NCBI GenBank assembly: GCA_038206135.1
Contig: JBBRBD010000005.1
Span: 467-64,466, forward strand
DNA: 64,000 nt
Direction of reading: 5' to 3'
Origin: Patescibacteria group bacterium
Lineage (GTDB): Bacteria; Patescibacteriota; Microgenomatia; UBA8517
The notes under the pieces were generated by a model. The model had not been told where the DNA came from. It worked only from the letters and a program-made list of their open reading frames with translations, and searched no databases. Positions 1-64,000 of the stretch are shown one piece after another. The position numbers were made by a program, and so were the translations under genes. How positions within the stretch are numbered: the stretch's first letter is position 1; the number at the start of each line of letters is the position of its first letter.

Positions 1-405
1 GCGGAGCGCACCAAAATGGCACTTGCAGATGCACGGCCTGCAAAAGAAGTGTTTCAAGTTGTGAGGGGTAGAGACTTAGAAACTGGGCTTCCTCGCTCTG
101 TAAAAATTTCAACCTTTGAAATATATGAAGCTCTTGCTCCTTCCTTTAATGCTATTTTTGAGGCCGCTGTACACCTTTTTGAAGAAGCTCCCCCGGAGTT
201 GGTTTCAGAGATAATGCAATCCGGCCTTATGCTTTGTGGCGGTGGGGCACTTATTCGAAATCTTGATGTTGTACTTTCAGAAAACTTAAATATTAAAGTT
301 TCAATTTCCGATGACCCGTTGACCAGTGTAGTTCGTGGTTGTGGAAAGCTCCTTTTTGATAAGGCACTTTTGAAAAAAGTTGCCTATAATCAAACTACAA
401 AATGA
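1..405 (+). CDS. mreB: Rod shape-determining protein MreB, C-terminal fragment; the 5' end lies upstream of the window.
   Basis: The translation ends ...LMLCGGGALIRNLDVVLSENLNIKVSISDDPLTSVVRGCGKLL, which matches the conserved MreB C-terminus. The TGA stop is at 403-405. Confidence 0.75.
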   Translation, partial: AERTKMALADARPAKEVFQVVRGRDLETGLPRSVKISTFEIYEALAPSFNAIFEAAVHLFEEAPPELVSEIMQSGLMLCGGGALIRNLDVVLSENLNIKVSISDDPLTSVVRGCGKLLFDKALLKKVAYNQTTK

Positions 406-2030
406 ATTCTCTCTCTGGTTCTCGTCATGCAATAAATTTATCGCTCTTATTCCGAGTGGGTCTTTTTGTTGGTGTGGTTTTCCTTCTAACTAGAATGCTT
501 GATTTACAAATTGTAAAAGGAGCCTATTATCGAAATCTTTCTGAGAACAATAGACTGCGATCTGTTGTGGTACAAGCTCCAAGAGGGAAAATATATGCCC
601 GAGGTGGTGAGGTATTAGCAGACAACACCCCAGTTAAAAAAACAGTTGTATTTGATCCCAAAGATGGATATGTCAAAAAACTTGCAGATCAAAATACGTC
701 TTCGAATGAAATTATAAATGAATGGGATCGGGCATATCCGCTCGGGACAATGGTTGCGCATGCGATCGGATACTTGGGACAAGTCGGAGTAAACGAAGTT
801 GGAAAGCCTGATCCACACTGTTTAGACAAAGGGATACGCCTTTCAACGAGCTTAACTGGGCGTAGTGGACTTGAGCAACAATACGATTGTGTACTCCGAG
901 GTATAGATGGAAAAGAACTTGTAGAAGTAGATATTCAAGGCAAAAAAATTCGAAGTCTAGGTTCTAAAGCTCCAACACCAGGACACGACATAAACACAAC
1001 AATAGATTTTGGGTTGCAGAAAAAAATCTCAGAGAGTTTTGGTGATCTGCCGGGCGCTGCAATTGCGACAGATATGCATGGACAGATTTTGGCACTTTAT
1101 TCGAACCCCTCATTTGATCCAACTGCATTTTTAATTTCAAACCCGACAAATGATGCTGCTGTTAGAGACTTATTTGTTGACCCAAAGCTTCCACTTTTTG
1201 ACCGTGCAATTAGTGGTGCATATCACCCGGGCTCAGTTTTTAAAATTGTTGTAGCAACGGGAGCGCTTGAAGATCATATTATTACTCCAGACTTTCAATA
1301 TAACGACACGGGAAGTATTAGTATAAATGGCTTTAATTATTCAACCTGGTATTTTACGCAGTATGGAAAAACTGAAGGGGAAATTACATTGGAGCGTGCA
1401 ATTGCACGGTCAACTGACACATTTTTTTATAAAGTGGGGGAAATGACGGGAATTGATCGATTGGTGTATTGGGCCAATCAGTTTGGAGTCGGTAAAAAGA
1501 CTAATATCGATTTGCCGGGTGAAGTTCCTGGGCTATTGCCATCCCCGGCTTGGAAGCAGAATGTACTTAATGAACGCTGGTTTTTGGGGAATACCTATCA
1601 CTTCTCAATTGGACAAGGAGACACTTTGATGACTCCTCTGCAAACAAATCTACTAACAGCAACCATGGCGAATGGTGGATATCTGTGCTCTCCAAGTCTA
1701 ACATTTCAAAATATACCTAAATGTAACAAACTATCTATTTCTACTTCAAACATATCTACAATTTATGAAGGAATGAAAATGGCATGTTCGACTGGTGGAA
1801 CTGGATATCCATTTTTTAATTTTGAGCCAAAAGTTGCTTGCAAAACAGGTACTGCTGAAACTGGAACTAATGAGACACATGCATGGTTTACCGTAATTGC
1901 TCCGGCTGACAATCCAGAGATAATTCTTACAGTACTTGTTGAAAAAGGAGGAGAAGGAAGTAAAGTTGCAGCTCCAATTGCCAAAGAAGCACTTGATTAC
2001 TGGTTTCATGTGAGAAAATCTGGGCAGTAA
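402..2030 (+). CDS. mrdA: Penicillin-binding protein 2 / peptidoglycan D,D-transpeptidase of the MrdA family.
   Basis: It has an N-terminal TM anchor, an SXXK active site (SVFKIV) and a KTG box (KTGTAE). At 542 aa it sits directly downstream of mreB. Confidence 0.8.
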   Translation: MNSLSGSRHAINLSLLFRVGLFVGVVFLLTRMLDLQIVKGAYYRNLSENNRLRSVVVQAPRGKIYARGGEVLADNTPVKKTVVFDPKDGYVKKLADQNTSSNEIINEWDRAYPLGTMVAHAIGYLGQVGVNEVGKPDPHCLDKGIRLSTSLTGRSGLEQQYDCVLRGIDGKELVEVDIQGKKIRSLGSKAPTPGHDINTTIDFGLQKKISESFGDLPGAAIATDMHGQILALYSNPSFDPTAFLISNPTNDAAVRDLFVDPKLPLFDRAISGAYHPGSVFKIVVATGALEDHIITPDFQYNDTGSISINGFNYSTWYFTQYGKTEGEITLERAIARSTDTFFYKVGEMTGIDRLVYWANQFGVGKKTNIDLPGEVPGLLPSPAWKQNVLNERWFLGNTYHFSIGQGDTLMTPLQTNLLTATMANGGYLCSPSLTFQNIPKCNKLSISTSNISTIYEGMKMACSTGGTGYPFFNFEPKVACKTGTAETGTNETHAWFTVIAPADNPEIILTVLVEKGGEGSKVAAPIAKEALDYWFHVRKSGQ

Positions 2031-2060
2031 AAAAGGGCGATTGTGAGTTCGCCCCTTTAA
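2031..2060. terminator. Bidirectional rho-independent terminator hairpin.
   Basis: AAAGGGCG-attgtgagtt-CGCCCCTTT lies between convergent genes. Confidence 0.55.
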
Positions 2061-2069
2061 GTGTGTCGG

Positions 2070-2282
2070 CTATCGCCGACGTGTGTAATACTCTGGCTGT
2101 CGATCTAGTATCAACATACCTGCAACCAGCGCTAGGCCAAAAACAACAAAGCGGATACCTGCTAAAACTAAGTAAAATTCGTCCGTGGTTCGGGTCATCA
2201 GTCTAACTATCTCCGGACTTGCCGCTTGGGCAATTACGAATGCTAGGCCGATCAGAACAAATAAAAAAATTCGCTTGAGCAT
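2070..2282 (-). CDS. Small hypothetical membrane protein, 70 aa with two predicted TM helices.
   Basis: The ORF has an AAGGGGAA RBS about 8 nt upstream of its ATG and a hydrophobic composition. Confidence 0.45.
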   Translation of the reverse strand: MLKRIFLFVLIGLAFVIAQAASPEIVRLMTRTTDEFYLVLAGIRFVVFGLALVAGMLILDRQPEYYTRRR

Positions 2283-2401
2283 TTTTATTCCCCTTATTTA
2301 ACTAAAACTAGGAGTATTGTACATCAACCTATAGCTTTTTTCAAGTGTGTTGTTTTTTTTGCCTCTACCGTAAAGTGTGCTAATATCCTAAGCTCACTAG
2401 T

Positions 2402-4441
2402 ATGAACTTAATCATTGTAGAGTCGCCGACTAAGGCCAAAACATTAAACCGCTTTTTGGGAAGTGGTTATGACGTTGTGGCCACAAAAGGTCACATTAAA
2501 GACCTCCCTAAAAGTAAACTTGGTGTAGATGTTGAAAAGAACTTTGAGCCAGTTTTTGAAAATGTTCCAAAGCAAGAAGCTAACATTAAAGCAATTGTAG
2601 CGGCAGCAAAAAAAGCTACTGAGATATTCCTCGCAACTGATCCTGACCGTGAAGGAGAGGCAATTTCTGCTCATGTGGCTGAAATATTAGCGGACTCAAA
2701 ACTCAAAATTACTAAAGACCATATTCGCAGAATTGTATTTCACGAAATTACAAAGTCAGCTGTTGACGAAGCAATTGCACACCCTCATGACGTTGATGCT
2801 CATTTAGTAGATGCCCAAATTGCACGTCGAGTACTCGATCGATTAGTTGGATATAAAGTGTCCCCACTCTTGTGGAAAAAAGTGCGTATTGGACTCAGTG
2901 CGGGGCGCGTGCAATCAGTGGCAGTCAGATTAATTGTTGAAAAAGAACGGGAAATAGAAGCATTTAAGCCCGTCGAGTATTGGGAAATTGGAGCCGAAGT
3001 GAAGTCAGAAGGAAAGCAAGACTTCGTAGTGTCACTTGCTCGTGTTTCAGGGAAAGTCTCTGAAGTGCATGAAGAAAAAACGGCTAAAGAAATAGTATCC
3101 CACTTGGAGAAGAGTGAATATAAAATCTCTGACATTAAAAAGCGCGAAGTTAATAAACGCGCATATGCTCCATTTACGACATCAACAATGACACAAGCTG
3201 GCTCTCGTCTTTTTGGCTGGTCTGCAAAACGCACCATGAGTTTGGCTCAGAAATTGTATGAGGAAGGTGTTATTACATATCACAGAACTGACTCTGTAAA
3301 CATCGCTGCACAAGCAATTGCGGCTTCTCGAGAATATATTGAAAAAACATATGGAAAAGAATATTTGCCACAAACTCCAAATTATTACAAAAAACAGAGT
3401 AAATTAGCACAAGAAGCACACGAGGCAATTCGACCGACAGATATGACTCGCGAGAATGCAACCGGTAACGCTAATTTAAGCGACCCTGCGGAACAGCGAC
3501 TCTATGACCTTATTTGGCGCAGGTTCATGGCGTCACAGATGAACCAGGCTGTTTTTGATGAAACCACAATTGAAGTAACTGCAACTAACGGCGGAGGAGA
3601 CTACTTACTGCGAACATCAGGACAGATCATGAAGTTTGATGGATGGAGAAAACTGTTTCCTCAAAAGCAAAACGAAGATGGAGTTGTGATGCTCCCGAAC
3701 GTAAATAAAGATGAGTCACTTTCTTTGAATAAAGTGTTGTCTGAACAAAAGTTCACCCTTCCACCTGCAAGATTTAACGAAGCTTCAATTATTAAAACAC
3801 TTGAAAAGCTCGGAATTGGACGACCTTCAACATACGCTCCAACAATTTCAACGATTCAGGCGAGAGCGTATGTCGAAAAGGACGAAGGAAAGTTTACGCC
3901 AACAAGTGTTGGAATTGCGGTAAACGACTTTTTGGTGAGCAACTTCCCCGATGTTTTCGAATATGGCTTTACAGCCGCGATGGAAGACAATCTAGATAAA
4001 GTTGCAGAAGGGAAGCTTGATTGGCACAAAGAAATTAAAACTTTTTGGACTCCTTTTGATAAACAACTTGTGGACGTTGAAAAGAATGCGCCAAGGATTA
4101 AAATTGCGACCCAAAGTGTGGGGCGTGCCTGTCCTGAATGTGAAGAGGCTAAAAAAGGTGGAGAAGAAACTCGAACTGGAGAACTGGTCATTCGACAAGG
4201 GAGATTTGGAAAGTTTATTAGTTGCAGTATGTTCCCAGACTGTAAATACACTGAAAAAATCGTGCATAAAATTGACATGAAATGTCCGAAATGTGTTGAA
4301 GGAGAAGTAGTTATGAAGAAAACGAAAAAAGGACGCCGATTTTATGGCTGCAGTCGATATCCTGAGTGTGACTATGCCAGTTGGAAAGATCCTTCAAAAG
4401 AAGATGCTCCAGTCGATGAGGAAAAAGAACTCAATTCTTAA
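2402..4441 (+). CDS. topA: DNA topoisomerase I.
   Basis: A Toprim N-terminus (LIIVESPTKAKT) and a topoisomerase IA core are followed by C-terminal Cys4 zinc ribbons (CPECEEAKKGGE..., CPKCVEGEV..., GCSRYPECDY). An upstream TTGCCT-16-TAATAT promoter is present. Confidence 0.9.
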   Translation: MNLIIVESPTKAKTLNRFLGSGYDVVATKGHIKDLPKSKLGVDVEKNFEPVFENVPKQEANIKAIVAAAKKATEIFLATDPDREGEAISAHVAEILADSKLKITKDHIRRIVFHEITKSAVDEAIAHPHDVDAHLVDAQIARRVLDRLVGYKVSPLLWKKVRIGLSAGRVQSVAVRLIVEKEREIEAFKPVEYWEIGAEVKSEGKQDFVVSLARVSGKVSEVHEEKTAKEIVSHLEKSEYKISDIKKREVNKRAYAPFTTSTMTQAGSRLFGWSAKRTMSLAQKLYEEGVITYHRTDSVNIAAQAIAASREYIEKTYGKEYLPQTPNYYKKQSKLAQEAHEAIRPTDMTRENATGNANLSDPAEQRLYDLIWRRFMASQMNQAVFDETTIEVTATNGGGDYLLRTSGQIMKFDGWRKLFPQKQNEDGVVMLPNVNKDESLSLNKVLSEQKFTLPPARFNEASIIKTLEKLGIGRPSTYAPTISTIQARAYVEKDEGKFTPTSVGIAVNDFLVSNFPDVFEYGFTAAMEDNLDKVAEGKLDWHKEIKTFWTPFDKQLVDVEKNAPRIKIATQSVGRACPECEEAKKGGEETRTGELVIRQGRFGKFISCSMFPDCKYTEKIVHKIDMKCPKCVEGEVVMKKTKKGRRFYGCSRYPECDYASWKDPSKEDAPVDEEKELNS

Positions 4442-4517
4442 CCTATAACATTGATTTAATTGTGGTTTTGATGTATACTTCGAACAGATCTAAATTTGTA
4501 AAAGGTAAAGGGGACTG

Positions 4518-4817
4518 TTGAAAATGGACCTTAAAAAAACGACCCAAAAAATTGCTCGTGTTGCAAAAAGCGGGGCAAAAGATACGATTGAGGTTGCGAA
4601 AGCAACTCGTCGCAAAGTGATTGCACAGGGTTTCATGATGTTTTTTTGGATTGGTACCATCGTTGTAGGCATTGCGCTCCTAACTTGGGGCAAGGGCTTT
4701 GAAAAAAATGCCATCGGGGTGGTGCTTCTCATTCTAGGCGTGGCAATATGGTATTTCAGCCGCCCAAATACCCGAAAGACTCCTTTTTGGACGAAGAACG
4801 GTTGGGACGAACGATAA
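4518..4817 (+). CDS. Hypothetical small membrane protein with two TM helices.
   Basis: The ORF may start at ATG 4524 after an AAAGGGGA RBS. A terminator follows. Confidence 0.45.
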   Translation: MKMDLKKTTQKIARVAKSGAKDTIEVAKATRRKVIAQGFMMFFWIGTIVVGIALLTWGKGFEKNAIGVVLLILGVAIWYFSRPNTRKTPFWTKNGWDER

Positions 4818-4837
4818 TTTTCGTTTGTTAGAAATCA

Positions 4838-4877
4838 AAGGGGCGAGTGTGTTTTACACACCCGCCCTATTTTTGTG
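4838..4877. terminator. Bidirectional terminator hairpin.
   Basis: GGGGCGAGTGTG-tttt-ACACACCCGCCC followed by TATTTTTG, between convergent genes. Confidence 0.55.
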
Positions 4878-4879
4878 CT

Positions 4880-5392
4880 TTAAATTCTTACATATCGCAC
4901 AATGGTGAATGGATAGTCATCTTTTTCAGATGCTTTGTAGTCTTTTGACTCTTCAGCTTTCCATTCATTCCAATTGACCTGTGGAAAATACACATCGCCT
5001 TCAATGTGCGCGTGCACATGGGTAATGTGCATAACCTGTGCGAGCGGCAAAAAGTCGTGATACACACGAGCGCCGCCTATGACCATAAGCTTTTGTTCAG
5101 TGCTGGAATGCTTCGTTAAGAAACGGAAAATCCCCATAGCGGACTCAATATTGTCGACCCATGCAGCACCCTCAATTGTTGGATGCTTTTGGGTAGTAAT
5201 TACAATATTCCCTCTATTTGACAGAGGTTTTTGCGGTAGTGATTCCCACGTGTTTCTACCCATGACGACCCACTGCATATTTGTTAACTTGTGGAAATTT
5301 GCTAAATCGGTTTTAATTCTCCACGGAATTTTTCCGTTTCTGCCAATGACCTGTGTGTTGTCTGCAATTGCTGCTACAATTTCGATAATCAT
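4880..5392 (-). CDS. folA: Dihydrofolate reductase.
   Basis: The DHFR signature IVAAIADNTQVIGRNGKIPWRIKTDLANFHKLT is present. The gene is 170 aa and overlaps thyA by 4 nt, which is the usual thyA-folA operon arrangement. Confidence 0.85.
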   Translation of the reverse strand: MIIEIVAAIADNTQVIGRNGKIPWRIKTDLANFHKLTNMQWVVMGRNTWESLPQKPLSNRGNIVITTQKHPTIEGAAWVDNIESAMGIFRFLTKHSSTEQKLMVIGGARVYHDFLPLAQVMHITHVHAHIEGDVYFPQVNWNEWKAEESKDYKASEKDDYPFTIVRYVRI

Positions 5393-6330
5393 ATTGCCAC
5401 TTCTCCTTTTAGTGCGGGATGCGGATTATAACCCAATAAGGTTATGTCTGATAATTCAAATTGATCGATATCTGCTTTCGGCAGAAGTGCAATAGTCGGC
5501 ATTGTTCGAATACCTCTTTTAATTTGAGTCCCGACTTGCTGCACATGATTCATATAAATATGTGCGTCAGTCATATTTATCTTGAGATAGGTGGGTGTTA
5601 GCCCTGTCACTAAACCTACTAAGTGGGTGAGCAGTGCATATGACGCAATGTTAAATGGAACACCAAGAAACAAATCCGCAGAACGCATACTCATTTCACA
5701 AGAAAGTTCTGAGTCCAAGGCATAGAACTGAAATGTGTAATGGCATGGTGGTAACCCGGAAGCGAGCATGCCCGGGATTTCGTCAACATGCCAGGAGTTC
5801 ACAATAATTCTACGTGAATGTGGATCCGTTTTAAGTAGAGCAATGGCTTGTGCGAGCTGGTCAAATGTTTGACCATTCTGTCCCTCCCATGAGCGCCATT
5901 GATGTCCGTATACTGGCCCGAGTTCTCCCCATTCTTCTGCGAATTTTTCGTCATTTTTAATTTTTTGGACGAATGCATCTAGTGGTGCTTTCCAGCCGGG
6001 AACATTCTCTTGCCGATTAGTCGAAAAAGCGGCCCAAATATTCTCGTGGAATGCCCATCGTTTAAACGGCCATTCATTCCAAATGTTAACGTTTTGCAGG
6101 ACGAGTGGCCTAATGTTTGTACTACCTGAAATAAGCCACAAAAGCTCCACTGCAACTGCATGAAAATTCACCCTCTTTGTACTGAGTAATGGGAATCCAT
6201 CTCGCAAGTCACACTTCAAACTTTCACCAAATAATGAATAGGTATTCACTCCAGTGCGGTTTGACTTCACTTGTCCGAAAGTTAGTACTCGATTGAGTAG
6301 ATCCAGATATTGTTTTTCTAAACTGTCCAT
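5389..6330 (-). CDS. thyA: Thymidylate synthase of the ThyA type.
   Basis: It carries the active-site region RRIIVNSWHVDEIPGMLASGLPPCHYTFQFY. The catalytic Cys is in PCH. Confidence 0.9.
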   Translation of the reverse strand: MDSLEKQYLDLLNRVLTFGQVKSNRTGVNTYSLFGESLKCDLRDGFPLLSTKRVNFHAVAVELLWLISGSTNIRPLVLQNVNIWNEWPFKRWAFHENIWAAFSTNRQENVPGWKAPLDAFVQKIKNDEKFAEEWGELGPVYGHQWRSWEGQNGQTFDQLAQAIALLKTDPHSRRIIVNSWHVDEIPGMLASGLPPCHYTFQFYALDSELSCEMSMRSADLFLGVPFNIASYALLTHLVGLVTGLTPTYLKINMTDAHIYMNHVQQVGTQIKRGIRTMPTIALLPKADIDQFELSDITLLGYNPHPALKGEVAI

Positions 6331-6369
6331 ACCAAATCTCCTAAACTAAAATGTGCGAATAGTCCTCAA

Positions 6370-6383
6370 TGATATATATATCA
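6370..6383. promoter_or_regulatory. Perfect 14-bp palindrome TGATATATATATCA in the divergent thyA/tmk promoter region.
   Basis: Read directly from the sequence. It is a candidate operator, or overlapping -10 elements. Confidence 0.35.
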
Positions 6384-6411
6384 TTTAATTTGTGCTATAC
6401 AAGTATCACTA

Positions 6412-7101
6412 ATGCAAAAAGGTTTTTTGATTTCATTTGAAGGGGACGATGGATCTGGAAAGACGACCGCACTTTCACAGGTTGCAAGAATTTTAAATGT
6501 GAAACACAAACTTGATGTGGTCACTTTTCGAGAGCCAGGAGGAACAGAAATAGGAGATGACGCACGGCGTATTGTTCATGATTTTAAAAATATTCCGACA
6601 ATTACAGAAGAATCTGAATTATTGCTGTATTTGGTCTCTCGTGCGCAAAATGTAGCAGAAAACATCCGACCTGCGTTAGAAGATAACAAAATAGTACTTC
6701 TAGATCGGTTTTTGGATAGTTCAATTGCTTATCAAGGGTATGGACGCGGTATTGGGGCAAGTTTAGTGAATAATCTAAATTCGTTTGCAACTAAGGGACT
6801 TGTTCCAGATTTAACAGTTTACTTTGATGTTGAGCCAGAAGTGGCTTCAGAAAGAAGACTATCTTCGAGGATTGCTGGTGGCGAGTGGAATCGCCTTGAT
6901 GCTGAAATGCTTCAGTTCCACCGGGATGTACAGTACGCATATCAAACGCTTCACGCATTTGATACTGAAAATAGATGGGAACGCCTTGATGCGAATAAAA
7001 CTCAGGAGGAAGTTTTGTTTTCTGCTTTGCATTTAGTTGAAAGCAGACTTCAGATGAATGGATTTATAGAAGGGAACACTCCTTCAGTTGAAAGACGTTG
7101 A
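6412..7101 (+). CDS. tmk: Thymidylate kinase.
   Basis: The P-loop ISFEGDDGSGKTT and the Tmk DRF/lid region (LLDRFLDSSIAYQG) are present. Confidence 0.85.
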   Translation: MQKGFLISFEGDDGSGKTTALSQVARILNVKHKLDVVTFREPGGTEIGDDARRIVHDFKNIPTITEESELLLYLVSRAQNVAENIRPALEDNKIVLLDRFLDSSIAYQGYGRGIGASLVNNLNSFATKGLVPDLTVYFDVEPEVASERRLSSRIAGGEWNRLDAEMLQFHRDVQYAYQTLHAFDTENRWERLDANKTQEEVLFSALHLVESRLQMNGFIEGNTPSVERR

Positions 7102-7156
7102 AAACATAAAACGTGATATTATTCTCCAGTTTCAAGATATTAAAGGAGTGACAGAC

Positions 7157-7819
7157 ATGGCATTGCTAGTTGATTGGGAAATACTCGAGAAAAAGAGTGA
7201 AGGCAAAATAATAATTTCGCCGTTTGATAAAAAGCAGCTAAATACGGTGAGTTATGATGTGACACTCGGTGAGAATTATTTTCGCGCGCGCTATGTGAAT
7301 GAATCAAGCGTAATGCCTCGGCATTTCATGCTGTTAAATCCGCACAGTGCGGAAAGCATTAGCGAGCGGTGGAGTAGCCCAAAGATTGCAGAACAAGCAT
7401 CAAGGGTTTTGAATCCATTAGAAATGAGTAGGCACGGCGTCAATGCAACTGACAAAATCATTTTTCTTGCTCCAAATGAGCTTATTTTGGCTCACACTCG
7501 CGAGTTTATCGGGGGGGTCAGTGACGTAACAACAAGTATGCATGCACGTTCCACCGTTGGGCGGTGCGGTTTTTCTGTTTGTATGTGTGCTGGGTTTGGC
7601 GATGTAGGGTACTACAATCGGTGGACCATGGAAATTCATAATAATGCCGAGTATTGGATTGTGTTGACCGTTGGAGATCGTATTGCTCAAATTCATTTTG
7701 AATCAGTGTCTAAGCCCACTGGTTTATATAGCAAAGGTGGACACTATCAAAATACCGCGGATTTAAGACAGTTGAAAAAAAACTGGAAGCCAGAACACAT
7801 GATCCCGAGACCTATTTAA
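7157..7819 (+). CDS. dcd: dCTP deaminase / dUTPase-superfamily protein. The ORF track extends it to 7088.
   Basis: The N-terminus MALLVDWEIL... and SYDVTLGENYF resemble dCTP deaminase (SYDLRLG). An AAAGGAG RBS precedes ATG 7157. Confidence 0.65.
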   Translation: MALLVDWEILEKKSEGKIIISPFDKKQLNTVSYDVTLGENYFRARYVNESSVMPRHFMLLNPHSAESISERWSSPKIAEQASRVLNPLEMSRHGVNATDKIIFLAPNELILAHTREFIGGVSDVTTSMHARSTVGRCGFSVCMCAGFGDVGYYNRWTMEIHNNAEYWIVLTVGDRIAQIHFESVSKPTGLYSKGGHYQNTADLRQLKKNWKPEHMIPRPI

Positions 7820-7830
7820 AGCAAAAAAAA

Positions 7831-7854
7831 CGCCCCTCAATTGTATGAGGGGCG
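7831..7854. terminator. Hairpin CGCCCCTCA-attgta-TGAGGGGCG flanked by an upstream A8 tract.
   Basis: A stable GC stem follows dcd. The U-tract is only weak on the plus strand. Confidence 0.4.
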
Positions 7855-8050
7855 AAAACTTAAAAAGGTGAGCAGCCAGCTTGAAAAAATTATCATGACG
7901 GTTTTTTGGTGAAAAACTTCCCAATCTCAAACATCATTTTGACTTCGTTAGTCCAGCTCCAACTCTACAACTTTCATGGCGTTAGCCTTTCGTGTGTGTG
8001 TGAAAATTTTAGCTGCTTATAGCTGACTGCTCGTAAGGCGTATTCTACCT

Positions 8051-9295
8051 GTGTATACTACTTTTATGCAAGACATCAAAAATTTAATTGAAAAAGAAAC
8101 CCAAAGGCAACGAGAAACTTTGATGTTAATTCCTTCAGAAAACTATACGTACCCAGAAGTAAGAGCTGCTGTGGGTTCGCCACTCATGCATAAATACTCT
8201 GAAGGATATGTAGGAAGAAGATATTATCAAGGAAATGAAATTATCGACCAAATAGAGACAGCCGCAGTTGAGGCGGCAAAAAGTTTATTTGGAACTCCAC
8301 ATGCTAATGTACAGCCGTTATCAGGTTCACCAGCAAATTCCGCAGTTTTCATGGGCCTTTTAAATGTGGGGGACACAATCATGGGCTTAAACTTAAGCTC
8401 TGGTGGTCACTTAACACATGGACACCCAAATATTACCTTCTCAGGAAAGTTTTTTAAGAGTGTTCAATTTGGGTTAGAAGAAGACGGATCTTTTAATTAC
8501 GAAAAAATAAAAGAACTTATTCAAAAAGAAAAACCAAAACTTTTAATACTTGGAACTACTGCATATCCTCGAATCTTAGATTTCGAAAAGTTCGCTAGTA
8601 TTTCTGGAAACACGATATTAGTTGCGGACATTTCACACATTGTAGGGCTTGTCGTGTCAGGGCTCCATCCAAACCCAGTTCCGTACTTTGATGTCGTCAC
8701 GACAACAACACACAAAATGCTACGAGGACCGCGGGGGGCCATGATTATGGTGACAAACCGTGGGTTAGAAAAAGATCCAGAAATGGGAAAGAAGATTGAT
8801 CGGGCAGTTTTTCCAGGGCTTCAGGGCGGACCTCATGATAATGTAACAGCAGGGATCGCAATTACACTTCAAAAAGCTGCAACTTCTGAATATGAGAAAT
8901 ATGCAGAAAATGTGCGAAACAATGCTCAAGTTTTGAGTGAAAATTTAATTAAATTTGGTTTTAATTTGATTACAAAAGGCACTGACAATCATTTGCTTTT
9001 AATTGATCTGAGCGACAAAAATATTTCAGGAAAGGACGCTGCAATTCTTCTCGAAAAAGTGGGAATTGTTGTGAACGCAAACTCAGTACCTTTTGACTCA
9101 AATGGCCCAATGAATCCTTCTGGTATTCGAATTGGAACACCAGCAGTAACTGCACGCGAAATGGGAAAAATTGAGATGAACCAAATTTCACAATTTATAC
9201 ATGATGTAATTGTAAATAAAGATGATGAAAAAATGCTTAACATAATTGGTGAAAAAGTGAAAGAATTGTGTATGAAATTTCCTGTAGATTTTTAA
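8051..9295 (+). CDS. glyA: Serine hydroxymethyltransferase.
   Basis: SENYTYPEVRAAVGSPLMHKYSEGYVGRRYYQGNEIIDQIE and the PLP region TTTTHKMLRGPRG are present. The start is GTG 8051 or ATG 8066. Confidence 0.9.
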   Translation: MYTTFMQDIKNLIEKETQRQRETLMLIPSENYTYPEVRAAVGSPLMHKYSEGYVGRRYYQGNEIIDQIETAAVEAAKSLFGTPHANVQPLSGSPANSAVFMGLLNVGDTIMGLNLSSGGHLTHGHPNITFSGKFFKSVQFGLEEDGSFNYEKIKELIQKEKPKLLILGTTAYPRILDFEKFASISGNTILVADISHIVGLVVSGLHPNPVPYFDVVTTTTHKMLRGPRGAMIMVTNRGLEKDPEMGKKIDRAVFPGLQGGPHDNVTAGIAITLQKAATSEYEKYAENVRNNAQVLSENLIKFGFNLITKGTDNHLLLIDLSDKNISGKDAAILLEKVGIVVNANSVPFDSNGPMNPSGIRIGTPAVTAREMGKIEMNQISQFIHDVIVNKDDEKMLNIIGEKVKELCMKFPVDF

Positions 9296-9330
9296 CAAAA
9301 AAAAGCGCGGAATTATCCGCGCTGTTTAAA
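9296..9330. terminator. Bidirectional terminator.
   Basis: A-tract, then AGCGCGGA-atta-TCCGCGCT, then GTTTAAAATT. Confidence 0.55.
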
Positions 9331-9331
9331 A

Positions 9332-9727
9332 TTATGCACTCGGTGCATATACATCAATTCGCTCGAGGCAATCAACTACAACTTTATACCAATTTTCTTG
9401 ACCTACTGCGAGAAGTGAGTCTTTTCCATACACAATCAACTGGTCGTTCATATGATCTGGCTGTCCTGGGTCAATTTTTAACTCATATCTTGCATCTCCA
9501 ATTTGAATTACTAACACATATTGGTACTCAATTTGAGTAAAACTCATTACAAATGGGTAGTCTCCAATTTTATAGATAATGCTTGAATTCATTAAGCTGA
9601 AACTACAATTTTGACTTTTGATTTCTTGAATCACTTTTACAATGTCAGGCCAGCATCGTCCGATTTTTAATACAATTTGTCGAATTTTTGCTCCATGCTC
9701 GTACTTCATCTTCGTAACAGCATCCAT
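9332..9727 (-). CDS. Hypothetical protein, 131 aa. It is a diverged paralog of the next gene.
   Basis: It shares the KYEHGAKI / NYEFGSEI motif and a similar length with 9806..10210. It is cytoplasmic. Confidence 0.45.
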   Translation of the reverse strand: MDAVTKMKYEHGAKIRQIVLKIGRCWPDIVKVIQEIKSQNCSFSLMNSSIIYKIGDYPFVMSFTQIEYQYVLVIQIGDARYELKIDPGQPDHMNDQLIVYGKDSLLAVGQENWYKVVVDCLERIDVYAPSA

Positions 9728-9773
9728 ACTGTCTCCTTTTTACTGAATGTACCTGCTTGCGAAATATTCTAAC

Positions 9774-9803
9774 ACAAAAAAAGCGCGGGCTATGCCGCGC
9801 TTC
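9774..9803 (-). terminator. Terminator for minus-strand gene 9806..10210.
   Basis: GCGCGG-gctatg-CCGCGC is followed by a T7 tract on the minus strand. Confidence 0.5.
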
Positions 9804-9805
9804 AG

Positions 9806-10210
9806 CTAACTGATTAGTTTTTTTAGTAAAACTTCAACTGAGTTTATAGAGTGTCGTGATTCTTTGTATATTGTTGTACCCGACTGTCTATCTGGTTTCA
9901 CGAACAGGCAGTCTCTTATGGTCCACTCTTTGTTTACCTCCATATCGATCGCGTACAGCGAAATGAGCGTATCATCACTCGTATAATAGATTGACAGCGT
10001 TACTTGTCGCTTTCCCGTGTACTCCCAAGCGCTCAAACAATATCGATATATGCTTTCTGATTTGGTCCATATACCGGCTGCTGTTATCTGCCAATTATCA
10101 GGCAACTGTTTTTTCAAAACTAGATCTAACACTTGTTTAATTACTTCAGTAATCTCGGATCCAAATTCATAATTAATTCTCGTTTGCAATTCTCCTTGAA
10201 TTAAAATCAT
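9806..10210 (-). CDS. Hypothetical protein, 134 aa. It is a diverged paralog of 9332..9727.
   Basis: A strong AAAAGGAG RBS precedes it. It shares an N-terminal motif with its neighbor. Confidence 0.45.
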   Translation of the reverse strand: MILIQGELQTRINYEFGSEITEVIKQVLDLVLKKQLPDNWQITAAGIWTKSESIYRYCLSAWEYTGKRQVTLSIYYTSDDTLISLYAIDMEVNKEWTIRDCLFVKPDRQSGTTIYKESRHSINSVEVLLKKLIS

Positions 10211-10256
10211 GAGAATCTCCTTTTAATACGTACGGATAGGTATGTTACCATAAAGT

Positions 10257-11171
10257 ATGGTTAAACACGCACAAACGAAGGAGAGGCGAAAGGAAATTAC
10301 AACTCCGACGCTTCCGATTACTGAGGCTACTATTTTTGATGGAAAAAGTTTTGCCTTTGAAAAAGAACGTCTTTTGAAAGCTAAGGTAAATGAACTAAAG
10401 TCGCTTGGAATACAACCTAAGCTTGTGGCCATAATTACTCAGCGGCATCCAGCGAGTGAACTGTACATACGTCTCAAGAAAAAAGCAGCAGAGCGAGTAG
10501 GTATTGAAATGGAAGTGTTTGAAGTTTTTTCAAGTAGTCGCGACTACCAATATCTTTTGAATCTTATTGGTTCATTTAACAGAGATACAAGCGTGCACGG
10601 CATAATGATTCAATTGCCTCTGGCAAAACGGTATCTACCATATCAAAAGAAAATTATGCGAGTAATTGCTCCTCAAAAAGATGTTGACGGGCTTAAAGTA
10701 GACACGACATTTGTCCCGGCTACAGTTCGAGCCATTATTTCAATAATAGAGGAAGCCTCTCTTAAGGTTCTTTTAAGAAAGCCTCCTCCTGTTTTTGTAG
10801 TTGGATCAAAAGGTGCAGTAGGTAGTGCACTTCTCATAGAATTGAATAAAAGGAATTATGTCGCAGAAGGCTTTGACAAACGACCGAGGGCTGACTGGCG
10901 TGACTTGTGGGGAGTGCCTTCTTTTATGAGTTTAAGAGCTGATGTTGTCGTTAGTGCCACAGGCACTCCGGGAATTATTGAGTCTCGACACATTGCAAAG
11001 GGTGCAGCTGTAATTGACGTAGGGTCTCCTGAAGGAGACGTGAGATTTAAAGAAGTTAAGCAAAAAGCATCTTTTATTACACCGGTTCCAGGTGGTGTTG
11101 GACCCGTGACAATTGTGTCGCTACTTGAAAATTTGATTGAGGCCGCTTATAATACTTTGTCTGACGTTTGA
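10257..11171 (+). CDS. folD: Bifunctional methylenetetrahydrofolate dehydrogenase / methenyl-THF cyclohydrolase.
   Basis: IFDGKSFA..., LVAIITQRHPASELYIRLKKKAAERVGI and a C-terminal NAD-binding GxGxxG-like region (VGSKGAVGSAL) are present. Confidence 0.75.
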   Translation: MVKHAQTKERRKEITTPTLPITEATIFDGKSFAFEKERLLKAKVNELKSLGIQPKLVAIITQRHPASELYIRLKKKAAERVGIEMEVFEVFSSSRDYQYLLNLIGSFNRDTSVHGIMIQLPLAKRYLPYQKKIMRVIAPQKDVDGLKVDTTFVPATVRAIISIIEEASLKVLLRKPPPVFVVGSKGAVGSALLIELNKRNYVAEGFDKRPRADWRDLWGVPSFMSLRADVVVSATGTPGIIESRHIAKGAAVIDVGSPEGDVRFKEVKQKASFITPVPGGVGPVTIVSLLENLIEAAYNTLSDV

Positions 11172-11262
11172 AATACACATTTAGTGGGTATGCATTCCCT
11201 GAGAACTTCAAAAGTCCTCTCACTCACTAAAGCGGAATTAAGGGAAAGCTAAAAAATATTAA

Positions 11263-12030
11263 ATGGCAAAAGCAGAAGTATCAGCTCAAAAACTAGTCGA
11301 AACCGGCGCACATTTTGGTCACCAAATGCGAAGGTGGAATCCTCGTATGAAAGAATTTTTGTATAAAGTACAGGATAGTACTTTTATTTTTGATCTTATT
11401 AAAACCAAGGCACTTTTAGAAGAAGCCCTTACTTTCTTGGAAACCGAATCAAAAGCAGGCAAGAAAATTTTGTTCGTAGGTACAAAAAAGCAGCTTAAAG
11501 AAAAAATTATTGCTGTAGCAAAAGCTACAAATAACTATTACATTGCAGAGCGATGGCTTGGTGGAACTTTCACAAACTTTGAGCAGATTAAAAAGTCTCT
11601 CCACAAAATGGAAGACATGAAAAAGAAGCTTGCTGCGGGAGAATACGCAAGTTATACAAAAAAAGAGAGACTTCTTATTAGCCGCGATATTGAAAAATTA
11701 GAACGAATGATTGGTGGACTTGCTGGCATGGAGAAGCTTCCCGATGTCGTTTTTGTAGTTGATACTCACAAAGAAGAAACAGCAGTAAGTGAGTCAAGAC
11801 GTCTTAAGGTTCCAGTTGTTGGAATAGTCGACTCAAATGGTGACCCAGATGACGTAAATTATGCAATTCCAATGAACGATGATGCAACCCAAGCTGTTGA
11901 GTATGTCCTAGATTTGGTTCAAGAAACAATTTCTGAGAAAGTAGCAACTCCAAAGGCTAAAAAAACACAAAAGTCTGAAAAAGAAGAAAAAGCTCCAGAA
12001 AAAGTAGAAAAGAAAGCCAAAAAGGCTTAA
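11263..12030 (+). CDS. rpsB: 30S ribosomal protein S2.
   Basis: LVETGAHFGHQMRRWNPRMKEFLY is present, with a Lys/Glu-rich C-terminal tail. Confidence 0.9.
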   Translation: MAKAEVSAQKLVETGAHFGHQMRRWNPRMKEFLYKVQDSTFIFDLIKTKALLEEALTFLETESKAGKKILFVGTKKQLKEKIIAVAKATNNYYIAERWLGGTFTNFEQIKKSLHKMEDMKKKLAAGEYASYTKKERLLISRDIEKLERMIGGLAGMEKLPDVVFVVDTHKEETAVSESRRLKVPVVGIVDSNGDPDDVNYAIPMNDDATQAVEYVLDLVQETISEKVATPKAKKTQKSEKEEKAPEKVEKKAKKA

Positions 12031-12042
12031 TATAATTTTTGT

Positions 12043-12501
12043 ATGGCAATCGACGCAAAACTAATTTCAAAACTTCGAGAAGAAACAGGCGCTCCTGTTA
12101 TCCGTGTCAAAAAACTTCTTGATGAGCTTAAAGGCGACGACAAAAAAGCACGTGAGATTTTAATGAAAGAAGGCTTTGAAAAAACAGAAAAAAGAGCAGG
12201 ACGTGAAACAGGGCAGGGAAGAATCGTCTCTTACACTCATCACACTGGTAAAGTTGCCTGTTTGATTGAGCTTTTATGCGAAACTGACTTTGTAGCAAAA
12301 AATGATCTTTTTACAGACCTCGCAAAAAATATTGCACTTCAAGTAGTTTCAATGAATCCGAAAGACAATGAAGAACTTTTGAAGCAGGAATTTATCAAAG
12401 AGCCAAGTAAAACTATGCAGGATTTAGTCAAAGAAGTTATCGCAAAAACTGGAGAAAATGTGCAACTTGGTCGCTTCGTTCGCCTTGAAATTGGCAAATA
12501 A
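12043..12501 (+). CDS. tsf: Elongation factor Ts, short form.
   Basis: LISKLREETGAPVIRVKKLL is present. The rpsB-tsf synteny supports the call. Confidence 0.85.
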   Translation: MAIDAKLISKLREETGAPVIRVKKLLDELKGDDKKAREILMKEGFEKTEKRAGRETGQGRIVSYTHHTGKVACLIELLCETDFVAKNDLFTDLAKNIALQVVSMNPKDNEELLKQEFIKEPSKTMQDLVKEVIAKTGENVQLGRFVRLEIGK

Positions 12502-12520
12502 CACCTCATTCCGATATAAT
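12486..12520 (+). promoter_or_regulatory. Sigma70-like promoter P1 (TTGGCA-18-TATAAT) inside the GAAATTGGCAAA motif. It overlaps the tsf stop codon.
   Basis: The sequence is cttGAAATTGGCAAAtaa...cgaTATAAT. The same motif recurs at 13256 and 14029. Confidence 0.5.
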
Positions 12521-12553
12521 CCCCATAGTGTTTTTAATTAAGGAGAATTTGCT

Positions 12554-13216
12554 TTGCAAAATGTAGCAGATGAACTTTTAAGATTTGAGCGTTTGTATAC
12601 TCAGGTGCTTACTGCACGTGCAGGTTCAAGAGGAAAGGGTGAATTTATGAAAGCTCGGAGCAAAGACAAATTGCTGTCAATTGAGCTTATGCATTCGACG
12701 AGCCTCTTGTTTAATCTATTAATAGGGTGCACTCAGTTTTTTCTCTTTCCCGTTGAATTTTACGATGAAGTATTGGCAGCCACTGACTCGCTGTATCGAT
12801 ATCTTCAATATGGTGACCCTGCTGAAATGTTAAGCGTCTCAAAAACATTGAATGAGATTATACCTGGATGTGACCCGATAGATAAAACTCGGATTCGTCT
12901 GTGGTTCTCAACTGCGGATATTCCGCTACAGCGTACATCAAGCGAAGAAAGAGAGTATGTCATAAAGCGAAACGATGTTTACCTGTCCAGTCTATTTGAA
13001 GAGGCTGTGAGAAGCAGTAGTTTTCCTGCGGTGTGGATTGGGTCAGTAGTTGTAAATCCGCTTCCTATGTTAGCGGCAAGCTTTAATCTTCCAGTTTCAA
13101 TGAAAACAATAGAGCCTGTTGTCCTTCGACGGACAAAGTACTATCTGGAGGTTACAGGCCGTGTTGCCGAAAAAACTTTCCTTGGCAGACTTGAGATTCT
13201 CTCGGTGAATGGGTAG
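12554..13216 (+). CDS. Hypothetical protein P1, 220 aa and cytoplasmic. It is a member of a three-gene tandem paralog family.
   Basis: It starts at TTG after an AAGGAG RBS. It shares the motifs LLSIEL... and QFFLFPVEFYDEVL with P3 (QFLFPAKYKELV). Confidence 0.5.
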   Translation: MQNVADELLRFERLYTQVLTARAGSRGKGEFMKARSKDKLLSIELMHSTSLLFNLLIGCTQFFLFPVEFYDEVLAATDSLYRYLQYGDPAEMLSVSKTLNEIIPGCDPIDKTRIRLWFSTADIPLQRTSSEEREYVIKRNDVYLSSLFEEAVRSSSFPAVWIGSVVVNPLPMLAASFNLPVSMKTIEPVVLRRTKYYLEVTGRVAEKTFLGRLEILSVNG

Positions 13217-13224
13217 TACGATTC

Positions 13225-13256
13225 GGGGAGCGCTAATTCGCTCCCCCTTTCTTCTT
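13225..13256 (+). terminator. Rho-independent terminator.
   Basis: GGGGAGCG-ctaatt-CGCTCCCC followed by TTTCTTCTT. Confidence 0.6.
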
Positions 13257-13290
13257 GAAATTGGCTAATAGACAGCTATCTCGCTATAAT
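13256..13290 (+). promoter_or_regulatory. Promoter P2 (TTGGCT-18-TATAAT) within cttGAAATTGGCTAAtag.
   Basis: The first 14 nt are near-identical to the tsf 3' end and promoter P1. Confidence 0.5.
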
Positions 13291-13326
13291 AGGCAACGTT
13301 TTATTTTTTTGTGAGGAGTGTATGTA

Positions 13327-13980
13327 ATGTCTCAGCAATTTGTTTTCGAAGGTGAAGAGGCTACTCTTGTCTTTCCGTCTTTGATAAATCAACAAAGTAC
13401 ATCAACGACACCGGGAGTAGATCCCTATTTGAAAGTAGAAACTATCACACAAAATTGTGTATTAGCAGTATTAAGAGGGGATCTTCGTGCCGATGTCTCT
13501 GTTCGAGAAATGCAATTAATTTCAATTTCAGATCAATATATCCGTCGGGAATACCTATTTGCCCGGCATGCCGTAAGTGATTATTACAAACTGCTAACGT
13601 TTGATCATGAAGGCTTAGTTCGATGGATTGATGACATCGTGGGTCACATTGGAACATCATCTGAAGTTACCGAAAGTATGTATTTTTGGTTTGCGACATT
13701 GGGTCTACCAATTGCTACGACTTGGAAGCATTACGAAGGCTTAATAATCAAGCAACAGAACAAGTTGCGGAATCTGTTATGGAAGAAAGCACCAGTTGAA
13801 ATTCCAAAACCGCTTTCAATGCGTTCGATTCCCATCGAATTACAAAAGATTGCAGATGAAGGAAATTCCATGTTTCACAGGAATACTGATGTGCGCATTC
13901 ATGCAGACATTCTTTTGGGTCAGTTAACAATATATTGGATGTCAAAAGGTATCTATCGTGAGTATCGCGTTCACACCTAA
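13327..13980 (+). CDS. Hypothetical protein P2, 217 aa, a tandem paralog family member. The ORF track extends it to GTG 13318.
   Basis: A GAGGAG RBS lies 8 nt upstream of ATG 13327. It shares weak motifs with P1 and P3 (QLISISDQ..., YLFARHAVSDYYKLL). Confidence 0.45.
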   Translation: MSQQFVFEGEEATLVFPSLINQQSTSTTPGVDPYLKVETITQNCVLAVLRGDLRADVSVREMQLISISDQYIRREYLFARHAVSDYYKLLTFDHEGLVRWIDDIVGHIGTSSEVTESMYFWFATLGLPIATTWKHYEGLIIKQQNKLRNLLWKKAPVEIPKPLSMRSIPIELQKIADEGNSMFHRNTDVRIHADILLGQLTIYWMSKGIYREYRVHT

Positions 13981-13995
13981 TAATATCTGTTAGTT

Positions 13996-14026
13996 AAGGG
14001 GAGCAACACGCTCCCTTTGTTTGTGC
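13996..14026 (+). terminator. Rho-independent terminator.
   Basis: GGGGAGC-aaca-CGCTCCC followed by TTTGTTTGTG. Confidence 0.55.
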
Positions 14027-14028
14027 CA

Positions 14029-14062
14029 TAAAATTGGCAAAAACGCTATGAACAGCTATAAT
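14029..14062 (+). promoter_or_regulatory. Promoter P3 (TTGGCA-17-TATAAT) within ataAAATTGGCAAAaac.
   Basis: This is the third copy of the GAAATTGGCWAA motif. Confidence 0.5.
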
Positions 14063-14096
14063 TCGTCATTCGTTTAAGCTGTAAGGAGCACATTAA

Positions 14097-14798
14097 ATGA
14101 TCAATCGAGAAGCAGAGACAATGGTTGAACTTGCATATTTAATGGGTTTGATAAGGGCGACTAGAAACATTTATCAATCTGGTCATTATTCCTCGAGCCA
14201 ATTGTTGGCTAAAGAAAATGATGGGGAGCTTGAGATTTCGATCACGCTTGGGCGTTTCGAATACAAGTATTACCTTTTATTTGATATGGGTATGCAGTTT
14301 CTATTTCCTGCCAAATATAAGGAGCTTGTATCAACCTCAGCATTAGTGACCCTAATGCCTCAGATATTGTCCGGTACGGTTGTTGAGATTCCGTTGACAC
14401 TACTTGATTCAGTCAAAGTCGAGTTATGTGGTTCTTTTGAGCAATTCATTTTTTTTATTAGTTTTGGGCAGATGCGTCCTTCTCTCGATAAGCATTTGTA
14501 TACCTTAACTATTGAACGGGACTGGCCGAATACGGCAGCGGCACGCGAATTAGGCACTATTTTATTGCCAAGACTTACGTCTGTTATGAAAGACGTCTTT
14601 TTGGACTCACACACTCTAGTTAAACAGCTTGTTTCTGAGCTTAATGAACTGCAGAAGATGAGAGATGATCAAGTGTTGATACAAGTAGGTCCATCCGTAT
14701 CGAACGGCTGTTTCATAGTTCATGTGTCCCAGACTGAATTCCAAACGGTATATCAGTGTTTGGTGAGTAGAGCGACGGTTGAGGACATATCTAACTGA
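14097..14798 (+). CDS. Hypothetical protein P3, 233 aa, a tandem paralog family member.
   Basis: An AAGGAG RBS precedes it. It shares the motifs LEISITLG and QFLFPAKYKELV with P1. Confidence 0.5.
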   Translation: MINREAETMVELAYLMGLIRATRNIYQSGHYSSSQLLAKENDGELEISITLGRFEYKYYLLFDMGMQFLFPAKYKELVSTSALVTLMPQILSGTVVEIPLTLLDSVKVELCGSFEQFIFFISFGQMRPSLDKHLYTLTIERDWPNTAAARELGTILLPRLTSVMKDVFLDSHTLVKQLVSELNELQKMRDDQVLIQVGPSVSNGCFIVHVSQTEFQTVYQCLVSRATVEDISN

Positions 14799-15783
14799 TG
14801 TCTTTTTTCGGGAGCGTGTAATACGCTCCCTTTGTTGTGCCTAGTTTTTGTAAGAAACCTCCATCCGTTAGTCGTTTGATGTCGTTTCTAATGGTGCGTT
14901 TGTTTATGCTTGGAAATCGTCGGGCAATCATATCCACACTTACCATAGTTTGGTCTTTTACAATTTTGACAATCTCAGATCTTCTGGGGAGAAGTGTGTC
15001 TTCTGGAGAAAAATGCTCAGCCTGATGTTGTATTAAACTGACAGCCTTTTGTGAAGCTGCTTTTAGTGCAGTGAGCATGAAGACTATATAATCAGTTACT
15101 TCTTTTTCTGGTTCATCGAGAGACGCATAATATTCGCTCCTATGATTATCTAAATATTCCTCAACAACTGCTAAGTTTTTCATAGCATATCCACCATGCA
15201 TCAACACTTTTTGAAACAACAATCTGCCCGTTCTTCCATTACCATCTAAAAATGGGTGAATTTTTTCGAAGGAATAATGAACAAGCGCTGCCCGAATAGG
15301 AACGAGAGATTCTTTGTCTGAATTTGCAAATTTTAGAAGCCGTATTAAATATTTTTCAGCTTGTTTGGGTGGAGGAGGCATATACACTGCGATTCCAGCC
15401 GAATTAAAAATAGCACTGACTTCGTGCCTTACATGACCTGCTTCTGGGCTTAAACCTTTCATGGTAATTTTATGTAAATTCAAAAGTTCCAAAAGAGTTA
15501 TGTCTTTTTTTTCTCGCTCCCGAAGCCACTCAAGCGCTCTCAATACATTAAACACTTCAGCTTTTTTTTGTGTTGATGAGCCTGGAGTCAATTCATCCAT
15601 CGTGAGTGTACTCCCTTCAATGCGAGCCGAAAAAAGTGAGCTTTGAAGCGTTGTCCTCCGTCTGATATTAGTTTCTATTTCTGGGGGAACAGAAAGAGCA
15701 TTCAGTACGGCTTTTGAGGCTTCAATATCATTTAACAGTTCTGTGATTTCTTTAGTGAGCGTATATTTCGCTGGAAGTAGCAT
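14791..15783 (-). CDS. Fic/DOC (Fido) family protein with an N-terminal inhibitory helix and a C-terminal winged-helix domain.
   Basis: The Fic motif HPFLDGNGRTGR is present. The [ST]xxxE[GN] inhibitory motif appears as SARIEG. The C-terminus carries an HTH-like segment (INKRTIRNDIKRLTDGGFLQK). Confidence 0.85.
   Translation of the reverse strand: MLLPAKYTLTKEITELLNDIEASKAVLNALSVPPEIETNIRRRTTLQSSLFSARIEGSTLTMDELTPGSSTQKKAEVFNVLRALEWLREREKKDITLLELLNLHKITMKGLSPEAGHVRHEVSAIFNSAGIAVYMPPPPKQAEKYLIRLLKFANSDKESLVPIRAALVHYSFEKIHPFLDGNGRTGRLLFQKVLMHGGYAMKNLAVVEEYLDNHRSEYYASLDEPEKEVTDYIVFMLTALKAASQKAVSLIQHQAEHFSPEDTLLPRRSEIVKIVKDQTMVSVDMIARRFPSINKRTIRNDIKRLTDGGFLQKLGTTKGAYYTLPKKDIS
14801..14840. terminator. 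Bidirectional terminator between P3 and the convergent Fic gene.
   Basis: T6 tract, then GGGAGCGT-gtaat-ACGCTCCC, then TTTGTTGTG. Confidence 0.6.
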
Positions 15784-15830
15784 ATGTTGCCAGATAATGT
15801 CAGATATAGGTAGATGTTGTCAAATATTTC
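15784..15830. repeat. Three direct repeats, ATGTTGCCAGATAA / ATGTCAGATATA / ATGTTGTCAAATAT, in the Fic-methyltransferase divergent promoter region.
   Basis: Read directly from the sequence. They are candidate operator sites. Confidence 0.4.
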
Positions 15831-15855
15831 CGAATAGATACTGTATACTTAAGTC

Positions 15856-16656
15856 ATGTACAAGCCAAAAAGCAGATTTAGTAAACATGTCCCCAAGAGA
15901 GCTGTTCCGATGCAGCCGAAGGGGTGGGAAGGAGAAGCAAAACAATACAATGATCTGGTAGGAGAGCGTGGTCACTATTACCATCAGCATGTTGTTATTC
16001 CTAAAAGTTTGGAACTTTTGAATCTTTCTACGGATAGTAGTGTACTCGATTTGGGATGTGGCCAAGGGGTCTTTTCGCGAGTTCTTCCAAAAACTGTTTC
16101 ATATGTCGGTGTAGACGCTTCAAAGTCGTTAATTGATTTTGCAAAAAAGTTTGATGAAAACCCACATCATCGATTTGAAGCTTTAAGCGCAACGCGTCCT
16201 CTAAAAGGTCTTCGTACTGATTTTTCACACGCGGTATGTATTTTGGCTCTTCAAAATATGGAGTATTTTGACACTGCTATAAAAAATGCTTCTGACCACT
16301 TACAAACTGGGGGTTCTTTCTTGATAGTACTCAATCACCCAATGTTTCGAATTCCGCGCCAAAGCGGTTGGGGAGAACCTATTCAGGGAATTCAAACACG
16401 CTGGATAAATAAATATATGAGCCACTTAAAAATTCCTATCAACATGCACCCGGGAATGAAAAAAGAAGCAGTAACCCTCAGTTATCACATGCCGCTACCT
16501 AGCTATGTTTCAAGCTTGCGAAAGCATGGCTTTGTAATTGCACAACTGGAGGAATGGAGTTCAAACAAAGAAAGCAAAGGTAAAAATGCAAAAGCCGAAA
16601 ACATCGCAAGAACAGAATTTCCATTATTTATGGCCATTTTAGCCAAAAAACAGTAA
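15856..16656 (+). CDS. Class I SAM-dependent methyltransferase.
   Basis: Motif I is VLDLGCGQGVFSRVL. The start is uncertain, with an alternative ATG at 15910. Confidence 0.7.
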   Translation: MYKPKSRFSKHVPKRAVPMQPKGWEGEAKQYNDLVGERGHYYHQHVVIPKSLELLNLSTDSSVLDLGCGQGVFSRVLPKTVSYVGVDASKSLIDFAKKFDENPHHRFEALSATRPLKGLRTDFSHAVCILALQNMEYFDTAIKNASDHLQTGGSFLIVLNHPMFRIPRQSGWGEPIQGIQTRWINKYMSHLKIPINMHPGMKKEAVTLSYHMPLPSYVSSLRKHGFVIAQLEEWSSNKESKGKNAKAENIARTEFPLFMAILAKKQ

Positions 16657-16670
16657 TTTTAGTTCTGTTG

Positions 16671-16687
16671 CTTGAATTGAATTCAAG
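16671..16687. other. Perfect inverted repeat CTTGAATT-g-AATTCAAG followed by ATTTTTAG.
   Basis: Read directly from the sequence. It is a weak, AT-rich terminator candidate or an operator. Confidence 0.3.
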
Positions 16688-16710
16688 ATTTTTAGTGGAG
16701 GAGGGAAATA

Positions 16711-17031
16711 ATGAGCAGAGATATAGTCTTTTTGTTAATGGTTCTTGGCTTTCTTTCAACCATCATGCTTTTTTTTAGATTGATGGGAGTACCACGCAAT
16801 AAGTGGTCCTTTGTGGATATTTTGAGCAATAAAACGCCATTGTTAGTTTTAGGACTCGGTTCAACATCTTGTATTATTGTGGGTATCTATTTAGCAAAGA
16901 AGCCGACAGGTATTTCAATTCCAGAAGATGCTATTCGGATATTGGGGATTATTATCTTTTTTGTTTTGTTACCATTTCTATCAAGTGTCTTCTTTGTGAT
17001 GAATCTTCGATGTTCTCCGAAAAGAGAGTAG
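16711..17031 (+). CDS. Hypothetical small membrane protein with three TM helices.
   Basis: A strong GGAGGAGGG RBS precedes the ATG. Confidence 0.45.
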   Translation: MSRDIVFLLMVLGFLSTIMLFFRLMGVPRNKWSFVDILSNKTPLLVLGLGSTSCIIVGIYLAKKPTGISIPEDAIRILGIIIFFVLLPFLSSVFFVMNLRCSPKRE

Positions 17032-17090
17032 TGCTCAAGAATATGGGCGGTGTAGTGCCGCCCTTTTTATATGCTATACTTGAGAAACAA

Positions 17091-17645
17091 ATGGATGAGC
17101 CGCAACTTCGCACTTCAATGCAAAAAGTTCTTGAGAATTTAACTCGTGAACTATCTGGTATACGTACAGGCCGTGCTTCTGCCTCTCTCGTATCTGATGT
17201 TATGGTAACGGTGTATGGAGGGACTCAGCATTTGCGAGTTATGGAAACTGCCTCAATTACAGTTCCTGAACCAACTCAAATTCTTATCGAACCCTGGGAC
17301 AAATCAATTATTGGCGAAATCCGACAAGGGATACTTGCCGCGAACATTGGTTTAAATCCGACCATCGATACTGATAAATTACGAATTTCTTTGCCTCCGC
17401 TTACGACTGAAGACCGAGAGAAGTATGTGAAACTTTTACATGTGAAGCTTGAAGAGTCTCGAGTTTCTATGCGTCAATCAAGAGGTGACACCATGCAGAA
17501 AATAAAAAAAGCATTTGAAGCGAAAGAGATTACTGAAGACGACAAATTTGCAGATGAGAAAAAGACGCAAGAAATCACAGATGAGTTTATTAAAAAGATT
17601 GAAGAAATGGGTGACAAAAAGACAGAAGAACTTCGCACTGTTTAA
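17091..17645 (+). CDS. frr: Ribosome recycling factor. The ORF track's 16869 start is a spurious N-terminal extension.
   Basis: MDEPQLRTSMQKVLENLTRELSGIRTGRASASL matches the Frr N-terminus. The length is 184 aa. Confidence 0.8.
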   Translation: MDEPQLRTSMQKVLENLTRELSGIRTGRASASLVSDVMVTVYGGTQHLRVMETASITVPEPTQILIEPWDKSIIGEIRQGILAANIGLNPTIDTDKLRISLPPLTTEDREKYVKLLHVKLEESRVSMRQSRGDTMQKIKKAFEAKEITEDDKFADEKKTQEITDEFIKKIEEMGDKKTEELRTV

Positions 17646-17676
17646 CACTACACATCGTCTGATACAATAAATTTCA

Positions 17677-18789
17677 ATGCTTTCACTTATACCTCTGGTC
17701 CTCATTGCACTACTAACACTTTCACTTTTGGTAACGATCCATGAATTTGGACATTTTATTGCTGCAAAGCTCATTGGTGCGTGGCCAGAAGAATTCGGAA
17801 TTGGACTTCCTCCGCGTGTCTGGGGTAAAAAAATAGGGGAGACCCTTTGGTCAATTAATGCACTTCCGTTTGGTGGATTTGTGCGACTACACGGAGAGAC
17901 TGTCGACCCACATATGTCTCACCCTGAACGATCTTTTGCGAGAAAAAGTAAACTTGCACGAGCCTTTGTAGCGCTCGCTGGAATCACAATGAATTTAGTG
18001 TACGCTGTTTTTGCCTTTTCTTTAATATTTTTCATTCTCGGCGTTCCTCACGGAATAAAAGTAGAAACGGTAACTCCTGATTCTCCTGCGGCTGCAATTG
18101 GATTGAAGCAAAATGATGTCATTGAGGCAATAGATGGTCGTTCACTTTATAATTTAAGTTTTTTTGGTTTGAATGTTTCCAAGCACGCCGGACACAGTAT
18201 ATCTATTGATTATAAGGATTCAGCGACTGGTGACACCGTTAAGAAACAATTTGTTTTAAGGCAATTTGCTCCAGAAGGACAAGGACTCTTGGGTATCGCT
18301 TATAACACGGAGCCTGCGGGATACTTAGAAACCCCGGGTATTTCTCGCTTCTTCACCTCTCTTCAATATGGTGCATATCAAACATATGATTTTAGTGTTC
18401 TTATCTTGGGAGAATTTGGAAAAATGTTTTCGCAGATTTTTACAGGGCATGTTCCTCAAGGATTAACTGGTCCACTTGGAGTTGTTGGGGTTACGGCACA
18501 AGCTGCAAGCCAAGGCATTTTAGATCTTATTAATTTAACTGCTTTAATTTCAATTAACTTAGCACTTATTAACTTAGTCCCATTCCCACCACTTGATGGA
18601 TCACGAATAGTGTTTCTTATAATTGAGCAGTTTGTAGGAAGAAAGCGATTGCCTGCAATTGAGGAGAAGATTCAAACAGTTGGAATGTATCTTCTTCTTA
18701 TACTGGTTGTTTTCTTAACATTTCGTGAAGTGCCAAAGATATTTACATCTGGCTCGCTCGAAGGCTTCGTTCAAAGTTTAATAAAATAA
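17677..18789 (+). CDS. rseP: Site-2 (RIP) zinc metalloprotease of the RseP/M50 family, with a PDZ domain.
   Basis: The HEFGHFIAAKL zinc motif, a PDZ-like middle region and the C-terminal LDGSRIVF (LDG) motif are present. Confidence 0.8.
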   Translation: MLSLIPLVLIALLTLSLLVTIHEFGHFIAAKLIGAWPEEFGIGLPPRVWGKKIGETLWSINALPFGGFVRLHGETVDPHMSHPERSFARKSKLARAFVALAGITMNLVYAVFAFSLIFFILGVPHGIKVETVTPDSPAAAIGLKQNDVIEAIDGRSLYNLSFFGLNVSKHAGHSISIDYKDSATGDTVKKQFVLRQFAPEGQGLLGIAYNTEPAGYLETPGISRFFTSLQYGAYQTYDFSVLILGEFGKMFSQIFTGHVPQGLTGPLGVVGVTAQAASQGILDLINLTALISINLALINLVPFPPLDGSRIVFLIIEQFVGRKRLPAIEEKIQTVGMYLLLILVVFLTFREVPKIFTSGSLEGFVQSLIK

Positions 18790-18790
18790 A

Positions 18791-18825
18791 AAAGCGACCG
18801 CATTGCGCGGCCGCCATTTTTTTTG
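18791..18825 (+). terminator. Rho-independent terminator.
   Basis: GCGACCGC-att-GCGCGGCCGC followed by a T8 tract. Confidence 0.5.
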
Positions 18826-18829
18826 ATAT

Positions 18830-19207
18830 CTACACTTGATATCCGCCAGAACCCCACAACTCAAGCAGTATTGTTGCAAGAAGTGCAGCAACCACACTTG
18901 CTACAACACAAATCACTATGCCGTTTAAAGTTATTGTGGTGAGCGTTTGAAATGTACCAAGAATCACAAAACTAATAACAAATGAGAATGGAACACTTTG
19001 CTTAAGAATTGACCAAGGTATCACAATTGATGTTACGAGCAGTGCCATACATAATGCGCTTGCAGCGATATGTAGACAAAGCCACAAAACTGTTTGCAGT
19101 GTTATAACAATACCCATGATTAGCGCAGTTGAAACAAGGAGGAATATGAAAAAAGTCTCGACGAAATAGAGGACCTCGTTCGCGACAGTCTTTTCTGGGA
19201 ATTTCAT
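18830..19207 (-). CDS. Hypothetical polytopic membrane protein, 125 aa.
   Basis: It has four predicted TM helices. Confidence 0.4.
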   Translation of the reverse strand: MKFPEKTVANEVLYFVETFFIFLLVSTALIMGIVITLQTVLWLCLHIAASALCMALLVTSIVIPWSILKQSVPFSFVISFVILGTFQTLTTITLNGIVICVVASVVAALLATILLELWGSGGYQV

Positions 19208-19306
19208 GTAAACGTGCCCTTCTACTTACTTTACTTATTCTATTGCCAATGATACCCCATATTGCGAGGATAGACAATTATTTCCCGTGTCAGGTATACT
19301 TCATTC

Positions 19307-20512
19307 ATGCGACAAAGTACATTATTCCCCAAAACTGAAGCGAATGCGCCTAAAGATGAACAGGCCATAAATGCGAAGTTCCTCCTTCGCGCTGGGTTTA
19401 TAGATAAACTTATGGCTGGCTCCTACACACTTTTGCCTCTCGGGCGACTTGTTGAGCAAAAAATTGAGCAAATTGTTCGGGAAGAAATGAATAAAACAGG
19501 AGCCCTTGAGGTATTGCTGCCACTTTTGCATCCCAAGGAAATTTGGAATGAAACAGGACGCTGGGACAGTGCTTCTGAAGTCATGTATAAACTAGAAAAA
19601 GACAAAAAAGAATACGCACTTTCATTTACTCACGAAGAAATTATTATGGATGTAATACGAAAACATCTGACTTCATATAAGGATTTACCAATTATGCTGT
19701 ATCAATTTTCGACAAAATTTCGATCAGAACTAAGGGCAAAGTCAGGTATTTTGCGAGGACGCGAATTTTTAATGAAAGATTTATATAGCGCTCATGCAAC
19801 AGAAGAAGGTATGTGGAAATATTATTGGGAAGTGGCAGACGCTTATGTGCGGGTTTATGAAAGATTGGGATTAAAACCAATTATTACAGAAGCCTCCGGA
19901 GGTGTATTTACAGACAACAAAACACACGAGTTTCAAATTGAATCGAGTGTCGGGGAAGACACTATTTATATGGCAGATGGTTGGAAATATGCAAAAAATG
20001 ATGAAGTTATGACTGATGAGGACAGAAATGCCCCTAATTTAAGAACAATTACCTCAATTGAAGCAGGCAACATTTTCCCTTTTGGACCACAGAAATATGC
20101 TGAAAAAATGAATGGAATGTTTACTGATTCAGATGGCGTGAAGAAGCCTGTTTGGTTCGCAAGTTATGGAATTGGAATTACTCGTTTGATGGGAATTCTA
20201 GTTGAAGTTTCACACGATGAACGAGGGATTATTTGGCCTGAGGCTGCGGCTCCTTTTTCTGTTCACTTGATTGAAATTGGAGAAGGAAAGGGTAAAGCAG
20301 TATATGAAAAATTAGTTTCTCAGGATATTGAAGTCTTGTATGACGATCGTGATATGGGCGCCGGATCGAAATTTGCAGATTCCGATTTAATTGGAATTCC
20401 AGTGCGGTTAGTGGTTTCAGAGAAAACAAACGGTAAAATTGAATGGAAAAAAAGAAATAGTCAGATAACAGAACTGATAGATGAGGAAGAACTTCTAAAA
20501 AGATTAAAGTAA
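19307..20512 (+). CDS. proS: Prolyl-tRNA synthetase, short form.
   Basis: The class II aaRS motifs and the ProRS N-terminus (FLLRAGFIDKLMAGSYTLLPLG) are present. Confidence 0.85.
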   Translation: MRQSTLFPKTEANAPKDEQAINAKFLLRAGFIDKLMAGSYTLLPLGRLVEQKIEQIVREEMNKTGALEVLLPLLHPKEIWNETGRWDSASEVMYKLEKDKKEYALSFTHEEIIMDVIRKHLTSYKDLPIMLYQFSTKFRSELRAKSGILRGREFLMKDLYSAHATEEGMWKYYWEVADAYVRVYERLGLKPIITEASGGVFTDNKTHEFQIESSVGEDTIYMADGWKYAKNDEVMTDEDRNAPNLRTITSIEAGNIFPFGPQKYAEKMNGMFTDSDGVKKPVWFASYGIGITRLMGILVEVSHDERGIIWPEAAAPFSVHLIEIGEGKGKAVYEKLVSQDIEVLYDDRDMGAGSKFADSDLIGIPVRLVVSEKTNGKIEWKKRNSQITELIDEEELLKRLK

Positions 20513-20596
20513 CGCTTCAAGCTTGAATTCCAACCTATAGGCCTGTATACTGTGCAACGACCGGATATTGTTTACTAGTTAGTGGAGTACTTTAAA

Positions 20597-21646
20597 ATGG
20601 TTCAACGTATTGTTGTTATTGGTGGGGGCGGTGGAGCTTCTACGCTCTTGAGGCTCTTAAAAACATACGAAAACTTGCATTTAACTGGTTTACCCGTCAT
20701 GTTCGATAGCGGTGGTTCAACCGGAAAAGTTTCTCAAGAACATGGTTTGAGACCAGTTAGTGATGTTTTAAATCAAATTTTGGCACTAGTGCCTGACGGA
20801 TACTCTGAACTACAACGAGCGGCGAGAGCCCTTTTGGGATATCGGTTCGACGAAGGTATTGTTCGAGGCCGTCGAGTCGATAATTATATGGTTGTTGCCT
20901 TGACACGTGCATTTGGTTCTGAGGAACTTGCAATTAAGGCGCTCTGCAACCTGTTTCAGATTGTAGGTGAAGTTCACCCTGTCTCATTTTCACCATCTAA
21001 CTTGGTCGCTCGATATGCTGTTCCTAATCATCAGGCCGAGGATTATGAAGTTATTGGGGAGAGTGATATTGACTCAGCGAAAAAGAAATTCCAGTTACGG
21101 TATCCAATTTCATACCTGGGGCTTGATTCTGAGCCGCTTGCCAATCTTTCAGCCGTGGACGCAATCTTGAATGCCGATAAGGTGATTCTTGGCCCTGGGA
21201 GTCTATACACAAGCTTGTTACCAAACCTCCTGATTGGACAAATCCGTGATGCTTTAGTAAAGACTAAGGCAAAGCTCTTGGTACCAATTAACTTGATGAC
21301 TCAGGCGGGACAAACATCCCATCAAGGCAAGGATGGAGACTGGAAGTATTGGTATGTTCATCAACATGTATATGAGATTTTGAAGTATCTAAATGGTGGA
21401 CGCAAAATTGACGGAATTTTTGTACATGACCATGAAGAATTCCCGTTTTCACCAGATGTACTGATGCGCTATCGCGCTTCTGGGAGTGGGCCCGTCTTTT
21501 TAGACTCTGCATTTGACATGGGAATTCCACTGTCACGGGGCAATTATGCGGATCCGTCTGAACAGTTGTCAGGTAAGTCTGATAGAACGCAGAGATCATT
21601 TGTTCGAAATTCTCGGGCGTTGACAGATGCTCTGTTGTCAGTTTAA
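20597..21646 (+). CDS. yvcK: YvcK/CofD-like (UPF0052) gluconeogenesis-factor family protein.
   Basis: IVVIGGGGGASTLLRLL...FDSGGSTGK and ILGPGSLYTSLLPNLL are present. The ORF track starts it at GTG 20582. Confidence 0.75.
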   Translation: MVQRIVVIGGGGGASTLLRLLKTYENLHLTGLPVMFDSGGSTGKVSQEHGLRPVSDVLNQILALVPDGYSELQRAARALLGYRFDEGIVRGRRVDNYMVVALTRAFGSEELAIKALCNLFQIVGEVHPVSFSPSNLVARYAVPNHQAEDYEVIGESDIDSAKKKFQLRYPISYLGLDSEPLANLSAVDAILNADKVILGPGSLYTSLLPNLLIGQIRDALVKTKAKLLVPINLMTQAGQTSHQGKDGDWKYWYVHQHVYEILKYLNGGRKIDGIFVHDHEEFPFSPDVLMRYRASGSGPVFLDSAFDMGIPLSRGNYADPSEQLSGKSDRTQRSFVRNSRALTDALLSV

Positions 21647-21684
21647 AAAAGTGGCGGTGTTTTTATACACCGCCTTTCTTTTTG
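21645..21684 (+). terminator. Rho-independent terminator.
   Basis: GGCGGTGT-ttttat-ACACCGCC followed by TTTCTTTTTG. Confidence 0.6.
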
Positions 21685-21697
21685 CTATAATACGCGC

Positions 21698-22039
21698 ATG
21701 GAGGATTGTATCTTTTGTAAAATTGTTAGGAAAGACGCTCCTGCAACAATTGTTTTTGAGAATGACTTGGTACTAGCATTTAATAGTATTTCGCCAGTTT
21801 CAGAAATTCATGTCTTAATTGTTCCCAAAAGCCATATTGAAAGCTTTTTAGATGTGGTTGATTACAACGACATGGTTGACGTGACTAAAGCCGCACAAGA
21901 AATAGTGCAAAAATTAAAAATTGAGAATGGGTATAAACTTGTCATAAATGGGGGAAAGTATCAGGCTGTAAAACACCTTCATTTGCACTTATTGGGAGGC
22001 AAATTAGAAGACGAGAAAGATGTGTTAAATAACACTTAA
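21698..22039 (+). CDS. HIT-family (histidine triad) hydrolase.
   Basis: It has the CIFCKI N-terminus and an HLHLHLLGG histidine triad. Confidence 0.8.
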   Translation: MEDCIFCKIVRKDAPATIVFENDLVLAFNSISPVSEIHVLIVPKSHIESFLDVVDYNDMVDVTKAAQEIVQKLKIENGYKLVINGGKYQAVKHLHLHLLGGKLEDEKDVLNNT

Positions 22040-22044
22040 ATAAT

Positions 22045-22473
22045 ATGTTAATTGAAACTATAAATAAACAAATCATTGTCGCTATGAAGGCGCATGAGTC
22101 AACACGTCTCGAAACAATGCGTATGCTTTCTGCTGCATTAAAGTATGCACAAATCGACAAGATGCGTGTCTTAACTTCTGATGAAGAATTAGATGTTGTA
22201 AGAAAAGAAGCAAAGAAGCGTAATGATGCAATTGAAATGTATATGAAAGCCAATGAGACTGAGCGAGCAAATCAAGAAAAGTCTGAGCTTGAAATTTTGA
22301 AAGAATTTATGCCAGCGGCACTTTCATTAAGTGAACTTGAGAGTTTAATTGATCAAGCGATAGGCGAAGAAGGCAAAGACTTTGGAAAAGTTATGAAGTC
22401 TGTTATGCAAAAAACTAAAGGCTCTGCAGATGGAAAGCAGATGAGCGAACTGGTAAGGGCAAAAATCGTATGA
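22045..22473 (+). CDS. GatB/YqeY domain protein.
   Basis: The N-terminus MLIETINKQIIVAMKAHESTRLETMRMLSAALKYAQIDK is typical of YqeY. Confidence 0.7.
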   Translation: MLIETINKQIIVAMKAHESTRLETMRMLSAALKYAQIDKMRVLTSDEELDVVRKEAKKRNDAIEMYMKANETERANQEKSELEILKEFMPAALSLSELESLIDQAIGEEGKDFGKVMKSVMQKTKGSADGKQMSELVRAKIV

Positions 22474-22868
22474 TAACTGTTGTTGTGAGCAAACAAATTC
22501 AATGCCCAGTTCGTGCTATTGAAGTAAAAAAACGCGTAACTAAAGTATTTAAAGATAACGGTATTGTGTCCGATGCAGAAGCCGAAGTGGCAATAGTTGA
22601 CGCTGAAACGATGCTCAAATATGTTGAAGAATATCTGCACGAGACAGGTCCCAAAGCAAAATCTCACCCAGTACTTTCATTTGTGCAAACAGAACTAGAA
22701 GGGCCATTTCAGTTTCCACCAGATAATATTCTTCACTTAGGTGAAATAATTGTTAGTTACCCGCATGCATTGGAAGACTCAAAGCATCACAATAAAACCG
22801 TAACCGATGCAGTCTCAGATCTTGCGGAACATGCAGCACTTCATTTACTCGGTATTCACCACAAATAA
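22470..22868 (+). CDS. ybeY: rRNA maturation endoribonuclease YbeY.
   Basis: The C-terminal HxxxHxxGxxH zinc motif appears as HAALHLLGIHH. Confidence 0.8.
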   Translation: MITVVVSKQIQCPVRAIEVKKRVTKVFKDNGIVSDAEAEVAIVDAETMLKYVEEYLHETGPKAKSHPVLSFVQTELEGPFQFPPDNILHLGEIIVSYPHALEDSKHHNKTVTDAVSDLAEHAALHLLGIHHK

Positions 22869-22872
22869 CTAA

Positions 22873-22910
22873 TAAAAAACACCTAGGGTTTATAGGTGTT
22901 TTGCTTTGTT
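22873..22910 (+). terminator. Rho-independent terminator.
   Basis: AACACCTA-gggttta-TAGGTGTT followed by TTGCTTTGTT. Confidence 0.55.
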
Positions 22911-22927
22911 CCCGGCCTCCTTATAAA

Positions 22928-23110
22928 TTAGGCAAGGGTTAACATTTCGTCGATTGATGTAATAATGATTTCAATCTTATTTGGATCACCGACCTTCGTC
23001 GACGGGGAAATTAACGTGAACCCGATCATTCCGAATTGTGTTAATGAACCACTTTCAATTGCCTTTTTGCAGCTCGCAGAAATATCTTCCATAAGATACC
23101 TGGTGCTCAA
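22928..23110 (-). CDS. Hypothetical small ORF. It is the downstream half of one reading frame interrupted by TAA at 23171-23173.
   Basis: It is in the same frame as 23171..23344, with exactly 20 sense codons between them. The possible starts, TTG 23110 and ATG 23092, have weak RBSs. Confidence 0.3.
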   Translation of the reverse strand: MSTRYLMEDISASCKKAIESGSLTQFGMIGFTLISPSTKVGDPNKIEIIITSIDEMLTLA

Positions 23111-23170
23111 TGTTAGAACATCCCTGACACCAGCAATTATGTCGAGAACTTCATTTCCCGAATCAATGAG

Positions 23171-23344
23171 TTATTGGGCTTGAGTTTGGAAAAGGTGATA
23201 TAACTCAGCTACATCAGCATTGGAGTGTGTCTGAACAGCTCTGCCTCTGGCAACATCCATTATCTTTTGATCTTTATTGACCCGATCATTGATATCCACA
23301 AGTTTTTCGCGTAACTTCTGCATTGTCGCTCGATCTAAAGTCAT
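23171..23344 (-). CDS. Hypothetical small protein, 57 aa, predicted coiled-coil. The ORF track extends it to 23476.
   Basis: ATG 23344 carries an AAAGGGG RBS. The protein is MTLDRATMQKLREKLVDINDRVNKDQKIMDVARGRAVQTHSNADVAELYHLFQTQAQ. Confidence 0.4.
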   Translation of the reverse strand: MTLDRATMQKLREKLVDINDRVNKDQKIMDVARGRAVQTHSNADVAELYHLFQTQAQ

Positions 23345-23474
23345 TTTTAAGACCCCTTTAACATATATCTCGACTATAGATAGTATAGTATCAAAACAAC
23401 AGAATATCAAGCTATGGGTTGATTTAATTGTTCCCTTTTTAAACTTCTTAAACAGTGATACTCTGTACAAACTC

Positions 23475-24986
23475 ATGACTTACTATTTAAAGTATCGACC
23501 GCAAACTATTGCTGAGCTTGATTTAGTAAGTGCTCGTGAAACTTTGATGCATCTGATTGCAAAAGAAAGCTTGCCTCATGCATTTTTGTTTACGGGGCCT
23601 CGTGGAACGGGGAAAACTTCAGCAGCTCGGATACTTGCAAAAGCCATAAACTGTGAACACAAAGAAGCTGGAAGCAATGAGCCTTGCAATGTATGTGAAA
23701 CCTGCCGCGCTATCACAAAAGGCACGCACATTGATGTTATTGAGATGGATGCGGCAAGTAATCGCGGCATTGATGAGATTAGAGCCCTAAAACAGGACAT
23801 TATGCTGGCACCGGCACTTTTAAAAAAGAAAGTGTACATTATTGATGAAGTACACATGTTAACCACAGAAGCTGCTAATGCACTCTTGAAAACACTTGAG
23901 GAGCCACCAGAACATGTGGTGTTTATTCTCGCGACAACTGATCCACAAAAACTTCCACAAACCGTTGTCTCCAGGCTTTCTATTGTGCAGTTCTACAAAG
24001 CTTCTGAAACAGAAGTTACCGAAAAATTGAAAAAAATTGTTGCTGAGGAAAAACTAACCGTAGAACCTGAAGTATATTCTGCAATTTCTAATATTGCGGA
24101 TGGTTCTTTTCGAGACGCAGTGAAGCTACTGGAAGAATTTGCGCTTAAAAGCCCGACAATAACGCTTGATAGTATTCAAAATCAGCTACACACGGGAAGC
24201 AACCAATCACACGAGTTATTCTTAAAGTTAAACAAAGAAGGACTTGAATCTACAATGCAGCTAATTGCTGAACTCACAAAACAAGGGGTAGATGGAAAAG
24301 CGTTTTTAAACTCGTTCATAGATGAAGTGCATGGTGCACTTTTGAAAAGCGTTATAAATGGGGAAAAGTCAGCAATCTCAGAATCGGATTGCGTGAATCT
24401 TTTAGAACTTTTACTTGAAGCAAAGTCGAGGATGATGTTTTCAACAAACGATTTTCTTCCCTTAGAAATTGCATTAATAAAATTTAAGACTGATAAACAT
24501 AAAGTTCCGGAAAAAAAAGTTGAAACCCTGCCCTATGTAAAAACTGTTCCTCTGGAAACAAAAGTTGAAGTTCAACCTTTAGTTTCTGCGACAAGTTCTG
24601 CTCCCGAGAAAACTGATGTAGTTGCATCTCCTCCGATTACTTTTCAAAGTAAAGACCTCGTCGACATTGATACATGGGGGAGAATTTTATTGCTGATGCG
24701 AGAAAGAAATGCAAGTATAGAAGCGCTTCTTCGTGCTACAAAACCGCGCGCATTCGATGGCTCAAACCTAAAGCTGGGGGTATATTTTCAATTTCACAAG
24801 GAACGACTCGAAATGCCAGCAACTAAAATTCTCCTTGAAGAAGTATTGTCTGGCGTGTTTGGCGGGACAGTAGTTGTCCAATTTGCGCTCGAGGATCCAC
24901 CACCGAAGCCACAAGACGAAGTGAGTTTGCAGGAAACCGGTGCGCCTGATATTATTAACGCTGCAAAGGAAATATTTGGTAATTAA
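23475..24986 (+). CDS. dnaX: DNA polymerase III subunit gamma/tau.
   Basis: MTYYLKYRPQTIAEL, the Walker A FTGPRGTGKTS, a CxxC zinc module (CEHKEAGSNEPCNVCETC) and a sensor-1/Walker B region are present. Confidence 0.85.
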   Translation: MTYYLKYRPQTIAELDLVSARETLMHLIAKESLPHAFLFTGPRGTGKTSAARILAKAINCEHKEAGSNEPCNVCETCRAITKGTHIDVIEMDAASNRGIDEIRALKQDIMLAPALLKKKVYIIDEVHMLTTEAANALLKTLEEPPEHVVFILATTDPQKLPQTVVSRLSIVQFYKASETEVTEKLKKIVAEEKLTVEPEVYSAISNIADGSFRDAVKLLEEFALKSPTITLDSIQNQLHTGSNQSHELFLKLNKEGLESTMQLIAELTKQGVDGKAFLNSFIDEVHGALLKSVINGEKSAISESDCVNLLELLLEAKSRMMFSTNDFLPLEIALIKFKTDKHKVPEKKVETLPYVKTVPLETKVEVQPLVSATSSAPEKTDVVASPPITFQSKDLVDIDTWGRILLLMRERNASIEALLRATKPRAFDGSNLKLGVYFQFHKERLEMPATKILLEEVLSGVFGGTVVVQFALEDPPPKPQDEVSLQETGAPDIINAAKEIFGN

Positions 24987-25009
24987 CTTTTTCTTAAACT
25001 TATATACAT

Positions 25010-25294
25010 ATGTTCGATAAACTTAAACAAGGCAAACAATTATTGGAACTTCGAAGCCAAGCTGCAAAAATGCAAAAGAAATTAGCCGAACTGACAGAGT
25101 CCGTCGAAAAGGGTGATTATCATGTAAAAGTTTCAGCAGATCAAAAAGTGCAGTTTATCTCAAAAAACGGTGAGCGATTGGAAGAACTTGAAAAAGCAAT
25201 TAACCAAGCATTCGAAGCTGTTCAAAAGAAAGCCGCTCAAAAAATGCTTGAAGAAGAAGGTCTCTCTGGACTTCTTGGAAAGCTTGGACAATAA
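25010..25294 (+). CDS. ybaB: YbaB/EbfC-family nucleoid-associated protein.
   Basis: It is 94 aa, follows dnaX and precedes recR. The MQKKLAEL...HVKVSADQKV...LEELEKAINQAFEAVQKK pattern supports the call. Confidence 0.6.
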   Translation: MFDKLKQGKQLLELRSQAAKMQKKLAELTESVEKGDYHVKVSADQKVQFISKNGERLEELEKAINQAFEAVQKKAAQKMLEEEGLSGLLGKLGQ

Positions 25295-25332
25295 GTACTT
25301 ACTTCATATTCAGTTTTCATTTAAAATGAATA

Positions 25333-26718
25333 ATGCCTGTTAGAAAAATATTTAATTCTATTCGTGTTTTTGTTTTTTTAGGCGGTTTAGTTGCTGGTAC
25401 ACTCGTTATTAGGCAGCAGATTAGTTTAAATTCACATGCCTCTGGCACACCGGCGAGTCTTGTGTATGATTTTGGGGCAACTTCATCCGCAAAAAATAGT
25501 TGGCAGTTTTTGTCTCAAGGAGGGGAAGAGAGAAATCCTCATTCATTGTCTCCAGTCGTTTCTCAAGTTCAGTCAATTCATCCTCAGTATATTCGTATCG
25601 ATCACATATATGACTTTTTTTCAATTGTTTCAAAAAACACACAAGGGGCTCTGGCCTACAACTGGTCGGACTTTGATACATACATTCAAGACATTTTGAA
25701 AACAGGAGCTAAACCATTTTTGTCACTTTCCTACGCTCCAACTGCCCTTGCGGATCACGATGTTGATATGCCAAATCTTCCGCTTTGGACACAGATTGTG
25801 AAAGCAACGATTGAGCATATTAGTGGAAAAAACAACTTGGGAGTTTCTGATGTGTATTACGAGGTGTGGAATGAGCCTGATTTATTTGGCCAATTTAAGG
25901 TGTATCCACCAAAAGATTATGGCGACTTATATAAAGCAAGTAGCGTTGGGGCACAGAGTGCACAAAACGTTCTAGCCTTTAAGCTTGGAGGTCCTGCGAC
26001 AACAGGCTTATATAAAAACTGGTTTGATGCACTGGCAAATCTCTCTAAAACGCAAAAGACTCGCTTTGATTTCTTTAGTTGGCATGTGTATGGACAAGAC
26101 ACGACTACTTTGTCACAAAATATTTCTGATGTTTTGGCTTGGAAAAAAGAAGCAAACCTTCCAAACTTAGAATTATATGTAACTGAAAATGGCATTGATG
26201 CTGCAAATAACACTGCATATGATGGCAGCTTGGGTGCATTCCACACTTTTTCAGCTGTGGCAACTTCAGCTGACAAACTAGATGGTCTATTCTCGTTCGA
26301 GATAAAAGATGGAGCTGGTCCTAATCAGTACTGGGGCAGGTGGGGGTTATTTACTCATGAAAAGTTTGGTACTCCTGTTCCGAAGCCGCGATACCGCGCA
26401 CTAGAATTTTTGAATAACATGAACAAGGGAAGTCAACTTCCAGTTACCGGAAATGGAAGTTACGTGTCGTCATTCGCTCGGGTTGACGGAACGACAACAC
26501 GCATTTTTGTCGTAAATTATGACCCAGACGGTAAACACGTAGAAGCAGTTCCTATGCATTTTAGTGGAATTACTGCCAAACGGTTTTTGTTTACTCGCCG
26601 CGACTATCAAGGAAAAAGTACACCACTGCTGGTAATTCCAACAAACGGTGTGTGGGATACAGTTCAATATTTCCCGGTAAATTCTGCTGCAATATTTGAG
26701 ATAACGCCTCAAAGTTAA
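25333..26718 (+). CDS. Membrane-anchored, extracytoplasmic clan GH-A glycoside hydrolase (GH5/GH39-like).
   Basis: It has an N-terminal TM anchor. A candidate acid/base motif YEVWNEPD and a nucleophile motif LYVTENG lie about 105 aa apart. Confidence 0.5.
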   Translation: MPVRKIFNSIRVFVFLGGLVAGTLVIRQQISLNSHASGTPASLVYDFGATSSAKNSWQFLSQGGEERNPHSLSPVVSQVQSIHPQYIRIDHIYDFFSIVSKNTQGALAYNWSDFDTYIQDILKTGAKPFLSLSYAPTALADHDVDMPNLPLWTQIVKATIEHISGKNNLGVSDVYYEVWNEPDLFGQFKVYPPKDYGDLYKASSVGAQSAQNVLAFKLGGPATTGLYKNWFDALANLSKTQKTRFDFFSWHVYGQDTTTLSQNISDVLAWKKEANLPNLELYVTENGIDAANNTAYDGSLGAFHTFSAVATSADKLDGLFSFEIKDGAGPNQYWGRWGLFTHEKFGTPVPKPRYRALEFLNNMNKGSQLPVTGNGSYVSSFARVDGTTTRIFVVNYDPDGKHVEAVPMHFSGITAKRFLFTRRDYQGKSTPLLVIPTNGVWDTVQYFPVNSAAIFEITPQS

Positions 26719-26747
26719 ACTTCTTAAATGTCTGGTACAATGAGCAG

Positions 26748-27368
26748 ATGAAGGCCCCAAAACCCTTAACTGATGTAATTGGCTCGTTTGAAAAACTTCC
26801 GGGCGTTGGTCCCAAAACGGCACAGCGTTTAGCTTACTATTTATTGCATGTTCCGCAAAATGAGCTTGATTCGTTTGCTTTTGCCCTTACCAACTTAAGG
26901 AAAAACACAGTGCTTTGTGAAATCTGTAAAAATGTAGCTGAAAGTGACCCGTGTCCTGTTTGTGCTGATACAACTCGTGACGCTTCTGTTATTTTAGTTG
27001 TAGAACAACCACTGGATATTTTGGCGTTTGAAAAAACTGGAAAGTATCACGGGATGTATCATGTTCTTCATGGTTCAATTAATCCGCTTGATAACATTGG
27101 TCCAGACGAAATTTTCTTGGAACAGGTGATTACCCGTGCAGGAGTTGCAGATCATTCAGTAAAAGAAATAATTATTGCAACTAATCCAACAATGGAAGGG
27201 GAAGCTACTGCGATGTACCTAACAAGAAGACTGAGAGATGCCGTTCCTTCAAACGGATTTACTTTAGAAATCACTCGCCTTGGCATGGGAATTCCAACTG
27301 GCGCATATTTAGAATTTGCGGATGAAACAACTTTAACTCGAGCGATTGAAGGAAGAAGATCTTTGTAA
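26748..27368 (+). CDS. recR: Recombination protein RecR.
   Basis: The HhH motif LPGVGPKTAQRLAYYLL, a C4 zinc finger (CEICKNVAESDPCPVC) and a Toprim domain are present. Confidence 0.9.
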   Translation: MKAPKPLTDVIGSFEKLPGVGPKTAQRLAYYLLHVPQNELDSFAFALTNLRKNTVLCEICKNVAESDPCPVCADTTRDASVILVVEQPLDILAFEKTGKYHGMYHVLHGSINPLDNIGPDEIFLEQVITRAGVADHSVKEIIIATNPTMEGEATAMYLTRRLRDAVPSNGFTLEITRLGMGIPTGAYLEFADETTLTRAIEGRRSL

Positions 27369-27370
27369 CT

Positions 27371-27859
27371 ATGGCGGCACAAACAGTTCTTACAAAAGGA
27401 ACACAAGTCACGAAGCAGACTGCTCAGGCAGTCGCTCGCGTCATTGCCACACAAACGCATGAAACGCTAAAAACGGCACAAGATCAGGTGGGTTTACCCA
27501 GATCTGAAAACTTGCCAGTATCTGAACGTCCACAGGAAACTGAGTCTTTTCAAGAAAGTGTTGAACAATTTGTGCCACAACTTGACCGAGTTCAAATTGC
27601 AAATCAGGAACGAGCAATGCTCTCACAGCTAGAAGCAAAACTAGCACAGATTAGAGCACGGAAAACGCAGGAGCTCGCTTCATACAAAGATGCACAGCAA
27701 AGCAAAATGGATTCACAAACTAATGCGAGCGCTCAACAAGAAGTTGTGGAACCACAAGGAAAAGTTAGAAAAGCGATGGGGAAGGCCAAAAAAGCAATTA
27801 CAAACCTCATCTCAAACAGGAAACAGGGAGAGTCAAAACAAGGTGCAGGGAAAGGATAA
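27371..27859 (+). CDS. Hypothetical Gln/Glu/Lys-rich coiled-coil protein.
   Basis: It starts 3 nt after the recR stop and has low-complexity composition. Confidence 0.4.
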   Translation: MAAQTVLTKGTQVTKQTAQAVARVIATQTHETLKTAQDQVGLPRSENLPVSERPQETESFQESVEQFVPQLDRVQIANQERAMLSQLEAKLAQIRARKTQELASYKDAQQSKMDSQTNASAQQEVVEPQGKVRKAMGKAKKAITNLISNRKQGESKQGAGKG

Positions 27860-27862
27860 TAA

Positions 27863-28987
27863 ATGGCTCAAATTTTCAAAGGAGTAAAAATTCTCGATTT
27901 GACCAAAGTCTTTAGCGGTCCTTTCGCGACTAGAATGTTCGCTGACTATGGAGCAGAAGTTATCAAAGTTGAAAATAAGGATGCACCAGATGATGCTCGC
28001 TTTTTCCCTCCACTTGTTAAGAACTGGAGCGGGTATTTTGAAATTTTGAATAGAAACAAAAAGGCTATTGCTCTGAACTTAAAAGAACCAGATCAATTAG
28101 CAAAACTATATCAGCTTGTCTCCAGTTGTGATGTCTTCGTCGAAAATTTATCTCCAAAAACTAAATTTTCATTGAAAATTGATTATCAGACGTTAGTTAA
28201 AATAAACCCAAGAATAATTTATGCTTCACTTTCTGGATTGGGAAAAAATTCTGAAAGAAAATATTACGACATAATTGCGCAAGCAGAGAGCGGCATGATG
28301 TCCCTTACTGGAGCTCCCGACATGCCTACAAAGATTGGTCCCGCAGTAGTTGATGCATTTTCTGGTATGACACTCGCTTTCTCAATTAGCGCAGCTTTGT
28401 TTTACAGAGAGAAGACTGGGAAAGGACAATCTATTGAGGTTTCAATGCGGGGGGCTGCTATGAATCTATTAGAAAGTAATCTAATTGGGTATTCAGTAAC
28501 GAAGAAAGATCCGCTAAGGACCGGGAATATTGATAATTTAATCTCGCCTTTTGGAGTCTACAACGCAGGAGGCACAAAAATTGCTCTAGCTATTGGAAGC
28601 GATACTCTGTGGGAAAAGTTTATTGCCTTTTCGACAGATTTAGGAATTGTGATCTCGCCTGAAAATTTTGGAAATAATGGAGATAGACTCAAACATAGTG
28701 CTGAGCTGACGTCTATAATTGAGCGAGTATTTCTGAAGACAAAGGCAGAGACTATTATTAAAAAATTAACTGAACTTGGAATTCCATGTGCCCAGGTACA
28801 AAACATGTCAGATGTTGCAAGTGATTCTGAAAATTTCGATCGTGAGTTTCTGAAAAAAGTAAAGATAAAAGGGAATGAATATATAGTACCGGGCCAAAGC
28901 ATTGTTTTTTCAGAAAATCCAGAAATTAAATATAAGAACGCTCCGATAATTGGTGAAGATAACGATAAATATGGAGTATCGTTTTGA
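27863..28987 (+). CDS. Family III CoA-transferase (CaiB/BaiF family).
   Basis: The N-terminus is MAQIFKGVKILDLTKVFSGPFATRMFADYGAEVIKVE. The C-terminal region includes a conserved Asp-containing segment. Confidence 0.75.
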   Translation: MAQIFKGVKILDLTKVFSGPFATRMFADYGAEVIKVENKDAPDDARFFPPLVKNWSGYFEILNRNKKAIALNLKEPDQLAKLYQLVSSCDVFVENLSPKTKFSLKIDYQTLVKINPRIIYASLSGLGKNSERKYYDIIAQAESGMMSLTGAPDMPTKIGPAVVDAFSGMTLAFSISAALFYREKTGKGQSIEVSMRGAAMNLLESNLIGYSVTKKDPLRTGNIDNLISPFGVYNAGGTKIALAIGSDTLWEKFIAFSTDLGIVISPENFGNNGDRLKHSAELTSIIERVFLKTKAETIIKKLTELGIPCAQVQNMSDVASDSENFDREFLKKVKIKGNEYIVPGQSIVFSENPEIKYKNAPIIGEDNDKYGVSF

Positions 28988-29921
28988 ATCGTTACAACCT
29001 AAATATTTGACTGGTTTTGAAAACCTTATAAAGTCCTCCTTTCCTTTGCAAAGTAACGACAGTATGTTACTCATAAATTGGAAGTTTTTAACTTCACGGG
29101 ATAATCGGGATGCGGTAAGTTTTGTCGCCATAGACGCTAATGATAACGTAGTTAGCCAATATTCAAATATTCCCATTATTGTTTCTTATAAAAATCAAAA
29201 TTTTTCTGCAATGGTATGTGCAGATATGGCAACACTTTTGGAACACAGGGGAAATAAACTGATTTCAACGCTTTCTAAGAAAGTATATGAAAAGGTGGTG
29301 AATGATGGTGTGATTGTAAGTATTGGTTATTCAAACCAACTAGGAGTGAAAGTTGACAAGAATGCTTTTGGTTACGGATACCAAGTGGTTGGAGAGTTTA
29401 CACGTTTTGTCAAAATAATATTAATATACTCGAAAACTAAACTGATATTGAAACTGGTCAAAGATTTTAAAAAAAATTTTGTACCTAAAAACACAACATA
29501 TTTTCGAGTATTTAAAAATTATGAATATTTAAAATGGCGATATGTTGATAAGCCAGACAATAGATATCGTATATTTGAAGTTAACGAGAATAATATATTG
29601 ATAGGATATGTCGTTTTGTTAGAGTTCAGAACTCGTCTTTATGTATACGATATTATTCTTTATGACAATGATGTAAAGATTTACAAGGAAGTACTTAAAT
29701 CTATACAAAATTACTCAAAAGAGAGACATATTTATATCGTGGTGTATCGAGTACTTGATAATAGTTTTTGGAATGAAGTATTTAAAAATGAAAACTACAT
29801 AAAAAAGACTCCTAAAAAGATTCAGTACTATCTAACTGTAAAAGTTCATAACAATCATGAAGTCTCACCTGAAATACTAAAAAAAGACTTTTGGATTTCA
29901 ATAAATGGTGATATTTACTAA
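28971..29921 (+). CDS. Hypothetical AT-rich protein, possibly a GNAT/FemAB-like acyltransferase.
   Basis: Its ATG overlaps the CoA-transferase stop by 17 nt. The composition is K/N/Y/I-rich. Assignment to the FemAB-like fold is weak. Confidence 0.3.
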   Translation: MEYRFESLQPKYLTGFENLIKSSFPLQSNDSMLLINWKFLTSRDNRDAVSFVAIDANDNVVSQYSNIPIIVSYKNQNFSAMVCADMATLLEHRGNKLISTLSKKVYEKVVNDGVIVSIGYSNQLGVKVDKNAFGYGYQVVGEFTRFVKIILIYSKTKLILKLVKDFKKNFVPKNTTYFRVFKNYEYLKWRYVDKPDNRYRIFEVNENNILIGYVVLLEFRTRLYVYDIILYDNDVKIYKEVLKSIQNYSKERHIYIVVYRVLDNSFWNEVFKNENYIKKTPKKIQYYLTVKVHNNHEVSPEILKKDFWISINGDIY

Positions 29922-29957
29922 CACTACTTTTGTAGTATGATTGCCCTAAGCTCAGAT

Positions 29958-31400
29958 ATGAAACTATATAACTCACTTTCAAAAAATATCGAAGAATTTG
30001 TTCCATTAAATGCTCCTCACGTGGGGATGTACACCTGTGGACCCACTGTTTATTCGTATGCAACAATCGGCAATTTCCGTACCTATTTGACGAGTGATTT
30101 AGTTGTACGGGCTTTGAAATTCAGTGGGTACAATGTCGAATTTATTATGAATTTAACTGATGTGGGACATTTAACAGGTGACAATGAAGGGGATGCAGAC
30201 ACAGGGGAAGATCGATTAGAAAAATCTGCCAAAAAAGAAGGAAAAACAGCTTGGGATATTGCGGACTTTTACACCAAAGCATTTATAAAAGATTTTGATG
30301 AATTAAATCTTACTAAACCTCAGAGTTTCATGAAGGCTACGGAACATATTCCAGAGCAAATCGAACTTATACAAAGACTACAAAAAAATGGTTTTGTATA
30401 TCAAATAAGTGATGGATTATATTTTGATACCGTGTCATACGAAAAGATAACTGGAAGAAAATATGGAGAACTTTCAAGTTTAGATAAAATTCTTGAAGGT
30501 GCTCGAGTTGAGCCGAATTTAGAAAAGAAAAACCCTCGAGATTTTGCATTGTGGAAGTTTTCGCCAGAAAATCAAAAGCGCCAAATGGAGTGGGATAGTC
30601 CGTGGGGAATTGGGTTCCCTGGTTGGCACATTGAATGTTCTGCAATGAGTATGGAGAAGCTTGGCGAAACTTTTGATATACACACGGGAGGGGAAGATTT
30701 GCGTGCAACTCATCATCCAAACGAAATTGCTCAAAGCGAAGGAGCCACGGGAAAACTTTTTGTGAAATATTGGATGCACAGCGCCTTTTTGAAAGTAGAT
30801 GGAAAAAGAATGGGGAAGAGTTTGGGGAATGCATATACTCTTACTGAAGTGAAAGAAAAAGGATATGACGCGATGGCACTGCGATATTTTTATATGACCG
30901 GCCACTATCGAAGCCCTTTGAATTTCACCTGGGAAGCGCTGAGCGCTGCACAGAATGCGTTAAATAAATTGCGTGCAACTTTTGCTTCCACCGAAAAGTT
31001 AGATGAAGAAATGCGCACAGAACTTTCTGAAGAGAAACTCCAAAAAATTACGGATTTTCGGCAAAAATTTACACAGAGTTTGAATGATGACTTAAATACT
31101 TCAGAGATGCTGTCTGTTTTGTGGGAAGTTGCAAAAAGTAATATTCCAAGTCCTGACAAACGAGATTTACTGTTACTATTTGATGAAGTATTGGGACTTC
31201 AACTAGATGTAAAACCTGAAGAGGGTCCAGTTCCTTCAGACGTGTTAGATTTGTTTGAAAAACGCAAAATTGCTCGAGAGAACAAGGCTTTTTTTGAAAG
31301 CGATACGCTTCGTGATCAAATTAGTGCAAAGGGTTATACTGTAAAAGATTCACCAGATGGAACCTCAAAACTCTCAAAAAGCTTTACTTTCAAAGATTAA
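29958..31400 (+). CDS. cysS: Cysteinyl-tRNA synthetase.
   Basis: HVGMYTCGPTVYSYATIGNFRTYL (HIGH region) and KMGKSLGN (KMSKS) are present. Confidence 0.85.
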   Translation: MKLYNSLSKNIEEFVPLNAPHVGMYTCGPTVYSYATIGNFRTYLTSDLVVRALKFSGYNVEFIMNLTDVGHLTGDNEGDADTGEDRLEKSAKKEGKTAWDIADFYTKAFIKDFDELNLTKPQSFMKATEHIPEQIELIQRLQKNGFVYQISDGLYFDTVSYEKITGRKYGELSSLDKILEGARVEPNLEKKNPRDFALWKFSPENQKRQMEWDSPWGIGFPGWHIECSAMSMEKLGETFDIHTGGEDLRATHHPNEIAQSEGATGKLFVKYWMHSAFLKVDGKRMGKSLGNAYTLTEVKEKGYDAMALRYFYMTGHYRSPLNFTWEALSAAQNALNKLRATFASTEKLDEEMRTELSEEKLQKITDFRQKFTQSLNDDLNTSEMLSVLWEVAKSNIPSPDKRDLLLLFDEVLGLQLDVKPEEGPVPSDVLDLFEKRKIARENKAFFESDTLRDQISAKGYTVKDSPDGTSKLSKSFTFKD

Positions 31401-32028
31401 CCTCATTCTTATTGTACTTTTAAATGCGTGTTTATTATTCTTGTTTATAAATTATATAAAGCAAGGCCAACAGCTTACATTTAATATAAAACGCATTGAT
31501 GAACTTGAAAAAAGGCCAATTGCAGTATCCACACTGTCTATTCCTGAAGCGGGTGAAAGCGGACGAGTAGCTACTTTGGCACCCACAGTAATTCCTGGGA
31601 CGACACTACTTCCAACAGCTACTCCAAAGCCTACGGTAACTCCAAAGCCGTTACTCAATAAATCGAGCGTGAGCTACTTGCCGATATATGGGGGAAACGC
31701 ACAGACAACAAGCACTAACTGGGTTGATGTTGTGGGGAGTGATTTTCAGCTTAAGTCGTCAGATTATGGCAGTTCAGCATATTTCACTTGGGAAGCTATA
31801 TCCTATTTAATCGGAGGGAGTGGCGAGGCGAGACTACGTATTTATGACACTACAAATAACGTTGTTGTATCGGGAAGCGAAATATCAGCGACAGCAGAAA
31901 AACCAACACTTGTGCTTTCAGGACGACTTAATTTTTTTAGTGGAAACAATACGTACAGAGTCCAAATTTCAAGCCTCACTAGTTCCACCGCAGAGTTTGA
32001 TTTTGGTAGGGTGAAAGTCACGTATTAA
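31357..32028 (+). CDS. Hypothetical membrane-anchored extracytoplasmic protein with a Thr/Pro linker.
   Basis: A TM segment is followed by TPKPTVTPKP and then a beta-rich domain. It overlaps the cysS 3' end. Confidence 0.4.
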   Translation: MEPQNSQKALLSKINLILIVLLNACLLFLFINYIKQGQQLTFNIKRIDELEKRPIAVSTLSIPEAGESGRVATLAPTVIPGTTLLPTATPKPTVTPKPLLNKSSVSYLPIYGGNAQTTSTNWVDVVGSDFQLKSSDYGSSAYFTWEAISYLIGGSGEARLRIYDTTNNVVVSGSEISATAEKPTLVLSGRLNFFSGNNTYRVQISSLTSSTAEFDFGRVKVTY

Positions 32029-32097
32029 ATTCCCTCAATTTACCTTTAAAAAAAAGAGTCCTTTGCTATTTTTGAAATAAGTATCATACAATGAGTA

Positions 32098-32970
32098 ATG
32101 AGATATTTGCGTATCATTGCTATTGCCAGTGCATTTGTTTTCTTCCTTGCTGGAATTGTTTCTGTTCATGCCCAGGATGCTTCAACTTCAGCATTAACAG
32201 TATCTCCAAGTGCTACACCTGAAGTGTTTGACTATGCAAAGGCATACAAGGATTATGTTTTTGTAACGGACCAATACAATAATGCACATTCCTCATATCT
32301 GCTTGCGAAGGCACAATATTCACAAGCACAAACTCTTGCATCACAAACGAAGGCACAGGAAGCAACGGCTGCAATGATTACCGCTCGTGATTCTGTGATG
32401 AAAGCATACTTAGTTGCATTGCGCTTGCGACTTTCTGAGACAGAAGGCGTAAGTGATACATCAAAACAAGGGTTGTATTCAAGAATTGATACAGATGTTT
32501 CTTGGTGGGCAACGCATCACGATAGAATTGACAGTGCCGCAAGTTTGACAGACTTAACAGCTGACTCAAGTGATGCGCAAAAGCATTTCCCTACAACAGA
32601 AGTACTCTCATATGAAGTTTTGTCTACCATTCCTCAAGGAAAGGAATTTTCATTAAGAACTCGACTGATAGACTTACTGGGGAGAACCAAAAGCGTAATT
32701 ACAAAGGTTCGCTCCAATGGTGATTTAGATACAACGGAAGCGGAACGCTGGACATTACAAACTGATCAAAAATTGACAAGAAGCCAAGATAAAGAAATTG
32801 CGGCACAATCCTTAATTGCCACGTTGTCTTCAACAGACTCTCGTGTTGCACAACTAAACAAAGCAAATACGTATAGCCAAGTTACGTCGACCCTTGGAGA
32901 ATCGCTTCAATATTTGAAAGAGGCAAGTAGCTACTTAAAAGAAGTTTTAAAACGTATAAAATTTAAATAA
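32098..32970 (+). CDS. Hypothetical secreted protein.
   Basis: A signal peptide (MRYLRIIAIASAFVFFLAGIVSVHA) is followed by a Ser/Thr/Gln-rich helical protein. Confidence 0.4.
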   Translation: MRYLRIIAIASAFVFFLAGIVSVHAQDASTSALTVSPSATPEVFDYAKAYKDYVFVTDQYNNAHSSYLLAKAQYSQAQTLASQTKAQEATAAMITARDSVMKAYLVALRLRLSETEGVSDTSKQGLYSRIDTDVSWWATHHDRIDSAASLTDLTADSSDAQKHFPTTEVLSYEVLSTIPQGKEFSLRTRLIDLLGRTKSVITKVRSNGDLDTTEAERWTLQTDQKLTRSQDKEIAAQSLIATLSSTDSRVAQLNKANTYSQVTSTLGESLQYLKEASSYLKEVLKRIKFK

Positions 32971-32971
32971 T

Positions 32972-33511
32972 ATGAACGAAACGACTAATAATCCATTGCA
33001 GCAACAACCAGTTATCTCTGGTAAACCAAGTGTTCCAAGTGCGGTAGCTGCTCCAGTTCTCCCAATGAGTACAACTACAACTCCTGTAGTCACTCCTATT
33101 CAAACACCGGTGAATGAGGGTGTTCCACCTGTATCACCAGTTGGTCCTAGAAAATTAAATATTCCAAAAATAGATTTTAAGCAGATTCCTACAATGCTCA
33201 AAAAAATGCCTAAAAAGTTTAAGATCATGGGCGGATTTGTTTTACTATTATTAATATTGTTAATTCTTGCTAGTTTTACAAAGAAAGGAAGACAAGTAAC
33301 ACAACTTATCCTGCCTTCACCAAGTCCGATTCCAGCTTCAAGTCCAGTTGGAGAGGTGCTTATTCCTACACAATACGCAACAGACACTGAAGTGCTTGAT
33401 ATCGAAAAAACATTAAACACTTTTGATGGAAATCTTTCAGGCACAAGCTTGAGTGAAGATAGTTTGAGGATTCCTGTCCTTGATTATGGAGTTGACTTTA
33501 CGAAGAAATAG
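32972..33511 (+). CDS. Hypothetical Pro/Thr-rich membrane protein.
   Basis: It starts 2 nt after the previous stop and has a central TM helix. Confidence 0.4.
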   Translation: MNETTNNPLQQQPVISGKPSVPSAVAAPVLPMSTTTTPVVTPIQTPVNEGVPPVSPVGPRKLNIPKIDFKQIPTMLKKMPKKFKIMGGFVLLLLILLILASFTKKGRQVTQLILPSPSPIPASSPVGEVLIPTQYATDTEVLDIEKTLNTFDGNLSGTSLSEDSLRIPVLDYGVDFTKK

Positions 33512-33518
33512 CTTTTAG

Positions 33519-33893
33519 CTATTTGTTATCGTCTATGTTAAAACCATGCTTTTTTGCTAAATCTTCGATTATTTTGATTTTATCGCTGTCGTTGACTCTA
33601 CCCATTTTATTTTGATCAGCCACGACGGTTGCTTGCATTGCCAACGCATTTGGATTTTTAGATGTTACCAATTCTCCTTTGTCTGTAAACGGTTTTCCAT
33701 ACTTATCATCGATTAAAACAGTTTCTGGATTTTCAAGTGGAGTAATTTGTTGTGTTTCTGGGTTATCCGGCTGTGTGGCTCCATCCTCTGGCCATTCCGG
33801 AAGATTTGGTTTATTTAGTTCAGCATTAATTCTGCCTGAATCTATTTGCTGATTTGTATTTGGATCTGTGGGAGGGCTTTGTGTTTCGCTCAT
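33519..33893 (-). CDS. Hypothetical acidic, proline-rich small protein co-transcribed downstream of the thermonuclease.
   Basis: It has no signal peptide. An 18-nt gap separates it from the nuclease gene. Confidence 0.4.
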   Translation of the reverse strand: MSETQSPPTDPNTNQQIDSGRINAELNKPNLPEWPEDGATQPDNPETQQITPLENPETVLIDDKYGKPFTDKGELVTSKNPNALAMQATVVADQNKMGRVNDSDKIKIIEDLAKKHGFNIDDNK

Positions 33894-33911
33894 AACTAAC
33901 TTTAATAAAAT

Positions 33912-34484
33912 TTATTTGGTATTGCAAGTGCTTGCCCAAAGCCCTTTGTTATTAAAAATTGCATCTCGCTCACTTGCTCTAAATAGCTCTTGTTTTGAGA
34001 TATCAGGGGGATAGCTCACCGCATGTGCATATCCACTCAGTACTAAAGTGTTATTAAAAAGCTCATCACCGACATATACATAGCGGAGAAGTCTTCCAAA
34101 ATGATCAGTTTCAGACACATCTTTAACTAATCGCACTTCTTGATTTAATAAACGGGATTTTGTGTAAGCAGAAGCTTCTTTTCCATAACACTGTACCGGT
34201 TTCCTCGGGTCGACTGTTTCTGGGGTATCAACGCCAATCAATCTAACCTTTTGCCCGGTATCTATGACTATTGTGTCACCATCTACTACTCTGGTAACTT
34301 TAAAAACCTCACCAGTTTGTGCTCCAAGAACAGGGGAGACTGTTAAGCCTGGATTTGGAGAAGGGGCAAGTGTTGTTCTTTTTGGAAGTGTGGCGTTACT
34401 CGTTTGAAAAACTGAAAAAGTAACAATGAAAATGGAAATTATATACGCGACTAATGTTTTCTTCTTTCTCGGTATTCTAAGCAT
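33912..34484 (-). CDS. Secreted thermonuclease (staphylococcal nuclease / SNase-like).
   Basis: A signal peptide is followed by GDTIVIDTGQKVRLIGVDTPETV and the ...RLLRYVYV... SNase core. Confidence 0.75.
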   Translation of the reverse strand: MLRIPRKKKTLVAYIISIFIVTFSVFQTSNATLPKRTTLAPSPNPGLTVSPVLGAQTGEVFKVTRVVDGDTIVIDTGQKVRLIGVDTPETVDPRKPVQCYGKEASAYTKSRLLNQEVRLVKDVSETDHFGRLLRYVYVGDELFNNTLVLSGYAHAVSYPPDISKQELFRASERDAIFNNKGLWASTCNTK

Positions 34485-34516
34485 ATAAATATTAAGTTAT
34501 CATACAGGAAACACGT

Positions 34517-36346
34517 ATGAAGCGCCTAGTCTTAATTCTGGTAAGTATTGTATTTTTTGTGATCCCAAAAAATGTTTTTTCAAAAGATTACAATATTTCA
34601 GTCGTCGACTTTGATATCTCAATTTTGAAGACCGGTCAGGCTCTTGTAACAGAAACGAGAACATACAATTTTTCAGGGCAGTATACCTGGGCAGAAATGG
34701 ATCGTGATTTAACTTCTCGCTGCGTTAGTTGTGAGGCTCCTGTTATTTCTAATCTGGTAATTTACGATAATGGACGGAAACTAAATCCGAATGAATTTCA
34801 GATTTCAAAGTCAGGGAACATCTGGCATCTTCGCTGGAATTATGTGGGGAATAATGACCAACATATTTTCAAAATGGAATATGTATTGAATAATGCTGTT
34901 GTAAATCACGCAAACTCTGCAGAGTTTTACTGGCAACTGATTGGAAACAAATGGCCTCAAGGAAGCGGTGTAGTTCATGCGAAAATCTCATTTCCGACAG
35001 CAGAGCCGGTTGATCAAGTCTGGGCCTTTGGACATGGACCAGTAAATGGAAAAGTTGCGATTCCCACTAATACCTATGCGACCTTTGATGCTACAAGTCT
35101 CCCTTCAAAAACCTTTTTTGAAGTGCGAATGTTATTTCCAAAGCTTCAAGCTGCAATTCCTACTGATAATATGACGAATGAAGCAATTTTTGCAGAAGAA
35201 AAAAGCTTTCAAGCTACAACAAAATTAAATTCAGCGGGAAGCGTAGCAATAGCTGCGCTTTTTTTGATAATTTCAGTTGGAGGAATTGGTATAACTCTAT
35301 ATTGGGCACTTCAGTGGTATAAGTATGGATACGATTTGCCGGTCCCTAAAATTAATTTAGCAGGCTCGCTACATGAACCACCATCTGATCTTGAACCGGC
35401 ACTTGTCGAAGGACTGATGAGCTGGAACCAAAAAATTAGTAGTAAGTCTATTGTTGCGACGGTTGTGGAACTTGCACGTCGAAAGGTAATTAAAATTGAA
35501 ACGATCAAAAAAGATCCGATTCTCGGAATATTCACCCAAAACCCGGAGGTTGTTTTTACGATTATAAGTAAGTCTGCTAAACAATCCTTTTTGGAGAAAA
35601 AGCTCATGGCATATTTATTTGAAGGTCAAGACACGATGTCTTTATCAAACATTAAATTAAAACCGAAAAATGATCCTCATCAGGCAAAGAAATTCTGGAG
35701 CGATTGGCAAGACACAATACCCGCGCTTCTAGGCAAAGAAGGATATATCACTGAAGAAAGTATTATAAATAAAAATAAACTCAAAACCACACAAAATATT
35801 GTTTATATTGCGGGGTTTGTTGGCGTCTTCTTTGGAATTCGCTTTATCGCAGAATTTCCAATTTCAGTAAGTTTTAAAATTGAATTTATTGCAACAGCTT
35901 TTGTTTTACTTATTTGTGGAACTTTTCTTTTATTGATTGAAAACAGTATGTATAAACGCACAAATAAAGGCGCTCAAGAACTCTCAGGATGGCGAGCATT
36001 CAAAAAGTTTATGAAGGATTACTCTGTAACTAAAAATTATGCTATTGATTCAGTTGTTTTGTGGGAAAAGTATTTGGTATATGGAGCAGCTCTTGGCATT
36101 TCGGCCAAAGCACTCTCAGAAATGCCTGTGAAGCTGAACGCTGACTTTGAGAAGTCTGGACTTTATTTGTATAGCGCAACAGGTTCGGCGGGACAAATCG
36201 GAAATGTTAATCAGAGTTTAAACAGTATGTTTTCTTCAATGAATAGTTCATTTGGATCATACGGAGCATCAGGTGTTGGAGGTGGCGGAGGATTCTCCGG
36301 TGGAGGTGGCGGCGGAGGCGGAGGTGGCGGTGGTGGAGCGGGGTAA
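34517..36346 (+). CDS. DUF2207-family membrane protein with a C-terminal poly-Gly tail.
   Basis: It has a signal peptide, an extracellular domain, TM helices and a C-terminal GGGGGFSGGGGGGGGGGGGGAG. Confidence 0.6.
   Translation: MKRLVLILVSIVFFVIPKNVFSKDYNISVVDFDISILKTGQALVTETRTYNFSGQYTWAEMDRDLTSRCVSCEAPVISNLVIYDNGRKLNPNEFQISKSGNIWHLRWNYVGNNDQHIFKMEYVLNNAVVNHANSAEFYWQLIGNKWPQGSGVVHAKISFPTAEPVDQVWAFGHGPVNGKVAIPTNTYATFDATSLPSKTFFEVRMLFPKLQAAIPTDNMTNEAIFAEEKSFQATTKLNSAGSVAIAALFLIISVGGIGITLYWALQWYKYGYDLPVPKINLAGSLHEPPSDLEPALVEGLMSWNQKISSKSIVATVVELARRKVIKIETIKKDPILGIFTQNPEVVFTIISKSAKQSFLEKKLMAYLFEGQDTMSLSNIKLKPKNDPHQAKKFWSDWQDTIPALLGKEGYITEESIINKNKLKTTQNIVYIAGFVGVFFGIRFIAEFPISVSFKIEFIATAFVLLICGTFLLLIENSMYKRTNKGAQELSGWRAFKKFMKDYSVTKNYAIDSVVLWEKYLVYGAALGISAKALSEMPVKLNADFEKSGLYLYSATGSAGQIGNVNQSLNSMFSSMNSSFGSYGASGVGGGGGFSGGGGGGGGGGGGGAG
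36283..36343 (+). repeat. (GGN)n simple repeat encoding the poly-Gly tail.
   Basis: The tract is GGTGGCGGAGGATTCTCCGGTGGAGGTGGCGGCGGAGGCGGAGGTGGCGGTGGTGGA. Confidence 0.7.
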
Positions 36347-36352
36347 CATATA

Positions 36353-37600
36353 ATGACTCTTTGTATGAGTGAAACGTTAAAATTTAAAAACCGAACACTC
36401 GCTGTTGTTTCATTCACAGTTTTTTTAGATATGCTTGGGTTTGGAATTCTAGTGCCACTCGTACCACTTCTAATCATAAACCCTCATGCTTCTTACTCAG
36501 TTTTAGGTCCCCAGGTTGGATCAGATGCTCGTTATATTGTTCTGGGGATTCTTATCGCTCTTTTTCCTTTTACCCAACTATTTGCCACTCCAATATTAGG
36601 TGATATATCCGATACGATCGGACGAAAGAAAGTACTGTTATTCTCGATAATAGGCACCTGCATTTCATATTTTCTTATGGTGCTTGGTGTTGAAATGAAA
36701 AGTATTTTGCTTTTACTAGTTGCTCGTGCACTTGACGGGGTGTCTGGTGGAAATCTCTCTGTAGCCCAAGCTGTGGTGGCCGACATAAGTCAGAAAGAAA
36801 CTCGTGCTCGCAATTTTGCCTTTCTTTCAGCCGCATTTGGACTCGGATTTGTTCTTGGTCCAATTGTTGGGACTCATTTACAAAGAAGTGTATGGGGACT
36901 CAGTACTCCATTTATAGTAACTTTTGTACTTTCTATAGTTAATATTATCTTTTTACAATTCTTTTTAGTTGAAACTCGAAAGAAATCTGCAATAAAAAAC
37001 AAAATTCGTTGGCACCGAGCGATTACTCACATCAAAAGTGCACTTCAAATGCGCGGTATTCGTCTGTATTTTACGGTAAACTTTTTTCTACAAGGTGCAT
37101 TTGCAACACTGACTGCATTTTTGTCAGTATTTGTGATTAATCGCTCAAGCTTATCAGAAAATCAGTTTGGTTTTGTACTTTCATATCTTGGAGTGTGGAT
37201 GGTTATTGGTCAAATAGCATTGACTAGAATAGTTGCAGCTAAATATGGAGAACTAAGAGCATTCTACTTTTGCTTACTTGGGCTTGCATTATCCACAGTC
37301 TCGCTTCTTTTAGCACATGGATTTATTTCATTTTTAATCATTACTCCATTTATTTCTATTTTTCTCGGGTTATCACAAGCTTTGTTGCTCAGTTTATTGA
37401 GCGGATCTGTCTCAAGTGCAGAGCAAGGGGAAGTAATGGGAATAAATACCTCTGTGACAGCACTAGCCCAAACAATACCGCCAATTCTTGGTGGTCTTGC
37501 AGCTGCTGCGTTTTCCCCTTCAACGCCAATTATTTTTGCGGCTGTGAGTTCACTCATAGCGTCAATTATCGTGAGAAGACGGGTGAAATTTGCGTCATAA
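36353..37600 (+). CDS. MFS transporter.
   Basis: It has 12 TM helices and the MFS motif A, GDISDTIGRKKVLL. Confidence 0.75.
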   Translation: MTLCMSETLKFKNRTLAVVSFTVFLDMLGFGILVPLVPLLIINPHASYSVLGPQVGSDARYIVLGILIALFPFTQLFATPILGDISDTIGRKKVLLFSIIGTCISYFLMVLGVEMKSILLLLVARALDGVSGGNLSVAQAVVADISQKETRARNFAFLSAAFGLGFVLGPIVGTHLQRSVWGLSTPFIVTFVLSIVNIIFLQFFLVETRKKSAIKNKIRWHRAITHIKSALQMRGIRLYFTVNFFLQGAFATLTAFLSVFVINRSSLSENQFGFVLSYLGVWMVIGQIALTRIVAAKYGELRAFYFCLLGLALSTVSLLLAHGFISFLIITPFISIFLGLSQALLLSLLSGSVSSAEQGEVMGINTSVTALAQTIPPILGGLAAAAFSPSTPIIFAAVSSLIASIIVRRRVKFAS

Positions 37601-37618
37601 ATACTGTAATATAAATAT

Positions 37619-38182
37619 ATGGACTTACGGACAATTCCTGATGAAGATTTGGTCGTGTATGTGCGCGAGGTAGATCTGAGCGTCTATCGTGAAGTTGTCG
37701 ATAGATATGATATACAACTTTTGCGTTATGCACGCAATTTGCTTGGAAATGAACTTACGGCTCATACTGTTGTTCAGGAATCTTTTATTTCGGTATATAA
37801 AAATATCAATGCATTTAATCCACGACTAAAATTATCAAATTTTTTGTACCGGGCGGTTCATCAAGAGGCATTGGGCTTTATCTCAAAACATTTGCATCAT
37901 GCGAAGAAAGGCGAATTTGAAGACTTTGCCGAAGAGTTTATAAGTGAGGAAGATATTGAGACGGAATTTTCAGATAAAGAACTTATAAAACATATCCAAA
38001 TGAGTTTGCATGCTTTACCGATAAAATATCGTGAACCTTTGATACTCCATTTCTTTGAACAAAAAAGCTACGATGAAATAGTTGGAATTTTGCAAATATC
38101 AGCCTCAGCTGTCGCTGCACGAATTTCTGTTGGAAAATCCCTTGTAAAAAAACATGTTGAAACGAAAAAAAATAACCACTGA
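37619..38182 (+). CDS. ECF-type RNA polymerase sigma-70 family factor.
   Basis: Region 2 (HTVVQESFISVYKN) and a region-4 HTH (SYDEIVGILQISASAVAARISVGKSLVKK) are present. Confidence 0.75.
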   Translation: MDLRTIPDEDLVVYVREVDLSVYREVVDRYDIQLLRYARNLLGNELTAHTVVQESFISVYKNINAFNPRLKLSNFLYRAVHQEALGFISKHLHHAKKGEFEDFAEEFISEEDIETEFSDKELIKHIQMSLHALPIKYREPLILHFFEQKSYDEIVGILQISASAVAARISVGKSLVKKHVETKKNNH

Positions 38183-38831
38183 ACCAGAACAACACGTGCT
38201 TGGTAGGCGTGTAATGGAGCGGATTCGTGCTGAGAAAATTGAGCCAGTTCCGGTCTCGACATTTCTAGTTCACAAACTGCTTTTAGGTATTGCAATAGCT
38301 TTGTCAGGATTTATTGCAGTTTTTTTTACAAGTATTGTGTTTTATCGAATAGTTGCAATTCAATTTTTTGGGAGAACGTTTATTTTTGAACACTTTCCAT
38401 GGTTTGCATCAGGCCTTGCCCTCTGTGGAGTGCTTCTCACTTTCGCATTGCTTGAATATTACAAAGTATTGTATAAGTTTTCGCTTATTAGTTTATTTAT
38501 TTTTGTCTGTGTTGTCTCAGCCGCAGGAGGATTTTTATTGAATAAAACACCCCTGCATACACGACTTGAAAACAGTATTGTGGGTGGAATATATGCGGTA
38601 GAGGAGACACCACTGCATGTATATGCGGGTCGTGCAATTGAAGTGCGGACACAAAACTCTTTTGTGCTAGAGACTTTAAGAGGTGACCACTTACATGTAT
38701 ACATTCCAGCCGGCGTAAGACTTCCAGCAGATGGAATCAATGAAGGGCAATCAATCTTTGTTGCAGGCTATCAAAAAGGAGGACAGTTTGTCGTTAAAGG
38801 TGTTCTAACAATTGGAAAACCGAAGGCTTAA
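38154..38831 (+). CDS. Membrane protein, putative anti-sigma factor.
   Basis: It overlaps the sigma gene's 3' end. A cytoplasmic N-terminus is followed by TM helices. Confidence 0.4.
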   Translation: MLKRKKITTEPEQHVLGRRVMERIRAEKIEPVPVSTFLVHKLLLGIAIALSGFIAVFFTSIVFYRIVAIQFFGRTFIFEHFPWFASGLALCGVLLTFALLEYYKVLYKFSLISLFIFVCVVSAAGGFLLNKTPLHTRLENSIVGGIYAVEETPLHVYAGRAIEVRTQNSFVLETLRGDHLHVYIPAGVRLPADGINEGQSIFVAGYQKGGQFVVKGVLTIGKPKA

Positions 38832-39226
38832 CGGAAGTTTATTTTACGAACTCCAAAGGTATTTGTCTTCTTCTCAACTGGTTTCATGATCATACGCTTA
38901 ATACCTACTTGGTCAATTTTTGGGAAGTGTTTTCGCACTTCTTCTTGAAATTTTTCTGCAAGTTTACTGGTATAACTGCTAAAGCCGTTTACTTCACTCC
39001 GTTTACACAAAATATCTTCATATTTTCTCACAATTCCCATGACAAGTTTCCCTTTTTCATTGAATTGCTCCTGTGCTTTCGATTCATTCAATGCGTATTC
39101 ATCGTGAATCTTTTGAAATTCGTCAAAAAGCGCTTTATTGTCATGAACCATTTGTTCGTACGCTTCTTTGTATCTGGTTTGTGCCATATGTAAATTGATT
39201 ATACAAAATGAAAACGAAATCTTCAC
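38828..39226 (-). CDS. Hypothetical protein. Its likely start is ATG 39184, possibly as a leaderless transcript.
   Basis: A TATAAT element lies 7 nt upstream of the ATG (MAQTRYKEAYEQ...). The protein is K/E-rich and helical. Confidence 0.35.
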   Translation of the reverse strand: MKISFSFCIINLHMAQTRYKEAYEQMVHDNKALFDEFQKIHDEYALNESKAQEQFNEKGKLVMGIVRKYEDILCKRSEVNGFSSYTSKLAEKFQEEVRKHFPKIDQVGIKRMIMKPVEKKTNTFGVRKINFR

Positions 39227-39229
39227 CCA

Positions 39230-39258
39230 TTAAAAACACCCTCAGTATCTGAGGGTGT
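39230..39258 (-). terminator. Minus-strand rho-independent terminator.
   Basis: CACCCTCAG-tat-CTGAGGGTG followed by a T5 tract on the minus strand. Confidence 0.55.
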
Positions 39259-39272
39259 AGAGAGTATGCGCT

Positions 39273-39647
39273 TTATCGCGTTTTATCTCTCTTTGCATTG
39301 TGAGAAAGTGGTCGCCCTGTGTGTGTCTTGCCGTTAATATGACGAAATTTCACTTTCCATTGTCGCAACTGTGCGTGACTCGGATACAGGTGAATAAAAG
39401 GTCCACTGGCTGCTGTTATGCTAGGCAGTTGCGAGGCACGTTCCCTGAATTTTAACGGGCGAATGGCAGAAAATGTTGGTAACAAGCCATAGGTGTCACC
39501 TGAACTCAACGGTAATTGAACCGGGACGAAACAGGCTAAAACACCGCCGTTCTTTGCTTGACGTCCACTTTGGAGCAACATATAGCGAGTGACGATCATT
39601 ATGGTTACCACTACCGTCAATGAAAAAGCCAGGCTAGTCGTATTCAT
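39273..39647 (-). CDS. Hypothetical membrane-anchored basic protein.
   Basis: A strong GGGAGGAAAAC-ATG RBS precedes it. It has one N-terminal TM helix and a K/R/H-rich C-terminus. An upstream TTGTGT-17-TATAAT promoter is present. Confidence 0.5.
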   Translation of the reverse strand: MNTTSLAFSLTVVVTIMIVTRYMLLQSGRQAKNGGVLACFVPVQLPLSSGDTYGLLPTFSAIRPLKFRERASQLPSITAASGPFIHLYPSHAQLRQWKVKFRHINGKTHTGRPLSHNAKRDKTR

Positions 39648-39709
39648 GTTTTCCTCCCAAAGTAAATAAACTTGAAGAAATTATACTATAAGTCTATCAA
39701 TAACACAAA

Positions 39710-39976
39710 TCACTGTGTATTGTCTTTCGTTTTTTGATACCAACTGAACATATTTGCTGCGTATACATCAAGCTTTTGCATTTCTATCATTACTTGGTCC
39801 CGAATTTCAAGCGAACTAAACTCTTGTTTGTTCTGAGCTTGTACCCAGGTTTTTAAATTATTAACGAGAGTTGTAGCATTATCGGGAGAAAGACCAGCAG
39901 CGACTACAACGCGGTCAATCTTTTCTTCATCAAATGGTTCCTTTGTTCCATCTCTCTTTATTATTTGTATATTCAT
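39710..39976 (-). CDS. Stand-alone ATP-cone domain protein, 88 aa.
   Basis: IIKRDGTKEPFDEEKI...SSLEIRDQVMIEMQKLDVYAANMFSWYQ matches the ATP-cone consensus. No zinc ribbon or catalytic domain is fused. Confidence 0.65.
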   Translation of the reverse strand: MNIQIIKRDGTKEPFDEEKIDRVVVAAGLSPDNATTLVNNLKTWVQAQNKQEFSSLEIRDQVMIEMQKLDVYAANMFSWYQKTKDNTQ

Positions 39977-40077
39977 GCGATGTCTATTCTAGACGAGTAT
40001 TAGATTTAAGGCAAACTTGATATGGGACCTATAATGAATTAAAATACAATATCAATATTGCTAGCGAAGGGACACGT

Positions 40078-40542
40078 ATGTATTTAACTGCAGAAACAAC
40101 TGCCGCGATCAATGAATGTGGTGCACGACTTTCGCAAGACGCTGAGGCTTACGAAGAAGCAAAGCAGCTGTTTGAAAAGCTTAATAAGTCTTTGCGGAGT
40201 CCAGTAAGCGTACAGGTGCTTGAACAAAGTAAAGATGTTGCAAATAGAGTAGGATTTCCGAGCGAATTTCGTGAAGCAGATAGCTTACAACGATGCTTGA
40301 ATGAGATTCTAAACGTCGCCCGCCGCTTCCGACAACAGCAACGGCTTGCCACTGTTGCAGGTGCTGAAAGCTTTACCGTCGGATTGTTTGTAATTAGGCA
40401 CAAGGAGTACGGAATTTGGGTTGAGGGTTTTGTAGTTGCAATTCATCCAAACGGAACGTTCACTTTTCGCGCGTCAGACAGGAAAGGTGTAGTACTTGAT
40501 CCCTGTAATCAAGTTACTGTCTGCCCAAAAGAGGATCGATAG
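40078..40542 (+). CDS. Hypothetical protein, 154 aa, with higher GC than its neighbors.
   Basis: A terminator follows the ORF. Confidence 0.4.
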   Translation: MYLTAETTAAINECGARLSQDAEAYEEAKQLFEKLNKSLRSPVSVQVLEQSKDVANRVGFPSEFREADSLQRCLNEILNVARRFRQQQRLATVAGAESFTVGLFVIRHKEYGIWVEGFVVAIHPNGTFTFRASDRKGVVLDPCNQVTVCPKEDR

Positions 40543-40554
40543 ATTATGTTCAAA

Positions 40555-40583
40555 TTGACGGCTCATGTAGCCGTCTTTTTTTG
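40555..40583 (+). terminator. Rho-independent terminator.
   Basis: GACGGCT-catgt-AGCCGTC followed by TTTTTTTG. Confidence 0.6.
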
Positions 40584-40636
40584 TGTCAATTTGAATACTC
40601 AGCAAATATTCAGCTGTATAGATATACTATATTTAT

Positions 40637-41311
40637 ATGAGAATACTTGTTGTTGAAGATGAACATAAAATTGCCAACTCTATAAAAAAAGGACTTGAAC
40701 AAGAGTCTTTTGCAGTGGACATCGCCTATGATGGCGTGGAAGGCTATGACCTTGCGTCTACTGAACCGTACGATGTCATTTTATTAGACCTCATGCTTCC
40801 TGGTATGAATGGAATGGAAATTTGCAAAAAACTTCGTGAAAATAAAGTGCACACTCCTATTTTAATGCTTACCGCCAGAGGAGAAATTGAAGATAGAGTA
40901 AAGGGCTTAAATACGGGAGCTGATGATTATCTAATCAAACCGTTTGCCTTTGAAGAGCTTGTGGCGCGTATTAAGGCAATTGCGAGAAGACCGAAAGAGG
41001 CTATTGAAACGCTGATAAAAATGGACACCCTATCGCTCGACACGACCAGTTATGCAGTAAAGAGAGGTGAAACAGCAATAGATCTAACTAGGAAGGAGTT
41101 CTCGCTTCTTGCATTTTTAATGCGTCACAATGGTCAAACATTAAGTAAAGAGCAAATTATGGAATCTGTGTGGAGTTATGAAGCAGATATATTACCAAAC
41201 ACCGTTGAAGTATATATTGGCTATTTGCGAAACAAAATTGATCGAGCATTTCCTCATGAGAAACAGCTTGTGCACACTGTTCGTGGATTTGGGTATAAAC
41301 TTAGTCCATAA
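40637..41311 (+). CDS. OmpR-family response regulator.
   Basis: It has a receiver domain (ILVVEDE...LLDLMLPGMNG) and a winged-helix output domain. Confidence 0.9.
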   Translation: MRILVVEDEHKIANSIKKGLEQESFAVDIAYDGVEGYDLASTEPYDVILLDLMLPGMNGMEICKKLRENKVHTPILMLTARGEIEDRVKGLNTGADDYLIKPFAFEELVARIKAIARRPKEAIETLIKMDTLSLDTTSYAVKRGETAIDLTRKEFSLLAFLMRHNGQTLSKEQIMESVWSYEADILPNTVEVYIGYLRNKIDRAFPHEKQLVHTVRGFGYKLSP

Positions 41312-41314
41312 CTG

Positions 41315-42301
41315 ATGCAAATATTCCACTTCACACGAGTTAAGCTTACCTCCTGGTATGTTGCCATCATTATGATTGTTAGTATTTCGTTTAGTGGATT
41401 TGTATACCGTGGCGTTATGGCCGAAGTCAGCCGTGGCCTTCACTTGAGAGCTGTACGCACACCTTTTTATTCTGAGCAATATTTAGCAGATGATGATGCA
41501 CTCTATGAAGAAATTCGAAAACAGGTAATAACACAACTTATGCTTGTTAATTTAGTTATTTTTGCAGGAAGTGCAGCTGCTGGGTATTTTCTTGCGGGAA
41601 GAACACTAGCTCCAATTGAGATTATGCTTGAAGAACAAAAACGTTTTGTTGGTGATGCTTCACATGAGTTGCGGACCCCTTTAACTTCACTAAGAACTGA
41701 AATTGAAGTTGCACTTCGTACTAAAGATCACAATGCTGAAACAAAAGAGCTTTTACAAAGTAACCTTGAAGAAGTAAATAAAATGCAATCACTTACGGCT
41801 TATTTATTAAGTCTTTCTCGGTATGAGCGGGGAGACCTGAAACTCGTAAAAGAAACAATGTCACTTGATGGTGCGGTTAAAAAAGCAGTTAAAGCGCTTT
41901 TGCCACAGGCAGAAAAACGAAAAGTAAAAATTAAAGTAAATACAATCCCAGTTGAAATAGTTGGAAACCAGGCAAGTATTGCCGAGCTTATAACAATACT
42001 TTTAGATAATGCAATTAAGTACAGCAACGAAAACAGTGCTGTTTCAATACGAGTTAAGAGAGTAGGAACGCGGTCAGTTCTAGAAATTGTCGACAGGGGA
42101 ATGGGTATTAAAGGCGCAGATCTCCCGCACATTTTTGATCGTTTTTATCGAGCCGACTTATCTCGAACTAAGAAAAACATTGATGGGTACGGACTGGGGC
42201 TTTCAATTGCGAAAAGTATAGTTGAGCTACACAATGCAAAAATAGACGTTAAAAGTATCCTTGAAAAAGGTACAACCTTCACCGTTACTTTTGTTCGCTA
42301 A
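41315..42301 (+). CDS. Sensor histidine kinase.
   Basis: It has two TM helices, the HisKA H-box HELRTPLTSL, and N, G1 and G2 boxes. Confidence 0.85.
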   Translation: MQIFHFTRVKLTSWYVAIIMIVSISFSGFVYRGVMAEVSRGLHLRAVRTPFYSEQYLADDDALYEEIRKQVITQLMLVNLVIFAGSAAAGYFLAGRTLAPIEIMLEEQKRFVGDASHELRTPLTSLRTEIEVALRTKDHNAETKELLQSNLEEVNKMQSLTAYLLSLSRYERGDLKLVKETMSLDGAVKKAVKALLPQAEKRKVKIKVNTIPVEIVGNQASIAELITILLDNAIKYSNENSAVSIRVKRVGTRSVLEIVDRGMGIKGADLPHIFDRFYRADLSRTKKNIDGYGLGLSIAKSIVELHNAKIDVKSILEKGTTFTVTFVR

Positions 42302-42364
42302 GCTTATCTTCAGTTTTCCTTGATACGCTGTACCTTCAATGAGAAAGCGAGGTGATCTACACAA

Positions 42365-42850
42365 ATGAAAAAGCGAGTAATTATTCCGACCATTGCATTA
42401 ATTGCAATTCTTGGAGCAGTCACTATTGGAACTGTTACTGTTTCTGCACAAAGCCCGATGTATGGAAACTTGATCACACAAATCGCACAGAAATTTAATT
42501 TGAAAGAGAGTGATGTGCAAGATGTTGTTAATCAAGTAAGAGCGACGCAACAGACCACGATGAAAACAAAGTGGCAAGATCGATTAACTCAAGCGGTGAC
42601 TGATGGCAAAATAACTGATGTACAAAGACAAGCAATTATTGCCAAGCATAATGAGCTGCAGACTCAGTTCACAAGCCTGCAAGGATTATCAGTGACAGAC
42701 CGTAAGGCAAAGATGGCTCAAATTCAGTCTGATCTGAAAACATGGGCAACTGCAAATGGACTTGATAGTAAATTTTTGGGACTCATTGGAATGAGACCTG
42801 GGTTTAGAGGAGGATTCAGATTAGGGTATTGGGCAGGAAATAATTCATAA
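42365..42850 (+). CDS. Hypothetical secreted protein.
   Basis: It has a signal peptide. Confidence 0.4.
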   Translation: MKKRVIIPTIALIAILGAVTIGTVTVSAQSPMYGNLITQIAQKFNLKESDVQDVVNQVRATQQTTMKTKWQDRLTQAVTDGKITDVQRQAIIAKHNELQTQFTSLQGLSVTDRKAKMAQIQSDLKTWATANGLDSKFLGLIGMRPGFRGGFRLGYWAGNNS

Positions 42851-42871
42851 TTATTTCTTTACGCTCGCATG

Positions 42872-42906
42872 AGGAAATGCCGCCTAGAAAGCGGCATTTC
42901 TTTTTG
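42872..42906 (+). terminator. Rho-independent terminator.
   Basis: GAAATGCCGC-ctagaaa-GCGGCATTTC followed by TTTTTG. Confidence 0.6.
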
Positions 42907-42969
42907 ATATAAAAACTATATCTATTTTTCAGTCTGCTCTCAGGAAAAACGCTCATGCTATGATCAATT

Positions 42970-44229
42970 ATGATTAATCTTAGGGGGAAAATTAAAACAT
43001 TTGTATTTGGTCACAAACGAATTTCAGGCGTTGTGGCCCTTTTCTTGATGATTGCAGTTGTGCTTATTATTCGTAACCGAAATACCGCAACTCAGACCGT
43101 GACCCAGACTGGAACTGTCGATCGAGGTACGCTTGTTGTGAGTTTAGCCTCTTCTGGAGTTGTAACTGCAGCCAACAGTGCAACGGTTGACACCGCAGCT
43201 ACTGGAGTTGTTAAAAAGATATATGTCCAAAATGGACAAATGGTTAAATCAGGTGATCCAATAATTGAACTAGATCTTGACCAAGATTCAAAGCAAAAAT
43301 ATCTAGCAGCTTCTGCTTCATATATTAGCGCAAAAAATGCGGTAGCTTCTGCGCAGAACAGTCTTAACACCTTGCAAGCTTCAATGTTTAATGCAAATGC
43401 AAAATTTATTAATGATGCATCTGCGAGAAACCTTGATTCCACGGATCCTACATATATTCAAGAAAATGCAACCTGGTTGGCGGCTGAAAATTCTTATAAG
43501 AATCAACAGAATGCAATTTTAGCGTCAGAACAATCTCAGAGTAGTAATTGGCTTTCATATAAAAGTGCTTCACCTGTTGTTTATGCTCCAATTTCAGGTG
43601 TAGTTAACGGACTTTCCTTGACTGCAGGATCAGTTATTTCGTCTCAGTCCTCAAATTCAAATGCTGCGAGTGCGCAGCGAATTGCAAGTGTCGTGACTGG
43701 CGCAAATCCGACAATTACGTTGAATTTAACTCAAATTGATGTTCCTAAGGTGAAAATTGGAGACCGTGCAACGGTGACCCTTGATGCATTCGCTGGAAAA
43801 ACATATACCGGTAAAGTCGTGAGTATCGATACCGTGGGGAGTGTAAGTAGTAATGTCAGTACATATCCAACAGTTATTCAACTTGATACACAAAACACTG
43901 AAATGTATCCAAATATGAGTGCCACGGCCAATATTATTTTGGACACAAGAGACAATGTTCTTTTAGTACAAAAAAGTGCGGTGCAAACAGCAAATGGCCA
44001 GTCAACAGTACGCATTATGAAAAATGGAGTTATGCAAAGCGTAAATGTTGAACTTGGTAAAAGTAGTGACACCCAAACTGAAATAGTTTCAGGCTTGTCC
44101 GAGGGAGATACTGTGATCACGAGTATTACAACATCAGCTACTTCGAAAACAACAACAGGTACCACTTCAATATTTAGTGGACTAAATAGATCTGGTGGAG
44201 CGGCTGTTAGAGTGCAAAGGGGAGGTTAA
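42970..44229 (+). CDS. HlyD/MacA-family periplasmic adaptor (membrane fusion) protein.
   Basis: An N-terminal TM helix is followed by a coiled-coil and a beta-barrel. It precedes a MacB-type ATPase and permease. Confidence 0.6.
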   Translation: MINLRGKIKTFVFGHKRISGVVALFLMIAVVLIIRNRNTATQTVTQTGTVDRGTLVVSLASSGVVTAANSATVDTAATGVVKKIYVQNGQMVKSGDPIIELDLDQDSKQKYLAASASYISAKNAVASAQNSLNTLQASMFNANAKFINDASARNLDSTDPTYIQENATWLAAENSYKNQQNAILASEQSQSSNWLSYKSASPVVYAPISGVVNGLSLTAGSVISSQSSNSNAASAQRIASVVTGANPTITLNLTQIDVPKVKIGDRATVTLDAFAGKTYTGKVVSIDTVGSVSSNVSTYPTVIQLDTQNTEMYPNMSATANIILDTRDNVLLVQKSAVQTANGQSTVRIMKNGVMQSVNVELGKSSDTQTEIVSGLSEGDTVITSITTSATSKTTTGTTSIFSGLNRSGGAAVRVQRGG

Positions 44230-44245
44230 TTACACGTATTTATGT

Positions 44246-44944
44246 ATGATCAATGTTACACATTTAAGCAAAATCTATCGAACAGAACTTCTTGAAACGG
44301 TCGCGCTTTCAGATGTCACCTTCAATATAAAAAAGGGCGAATTTGTAGCAATAATGGGGCCTTCAGGTTCTGGAAAATCAACATTGATGCATATTTTAGG
44401 AGCGCTTGACCGCCCAACAAGTGGATCATATGTTCTGGATGGACAGAATGTTGAAAATCTGTCTGATGACGATTTAGCAGACATTCGAAATCAAAAAATT
44501 GGGTTTATTTTTCAAGCTTTTAATTTACTTCCACGAACAACCGCACTCAAAAATGTAATGTTACCGATGAGTTATGCTGGAATTGAAAAGGAAGAACGAG
44601 AAAAACGTGCTCGAAAATATTTAGAAATGGTTGGTCTAAAAGACCGAATGAACCACACTTCTGGACAACTGTCAGGTGGGCAGCAGCAGCGAGTTGCTAT
44701 TGCCAGAGGTCTTGCCATGAACCCGGCAATACTTCTAGCAGATGAACCGACTGGAAACATCGCAAGCAATCAGGCTGAAGAAATAATGGCGATATTTCAA
44801 AAATTAAATGATGATGGGCATACGGTTGTTATGATTACTCATGAACCTGATATAGCAGAACACGCAAAGCGAATTTTGCATGTAAAAGATGGAAAACTTG
44901 TTCGAGATGAAATCATAAAAAAGCGCAGAATTGCTAAAAAATAA
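44246..44944 (+). CDS. ABC transporter ATP-binding protein of the MacB/LolD/FtsE type.
   Basis: Walker A GPSGSGKST, the signature LSGGQQQRVAIAR and Walker B ILLADEPT are present. Confidence 0.9.
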   Translation: MINVTHLSKIYRTELLETVALSDVTFNIKKGEFVAIMGPSGSGKSTLMHILGALDRPTSGSYVLDGQNVENLSDDDLADIRNQKIGFIFQAFNLLPRTTALKNVMLPMSYAGIEKEEREKRARKYLEMVGLKDRMNHTSGQLSGGQQQRVAIARGLAMNPAILLADEPTGNIASNQAEEIMAIFQKLNDDGHTVVMITHEPDIAEHAKRILHVKDGKLVRDEIIKKRRIAKK

Positions 44945-44946
44945 AT

Positions 44947-46170
44947 ATGGAATATTTTGAAATTTTCAAAGAAGCATTTGGAAACCTCACTATTAATAAA
45001 TTGAGAACTGGACTTGCAGTTCTTGGAATCGTAATCGGAATTGGTTCAGTTATTGCACTTATTTCACTTGGGCAAAGTTCACAAAAATCTGTTGAAAATC
45101 AAATTCAATCTCTTGGGGCAAATCTTCTGACCGTAATTCCGGGAGCGCAAAGTTCAGGAGGTGTTCGGGGTGCAAGTGGTGGTAACACAACACTTACCCT
45201 CGACGATGCGTTATCAATGAAAATCTCTGCCGATGTCCCAGATATTTCAGACGTGTCTCCAGAATATTCCAGTCGATCACAGGTAGTCGCAGGAGGAAGT
45301 AATTCAAACACACAAGTAACCGGTGTATACCCACAATATCAAACAATTCACAAAGTCTATCTTTCTGATGGAGTTTTTTTTACACAGAGTGATATTGATT
45401 CATTGGCTAGAGTTGCTGTAATAGGCCCGACAACCGCTACCAACTTGTTTGGAGACAGTTTAGGTGCACTGGGACAAACAATTCGTGTAAATGGGCAGTC
45501 ACTTACTGTAGTTGGGGTAACTGTATCAAAGGGAGGAACAGGTTTTAGCAATCCAGATGATGCAATTTACGTACCTCTTTCAACTGCGATGAAAGTGCTC
45601 TTTGGCTCAACTCATATTTCTACAATTTCTGTTGAAGCAAAAACTGCTGATGTTATGACCCAAGCACAAGATGAAGTTGGCTATTTTTTATTGAAGAGAC
45701 ATAACATTACAGATCCAGCTTCTGCTGACTTCACCATTTTTTCTCAAAACGATATTTTGAGTACTGCTTCAAGTGTGACGGGTACATTTACCGCACTTCT
45801 TGGTGGTGTTGCTGCTATTTCGCTCCTTGTCGGTGGAATTGGAATTATGAATATTATGCTCGTCACGGTAACAGAGCGAACCCGTGAAATTGGGCTTCGA
45901 AAGGCACTTGGTGCAAAACGAAAAATTATTATTACCCAGTTTTTAATAGAAGCAACGCTTTTGACAGCCCTCGGAGGATTCTTTGGAATGATTTTGGGTA
46001 TTGGTATTTCGTATGTATTGTCTCTCATTATGACCTTGCCATTTACCGTCTCTCCAACGTCAGTTTTGTTAGCGATTGGTGTATCTGGAGGAATTGGGAT
46101 ATTGTTTGGCTGGTACCCCGCTCGAAAAGCGGCAGCACTACAGCCAATTGAAGCGCTGAGATATGAATAA
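44947..46170 (+). CDS. FtsX-like ABC permease of the MacB type.
   Basis: TM1, a large extracytoplasmic domain and three C-terminal TM helices are present. Confidence 0.8.
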   Translation: MEYFEIFKEAFGNLTINKLRTGLAVLGIVIGIGSVIALISLGQSSQKSVENQIQSLGANLLTVIPGAQSSGGVRGASGGNTTLTLDDALSMKISADVPDISDVSPEYSSRSQVVAGGSNSNTQVTGVYPQYQTIHKVYLSDGVFFTQSDIDSLARVAVIGPTTATNLFGDSLGALGQTIRVNGQSLTVVGVTVSKGGTGFSNPDDAIYVPLSTAMKVLFGSTHISTISVEAKTADVMTQAQDEVGYFLLKRHNITDPASADFTIFSQNDILSTASSVTGTFTALLGGVAAISLLVGGIGIMNIMLVTVTERTREIGLRKALGAKRKIIITQFLIEATLLTALGGFFGMILGIGISYVLSLIMTLPFTVSPTSVLLAIGVSGGIGILFGWYPARKAAALQPIEALRYE

Positions 46171-46221
46171 CAATTTTAAGCATTTATTCAGAAACTACAT
46201 ATAAAGTGTTGAATACTGGAG

Positions 46222-46725
46222 GTGAATTTCATGAAAGAAAATAAAGAACCTAAAATGAAAATGAACCCAATGATTATGACGGCTGTCGTAGCGGTAGTCG
46301 TTGCTGGTGTGTCGTTCTTTGGTGGAATGAAGTATCAGCAAAGTAAAGCTCCTGCATTTGGAGGAGGAAGATCTGGGGCAAATGGTCAGTTTGCGGGCGG
46401 ACAAGGAAGAGCAGTTGGTGCAACAGGATCCCGCAGTGGGTTTCGCCCGGTATCAGGTCAGATTGTGAATGTTGATGCGAAATCAATGACTGTCAAATTG
46501 CAAGATGGAAGCAGTAAGATTATCTTGTTGTCAGACACGACCACATTTTCGAAATCGGATAGTGGTTCAAAGACAGACTTAACGACTGGAGCAACAGTTG
46601 CTGTGTTTGGTACTGATAATTCAGACGGAAGTTTAACTGCACAAAACATACAATTAAACCCACAAATGAAAGCACAGGGTAGTCAGCAGGCTTCGCCGTC
46701 GGGGACACCTGCCGCGATGTATTAA
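46222..46725 (+). CDS. Hypothetical Gly-rich secreted protein, DUF5666-like.
   Basis: After a signal anchor, the repeats VSGQIVNVDAKSMTVKLQDGS and GATVAVFGTDNSDGSLTAQNIQL appear. Confidence 0.35.
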   Translation: MNFMKENKEPKMKMNPMIMTAVVAVVVAGVSFFGGMKYQQSKAPAFGGGRSGANGQFAGGQGRAVGATGSRSGFRPVSGQIVNVDAKSMTVKLQDGSSKIILLSDTTTFSKSDSGSKTDLTTGATVAVFGTDNSDGSLTAQNIQLNPQMKAQGSQQASPSGTPAAMY

Positions 46726-46786
46726 TTTGTGATACACTTTGCTTTAACTCATGTATCAAATGGCACTCAGAGGGAGGTGTTTTTAG

Positions 46787-46990
46787 TTGATAGAAGATAC
46801 CAAAATATCTTCCTTTGAGTCGGCCGAAGAAATTCTCCATGTGGATCACACTCATTTTCCACATTACATTCCACTTGTTATTACAGGCCTGTTAGTTTTT
46901 CTCGGTTTAATCGTGTTTATAATCAATAATAATGATAGACCTCAAGTAGCAGGGGCTTCGACTCAATCCACACAAGACACACCGAACTAA
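46787..46990 (+). CDS. Hypothetical small membrane protein.
   Basis: It is a 67-aa ORF with one TM helix. Support is weak. Confidence 0.25.
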   Translation: MIEDTKISSFESAEEILHVDHTHFPHYIPLVITGLLVFLGLIVFIINNNDRPQVAGASTQSTQDTPN

Positions 46991-47079
46991 TCTTGATGTA
47001 ACTCCAAAAATTTAATAATGGAGATGTCTTTTTCTCCTCAAAAACTACAAAGTGATACTTCAGTAAAAACTCAGATATA

Positions 47080-47583
47080 TTGATATACTTAAGTATGAAT
47101 ATGATAAAAAAATACACACAAATAACCTTGTTTTTGGTGTTTTTCGCATTTCTAATATTACTTAAAAATTATATTGGCCATGATGATAATGCAGGAGCTA
47201 TTGGGCAGCCAGTATTACAGTCTCCAGTTTCACTACCAACCGTTGAACCTGTAGCAACTAAACCCGCAGGAAGTCCTTTACCCACAACCAATTCGAGTAT
47301 TTACAAAGATGGAACTTTTACTGGAAGTGTTGAAGATGCCTACTATGGAAACATTCAGGTTCAAGCAATAATTCAAAATGGTCAAATAACGGATGTCGTG
47401 TTTTTACAGTATCCAAACGATAATAGAACATCACTGAGTATTAATTCTCAAGCAACTGTGTACTTAAAGCAGGAAGCGATAGCAGTGCAAAGCGCGAAGG
47501 TGAATACTATTTCCGGAGCCTCTGACTCCAGTTTTGCTTTTCGAAAATCAATGGCAACTGCACTTTCGAAAGCACATCGTTAA
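47080..47583 (+). CDS. Membrane-anchored FMN-binding domain protein. It is a predicted ApbE flavinylation substrate.
   Basis: The FMN_bind domain YKDGTFTGS...ISGASDSSFAFRKSMATAL carries the [ST]GA[ST] motif. An N-terminal TM anchor is present. Confidence 0.75.
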   Translation: MIYLSMNMIKKYTQITLFLVFFAFLILLKNYIGHDDNAGAIGQPVLQSPVSLPTVEPVATKPAGSPLPTTNSSIYKDGTFTGSVEDAYYGNIQVQAIIQNGQITDVVFLQYPNDNRTSLSINSQATVYLKQEAIAVQSAKVNTISGASDSSFAFRKSMATALSKAHR

Positions 47584-47586
47584 AGC

Positions 47587-48327
47587 ATGACAAAAGAAGC
47601 ATTTATCATGGGTATGCCAGTGGTTATCGAGGTAGTGGACAGTCAAGTTACTGTACAAGACATTGAAGAGGTCTTTGATTACTTTAGAGAAGTGGATGAG
47701 CAGTTCAGCACCTATAAAGATACGAGCGAGATTTCAAAAATTAATCGGGGAGAATTATTACCACAGGATTATTCTAAAGAAATGAAAAAAGTATTTTCTT
47801 TGTCTGAGCAGACTAAACTCGAGACAAATGGATTCTTTGATATTGAACATCAAGGCAAAATTGACCCATCGGGAATTGTCAAAGGTTATGCAATTTGGAA
47901 AGGGGCGGAGTTATTAAGAAGTAAAGGCTTTCGAAATTTTTATGTTGAGATAGCGGGGGACATTCAAACGAATGGATTAAATAAAGAGGATAAAAAATGG
48001 AAGATTGGGATTGAAAATCCATTCAACAGATCTGAAATTATTAAAGTAGTTGAGCTCTCTGGAGAAGGAATTGCGACAAGTGGTTCATATATTCGTGGAA
48101 ATCATATTTATAACCCAAAAACTAAAATAGATACAGCTGAAATTGCAAGTGTTTCAGTTATTGGGAAAAATGTGTATGAAGCTGATCGTTTTGCGACTGC
48201 AGCTTTTGCCGCAGGACTAACTGGAATAGACTTAATTAAAGCAAATCCATCGTTAGCCGGATTTATGGTAACGCTTGAGAAGATGGCTATTAAAACCTCG
48301 AATTTTGAAAAGTACGAACAAAAATAA
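47587..48327 (+). CDS. apbE: FAD:protein FMN transferase (ApbE family).
   Basis: IDPSGIVKGYA... and EIAGDIQTNG are present. The length is 246 aa. Confidence 0.8.
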   Translation: MTKEAFIMGMPVVIEVVDSQVTVQDIEEVFDYFREVDEQFSTYKDTSEISKINRGELLPQDYSKEMKKVFSLSEQTKLETNGFFDIEHQGKIDPSGIVKGYAIWKGAELLRSKGFRNFYVEIAGDIQTNGLNKEDKKWKIGIENPFNRSEIIKVVELSGEGIATSGSYIRGNHIYNPKTKIDTAEIASVSVIGKNVYEADRFATAAFAAGLTGIDLIKANPSLAGFMVTLEKMAIKTSNFEKYEQK

Positions 48328-48333
48328 ATTCTT

Positions 48334-49842
48334 ATGTTGAAATATGTAGATAGATTCTTAAATGCGATTACTATGTATCGCTTAACACTCTATTATCTTT
48401 TGGCACTTGTTGGGTGGGCGGCAGTTGCCAGTTTCTTTAAATTGCTTCCATTTGATGCTATTGATGTACTTCTTGCGGTCTGTATTGCAATAAGTGCTGC
48501 ATATGCCGCAAATTTATTTTTTTCAAAACTTGTCGGTGCTGTCACGAATGTGGAATCAGTTTATATTACAGCGCTCATTTTGGTACTTATTGTGCCCGTT
48601 AAACTTCCGTTAAATTTTGTTTTTATTGGTGCTGCATCTGTTTTAGCAATGGCTTCAAAATATCTACTTACAGTGGAAAAGCGCCATGTTTTTAATCCAG
48701 CTGCAATTTCAATTGCATATATTTCGCTGTTATCCAGTGAACACGCGGCAACGTGGTGGGTAGGAACTCCAATTATGCTTCCAGTGGTTTTAGTTGGAGG
48801 GTTACTACTTATGAGAAAAATTCGTCGTGAAAAAATGATTGCGATTTTTTTGCTTGTATATTTGGCAACAATTTTGTCTGCTTCATTTATTAATACTCAA
48901 ACTCTTGCAGGAGTTTTGAATACATTTACTATTAGTACAACAAGGACAGCGCTTTTCTTCTTAGCATTTGTTATGTTGACTGAGCCAATGACGGCTCCGG
49001 CTACCGAAAATATGCAACTCTTATATGCGGCAATTGTTGGGGTGTTAAATGCAACTCCACAGCTCAAGCTGGGAATTGTCTTTACCCCGGAAATAGCGCT
49101 TTCTATTGGAAATATTTTTGCGCATTTTGTTAATCCTGGGTATAGATTAGTGCTTCCATTAATGGAGAAAAAACAACTTACCTCAGACACTTTTGAATTT
49201 ACATTTGATTTGGTAAAGGACTTTAAATTTATTCCGGGTCAGTATATGGAGTGGACGCTTCCTCACAACAGTTCAGATGATCGAGGTGTCAGACGGTACT
49301 TTAGTCTGGCTAGCTCTCCAACTGAGGAAACCCCAAAGCTTTTAGTGAAGTTTTATAATCCTTCAAGTTCATATAAGCGTACGATGCTTGGAATGATTCC
49401 TAAAAGTAAAATTGTTGGCTCACAACTAGCGGGTGATTTTACACTTCCTCGTGAAGTAACAAAACCACTCGTATTAGTGGCAGGTGGTGTTGGCGTCGCA
49501 CCGTTTCGGAGTATGATTAAATATATTATTGATAAGCAGTTAAAAGTAAACATTATTCACTTATTTATTAATCGCACAAAAGAAGACATTATTTATAAAG
49601 ATATATTTGACGAAGCAGAAAGCTATGGAGTACATACACTGTACTTTATAACTAGTGAGCAGGGACATTTAACTGATGAAATCGTTAAAAATCTTATTCC
49701 AGATTTTGCCAATAGAATGTTTTATGTTTCAGGACCTCAGCTTATGGTTCAAACGATAGAACAAACGTTATTTGATTCGGGCCTTTCAAGTTCTCAAGTC
49801 AAAACTGATTTTTTCCCAGGATATGTGGAGAAAGGATTATAA
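48334..49842 (+). CDS. Fusion protein. A polytopic membrane domain (about 270 aa, possibly NqrB/RnfD-like) is joined to a C-terminal FNR-like FAD/NAD(P)-binding oxidoreductase domain.
   Basis: At least 7 TM helices carry HVFNPA and MLTEPMTAP motifs. The soluble domain has RYFSLASSP (RxYS FAD site), GGVGVAPF (NAD site) and YVSGP. Confidence 0.55.
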   Translation: MLKYVDRFLNAITMYRLTLYYLLALVGWAAVASFFKLLPFDAIDVLLAVCIAISAAYAANLFFSKLVGAVTNVESVYITALILVLIVPVKLPLNFVFIGAASVLAMASKYLLTVEKRHVFNPAAISIAYISLLSSEHAATWWVGTPIMLPVVLVGGLLLMRKIRREKMIAIFLLVYLATILSASFINTQTLAGVLNTFTISTTRTALFFLAFVMLTEPMTAPATENMQLLYAAIVGVLNATPQLKLGIVFTPEIALSIGNIFAHFVNPGYRLVLPLMEKKQLTSDTFEFTFDLVKDFKFIPGQYMEWTLPHNSSDDRGVRRYFSLASSPTEETPKLLVKFYNPSSSYKRTMLGMIPKSKIVGSQLAGDFTLPREVTKPLVLVAGGVGVAPFRSMIKYIIDKQLKVNIIHLFINRTKEDIIYKDIFDEAESYGVHTLYFITSEQGHLTDEIVKNLIPDFANRMFYVSGPQLMVQTIEQTLFDSGLSSSQVKTDFFPGYVEKGL

Positions 49843-49846
49843 AAAT

Positions 49847-50242
49847 TTATTTTGAAATTGGAGGAAGAACTTCACCTTTTGGAATAAATCGAATAGAAAG
49901 AGAGTTTACACAGTGTCTGGTGTCAGATTCCGTCAGATGTTCTCCATCAAAGACGTGACCTAAATGTGCACCACACACTGCACATTCGATTTCTGCCCAG
50001 TTTCTATCAGTATTTGGAAGACGTTTTACCGCTTTTTCGAAATGGTCTTCAAATGCCGGCCAACCACATTTTGCATCAAATTTAGCCTTACTGAGGTACA
50101 GTGGATTATTGCATCTTCTGCAAATATAAGTTCCTTCTTTGTAAAAATCATCATATTCACCGGTGAATGGTCGTTCAGTTCCTTTGTCTTCAATAACGTG
50201 TGCTTCTTCTGGAGTTAGTTTATTCACAAATTTAGTATACAA
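49847..50242 (-). CDS. msrB: Peptide-methionine (R)-S-oxide reductase MsrB.
   Basis: CGWPAF, HLGHVF, and CxxC pairs are present. Confidence 0.9.
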   Translation of the reverse strand: MYTKFVNKLTPEEAHVIEDKGTERPFTGEYDDFYKEGTYICRRCNNPLYLSKAKFDAKCGWPAFEDHFEKAVKRLPNTDRNWAEIECAVCGAHLGHVFDGEHLTESDTRHCVNSLSIRFIPKGEVLPPISK

Positions 50243-50248
50243 TAGCTG

Positions 50249-51721
50249 GTGCTCAAAGTAACTAAATTAACATTTGCCTTTGGAGAAAATCCACTATTTG
50301 AAAACGTGAATTTTCTTATTTCTAGTGGTCAGAAAGTTGGCCTCGTTGGCCCAAATGGTGCTGGAAAGACAACATTGCTATCTCTTTTACTCGGAAGAGG
50401 CGGGCAGAGTAGTGGTACAGTCGAACACAGCGGCACTATTGCACATTTGCCACAAGAAATTAAACATGATCCTATTATGGAAGCCGCGACCAGCGTTCAC
50501 GGGTATGTGGATTCTGAAAAAACATATGAATCTCATGAAATATTGAAACTCTTTAAGAGCCTTGAACTCACCGTTTCATTGGACGCAAATCCACAAAAGC
50601 TGAGTGGTGGACAAAAAACAAAGTTGGCACTCGCTCGGGCTTTGCTATTAAAGCCAGATATTCTTCTATTGGATGAACCGACTAACTTTATGGACGTAGA
50701 GGGTAAAAAATGGGTAATGAACTTTTTGGGACATTATCCTGGTTCAGTTATCTGTATTTCCCATGATCTAGACCTCATGGATAGTTCAATTGATAAGATT
50801 CTCGCACTTAACCCGGCTACTAAAAGTATTGACGAATACACTGGTAACTACACATCATATTTAAAGCAGAAAGGTGAACGAGAAGCACTTTTAAAACGTC
50901 AAAGATTAGTTGCCGAAAAACATATTGTTCGAATGGAAAAAGGTTTGAAAAAAATGGCACGAGCTAATAGATTTACTGGAGCCAAGATTAAGCAAATTCA
51001 TAGAATTGAAAAAGCACGAGCAGCACTCCCTGAGTCACCGCCAGAAATTAGAAGTATTAAAATTAAGTTGCCAGTGCCTGCTAATGTAGGAGAAATTCCG
51101 GTGCACATTCAGCATGTTTCAAAAAGTTATGGCGACCGTCAAATTCTAAATGACGTAACTGTCGCACTTCATCGTGGGGAGCGTATCGCCCTCGTCGGAC
51201 CGAACGGAGCCGGAAAATCGACACTCATTAAAATTATCATGGGTCTTTTGGAACCTGATAAGGGGAATGTAAACAGACATGATGACTTGTCTATTGGCTA
51301 TTATTCACAAGAGTTTGAAACATTTGATATGAAGAAAAGTCTTCTTGATGTTTTTGTAGATGCAACACACAAAGATGAAGGATTTGCCCGTGCATTTTTA
51401 GCTCGATACAATTTCCCAGGCGAGAAAGCATTTCAAATTGTGGAGACCTTGTCGGGAGGAGAAAAAACTCGGCTTTCAATTGCGTGTTTAACCGGTACAA
51501 ACCATAATCTATTAATTCTTGACGAGCCAACAACATATCTTGATGTTTTGTCACAGCGCATTATTCTAGATGCAATAAAAGAGTATCAAGGTGCAATGAT
51601 TATCGTCAGTCACACACCGGAGTTTCTTATTGAACTTGAGCCGACGCGTGCATACATTTTTCCTGAAGGAAAACTCCTATTTTGGGATCCTAGTTTAGTT
51701 TCGAAAGTAGAAGAAATATAA
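50249..51721 (+). CDS. ABC-F family ATPase with tandem ABC domains and no TM domain.
   Basis: Two Walker A sites (GPNGAGKTT, GPNGAGKST) and two signature motifs (LSGGQKTKL, LSGGEKTRL) are present. Confidence 0.85.
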   Translation: MLKVTKLTFAFGENPLFENVNFLISSGQKVGLVGPNGAGKTTLLSLLLGRGGQSSGTVEHSGTIAHLPQEIKHDPIMEAATSVHGYVDSEKTYESHEILKLFKSLELTVSLDANPQKLSGGQKTKLALARALLLKPDILLLDEPTNFMDVEGKKWVMNFLGHYPGSVICISHDLDLMDSSIDKILALNPATKSIDEYTGNYTSYLKQKGEREALLKRQRLVAEKHIVRMEKGLKKMARANRFTGAKIKQIHRIEKARAALPESPPEIRSIKIKLPVPANVGEIPVHIQHVSKSYGDRQILNDVTVALHRGERIALVGPNGAGKSTLIKIIMGLLEPDKGNVNRHDDLSIGYYSQEFETFDMKKSLLDVFVDATHKDEGFARAFLARYNFPGEKAFQIVETLSGGEKTRLSIACLTGTNHNLLILDEPTTYLDVLSQRIILDAIKEYQGAMIIVSHTPEFLIELEPTRAYIFPEGKLLFWDPSLVSKVEEI

Positions 51722-51728
51722 CAAATAT

Positions 51729-51872
51729 ATGATATCAATTTCGCATTTTAATCCGCTTACCTCTCTTGTTATTGGTATTCTAATCCTTATTTTTCCTAAG
51801 GCCTTAATTTATTTAGTTGCTATTTATTTAATTTTAACCGGCCTTGTAGGGCTTGGTTTAATTCACTTCTAA
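51729..51872 (+). CDS. Small membrane protein, 47 aa and DUF3096-like. It is absent from the 60-aa-minimum ORF track.
   Basis: The translation is MISISHFNPLTSLVIGILILIFPKALIYLVAIYLILTGLVGLGLIHF. The hydrophobic pattern resembles DUF3096. Confidence 0.45.
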   Translation: MISISHFNPLTSLVIGILILIFPKALIYLVAIYLILTGLVGLGLIHF

Positions 51873-51874
51873 AT

Positions 51875-52912
51875 TTACCCAGTCACTTTGGTTACAAATG
51901 GAATTTTATGTACTAAGTATGCAAGTGCATATGATGTTACCGTAACTAAGGTCAAAAAGAGTAGATCAAACGCTATTTCTCCAGGTATAGTATGTGTCGC
52001 TGTCATAAATAACTGTTTGAATACTAAACTCCAAAAGACTTCCAATATTGCGACATGAATGAAAAAAACGAAAAATGAAAGTTTTGAAAGTAGTTGTGTA
52101 ATGCTGGTAATTTTTTGCGAATTTTCAATTAGATAATAAAAAACTGCTCCCAACAAAAATGTATATAAAAGAATGAGGGGTCGCCACGACGAATAATAAT
52201 CTAAATAATTGTGTGACGCTAGATATAATGACCGACCTTCATAGAAAATAGAAATGACCACACCGACTGTCGCGAGAAGCAATATAACTAGATATTTTTT
52301 CACAAATATAAGCATTGGCTTTTGATGGTGTGATGCGACCATTCCCGCAATAAAAACGAAGTAATTTAAAAGAGCTATGTCAATTGGATAAAATATTGGA
52401 AGTGGATGAAAGTAATAGTCACGTACAATTAAGAAAACTTGCAAACCTAGTAGGCCAAAAAAAACAAACTTATTCGATAAGACTCTATATAACTTATGAA
52501 GCAGTGGAAATATAAAATAAAATATTAAAAGCGTTGGTATAAAATACAATTGATAGGAAGCGCTTCCTGTTGTTAGCGCTTTGCCAAAAGTATCTGCATC
52601 GTGATATACAAATAAAAAGTAAATTGCACTCCAAAAAACATAAGGGAGAAATATTCTATTAAATCGTTTCTTTAAATAGGTGAAAAAGCTTTCATGTAAA
52701 TGATAATTTAGCTCTAACACATACCCTGAAATCATGAAAAATAAAGGAACTGCAAATCTAGAGGCCTGATTAATTAAAAATGAAAAGGGGAGTGAAGCTA
52801 TATTTCCATGAGAGGCTTCTATAGTCCTTGTCGATACATGTATAGTAAGCACCGCGAAAATGGCAAGCACTCGAAGGCCATCAATTGCGATATGGTAGTT
52901 TTTTTTCTGCAT
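51875..52912 (-). CDS. Acyltransferase-3 family membrane O-acyltransferase.
   Basis: The N-terminus is HIAIDGLRVLAIFAVLTIHV, and the protein has about 10 TM helices. Confidence 0.7.
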   Translation of the reverse strand: MQKKNYHIAIDGLRVLAIFAVLTIHVSTRTIEASHGNIASLPFSFLINQASRFAVPLFFMISGYVLELNYHLHESFFTYLKKRFNRIFLPYVFWSAIYFLFVYHDADTFGKALTTGSASYQLYFIPTLLIFYFIFPLLHKLYRVLSNKFVFFGLLGLQVFLIVRDYYFHPLPIFYPIDIALLNYFVFIAGMVASHHQKPMLIFVKKYLVILLLATVGVVISIFYEGRSLYLASHNYLDYYSSWRPLILLYTFLLGAVFYYLIENSQKITSITQLLSKLSFFVFFIHVAILEVFWSLVFKQLFMTATHTIPGEIAFDLLFLTLVTVTSYALAYLVHKIPFVTKVTG

Positions 52913-52990
52913 AAGCCAATTTTACCAGTTCGCATCTGAGAAAAACATGTATTCTCAGTGGTTAATTAGGTATATACGTTAAAATGCAAT

Positions 52991-54013
52991 ATGCGGCGCA
53001 TTGCTTTTTTAATAATAGTTGTAATTTGTATCGGTGTGTTTGCTTTGGTTAGAAATCATCCTAAAACAACTTCAAACCAGATAGCTCAAGTGCTTAGACC
53101 AAGTCCGACAGTAGAACCTTTTTATGAAATGACTATTCCGTTTTTGAGAGCTCAAATGTACCAAAGTACCCTTGGCGATCGTATTTCTTATCAATCTCAG
53201 CCAACTTACACGTCATTTTTGACAAATTACGTCTCTAATGGTCTTAAAATAAACGGTTTGCTCACTATTCCAAAAGGTACTCCGCCATCTGGAGGTTTCC
53301 CGGCGATTGTGTTTATCCATGGATATATTGCACCCACCACATATAAAACAACAGAACGATATACAAACTATGTGGATTATTTAGCTAAGAATGGCTTTGT
53401 AGTGTTTAAAATAGATTTAAGGGGACACGGTAGCTCAGAAGGTGAGGCAACAGGATCATATTATTCTTCAGATTACGTTACTGACACCTTAAATGCATAT
53501 ACAGCTTTGGAAAATGCTGATTTTGTGAACAAAAACAAAATAGGGTTGTGGGGCCACTCTATGGCCGGAAACATTGTTATGCGAGCGTTTGCAGTTAAGC
53601 CTACAATTCCCGCTGTTGTTATCTGGGCCGGAGCTGGATATAGCTATGTAGATTTAGCAGCATACGGATTACAGGACAAGAGCTATCATCCACCAGCTAC
53701 TGCAAACACTCAATCAGAAAAGCGGCAAATGCTTCTAGATACTTACGGCTCACCAACTCTAGATAGTTCCTATTGGAGGACTGTCGCCCCGACTAATTAT
53801 TTACAAGACTTAAAAGGTGCAGTTGAGCTACATCAAGCGAAGGATGACGTAGTTGTCAGTATTCACTACAATGAGGACTTGAATGCGTTGTTAAATAAAA
53901 CTACGGTCACACATCAGTTCTTCGAATATGAGAGTGGTGGGCATAATATTAGTGGAGCAAGCTTTCCAGTTGCCATGCAACGCACTGTAGAATTTTTTAA
54001 AAAGTATTTGTAG
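52991..54013 (+). CDS. Secreted alpha/beta-hydrolase.
   Basis: A signal anchor, the GxSxG nucleophile elbow GLWGHSMAG and a C-terminal His are present. Confidence 0.6.
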   Translation: MRRIAFLIIVVICIGVFALVRNHPKTTSNQIAQVLRPSPTVEPFYEMTIPFLRAQMYQSTLGDRISYQSQPTYTSFLTNYVSNGLKINGLLTIPKGTPPSGGFPAIVFIHGYIAPTTYKTTERYTNYVDYLAKNGFVVFKIDLRGHGSSEGEATGSYYSSDYVTDTLNAYTALENADFVNKNKIGLWGHSMAGNIVMRAFAVKPTIPAVVIWAGAGYSYVDLAAYGLQDKSYHPPATANTQSEKRQMLLDTYGSPTLDSSYWRTVAPTNYLQDLKGAVELHQAKDDVVVSIHYNEDLNALLNKTTVTHQFFEYESGGHNISGASFPVAMQRTVEFFKKYL

Positions 54014-55811
54014 TTATTTTATATAGTCTCAATTGCTGTGATGAAGGAAGATTGTATTCTTTAACTAAATCAAATGAGAAAGACGATTTTATTTCTTTAA
54101 TTAGATTGAAAGAACAACCCCATGGGCAGTCTATCTCTACAGATCCTTCAATGTTTGCATTAGCTTTTGAAAGAATTCCGTTAATCATAATATCGCTTCC
54201 AGTTGAAAAAACTTGTCCCTCTCTCACAAAACATTTTGAATTTGCAGGCCCCACCTGCGTAATATACTTTACACAGTTGTCAGTTGTATCCACATAATTT
54301 CGAAGTTGCAGAAGTGCTGGTACATTCTTTATGTCCTGCACACCTGTTGTTTGTGGAGATATCAAGACATATGTACCCATTTTCAGGTAATTTTCAATCG
54401 ATTGTTGATTGGGAAAAGAATTTGAATAAAATTGACGGGTAAGAAAAGCAGGGTCAGGAGTAATTATTTTCATATCAAAAGTATTGTCTTCATATTTTCT
54501 TTTCTGCGCGTATAGCGATAAGGTACTTGGATTTATTTCTGCTGTCTCATATACAACAATCATTACTCCATCTGTAGTTGTCTGATTTAAAATATCTGCT
54601 GTGGGCCATTCTTCTGTATCATATTTTTTAGAAACTGAATCATTAAAATCAATCAAATTTACCCAAGAAATACCGGGTACGTAGAGAGAAATACGAGCTC
54701 CATCAACAATTGTTGGGCGTATTGTTAAAATCAAAAATGTAGCAATTACAAAACAAAATAGTGGATATAAAATGTATTTACTAAGATTCTGATATTTGTC
54801 TATTAAATTGTCTAAAAATATGCCAATTGTGAGCGCAATAAAGGGGATTAATGGAATTATGTATCGTGCATCTTTGTTTTGAATAAAAGTAAACGTTGTA
54901 TAACCGACAAAGAGTGTAAGCAGAATCATCCACTTATATGAGTATTTATGTCGTATAAAACTAATTATTGATACTAAAAAAACAATAGAGATGAGTGGAG
55001 TAGTCACATAATTAATGATTTTCTGTAAATAGAAGGTTAAGTTTGTAAGTGATAACAAATTTGTAGGGTCACCAAGTTCCCCAATAGAATTTATACGAGC
55101 CAAAAACAGTAAACTTTGAAGGTTTGTTAGATACCAAGGGAGAACAACTATTGCAGCTACAATTATTCCAGGTACTAACGAGAATAGTACTGACTTTATT
55201 CTTCTTTCTGTAACTACCGATATAAGTGAAAAAATTAAAGGAATGCCTATAAATACGATTCCAGTCCACTTTGTCATTATTACAAAACTAGTACATATTA
55301 AAAATAAAAATGTATATTTTTTAATTTTTAAGTTTTTGCTTTTCAATAGTAAGTAGAACGCCGTGGTAACAAGTGCCGTAAGAGGAATATCAATCATCAT
55401 TCTTCTAGATTCACTAAAGACAATCGGACAAAACGAAAATATCGCTGTAGAAATAAATGCGACTCGAGGCTTTCCCGTAAGTTCTTTTACATATGCAAAT
55501 AAGGAAACCATTCCTAGTACAAAAAAAATTGTTCCGGTAAATTGAATAATCTTTATATTTGCTCCAAAAACAAGTATCTCAACAGCTGCGAACGAATGTA
55601 CTAAAATTGGATAGTAGTTTGAAGCATTAAGTACTTCCGTAAAATGAAAATCGAGTAGCTTCTCTGCAATATTTATAGCAATTGTCGTGTGGCTCGCGGC
55701 ATCCCATGAAGGCGGTGCTGTATTTATATATAGCCAAATGATGTTAATTACTACCTGTAGGGCTATTAATAGAAATAAAAGTTTAGTCCATGAAATTTTA
55801 TTAATAGTCAT
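53997..55811 (-). CDS. GT-C-fold glycosyltransferase, ArnT/PMT-like (GT39/GT83-like).
   Basis: A polytopic N-terminal half with a first-loop PPSWDAASH is followed by a large C-terminal extracytoplasmic domain. The length is 604 aa. Confidence 0.45.
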   Translation of the reverse strand: MTINKISWTKLLFLLIALQVVINIIWLYINTAPPSWDAASHTTIAINIAEKLLDFHFTEVLNASNYYPILVHSFAAVEILVFGANIKIIQFTGTIFFVLGMVSLFAYVKELTGKPRVAFISTAIFSFCPIVFSESRRMMIDIPLTALVTTAFYLLLKSKNLKIKKYTFLFLICTSFVIMTKWTGIVFIGIPLIFSLISVVTERRIKSVLFSLVPGIIVAAIVVLPWYLTNLQSLLFLARINSIGELGDPTNLLSLTNLTFYLQKIINYVTTPLISIVFLVSIISFIRHKYSYKWMILLTLFVGYTTFTFIQNKDARYIIPLIPFIALTIGIFLDNLIDKYQNLSKYILYPLFCFVIATFLILTIRPTIVDGARISLYVPGISWVNLIDFNDSVSKKYDTEEWPTADILNQTTTDGVMIVVYETAEINPSTLSLYAQKRKYEDNTFDMKIITPDPAFLTRQFYSNSFPNQQSIENYLKMGTYVLISPQTTGVQDIKNVPALLQLRNYVDTTDNCVKYITQVGPANSKCFVREGQVFSTGSDIMINGILSKANANIEGSVEIDCPWGCSFNLIKEIKSSFSFDLVKEYNLPSSQQLRLYKITTNTF

Positions 55812-55888
55812 ACCTTTTAAGTATATCCATTTTTAGCTGTATTTCATTATCACTTGACAACATGTGTCTGAAGATACATATTTAATCC

Positions 55889-56410
55889 ATGGCTGCAAAG
55901 AAAACAAATATACTTAACAAAAAGACACTTATGCTCATCTGTGGTGTTTTGGTTATTTCAGTTATGATTTTAGGAATTAAATATTTTGCACTTCGATCTC
56001 ATTGGATGAGCTACTCTGACGAAGCACAACGAAACATCTTCATGTTTTCTGACAGAAGAGCCGAAGATCAAGCAAAGGTTGTTGCAATGGGTGGAATGTA
56101 TAAAATGAATGGACGTGAGTTATATCAAAATCAAAAAGAGATGCAAAGTTACATTACAACTCTTGGAACAGGTTTGAAGCATACGATTGTTGTAGTCGAC
56201 AGAAATAAAACAATTCTTGCTGATACCGTTTCTTCAGAAGTAGGTAAAAAATATAATAAAGACACAGGGAATGAGGTTCAGGCGACTATGTCTGATGGAG
56301 TAACTCGAACATTTTCTGAAAACGGAGTTTCACAAACTGTTATTGTCTTCAAGGCAACTTCTGGAAATACGATTGGTGCAATCGTCTTTTCGACTGATAC
56401 TGTTAAGTAA
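55889..56410 (+). CDS. Hypothetical membrane-anchored protein.
   Basis: It has an N-terminal TM helix. Confidence 0.4.
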   Translation: MAAKKTNILNKKTLMLICGVLVISVMILGIKYFALRSHWMSYSDEAQRNIFMFSDRRAEDQAKVVAMGGMYKMNGRELYQNQKEMQSYITTLGTGLKHTIVVVDRNKTILADTVSSEVGKKYNKDTGNEVQATMSDGVTRTFSENGVSQTVIVFKATSGNTIGAIVFSTDTVK

Positions 56411-56460
56411 TTCTTCACCCGAGTAAAATATACTGTAGTCTTACAGTATCCCTTATTCTT

Positions 56461-58188
56461 ATGGATAAAAAACAACCTAACATTTTTAAAATTCTTACTA
56501 AATACAAACTCTTTGTGGGGTTACTTATCGTGTTTACTCTTGCCGTAAACGGTTTGAGTCTTGTTGTGCCAAAATTATTATCAGATGGGATAAACGGTTA
56601 TGCTCGTGGATCAAACGATTTAGAGCAGCTCTTAATTAAATTCTTAGTTGTTGCGGTTTTAGTCTTTGTATTCACTTATATTCAAAGTTTACTGCAAACA
56701 TTCGCATCTGAAAAAATTGCACGCGATATGCGAGAAGAATTGTCAGCTAAAATTTCTAGACAAAGTTTTTCTTACATTCAAGAAGTAAGTGTGGCGACAC
56801 TCCTTACTAATCTAACGTCAGATATAGATGCAGTGAAACTCTTTGTTTCTCAAGCAGTCTCTTCAATAATTGCTTCATTGTTTTTAATTATTGGTGCGAG
56901 CATTCTTTTACTTTCTATAAATTGGAGGTTAGGACTTATGGTACTGACAATTGTTCCAGTTATTGCTATTACCTTTGGTTTTATTTTAAGTAAAGTAAGA
57001 AAGCTGTTTGTTTCGGCACAAGGAGTTATTGATTGGCTGAATAAAGTAATCAATGAAAGTATACTTGGAGCCGCTCTTATTCGAGTATTAAATTCACAAG
57101 AATACGAATCAAAAAAATTTGTTGATGCAAATACGAAAGCCCGAGATTTAGGACTTCAAATTTTGAATTACTTTGCTAGTTTGATTCCAATTATTACTTT
57201 TGTTTCAAGTTTTGCAACAATTATTATTCTCACGATGGGTGGCTATTATGTAATTCAAGACAGTATGACATTGGGTGACTTTGCAGCCTTTAATAGTTAT
57301 GTAGGTATTCTTATTTTCCCAATTATCTTAATTGGTTTTATGAGTAATGTTATAGCCCGATCTAGCGCAAGCTATGGAAGAATTGTAAAGGTGTTGACTG
57401 CAAAAGAGCCTGAAGAGAAAGGAACGCTCGAATCAACACTAGAAGGTAAGATTGAGCTAAAAAATGTTTCCCTTACTTTTGGCCAAAAGAAAATATTAAA
57501 AAATTTAAGCTTTACAATTAAACCAAATACAAGAACAGCCCTCATCGGTCCTACTGCAGCTGGAAAAACGCAGCTTATGTATTTACTAAGTCGTTTAACA
57601 CCAGTGGAAGAGGGGACTATTAAAATAGATGACAAAAATATTTCAGAATATACGCAAATGTCGTTGCACTCACAAGTAGGGCTAGTTTTTCAAGATAGTG
57701 TCATTTTTAATTTGAGCTTACGAGAAAACATTGCATTTAGTCCAAAAACATCAAATGAGACCTTAGCTAAAGCACTTAAGACTGCAGAGCTCGATACTTT
57801 TATTAAAAAACTCCCTAAAGGCTTAGATACAATTGTTTCTGAGCGAGGTACTAGTTTGTCAGGAGGTCAAAAGCAAAGAATCATGCTTGCACGCGCTTTA
57901 GCACTTGACCCTAAAATTTTACTGCTTGATGATTTTACGGCACGCGTAGATCAAAATACTGAACAGAAGATTCTTTCAAATGTTTCTAAAAATTATCCTG
58001 ATCTGACACTTGTCTCTGTGACACAAAAAATTTCGTCTGTTATGCATTACGATAAAATAATTTTAATTATGGAAGGGGAAGTTGTTGCTGAGGGAACACA
58101 CGTAGAATTATTAAAGAGTTCTCCAGAGTATGTTCAATTATATGAATCTCAAAAAAGTACCAACACCTATGAAGTATCAACTGAATAA
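56461..58188 (+). CDS. ABC exporter, a fused permease-ATPase half-transporter, subunit 1.
   Basis: It has 6 TM helices plus an NBD (GPTAAGKTQ, LSGGQKQRI, LLLDD). Confidence 0.85.
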   Translation: MDKKQPNIFKILTKYKLFVGLLIVFTLAVNGLSLVVPKLLSDGINGYARGSNDLEQLLIKFLVVAVLVFVFTYIQSLLQTFASEKIARDMREELSAKISRQSFSYIQEVSVATLLTNLTSDIDAVKLFVSQAVSSIIASLFLIIGASILLLSINWRLGLMVLTIVPVIAITFGFILSKVRKLFVSAQGVIDWLNKVINESILGAALIRVLNSQEYESKKFVDANTKARDLGLQILNYFASLIPIITFVSSFATIIILTMGGYYVIQDSMTLGDFAAFNSYVGILIFPIILIGFMSNVIARSSASYGRIVKVLTAKEPEEKGTLESTLEGKIELKNVSLTFGQKKILKNLSFTIKPNTRTALIGPTAAGKTQLMYLLSRLTPVEEGTIKIDDKNISEYTQMSLHSQVGLVFQDSVIFNLSLRENIAFSPKTSNETLAKALKTAELDTFIKKLPKGLDTIVSERGTSLSGGQKQRIMLARALALDPKILLLDDFTARVDQNTEQKILSNVSKNYPDLTLVSVTQKISSVMHYDKIILIMEGEVVAEGTHVELLKSSPEYVQLYESQKSTNTYEVSTE

Positions 58189-59926
58189 AGAAACCAAACA
58201 ACAATCTGAGTCTTTAATAAAAACCTTAAAAAAGTTTATTCCACTTTTAAGTGGAGAAAAAAGAGAACTTGGTTTCGCGCTGCTGGCGCTTTTAATTAAC
58301 TCAATTTTGCAGCTGGTTGCTCCAGCTATTATTGGTCACGCAGTGGATAGCTACATTGTAACGAAACAGTTCAATGGTGTATTAAGCTCGGCAAGTTTTC
58401 TACTTATCATTTATTTAGGCTCTCTAGTTACAAGTCGCATGCAAACAAAGCTCATGGGAACCGTGGGTCAGCACCTTCTATTTAATTTACGTAATGCAAT
58501 TTTTCAGAAACTACAACAACTTCCAGTTGCTTTTTTCAACCAAAATAAAGCAGGGGACCTGATTTCTAGAATAAACAATGATACTGATAAACTAAATCAA
58601 TTCTTTTCACAATCCCTCATGCAATTTGTGGGAAGCATTTTTATGATGACTGGTGCTGCTATTTTTATAGTTGCACTGAACCCGCGATTAGGGTCTGCAG
58701 CACTAGTGCCAGCACTCGGAATTCTTATTATTACAAACCTGCTGACCGCATGGGTAAAGCAAAAAAATGCAACTAGCTTGAAAGCAACGGGCGGAATGAG
58801 TGCTGAAATTGCTGAAAGTTTAAATAATTTTAAGGTTGTTGTTGCATTTGATCGTCGTGATTACTTTAAAGCCCATTTTGGAGAAGTTAACCAAACAAAC
58901 TTTGAAGCTGCTACAAGTGCTGGAATCGCAAACAACATCTTTACTCCAATTTATGGATTGGCTGCAAACCTTGCACAAGTTATTGTCTTGTTTTATGGAA
59001 TATATTTAATATCTCAAGGACAGTTTACCGTGGGACTCCTTATTAGTTACTTAACTTATTTAACTCGCTTTTACGATCCTATTCGACAGCTTGCGAGTTT
59101 GTGGTCAACATTTCAAGTGGCACTCGCCGGTTGGGATCGTATTTCAGAAATCTTAGCTCTTGAAAACGATTTGCCAATTTTGAAATCTGACAAAACATCA
59201 AAATCTAAGAATGTACTTGAATTTAGTGAGGTGTCTTTTGGATACCCTGATGGAAAAGAAATCCTTTCAAATATCAACTTTAAACTTGCAGAGGGGAAGA
59301 CTTATGCGCTTGTCGGGCCAACAGGTGGAGGAAAGACTACAACAGCATCTCTCATGGCTCGCTTATTTGATCCCACAAAGGGAACCGTTTTGTTGAACGG
59401 CACTGATATTAGACAGGTAAGTGCTGCAAAGCGCAGTTCAAAAATAGGGTTTATATTACAGGAACCATTCTTGTTTTCAGGAACAGTGCGTGAAAATATT
59501 TTGTATGGAAATAATGTGCATCAAAAATATTCTAATAAGGAACTCTTAGAATTAATTGCAAAATCAAATTTACAAGAAATAATTAAGCGATTTAACGATG
59601 GCCTCGATACTAAAGTATCGGCACAAGGTGAGACGATGAGTCTCGGACAAAAGCAACTGATTGCTTTCATGCGTGCAGTTCTACGGTCACCTGAGCTTTT
59701 AATTCTCGACGAAGCAACTGCAAACATTGATACAGTGACCGAACAGCTTCTAGATGAGATTCTTAAAAATTTACCTAAAACTACAACAAAAGTTGTTATT
59801 GCACATCGATTAAATACGATTGAGAGTGCAGATGAAATTTTCTTTGTAAATGCGGGGAGAATTAAACGAGCGGGCTCATTGAAGCATGCTATTGAAATGC
59901 TCATGCATGGTAAAAAAGAAAGTTAA
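58169..59926 (+). CDS. ABC exporter half-transporter, subunit 2. It is probably the heterodimer partner of the previous gene.
   Basis: It has 6 TM helices plus an NBD (GPTGGGKTT, LSLGQKQLIA, LILDE). It overlaps the upstream gene. Confidence 0.85.
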   Translation: MKYQLNKETKQQSESLIKTLKKFIPLLSGEKRELGFALLALLINSILQLVAPAIIGHAVDSYIVTKQFNGVLSSASFLLIIYLGSLVTSRMQTKLMGTVGQHLLFNLRNAIFQKLQQLPVAFFNQNKAGDLISRINNDTDKLNQFFSQSLMQFVGSIFMMTGAAIFIVALNPRLGSAALVPALGILIITNLLTAWVKQKNATSLKATGGMSAEIAESLNNFKVVVAFDRRDYFKAHFGEVNQTNFEAATSAGIANNIFTPIYGLAANLAQVIVLFYGIYLISQGQFTVGLLISYLTYLTRFYDPIRQLASLWSTFQVALAGWDRISEILALENDLPILKSDKTSKSKNVLEFSEVSFGYPDGKEILSNINFKLAEGKTYALVGPTGGGKTTTASLMARLFDPTKGTVLLNGTDIRQVSAAKRSSKIGFILQEPFLFSGTVRENILYGNNVHQKYSNKELLELIAKSNLQEIIKRFNDGLDTKVSAQGETMSLGQKQLIAFMRAVLRSPELLILDEATANIDTVTEQLLDEILKNLPKTTTKVVIAHRLNTIESADEIFFVNAGRIKRAGSLKHAIEMLMHGKKES

Positions 59927-60162
59927 CTTCTTTTTAATTTATTTTGCTGATGTTCAGCTTGGAAAGCCGACGCGTGAGTGCTTGGAGTTCCTTTATTTTG
60001 TGTTATTTGTCTAAATATTTCAGCTTTCGAAATAGTAGGGTTTTCCCGTTGAAGCTCTTCAATTTTTATAATTGCTTCTGGTTCTGGAATGTCGAATTGA
60101 GTGAAACGGTGGGCAAAACTATCCAATTTGTCAGGAGTAATTCCACCTCGTTCTTTGTGCAT
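59923..60162 (-). CDS. Hypothetical small protein. Support is weak.
   Basis: It is a 79-aa ORF with no clear RBS. Confidence 0.2.
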   Translation of the reverse strand: MHKERGGITPDKLDSFAHRFTQFDIPEPEAIIKIEELQRENPTISKAEIFRQITQNKGTPSTHASAFQAEHQQNKLKRS

Positions 60163-60209
60163 TTTAGTTTTTATGAAATATTGATGCGTTCAATGTAGTT
60201 CGTTTCAAC

Positions 60210-61310
60210 TTAATTTTTTTCATATGAATCGATAAACTTGATAAGACCGGCCATATATTCTGAACAAGAACTCAAGCTAATCCATTCAGTATCAGAATGA
60301 ATATTTCCGCCAATCGGTTTTATCATGAGTACTGGAATCTTAAGTTCAGCAAAATGCCGAGCATCGGAAGCGCCATATGTTTCTTTCACGACTATTTTTT
60401 GACTTAGTGTGTCATTCATATCACATAAAAACCTCTGAACTAATGACATTGAAACATCTGTAAATGTGGGCATCCCAACGGACAATTTCTTTACTTGAAT
60501 TTCAGGATCAACTGCAAGTGCCATTGCTTTTACCTGGTCTTCTATTTCTTTAAACGAAGTTGTTTCAGGATATCGAAAATCTAGCTTCATTGATGCTTTC
60601 GCACAAACCTGATTTATTGATACTCCACCTTCGATTTGTCCAATATTAAGTGTAGTTTCCCAACTAGGATTCAATCCGTTTTTCTCGAATGTTATAAGCA
60701 GTTCATTTGCTAGTTTAACCAATGAGTTAATTGCATTTTTCCCTTCCCAAGGGCGAGAAGAGTGAGCTGGGGATCCCACTGAAAGTATTTCCAGCTGACA
60801 CACTCCCTTTGCTTTATTTACAAATACTAAATTATCGCCACCATCAGGAACTATTAAACATTTAGGCTTAATACCAAATTCTTTTGCTAAAAAAAGTGCA
60901 CCATTAAATCCGCCGATTTCTTCGTCTGTTGTTACAATCAAACTAAATGTAATATCAATCTTTTCTTTTATAATTTTATTTAGAAGTACAACCCCCATAG
61001 GAATTGAAAACTTCATGTCACTTACACCTCGTCCAAATAGTTTGTCACCATCTTGAATCAAACTAAATTGCTCAGGTTTTGCAGACACCACATCAATGTG
61101 TACAAGAAAGGCAATATCTGGTGTTTTTATCTTAGACGAACTGGCGATCAGTGTTTCAAAGCCATTATTGGTAAGCCGTGTAATTTCAGCTTCTTCGCTT
61201 ATTAAAGAAACCACATAGTCTAAGCTTTTTTTTGCCTCATCAAAATTTCCAGTAACTGTTTTAAATGAAACTAATTTAGATAATTGTTCAATGAATTCTT
61301 GATTGTTCAT
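60210..61310 (-). CDS. M20-family metallopeptidase / deacylase (ArgE/DapE-like).
   Basis: The M20 motifs FLVHIDVV and FGRGVSDMK are present. Confidence 0.75.
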   Translation of the reverse strand: MNNQEFIEQLSKLVSFKTVTGNFDEAKKSLDYVVSLISEEAEITRLTNNGFETLIASSSKIKTPDIAFLVHIDVVSAKPEQFSLIQDGDKLFGRGVSDMKFSIPMGVVLLNKIIKEKIDITFSLIVTTDEEIGGFNGALFLAKEFGIKPKCLIVPDGGDNLVFVNKAKGVCQLEILSVGSPAHSSRPWEGKNAINSLVKLANELLITFEKNGLNPSWETTLNIGQIEGGVSINQVCAKASMKLDFRYPETTSFKEIEDQVKAMALAVDPEIQVKKLSVGMPTFTDVSMSLVQRFLCDMNDTLSQKIVVKETYGASDARHFAELKIPVLMIKPIGGNIHSDTEWISLSSCSEYMAGLIKFIDSYEKN

Positions 61311-61311
61311 A

Positions 61312-61893
61312 TTAATTTTTAAAATCTTTCGTTACTCGTTCTTTAGTTATCAAATCATATCCGTACAAATCTTTTATATCATAAATGGCTGCTTTTTTCG
61401 CCTCGGGTGTCACAAATAAGTTACTACTTTTCATAAGAGACTCTGCCTCGCCAAAATGTCCTGTTTTAAACGCAAATCCTATTCTATATTCTACAATAAG
61501 TGGTGAATCTATTTGAAAAGTAGGAGTAACTGCTATTTGATACTTTTCAGGGGTATCAAGAGCAGGTAGAAAATTAAATATTCGATCTTCTACTTCAGTG
61601 TCGGAATCAATTGCATGCCAATACTCTTTTTTTAATGGAAGGAATGAAGTTTGGCTCAAAAGCGCTATCCCAATAGTGTTAAGTACTTCATCTGCTCCTC
61701 GTCGACGTTGTACTAAATCAATTTGTGAAACTGTATATTCATATAAATCATCGAAATTCTCAAATGTGCACTCAATCATATAAGGCAAAAAACGTTCACG
61801 TGTTTTAAGCCAACACCAAGATGCAAAAAGCGTTTTTGGATATAGAACATCGATTGTTTGAAACTGTGGGGAACTGCTTTCCATAAGTAACAA
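61312..61893 (-). CDS. Hypothetical protein, 193 aa.
   Basis: Its stop abuts the M20 gene's start, which suggests an operon. Confidence 0.4.
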   Translation of the reverse strand: MLLMESSSPQFQTIDVLYPKTLFASWCWLKTRERFLPYMIECTFENFDDLYEYTVSQIDLVQRRRGADEVLNTIGIALLSQTSFLPLKKEYWHAIDSDTEVEDRIFNFLPALDTPEKYQIAVTPTFQIDSPLIVEYRIGFAFKTGHFGEAESLMKSSNLFVTPEAKKAAIYDIKDLYGYDLITKERVTKDFKN

Positions 61894-61925
61894 TTATAAA
61901 CTAGCTGCGTCATCTAACGGTGAGC

Positions 61926-61958
61926 ATAAAAAAAAGGAGAGAATATATCTCTCCTTTA
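61926..61958 (-). terminator. Minus-strand terminator.
   Basis: GGAGAGA-atata-TCTCTCC with a T8 tract on the minus strand. Confidence 0.55.
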
Positions 61959-61980
61959 TTCACGAAATTAAAACGCTTAC

Positions 61981-62397
61981 TTAATCGTCATCAGAATACG
62001 AGTCTGGGTATTCTGGTTCGTAATCATCTTCAATAAGATAATCACCTGGAAAATACTTTCTGTTTTCTATTTCAATCTCATCTTCACGATCACGGAACTC
62101 TTGTGTTTCTAGTCCTTTTACACGAGGATCTTTACATTCTTCCCAAATTCCGTCAGACGTGAGTACTTCAAAGTGATACCACCAGCTTATGTAACCGTCT
62201 TCGATTTGATGGTACCCGAGACTGTCCGCTCCAAATATGGAACTTGGAGGATAGTGTTTACTAAGTTCTGACCTGTCTTGTCCCTCCCAAATGATATGTA
62301 ACTGCTCTCTATCCTTTTCACTAACAAAATCGTTTACCAAGTGCTTGAACACTCGATATGTTGTTCCGCTGCGTGCAATACTATTTGAATTGTTCAC
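61981..62397 (-). CDS. Hypothetical acidic protein, 138 aa, with an Asp/Glu/Tyr-rich C-terminus.
   Basis: The ORF is followed by a terminator. Confidence 0.4.
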   Translation of the reverse strand: MNNSNSIARSGTTYRVFKHLVNDFVSEKDREQLHIIWEGQDRSELSKHYPPSSIFGADSLGYHQIEDGYISWWYHFEVLTSDGIWEECKDPRVKGLETQEFRDREDEIEIENRKYFPGDYLIEDDYEPEYPDSYSDDD

Positions 62398-62633
62398 TCT
62401 AGGCTTCCTTTACAATTTAGGTCGAATTGAAGTGCTTCAACTTGAAAAATGTAAAGTTGCCTCCCGCTTTCTCTATGAATAGAGGGGAAAAGGGGTGCAC
62501 CTACTTGCCAAATAGCCCTGATATCCCGTACAGGCTTTTTGGATACTCAATATGAGTAGTTCGGATTGTACCCATAGTAACATTTGACTTGTGTATAGTC
62601 AACTATATTTCTAATCTGTATACTAGTTGTAAT

Positions 62634-63275
62634 ATGAACAAGAATATTATCATGGGTGTTGGAACACTTATTATTTTAGGAGTCATTGTTGGATTTTTTG
62701 TGGTCAATAAAAAATCCACGCTAAATCCTACCATGATGAATCAACAGGCGGGAGAAATGAGTCCAAGTCCAATGGCTAATGATAACTCTCCAAAGTCCTT
62801 AAAAGATCTATTAACACTTGGTTCTCAAAAATGCACATTTAACGCTGGAACCCAAAGTACCGGTACAGTGTATGTTTCGTCCGGCAAAATGAAGGCAGAC
62901 TTCACTATAAGTATTGCTCAAGGCGATATTACGTCTCACATGCTCATCGACGGTGAAACTGGATATGTTTGGTCAGATGACTCAAAAGGTGGAATTAAAA
63001 TGCAAATCAATGCAGTAAATCCGAGTGCTACTCCAAACGCAAAGACCATGGATGTTAACAAGAAGTATGATTATTCATGTGTTCCATGGACTGTAAACGA
63101 GTCATTCTTTGTTTTACCTGCTAATATCACTTTTTCAGATATCCAAACGCCTCATGTAATGGTTCCAAAAACGGGAACAAGTGTAAATAATGAAGACACT
63201 AATAAATGTGCTTCTTGTGACACTGCTCCTGCAGACTACAAAGTTCAGTGTCGTCAAGCATTAGGCTGTAATTAA
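62634..63275 (+). CDS. Hypothetical membrane-anchored extracytoplasmic protein with a Cys-containing C-terminus. The ORF track extends it to 62589.
   Basis: MNKNIIMGVGTLIILGVIVGFFVV is the anchor. Six Cys residues sit in the C-terminal region. Confidence 0.4.
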   Translation: MNKNIIMGVGTLIILGVIVGFFVVNKKSTLNPTMMNQQAGEMSPSPMANDNSPKSLKDLLTLGSQKCTFNAGTQSTGTVYVSSGKMKADFTISIAQGDITSHMLIDGETGYVWSDDSKGGIKMQINAVNPSATPNAKTMDVNKKYDYSCVPWTVNESFFVLPANITFSDIQTPHVMVPKTGTSVNNEDTNKCASCDTAPADYKVQCRQALGCN

Positions 63276-63325
63276 TTCTCTTCATTTCAGTAAATTCGTG
63301 TATTATAAAAAAAGGCATTCTTGTT

Positions 63326-63673
63326 GTGAAATTTTTATATGTGAAAAGGAAAACTGCAATGGCGAATATCCCGTTAGCTATTGAATTAGGGGAAGAAGCT
63401 GCGTCAAAAAAGAATGAATACCTGAAGCGAAAAGTGCAAGAGCTCACCAAATACATCGGAAAAGAGTTAGCAGAGGTGTATGTGACATACCGGTATTCAG
63501 ATGCAGAAACTAAAGCAGTTAAACGACTAGCATTTACCAATCTGCTCGCGCAATACGTTCGGTTTGGAACCTATGAGAATGTGCAATTCGCGATGTTCGC
63601 TCAGTTTTTGTATATTGATGAAATGAGTGAAAGAGCTCCTATAACGCTGGAGAATTTATTCGCGAGTTTCTAA
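63326..63673 (+). CDS. Hypothetical protein.
   Basis: It is a 115-aa ORF followed by a terminator. Confidence 0.35.
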   Translation: MKFLYVKRKTAMANIPLAIELGEEAASKKNEYLKRKVQELTKYIGKELAEVYVTYRYSDAETKAVKRLAFTNLLAQYVRFGTYENVQFAMFAQFLYIDEMSERAPITLENLFASF

Positions 63674-63681
63674 TCAGTATC

Positions 63682-63712
63682 TGGGGCAAAGAAATCTTTG
63701 CCCCTTTTTTGT
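63682..63712 (+). terminator. Rho-independent terminator.
   Basis: GGGGCAAAG-aaat-CTTTGCCCC followed by TTTTTTG. Confidence 0.6.
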
Positions 63713-64000
63713 ACTAGAGACAAGGATTTTTAATAAAAATGAAACGGGTGAAATTTTATCTTCAGTCATTATCAAAACGAATATAAATCAATTTGTTTTG
63801 GTTGATGGAGAACAAATGTTAGCATGTCACCCATCCCTATAATCCCAGCCGTGTATCCAACGGATACTTATTTAATGAAGTACGAGTTCATACACAAATT
63901 TCATAAATGGTCGTATGGTTTTATTTTCCATGATTAGCGTGTATCCCTGGTTATAAAAACGTTTTACTAAACTTCTAGCAATTGTGTGTTTCATAATCTG

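Follow-up and report, generated by a model that had tools for sequence, protein, structure and literature searches.

A three-cassette array of orphan genes between tsf and a Fic gene in a CPR bacterium, with internal junctions resembling the 3′ ends of both neighbours

Bacterial genomes in general gain tandem gene copies when short repeats cross over unequally, and the resulting paralogs then diverge and are lost. Other small units are described as autonomous from the start, such as the morons known from lambdoid phage genomics, where a promoter, a gene and a terminator sit together between two genes. In integrons, the attC sites are imperfect palindromes of 57-141 nt with a GTTRRRY core. The window analysed here, a 64-kb stretch of DNA from a Patescibacteria group bacterium, contains three orphan genes in tandem that share some features with each of these systems and differ from them in others.

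The tsf-Fic locus in the window and in related lineages

According to the list of open reading frames of the window, tsf, P1, P2 and P3 follow one another head-to-tail on the + strand and meet a convergent Fic gene. The tsf gene (12043..12501, +) encodes a short EF-Ts of 152 aa (Pfam EF_TS, 2.2e-19), whereas the cassette genes encode orphan proteins of 220 aa (P1, 12554..13216, +, with a TTG start), 217 aa (P2, 13327..13980, +) and 233 aa (P3, 14097..14798, +). The last 8 nt of P3 overlap the 3′ end of the Fic gene (14791..15783, -), whose 330-aa product combines a Fic domain (Pfam Fic, 4.4e-20) with a C-terminal winged-helix HTH (HTH_DeoR, 1.7e-5). For P1, P2 and P3 alike, the annotated frame has the best codon-usage score among the six frames, and Shine-Dalgarno sites are found 7-8 nt upstream of the start codons (AAGGAG at 12540-12545, GAGGAG at 13313-13318 and AAGGAG at 14083-14088, respectively).

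Five lineages were compared, two of them on short contigs: the window (W) and lineages A, B, C and D. They share the conserved synteny folD-rpsB-tsf-[X]-Fic-MTase-frr-M50, where only X is variable. In lineage A, X is one P2-type gene of 213 aa (P0004, 31% identical to P2); in lineage B, a P3-type gene adjoins Fic (P0005, 32% identical to P3); and in lineage C, X is one P3-type gene of 243 aa (C1/P0007, 25% identical to P3). Lineage D (L103) has no cassette, and 53 nt separate its tsf from an intact Fic of 329 aa, 91% identical to the Fic of lineage A. Among the lineages examined, none had a P1-type gene as its only cassette. Across lineages the flanking proteins are 72-91% identical, against 25-32% for the positional cassette orthologs, which nevertheless retain ORF length and conserved blocks. 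The comparison of related loci after tsf, called for by the original prediction, yielded either one cassette or none, rather than the three genes of the window with an ordinary level of conservation. Since these relatives carry one cassette or none, the locus is dispensable and variable in copy number, and does not serve a core function.

The earlier view that the three proteins contain no known domain holds across Pfam, NCBIfam, PADLOC, PHROG and PDB, none of which gave a match. P1 matched only itself, both among 5.8 billion proteins and among 1.84 billion representatives, and the latter set contained no homolog of any cassette protein outside the tsf-Fic locus. Neither PADLOC nor PHROG gave a match at E ≤ 1 for P1, P2, P3 or P0005; P0004 had no PADLOC match, and its one PHROG match (phrog_32818, E=0.14) was not significant. 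A tblastn search of P3 against 50,697 phage records returned nothing. The cassette proteins and their orthologs probably form a new orphan family with P2-type and P3-type branches, present so far at only one locus of a small CPR clade, and this is a genuine locus of gene gain and loss for that family.

Regulatory signals and chimeric junctions

Each cassette gene is preceded by a promoter-like site with a score of 10-11 out of 12: TTGGCA-18-TATAAT at 12491..12520 (+, 11/12 matches), TTGGCT-18-TATAAT at 13261..13290 (+) and TTGGCA-17-TATAAT at 14034..14062 (+). Behind each gene lies a hairpin, a candidate terminator, with a folding energy of -15 to -17 kcal/mol. Hairpin 1 (13225..13246, +) reads GGGGAGCG-ctaatt-CGCTCCCC followed by CTTTCTTCTT (-17.3 kcal/mol), hairpin 2 (13996..14018, +) reads AAGGGGAGC-aacac-GCTCCCTT followed by TGTTTGTGCC (-15.4 kcal/mol), and hairpin 3 (14810..14830, +), GGGAGCG-tgtaata-CGCTCCC, falls within the Fic codons for GAYYTLP. 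Three ORFs of similar length after tsf, each with a promoter-like site, a Shine-Dalgarno site and a hairpin, had been predicted beforehand, and all of these elements were confirmed. Both regulatory motifs, AATTGGCW-N16-19-TATAAT and GGGAGC-N3-12-GCTCCC, have three matches in the 64 kb, all at the cassettes, against 0.01 expected, and none of 100 shuffles reached three matches of either one. From these predicted promoters and terminators we infer that each cassette is probably transcribed separately.

The period of the array is set by a 22-nt direct repeat that recurs at spacings of 770 and 773 nt, with the start codons of P1, P2 and P3 lying 75, 78 and 75 nt past the start of the repeat. The first copy (12479..12500, +, TTCGCCTTGAAATTGGCAAATA), taken as the reference, is the end of tsf itself: it corresponds to the last 7 codons plus the stop (..RLEIGK*) and bears the -35 of promoter 1. 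The second copy (13249..13270, +) is 86% identical to the first and derived from the tsf 3′ end, with the position of the stop codon kept (GGCTAATAG), and the third (14022..14043, +) is 77% identical to the first.

The two internal junctions, IG1 and IG2, have the same composition: a hairpin segment that resembles the Fic 3′ end comes first and is followed by a segment that resembles the tsf 3′ end. Hairpin 1 in IG1 matches the Fic 3′ end at 21/25 positions (7/2000 shuffles as good) and hairpin 2 in IG2 at 27/33 (0/2000), while for the second segment IG1 shows 31/38 identities to the tsf 3′ end plus IG0 (0/2000) and IG2 shows 32/43 to the tsf 3′ end (2/2000). All four alignments are better than at least 99.6% of shuffles. 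The original idea of a duplication that took in the regulatory DNA along with the genes is upheld by these Fic-3′/tsf-3′ chimeras and by the junction repeats, which are unique in the window. Chimeric junctions of this kind are the footprint of tandem duplication through unequal recombination.

A hairpin in the Fic 3′ end is also found in lineages A, B and C, each of which has one cassette and one hairpin, and in the stem of lineage A two pairs differ by compensatory changes (A-T to C-G and G-C to A-T). The hairpin is native to the coding end of Fic in these lineages, and hairpin 3 is the likely template of hairpins 1 and 2.

Our preferred reading, which we regard as reasonably probable, is that one dispensable orphan gene, located between tsf and Fic in this CPR clade, grew into the three-cassette array in the window genome. 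The growth would have proceeded through unequal recombination between the tsf 3′ end and the Fic 3′ end, which would make each internal junction chimeric. The left half of a junction would be copied from the final codons of Fic and would form, on the + strand, a GGGAGCG/CGCTCCC hairpin whose U-rich tail ends the cassette transcript, and the right half would be copied from the final codons of tsf, giving a TTGGCA -35 located 17-18 nt before TATAAT. Every new copy would in this way come equipped from the start with a promoter, a Shine-Dalgarno site and a terminator of its own. Cassettes could also be lost precisely through the same repeats at the junctions, which would leave some relatives with only a P2-type gene, some with only a P3-type gene and others with no cassette.

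What speaks against this reading is that the junctions are 70-86% identical, with the same stem sequence, although the coding parts are randomised, a difference that calls for gene conversion, a recent origin of the array or selection acting on the signals. A further point against it is that the leaders past the -10 fail to co-segregate with the coding type across lineages. In an alternative that we hold to be unlikely, old and already divergent alleles of the P1, P2 and P3 types segregate in the tsf-Fic interval among related strains, and recent unequal or illegitimate recombination between chromosomes with different alleles placed them in tandem; the array would then be young, and the coding parts would have diverged before it arose. 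Such a history would account for the better conservation of the junctions, and for the fact that all three stems equal the window's own Fic 3′ end when two pairs of the orthologous lineage A stem are altered; it also agrees with the window-specific GTGCC shared by IG2 and the window Fic end, and with the P2 and P3 types being each the sole gene at the locus in different lineages. However, the shared derived state depends on one site, and the P1 type was not encountered as a single cassette. Moreover, leaders and coding types are not inherited as a unit: the leader of lineage A, whose coding part is of the P2 type, matches the window P3 leader at 11/12 positions. Synonymous sites are also saturated between lineages, which as far as visible are then not exchanging populations.

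Divergence of the cassette proteins

The common ancestry originally claimed for the three proteins has significant sequence support for one pair only. The sole significant protein similarity joins residues 114-151 of P1 with 118-155 of P2 (LWFSTADIP / FWFATLGLP; p ≤ 0.003), an equivalently placed segment where conservation within the P2 family is highest. In banded Smith-Waterman comparisons, P1 against P2 gave a z of 4.8 (1/400 shuffles as good), and P1 against a profile of P2 plus P0004 a z of 5.9 (0/400). The relationship of P1 with P3 is marginal, with a weak collinearity equalled by 9 to 25 of 400 shuffles (p~0.02-0.06), and P2 and P3, as well as their small family profiles, gave no similarity signal. 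BLASTP and hhalign detected nothing for P1-P3 or P2-P3, the hhalign E-values among the cassette proteins being 0.011-0.47, and no residual DNA similarity of the coding parts was seen on the 770-nt diagonal. The short motifs that had been listed as a sign of ancestry are not statistically significant. AF2 models, with only two or three homologs per type, had a pLDDT of 31.7 for the concatenated proteins and 37.3 for P2 plus P0004, values too low for the models to be used. We infer that all three cassettes go back to one ancestral gene; judged from sequence, its copies would have diverged almost beyond recognition for P1-P2 and fully beyond it for P2-P3.

Between lineages, dN is 0.75-1.04 for the cassette genes versus 0.10-0.20 for the flanks, that is, 5-8 times higher. 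With pS at 0.62-0.86 in all genes, synonymous sites are saturated and dN/dS is undefined, and the excess of dN, besides the diversifying selection originally proposed, would also follow from relaxed constraint. Among the strains of lineage A, which are 99.75-100% identical in DNA, the cassette gene shows zero substitutions. P1, P2 and P3 are probably weakly constrained soluble proteins, and their codon usage and GC3 are atypical (LLR per codon of 0.075-0.14 vs 0.265 +/- 0.067 for the window), something also compatible with a foreign origin.

This composition, together with the undetectable similarity of P2 and P3, could be explained if three unrelated genes had been captured serially at a hot spot, in an integron-like or site-specific manner at the tsf 3′ end, with the repeated junction as the attachment site. 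As often happens with integrative elements, each boundary repeat does include the 3′ end of a conserved gene. Nevertheless, we consider serial capture very improbable. The units are near-equal in length (770/773 nt), have their own promoters and show a significant P1-P2 similarity, and no cassette homolog appeared away from the locus in the 1.84 billion representatives or in the phage records. Within about 12 kb to each side the neighbours are housekeeping genes, with no integrase, recombinase or transposase among them. Pfam found no IntI tyrosine recombinase in the window ORFs from position 16 to about 22.9 kb or in the syntenic loci, its annotation there comprising housekeeping genes, Fic and a methyltransferase only. 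As for attC sites, GTTRRRY or its complement is absent from every junction, and the hairpins are perfect stems of 17-22 nt, far shorter than attC.

The Fic neighbour, possible roles and described systems

The Fic protein bears an active site, HPFLDGNGRTGR, and an N-terminal inhibitory motif, SARIEG. The terminator at the end of the array had been read as bidirectional and shared with Fic, a view contradicted by hairpin 3 being Fic coding sequence (it falls in the stretch encoding KGAYYTLP and ends 17 nt short of the stop codon) and by the A-run, rather than a U-run, that follows it on the Fic strand. A second suggestion, that the cassette proteins are Fic partners, either modulators, antitoxin-like inhibitors or targets, draws on the convergent 3′-end neighbourhood kept in lineages W, A, B and C and on the 8-nt overlap of the cassette and Fic 3′ ends in W and A. 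The predicted cassette terminator is moreover embedded in the coding end of Fic, so cassette transcription would enter the Fic gene and interference with it could occur. We find this partnership very doubtful. Lineage D keeps its Fic intact with no cassette, Fic has an inhibitory motif of its own, and the cassette genes are convergent with Fic instead of co-transcribed. In addition, Fic is 73-91% conserved between lineages against 25-32% for the supposed partner. A match to [ST]xxxE[GN] occurs in P2 only (TFDHEG) and is absent from its ortholog, and the conserved (S/T)xxxE(G/N) inhibitory motif was found in none of P1, P3, P0004, P0005 and C1. The link between the cassettes and Fic is positional only.

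Regarding function, with low confidence we see two options as equally plausible, each short of an even chance: an accessory protein for conflict or host interaction, or an orphan under weak constraint that plays no part of this kind. A bolder proposal, which we rate as rather unlikely, is that the cassettes constitute a self-propagating expression module that lets an episymbiotic CPR bacterium expand, contract and diversify a conflict or host-interaction family (immunity, anti-defence or effector proteins). Since promoter and terminator would be copies of the neighbours' coding ends, each unequal crossover would then create or delete an autonomous gene, and convergent transcription into Fic might be a regulatory side effect.

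The array opens no new mechanism and solves no standing question. It offers, instead, a clean natural case in which tandem duplication would yield autonomous genes, with the -35 coming from the essential tsf and the terminator from the convergent Fic, and where junction repeats may drive copy-number changes of 0/1/3 among related lineages. It also illustrates how rapidly proteins can escape sequence-based homology detection, with orthologs at 25-32% identity beside neighbours at 72-86%.

Compared with usual tandem amplification, the locus has the expected head-to-tail units of equal length, junctions that join both ends of the duplicated segment, copy numbers of 0, 1 and 3 among relatives and boundary repeats able to mediate gain and loss. 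It differs in that the boundaries lie inside two flanking coding sequences, which would serve each copy as promoter and terminator, and in coding parts so diverged that homology is barely provable or not at all. Like morons, the cassettes are single-ORF units with their own sigma-70-type promoter and hairpin terminator, located between conserved genes, dispensable and somewhat unlike their surroundings in composition; unlike morons, they lie outside a prophage, match no phage protein family, appear to take their regulatory parts from neighbouring chromosomal genes rather than importing them, and are arrayed by duplication. Integron arrays also consist of single-gene units that each end in an inverted repeat and vary in number and content between relatives, but here IntI, attC-like sites and the GTTRRRY core are missing and the units have their own promoters and a constant length. 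The tandem small cytoplasmic proteins, with no recognisable domain, highly diverged from one another and variable between strains, recall the orphan immunity arrays at polymorphic-toxin loci (CDI, Rhs, T6SS), although no polymorphic toxin gene or fragment lies nearby, the surroundings being housekeeping genes, Fic and a methyltransferase, and PADLOC was negative. Finally, a Fic-domain gene beside a small gene with no recognised domain is reminiscent of class I Fic modules (FicT/FicA, VbhT/VbhA), from which the locus departs in that its cassette genes, of ~220 aa, are convergent with Fic, have no conserved inhibitory motif and do not occur in the Fic-bearing lineage D, while the window Fic has the N-terminal inhibitory motif, as do class II Fic proteins.

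Three putatively autonomous cassettes and their junctions

Three open reading frames lie head to tail on the + strand directly 3′ of tsf (12043-12501, +, Pfam EF_TS): P1 (12554-13216, 220 aa, with a TTG start), P2 (13327-13980, 217 aa) and P3 (14097-14798, 233 aa). Each of them is preceded by a predicted promoter (TTGGCA or TTGGCT, 17-18 nt and TATAAT, with 10-11 of 12 consensus matches) and by a Shine-Dalgarno site, AAGGAG or GAGGAG, 7-8 nt 5′ of the start codon, and 3′ of each lies a hairpin, GGGAGC..GCTCCC, with a tail rich in T and a folding energy of -15 to -17 kcal/mol, so that the cassette anatomy of the original prediction could be located in all its elements. When scored against the codon usage of the window, the annotated frame is the best of six for P1, P2 and P3; the LLR per codon is low (0.13, 0.14 and 0.075, respectively, vs 0.265 +/- 0.067 in 31 reference genes), and GC3 (0.33-0.41) is above the 0.30 +/- 0.04 of the reference genes. 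Neither a transmembrane segment nor a signal peptide is evident in the three proteins.

Logan's independent assembly of this organism differs from the window at a single position in 7.7 kb (16498, C vs T, in the methyltransferase gene), and the three-cassette structure is therefore reproduced in a second assembly. Searches by tblastn with all family members as queries gave no other cassette copy or frame-shifted relic in the window, and Rfam and tRNA scans of the entire 64 kb detected neither tRNA genes nor any Rfam family reaching the gathering score.

The regulatory repeats of the cassettes exceed chance: the patterns GGGAGC-N3-12-GCTCCC and AATTGGCW-N16-19-TATAAT each have exactly three matches in the 64-kb window, all at the cassettes, against an expectation of 0.01 for either. 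The direct repeat TTCGCCTTGAAATTGGCAAATA (22 nt) is found at start-to-start spacings of 770 and 773 nt, and its first copy corresponds to the final seven codons of tsf (..RLEIGK) plus the stop. Moreover, an alignment of the P2-P3 spacer with the Fic 3′ end has 27/33 identities (GGGAGC..ACGCTCCCTTTGTTTGTGCC; equalled by 0/2000 shuffles), and after this Fic-like part the spacer matches the tsf 3′ end (ATAAAATTGGCAAA), with 32/43 identities overall (2/2000 shuffles). The spacer between P1 and P2 likewise aligns with the Fic 3′ end (21/25 identities; 7/2000 shuffles) and with the tsf 3′ end plus the tsf-P1 spacer (31/38, extending to TATAAT; 0/2000 shuffles). By these alignments, both internal junctions are chimeras between the end of one unit and the start of another, the classical footprint of tandem duplication; the duplicated segment began within the final codons of tsf and ended within those of Fic. 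The idea that the units were duplicated together with their regulatory DNA is thereby borne out. A microhomology of the 3′ end of tsf with that of Fic was also considered as the original crossover site and rejected, as its 37/58 identities are not significant (185/3000 shuffles equal them) and the candidate is missing in other lineages.

A rival reading is that unrelated genes were captured in the manner of integrons. This we hold to be very improbable, given that no recombinase occurs within ~12 kb and no attC site or core site is found at the junctions, and that unit length is constant and the cassettes carry their own promoters.

Gain and loss of cassettes in related lineages

The order folD-rpsB-tsf-[X]-Fic(-)-methyltransferase-frr-M50 is common to five closer lineages, the one of the window (W) and four relatives (A to D). 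The position X holds P1-P2-P3 in W (the window and Logan SRR19962010); one 213-aa P2-type gene in A (L082-L086 and L102, including GCA_021824385.1 and GCA_021840185.1), whose end has an 8-nt overlap with that of Fic, like P3 in W; a P3-type gene adjoining Fic in B (L087, a 773-nt contig); one 243-aa P3-type gene in C (L090 and L096-L101, including a 941,859-nt JGI contig); and nothing in D (L103, Logan ERR2832473), where the hairpin at the Fic end is degenerate. Variation in cassette number and content among related genomes, as anticipated, is thus a fact, with three cassettes in W, one in A (P2 type) and in C (P3 type) and none in D. In lineage D, tsf stop and Fic stop are 53 nt apart (L103 2398-2453), and this cassette-less spacer retains the promoter-region remnants TTCCTCTTTTT.. 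and AAAATTGG.

Identities of the flanking proteins are 81-86% for W-A, 70-77% for W-C and 79-89% for W-D. Being lowest for W-C, they place lineage C as the outgroup; of the two types, P3 has probably occupied the locus for longer. Since W carries both types, A only P2, and B and C P3, the simplest history would start from an ancestor with two or more cassettes in its array and continue with differential loss, where recombination between junction repeats could remove a cassette precisely.

In distant CPR genomes (L002-L008, compared with window 12043-17645), tsf is followed by frr and the M50 protease within 250-600 nt, and the cassette(s), together with Fic, the methyltransferase and a small membrane ORF, therefore make up a clade-specific insertion. 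The small ORF (16711-17031, +; 106 aa, hydrophobic), between the methyltransferase and frr, is another fast-changing gene of this insertion: lineages A and D have at this position a 101-aa ORF of no detectable similarity, and lineage C has none there. As for the sampling, a scan of genome contigs with tsf gave a best relative only 50% identical among the matches listed, searches for proteins identical to tsf and Fic of the window led back to the same sample only, and 90% clusters of the flanking proteins were mostly short contigs, with lineage D and a second lineage A strain as useful additions.

Homologs of the cassette proteins are scarce. P1, P2 and P3 are orphans in a k-mer-indexed search of 5.8 billion proteins, and an exhaustive phmmer search of the three concatenated proteins against 1.84 billion representatives yielded two relatives only: P0004 of lineage A (213 aa; 32% identity to P2, E 3.6e-20) and P0005 of lineage B (164 aa, cut by the contig end; 31% identity to P3, E 1.5e-13). 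A third, C1/P0007 of lineage C (243 aa), was found via synteny; its identity is 26% with P0005 (E ~1e-5 against a database of six sequences) and 24.6% with P3, along 232 collinear residues (E 0.01-0.06). No match was obtained in Pfam, NCBIfam, PADLOC, PHROGs or PDB sequence searches, in agreement with the original reading of no known domain, nor for P3 against phage records by tblastn, and a full-text literature search found nothing on this locus. The cassette proteins form a new family, so far confined to the tsf-Fic locus.

The explanation that we consider probable is the amplification of a dispensable orphan gene through unequal recombination between the 3′ ends of tsf and Fic. Every copy would be an autonomous unit, with a -35 box taken from tsf codons and a terminator taken from Fic codons; the coding parts would have diverged fast, and the same repeats would serve for cassette loss. 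Its main unexplained point is that conservation is far higher in the junctions, identical stem sequence included, than in the coding parts. The leaders 3′ of the -10 box, moreover, do not co-segregate with coding type across lineages. Both observations leave room for gene conversion, or for a recent stacking in tandem of old divergent alleles, which we judge unlikely. Among the leader sites compared (window 12515-12540 and 14057-14075; L082 9962-9980; L090 8244-8262), that of lineage A, TATAATTCTTCATTCGTT, matches the leader of the P2-P3 spacer, TATAATTCGTCATTCGTT, and that of lineage C, TATAATTACCCCATCAGT, is similar to the leader of the tsf-P1 spacer, TATAATCCCCATAGTGT.

Protein relatedness and rates of change

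As to the common ancestry first proposed for the three proteins, similarity is significant between P1 and P2 and marginal between P1 and P3, and P2 and P3 give no signal. BLASTP gave a sole match, P1 116-151 vs P2 120-155 (E 0.009 in a single comparison), and none for P1-P3 or P2-P3; unbanded Smith-Waterman shuffles and hhalign, with single proteins or small profiles, gave a borderline P1-P2 signal only (hhalign E 0.011-0.028 for P1 vs the P2 family, 0.2-0.26 for P1 vs the P3 family, and nothing between the P2 and P3 families). Because the units are of equal length, we used a banded test restricted to near-diagonal alignments (offset <=12) with column shuffles, in which P1-P2 reached z 4.8 (1/400 shuffles as good) and P1 vs the P2+P0004 profile z 5.9 (0/400); for P1-P3, 25/400 shuffles were as good, 9/400 for P1 vs the P3 profile, and P2-P3 again lacked any signal. 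The P1-P2 block (LWFSTADIP / FWFATLGLP / FWLATLGLP) falls on the most conserved one of the P2 family. The short motifs originally listed do not reach significance by themselves, and a DNA diagonal scan between the coding parts gave identity at random level. AlphaFold2 models had pLDDT values of 31.7 (P1+P2+P3 concatenated) and 37.3 (P2+P0004 alignment), too low to be of use for comparing folds. The low-confidence secondary-structure strings run parallel in P1 and P2 (helices at ~67-86, 89-109, 130-153 and 168-181, with a beta hairpin at the C-terminus), which may be a weak hint of relatedness; the string of P3 is unlike these.

In every comparison of two lineages, synonymous sites are saturated (pS 0.62-0.86), which leaves dN/dS undefined. 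Cassette orthologs diverge 5-8x faster than tsf, rpsB, Fic, the methyltransferase and frr, with dN values of 0.75-1.04 vs 0.10-0.20. This speed is not unique to the cassettes, as W vs A identity is 25% for tmk, 31% for orf99, 39% for DHFR and 40% for orf131. Among lineage A strains (99.75-100% DNA identity), there are 0 substitutions in the cassette gene, 1 in Fic and 10 in M50. The kept ORF length and the conserved blocks indicate some purifying selection, and weak constraint with an old duplication fits the data at least as well as the diversifying selection first proposed. As to function, we hold an accessory role in conflict or host interaction for a possibility, to which we give the same tentative weight as to a weakly constrained orphan without such a role, other roles taking the remainder.

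A separate observation concerns the thymidylate pathway (DHFR, thyA, tmk and dcd; window 4880-7819, compared with L082 2889-5700). W vs A identity is 73-86% for most proteins of the neighbourhood and far lower for those of this block (thyA 52% and dcd 60%, besides the tmk and DHFR values cited), which suggests gene replacement or very fast evolution.

The Fic gene and comparison with known systems

The third hairpin (14810-14830) is part of the coding sequence of the convergent Fic gene, where it spans the GAYYTLP codons at a distance of 17 nt from the stop codon. On the Fic strand it is followed by GAAAAAAG instead of a U-run, and so it cannot be Fic's own terminator; the bidirectional shared terminator of the original prediction was wrong in this detail. 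The hairpin recurs across lineages (L082 10652-10672; L087 526-546; L090 9043-9063), with the stem GGGAGCG/CGCTCCC in W, B and C vs GGGCGCA/TGCGCCC in A. The difference amounts to two compensatory pair changes, read directly from the sequences (the RNAalifold covariation table is muddled by loop-length differences); the hairpin is conserved as a structure, and is an element maintained within protein-coding sequence, on the antisense strand. In lineage D it has decayed to GAGTGAGAATAGTATGCCCCC, and such degeneration where no cassette exists is consistent with a hairpin that serves the cassette, not Fic.

The Fic protein has a Pfam match of 4.4e-20 and a C-terminal HTH, together with the active-site motif HPFLDGNGRTGR and its own N-terminal inhibitory motif, SARIEG. 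That the cassette proteins could be modulators or targets of Fic, in a functional partnership, has not stood up, and we regard it as highly doubtful: the genes are convergent, a motif scan found no conserved Fic-inhibitory motif in the cassette proteins, and lineage D retains an intact Fic without any cassette. The association is positional; at most, cassette transcription that runs on into the 3′ end of Fic might disturb expression of that gene.

By the features tested, the locus falls outside the integrons (no recombinase, attC or core site), the class I Fic toxin-antitoxin modules and the known defence systems covered by PADLOC. Each cassette resembles a phage “moron” as a promoter-gene-terminator unit, but differs from it in having neither phage context nor phage homolog. 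The tsf-Fic locus is a real and neatly explained hot spot of gene gain and loss, which works like an ordinary tandem amplification.

Follow-up and report, generated by a model that had tools for sequence, protein, structure and literature searches.

A three-gene Patescibacteria locus as a further member of the NQR/RNF-like flavinylation-associated systems, with an ApbE that lacks an export signal

The window, that is, the whole 64,000-nucleotide stretch of DNA from a Patescibacteria group bacterium that was analysed here, contains three same-strand open reading frames (ORFs) at positions 47080-47583, 47587-48327 and 48334-49842 (+ strand). Intergenic gaps of 3 nt and 6 nt separate them, in line with the original prediction of a cluster of three translationally close genes. 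Their products are an FMN_bind-domain protein, an ApbE-family FAD:protein FMN transferase and a fusion protein of a membrane domain and a reductase-like domain; all three cleared the Pfam cut-offs in profile searches, and the FMN_bind and ApbE genes are the two directly 5' of the fusion gene. Recoding of the stop codon, by which FMN_bind and ApbE would be fused and exported as one chain, was rejected because the stop codon is TAA in all three genes, and read-through between the two is also disfavoured by a gene order and a spacing that differ among orthologues. No respiratory component was detected among the 47 larger ORFs of the window that were scanned, as had been claimed. Rfam and tRNA scans of the window yielded no match, promoter and terminator scans returned sites no more frequently than in shuffled sequence, and no homologue of a small ORF at 46787-46990 was found in the related loci.

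For comparison, 132 related loci were used, 52 from genomes and 80 from metagenomes; the metagenome set consists of the 80 closest relatives, with identities of 39-59%, and makes the sample larger more than it makes it more diverse. Most of the relatives are MAGs of Levybacteria or of other Patescibacteria, and by these relatives the window looks like part of a CPR genome of the Levybacteria type. With 50%-identity clusters, 1,387 cluster representatives matched the membrane domain, mostly fusion proteins about 500 aa long, which makes this a moderately large family. In about 36 of the 52 genome loci, and in 37 of the 50 metagenome loci with enough upstream sequence, the genes for FMN_bind, ApbE and the fusion are grouped on one strand.

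The longest ORF of the FMN_bind gene begins at a TTG codon (47080). Alignment with 30 orthologues indicated that the start is probably not this codon but the ATG at 47101 (MIKKY...) or that at 47095, the start being MKKY in 29 aligned orthologues, and the gene is accordingly placed at 47101..47583 (+ strand). In the protein, an N-terminal MIKK and a hydrophobic anchor (ITLFLVFFAFLILL, 47122..47163, + strand) are followed by a linker rich in Pro, Ser and Thr and by a small domain for FMN binding, about 90 aa long; the match to FMN_bind (PF04205) scored 26 bits, above the gathering score (GA) of 22. An equivalent anchor was present in 37/37 orthologues from genome loci and in 41/43 from metagenome loci, in agreement with the membrane-anchored FMN_bind-domain protein originally proposed, and the combination of MKK with a hydrophobic stretch of about 20 aa may be called either a signal peptide or a signal anchor by a predictor. 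On the N side, the anchor is flanked by MKK without acidic residues; on the C side the net charge is about 0, and the counts of K+R are alike on both flanks. This modest charge bias mildly favours an N-in/C-out orientation, which would leave the FMN_bind domain outside.

The predicted ISGASDSS sequence was located in this protein as part of the flavinylation heptad N-T-I-S-G-A-S (47503..47523, + strand), about 20 residues from the C-terminus, in which Ser148 of the 167-aa ORF (nt 47521-47523) is the predicted FMN acceptor. The motif recognised by ApbE has been defined as D-x-x-[S/T]-G-A-[S/T], and the window protein carries Asn where the consensus has Asp. Changing this Asp has been reported to be of minor effect, a Ser acceptor is used less efficiently by ApbE than Thr, and position 1 of the heptad is also Asn or Ser in 16 of the 48 motif-bearing metagenome orthologues. 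Conservation among orthologues had been set beforehand as a test of the assignment: [ST]GA[ST] is kept in 37/37 orthologues from genome loci and 48/49 from metagenome loci (85/86). With both the profile match and the heptad, the protein groups with the FMN_bind substrates of ApbE (PF04205). Its best solved relative is 8p2a_A (SaFMN3-D2, E=1.1e-21), in which the SGAT site aligned with NTISGAS bears covalent FMN on the aligned Thr, with an E°' of -184 mV, and reduces O2 when reduced; given this potential, electron transfer from NAD(P)H to such a flavin would be downhill. NqrC and RnfG in the PDB were not matched by the FMN_bind profile at E<=1, and the FMN domain resembles this domain of a secreted multi-flavin protein more closely than it does NqrC/RnfG.

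The fusion protein has 502 aa and consists of an RnfD/NqrB-fold membrane domain with about 10 TM helices (aa 1-266; 48334..49131, + strand) followed by an FNR-type FAD/NAD(P)H-binding domain (aa 270-502; 49141..49842, + strand). The motifs quoted in the original prediction were all found, namely HVFNPA (aa 118-123), MLTEPMTAP (214-222), GGVGVAPF (384-391) and YVSGP (464-468), and in alignments HVFNPA corresponds to PFNPAM of RnfD and MLTEPMTAP to its ATDPVTSP. The membrane domain had been described as reminiscent of NqrB/RnfD, and an unrelated transporter family had been named as the outcome that would speak against it; the domain matched RnfD/NqrB and no transporter. A solute channel or transporter of the urea/ammonium-channel type fused to a reductase, and not serving as an electron conduit, is an explanation to which we give practically no credence. 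A single His and no Cys is conserved throughout the membrane domain, which, being RnfD-like, presumably uses flavins for this reason. This sets it apart from the NADPH oxidase/ferric reductase family (SpNOX, 8QQ7), which has an unrelated membrane fold and two b-type hemes, and likewise from the MsrQ-like and PepSY-like NAD-domain proteins described by Méheust et al. 2021, whose membrane domains are also of unrelated folds with two b-type hemes.

The FNR domain shows the two-domain architecture (PF00970 + PF00175) and the motifs R-x-[YF]-[ST], GGxGxxP and CGP-like of FNR-like reductases, in the form of R321-x-F-S324, GGVGVAPF and YVSGP, and carries a C-terminal FFPGY. The first of these had been quoted as 'RxYS'; the site does exist, but its sequence is R321-Y-F323-S324, a Fre-like R-x-F-S. 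As the nearest sequence relatives of the domain are NADH-cytochrome b5 reductases, NADH is a likelier donor than NADPH. Positive-inside analysis of 85 and 46 homologues placed the FNR domain inside, the cytoplasmic position that had been predicted for it, and an A-[ST]-W-W loop outside.

This predicted outside-facing loop is A-A-T-W-W in the window protein (aa 138-142; 48745..48759, + strand) and constitutes the shortened remnant of a loop of NqrB/RnfD: NqrB residues 212-276, Thr236 included, have shrunk to about 17 residues (131-147) in the fusion. The W-W pair is invariant in 46 aligned fusion sequences and is preceded by Ser/Thr in 37/46 and 65/80 sequences, otherwise by I, V, N, A, L or D, and the Gly of the ApbE motif is missing at this loop. 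The covalent-FMN motif [ST]G[AS][ST] is absent from the window fusion protein, and [ST]GA[ST] appeared in just 1 of 80 related fusion ORFs of the metagenome set. The covalent FMN site ([ST]GA[ST]) that the RnfD/NqrB subunit of canonical Rnf and Na+-NQR carries is therefore lacking here.

Other differences from Rnf (RnfD/RnfG/RnfC) and Na+-NQR (NqrB/NqrC/NqrF) are the lack of RnfA/E, NqrD/E, RnfB/C, NqrA and Fe-S clusters and the direct fusion of the dehydrogenase. Moreover, electron flow is semicircular in those complexes, whereas in the window system it would presumably be one-way, with no sign of ion pumping. It could be argued that the operon encodes only part of an ion-pumping Rnf or Na+-NQR of the canonical type, with the other subunits encoded elsewhere, since its membrane domain is truly homologous to RnfD/NqrB and the partner of this domain has the same Pfam domain as RnfG/NqrC. 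However, no RnfA/E (NqrD/E) or RnfB/C (NqrA/F) was found among the 47 window ORFs scanned or the recurrent neighbours in the 52 genome loci, the fused FNR domain stands in for RnfC/NqrF, the D/B subunit no longer has its covalent-FMN site, and, as noted above, the FMN_bind profile left NqrC/RnfG in the PDB unmatched. Taken together, this makes such a fragment very improbable.

The second gene (47587..48327, + strand) encodes a short protein of 246 aa whose predicted identity as an ApbE-family FAD:protein FMN transferase was well supported by the profile search (PF02424, E=2.8e-42). It aligned with the V. cholerae ApbE 6nxi (E=1.2e-17) with an internal deletion of about 50 aa, and DPSGIVKGY, ATSGSY, NHIYNP and EADRFAT preserve in it the DxSxxxKG, ATSGxY, H-I-x-x-P and ADxxAT motifs. 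K99, G124, D125, S165, H173, D200 and T204 are invariant across 30 orthologues, and the protein thus combines the family profile with the catalytic His, the Mg2+-binding Asp/Thr and the FAD-binding motifs. An N-terminal signal peptide or lipobox is typical of the ApbE family, although not strictly defining. The window ApbE has no signal peptide, lipobox or TM segment and no N-terminal hydrophobic stretch; it begins directly with MTKEAFIMGMPVV, the first strand of the mature domain, and the ORF cannot be extended in the 5' direction owing to an in-frame TAA (47581-47583) one codon before the start codon. An export signal is likewise absent from all 85 system-linked ApbEs with complete N-termini (41/41 from genome loci and 44/44 from metagenome loci), on contigs with GC contents of 0.30-0.63 that include three alphaproteobacterial genomes. 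The original prediction had this enzyme acting on an extracytoplasmic motif, a location for which these leaderless sequences provide no support.

The gene content of the operon corresponds to the 'NQR/RNF-like' system defined, mainly in Actinobacteria and CPR bacteria, by Méheust et al. 2021 (eLife 10:e66878) and modelled further by Huang et al. 2024 (bioRxiv 2024.03.13.584918); the published clusters number 127 and include actinobacterial and Ktedonobacter ones. The architecture given in the searched text of both papers (ApbE, an N-anchored FMN_bind protein and a PF03116 (NqrB/RnfD)-PF00175 fusion) is identical to that of the window operon, with no essential difference. As Méheust et al. 2021 require in their definition, the polypeptide with the membrane domain also bears an NqrF-like NAD-binding domain (PF00175) at its C-terminal end, and its gene lies within five genes of ApbE or FMN_bind. 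The RnfD-like domain has not kept the Thr that is flavinylated in NqrB/RnfD, a property reported by Huang et al. 2024. One-way electron transfer from NAD(P)H to the flavinylated subunit was proposed in these papers, and in an AlphaFold-multimer model of the Ktedonobacter homologue (Huang et al. 2024) the covalent flavin sits beside the pocket for flavin in the RnfD-like domain. The novelty implied in the original prediction does not hold, as the system was described in 2021 with CPR named as a main host in the text of Méheust et al. 2021; the locus is one more member of a known, purely bioinformatically defined system and not a new concept. We found no experimental test of any member of this system in the literature.

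The operon is thus probably an instance of the published system, working as an electron wire of two subunits that uses flavins only and has a maturation enzyme of its own. In this scheme, the FNR-type part of the 502-aa protein, on the cytoplasmic side, would oxidise NAD(P)H, with NADH as the likelier donor, on FAD, and electrons would traverse the membrane via at least one non-covalent flavin in the fused RnfD/NqrB-fold domain, from which the covalent-FMN loop has been lost. They would then reach an FMN linked by a phosphoester bond to Ser148 of the anchored FMN_bind protein on the outer face, from where they would be passed to an external acceptor, e.g. O2, Fe(III), a quinone or free flavin. 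ApbE would attach the FMN, using FAD and Mg2+. For a CPR cell that ferments and has no respiratory chain, the gain would probably lie in regenerating NAD(P)+ or reducing an external substrate rather than in ion pumping. The minimal wire from NAD(P)H to a flavinylated anchored protein that had been predicted fits the domain, fold, topology and synteny evidence, and is the model already published. Counted against it were the Asn in place of Asp together with the Ser acceptor in the motif, the deletion of most of the FMN-binding loop of NqrB/RnfD, and the combination of a leaderless ApbE with an outward-facing FMN_bind domain.

The last of these points leads to an alternative in which ApbE is cytoplasmic and the FMN_bind protein either faces the cytoplasm or is flavinylated before it crosses the membrane. 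In the first case, the anchor would be N-out and the FMN_bind domain would shuttle electrons from the FNR domain to the cytoplasmic face of the RnfD-like domain; the system would then have no terminal extracytosolic flavin, contrary to the published model. Besides the 85/85 leaderless ApbEs, all with intact catalytic residues, and the similar K+R counts on both anchor flanks, this alternative draws on the known leaderless ApbEs, which are cytosolic and act on cytosolic substrates. ApbE can also modify a 7-residue motif on its own, most effectively close to a terminus, so that modification before folding or export is conceivable for the window motif, about 20 residues from the C-terminus. On the other hand, the acid-free MKK flank against a roughly neutral C-flank favours N-in/C-out, a linker rich in Pro/Ser/Thr/Asn is typical of exported tethers, the homologous RnfG/NqrC and the secreted SaFMN3 are extracytosolic, and the AlphaFold-multimer model in the text of Huang et al. 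2024 docks the subunit at the equivalent of the periplasm-facing FMN site of NqrB. We found no earlier case of a flavinylated chain being translocated by Sec. For the window system, we regard this alternative as unlikely. A parallel is the cytoplasmic ApbE of Klebsiella pneumoniae, which also has no signal peptide; its substrate is a soluble cytoplasmic fumarate reductase, whereas the sole motif-bearing protein of the operon is membrane-anchored and predicted to face outwards.

As an external donating end, a membrane-tethered small FMN_bind protein flavinylated by ApbE is a feature shared by the proposed wire and the extracellular electron transfer system of Listeria (Ndh2, EetA/B, PplA and FmnB), as are a monoderm-like cell and NADH as the electron source. 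Listeria uses a quinone pool and a lipoprotein ApbE (FmnB) located outside, whereas in the window system a fusion protein links NAD(P)H directly to flavin, no quinone step is involved and the ApbE is leaderless. Genes for an acceptor, a reductase or a transporter are not conserved beside the operon in the 52 genome loci. A dedicated assimilatory ferric reductase, a special case of the wire with Fe(III) as acceptor and iron uptake as its role, appears improbable, as iron transporter or siderophore genes recur in 0/52 genome loci and none occurs among the window ORFs scanned, and VIT1 linkage is present in fewer than 5% of published clusters.

The operon has also been considered as the electron supply for methionine-sulfoxide repair through the neighbouring msrB. 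This gene is indeed convergent, as predicted, its stop codon lying 4 nt beyond that of the fusion gene. However, it is on the opposite strand and hence not co-transcribed with the operon, and no signal peptide was detected in the window's MsrB, which is hence expected in the cytoplasm. Synteny effectively refutes the coupling: msrB is adjacent in 0/132 related loci (0/52 from genomes) and was found only once in the 80 metagenome loci, 3.6 kb away. The link to redox repair must therefore be considered highly improbable.

The absence of a leader in the ApbE is the one feature able to change the current picture of where and how anchored proteins are flavinylated. The passages searched in Méheust et al. 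2021 and Huang et al. 2024 mention neither this absence (85/85) nor the loop of about 17 residues nor the SaFMN3-type domain, and the published extracytosolic model does not address the leaderless ApbE. Because every linked ApbE is leaderless, the flavin transferase may work in the cytoplasm across the whole family, with the FMN_bind protein flavinylated before or during translocation or facing the cytoplasm, a proposal that we advance tentatively and consider possible rather than probable. If true, flavinylation before or during translocation would be a way of maturing ApbE substrates that has not been described, and a cytoplasm-facing FMN_bind domain would mean that the published 'extracytosolic' NQR/RNF-like model needs revising. 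The idea of such a redox module has been in the literature since 2021, and the locus adds a member rather than a concept; a small, well-behaved member such as this one would be a sensible choice for biochemical work. The genomes of CPR bacteria are tiny and lack a respiratory chain, and the three-gene module is among the few candidate routes by which they may balance redox or reach external substrates.

The three plus-strand ORFs of the operon were confirmed at their predicted coordinates and orientation, encoding an FMN_bind protein of 167 aa (47080-47583), an ApbE of 246 aa (47587-48327) and a fusion protein of 502 aa (48334-49842), separated by gaps of 3 and then 6 nt and all ending in TAA. 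For the first of these the gene itself stood, with orthologue alignment placing its start at ATG 47101 (MIKKY...) or at 47095 instead of the TTG at 47080. Pfam searches assigned FMN_bind to the first product (26 bits, GA 22), ApbE to the second (E=2.8e-42) and three domains to the third: NQR2_RnfD_RnfE at residues 151-239 (38.3 bits, GA 27.7), NAD_binding_1 (44.5 bits, GA 22) and FAD_binding_6, the last slightly below GA (20.3 bits, GA 21.1). NCBIfam was consistent for the fusion protein, with sub-threshold rnfD/RsxD and many FNR-type reductases. The motifs quoted in the original prediction were all found in the sequence, the FAD-binding one with its exact residues corrected to R321-Y-F-S324. 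The novelty that the prediction implied did not hold, as the available text of Méheust et al. 2021 (eLife 10:e66878) already defines an "NQR/RNF-like" flavinylation-associated cluster, with a protein that carries PF03116 at its N-terminus and PF00175 at its C-terminus. Each testable element of the definition in that text was found in the window operon, which very probably belongs to this family. As no experimental study of any NQR/RNF-like member was found in the literature, the finding correctly rediscovers a type of system that is known but still hypothetical, and a specialist would recognise the operon immediately as such.

One NCBI entry matches the fusion protein at 100% identity, and its matches overall run into the thousands. 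The best 120 of these were all about 500 aa long, all with PF00175 and nearly all with PF03116 (precomputed assignments), and the organism names given for a few of them were mostly Patescibacteria or Levybacteria. When only the membrane domain was used as query in an exhaustive search, 1,387 cluster representatives (50% identity) matched at E<=1e-3, mostly fusions of about 500 aa, and 250 at E<=1e-30. Synteny was compared in 52 genome loci, drawn from one-genome-per-species contigs, and in 80 metagenome loci, the closest relatives kept (39-59% identity). The genome loci were mostly from CPR bacteria (Levy-, Roizman-, Staskawicz-, Falkow-, Shapiro- and Saccharibacteria, Paceibacterota), with three Alphaproteobacteria, one Spirochaetia MAG and one Anaerolineae MAG outside the CPR. 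All three genes were found together in about 36 of the 52 genome loci and in 37 of the 50 metagenome loci with at least 1.4 kb upstream. Gene order is not fixed, since loci L021 and L022 (4301-5998) carry two FMN_bind genes around ApbE (FMN_bind, ApbE, FMN_bind, fusion), whereas L012 and L016 show the order ApbE, FMN_bind, fusion. A divergent subgroup of mostly Saccharibacteria-labelled MAGs (L023, L028, L029, L033, L038, L039, L042, L046 and L051) has as partner a different anchored protein of about 160 aa, of which one cluster member matches FMN_bind and a representative bears SGSS in place of SGA[ST]; its ApbE is longer (270-296 aa), yet leaderless. The full three-gene system was also present in the large genomes of Mesorhizobium kowhaii (L024), Limimaricola sp. 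(L044) and an alphaproteobacterial MAG (L050), with fusion proteins 40-43% identical to that of the window, which points either to contamination of these assemblies or to a horizontal transfer that linked CPR bacteria and Proteobacteria.

The AlphaFold2 model of the fusion protein, with 85 homologues as input, was confident (mean pLDDT 90.2, pTM 0.84). A profile of the membrane domain alone, built from 45 diverse loci, matched RnfD (E=6.7e-5) and NqrB (E=3.8e-4) in the PDB and nothing else. Lys+Arg counts, based on the helices of the AlphaFold2 model and two independent alignments, averaged 11.3-11.6 in loops predicted cytoplasmic vs 1.6-2.1 in outside loops, and because of this bias the FNR domain is assigned to the cytoplasm, as had been proposed, so that one of the refuting conditions set with the original prediction does not apply. 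Alignment to NqrB revealed that its residues 212-276, including the flavinylated Thr236, are reduced to about 17 residues in the fusion protein. What is left is a loop, A-[S/T]-W-W, that faces outside; its W-W is invariant in the aligned sequences, with a Ser/Thr directly before it in 37/46 and 65/80 sequences. This loop lacks the glycine of the ApbE motif, and a search for [ST]G[AS][ST] across the whole fusion protein detected none. In its available text, Huang et al. 2024 (bioRxiv 2024.03.13.584918) states that the flavinylation site of the D/B subunit is lost in the NQR/RNF-like family, and the apparent loss seen in our alignments is an independent reproduction of that statement. The Ktedonobacter racemifer complex modelled there has two subunits only, in direct contact, and places the covalent flavin near a non-covalent flavin pocket. 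In the membrane domain only one His is invariant and no Cys is conserved, which argues that a putative intramembrane cofactor is more likely to be flavin than heme or an Fe-S cluster.

The FMN_bind protein has an N-terminus of the MKK type and a hydrophobic anchor some 20 residues long, followed by a linker rich in Pro/Ser/Thr and then by a domain of roughly 90 residues. It is the only operon product with a flavinylation motif, in the window the heptad N-T-I-S-G-A-S. As the original prediction had expected, the motif is conserved in orthologues, with [ST]GA[ST] in 37/37 genome and 48/49 metagenome loci; the N-terminal anchor was present in 37/37 and 41/43, respectively. The family profile matched 8P2A (E=1.1e-21) with the SGA[ST] sites in register, and no NqrC or RnfG chain at E<=1. 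This structure shows domain 2 of the secreted, multi-flavinylated protein SaFMN3, with FMN on the Thr that aligns with the window motif. The domain has a midpoint potential of -184 mV and, once reduced, reacts with O2. From charge bias, linker composition and homology, the FMN_bind domain is predicted to face outward.

The usual ApbE is a periplasmic lipoprotein. That of the window starts with MTKEAFIMGMPVV, the first strand of the mature fold, and one codon upstream of the ATG there is a TAA in frame; the protein is short because the leader is absent and because about 50 internal residues are deleted relative to V. cholerae ApbE. This comparison shows that the motifs for FAD, Mg2+ and base catalysis are kept, and K99, G124, D125, S165, H173, D200 and T204 are invariant across 30 orthologues. 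Neither signal peptide, lipobox nor TM segment was found in any of the 85 system-linked ApbEs with a visible N-terminus. In the genome loci, three alphaproteobacterial ones included, the leaderless forms were 34 close orthologues plus 7 divergent proteins of 270-296 aa; the metagenome loci contributed 44/44, on contigs with a GC of 0.30-0.63. The K. pneumoniae ApbE is also leaderless, but its substrate is a soluble cytoplasmic enzyme, unlike the sole motif-bearing protein of the window operon, which is N-terminally anchored and predicted to face outward. Flavinylation could possibly take place in the cytoplasm, before or during translocation of the FMN_bind protein: a bare 7-residue motif suffices for ApbE, a near-terminal position being best, and the acceptor Ser lies 20 residues before the C-terminus. 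Other possible explanations are that the FMN_bind domain itself is cytoplasmic, or that ApbE reaches the outside via an unrecognised export route. A keyword search of the available texts of Méheust et al. 2021 and Huang et al. 2024 found no discussion of a leaderless or cytosolic ApbE, and in the former a predicted signal was needed in just one gene per cluster. With respect to these texts, the leaderless ApbE is the sole feature outside the published model, and its regularity is the only part of the finding that might surprise a specialist.

The convergent neighbour of the operon is a cytoplasmic-type msrB (SelR, E=5.9e-40), for which a functional link had been proposed. It is adjacent to the operon in 0/52 genome loci and occurs in 1/80 metagenome loci, 3.6 kb off; its proximity, from these counts, is therefore coincidental. 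Apart from this idea and the implied novelty, the original interpretation was supported. Across the 52 genome loci, no reductase, cytochrome, iron transporter or Rnf/Nqr subunit recurs beside the operon. The only recurrent neighbour families, each in about 7-9 of these loci, all lie upstream in the window too. They comprise an ECF-type sigma factor at 37619-38182, a histidine kinase paired with an OmpR-type response regulator (40637-42301), and ABC efflux genes of the MacA/MacB type (42970-46170) together with a DUF5666 protein (46222-46725). A membrane ORF overlapping the sigma factor gene (38154-38831) may encode an anti-sigma factor. In those loci the recurrent families lie no more than a few kb from the fusion gene, which points to an envelope-stress or efflux neighbourhood that is conserved loosely. 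The further 30 large window ORFs scanned were housekeeping or transport genes (for example PBP2, TopA, ThyA, Tmk, SHMT, FolD, RpsB, RRF, DnaX, RecR, tRNA synthetases and ABC exporters) and included no respiratory component, which bears out the claim that the window holds no others.

Between the DUF5666 gene and the operon lies a 67-aa plus-strand ORF (46787-46990) with a TTG start, a strong Shine-Dalgarno (GGGAGGTG), a His-rich N-terminus (HVDHTHFPH) and a single TM helix; the 52 genome loci yielded no homologue. Two ORFs with a hydrophobic N-terminal segment, predicted to be exported or anchored, have homologues near the fusion gene elsewhere: one of 161 aa without Pfam match (42365-42850) in L046 (65 nt downstream), L002 and L038, and one of 173 aa (55889-56410) in L002 and L043 (39 nt downstream). 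Their products could be accessory or partner proteins, or reflect mere shared synteny. Farther away, three consecutive ORFs of 220-233 aa (12554-13216, 13318-13980 and 14097-14798), without Pfam match or detectable mutual similarity, are followed on the opposite strand by a Fic/DOC-domain protein (14791-15783). The ribosome-recycling-factor ORF (16869-17645) encodes 258 aa with the RRF domain in just residues 92-255, probably due to a TTG start called too far upstream, or else to an unusual N-terminal extension. The G+C content, about 0.39 elsewhere in the window, dips to 0.332 at 28001-30000, spanning the end of a CoA-transferase III gene and a GNAT-type acetyltransferase, and to 0.319 at 54001-56000, spanning a PMT-family glycosyltransferase (53997-55811, minus strand).

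As for function, it is reasonably likely that the operon encodes a two-subunit, flavin-only wire by which electrons from NAD(P)H would cross the membrane. The dedicated ApbE would serve this wire. In a CPR bacterium that lacks a respiratory chain, its role may be to maintain redox balance or to reduce an external acceptor.
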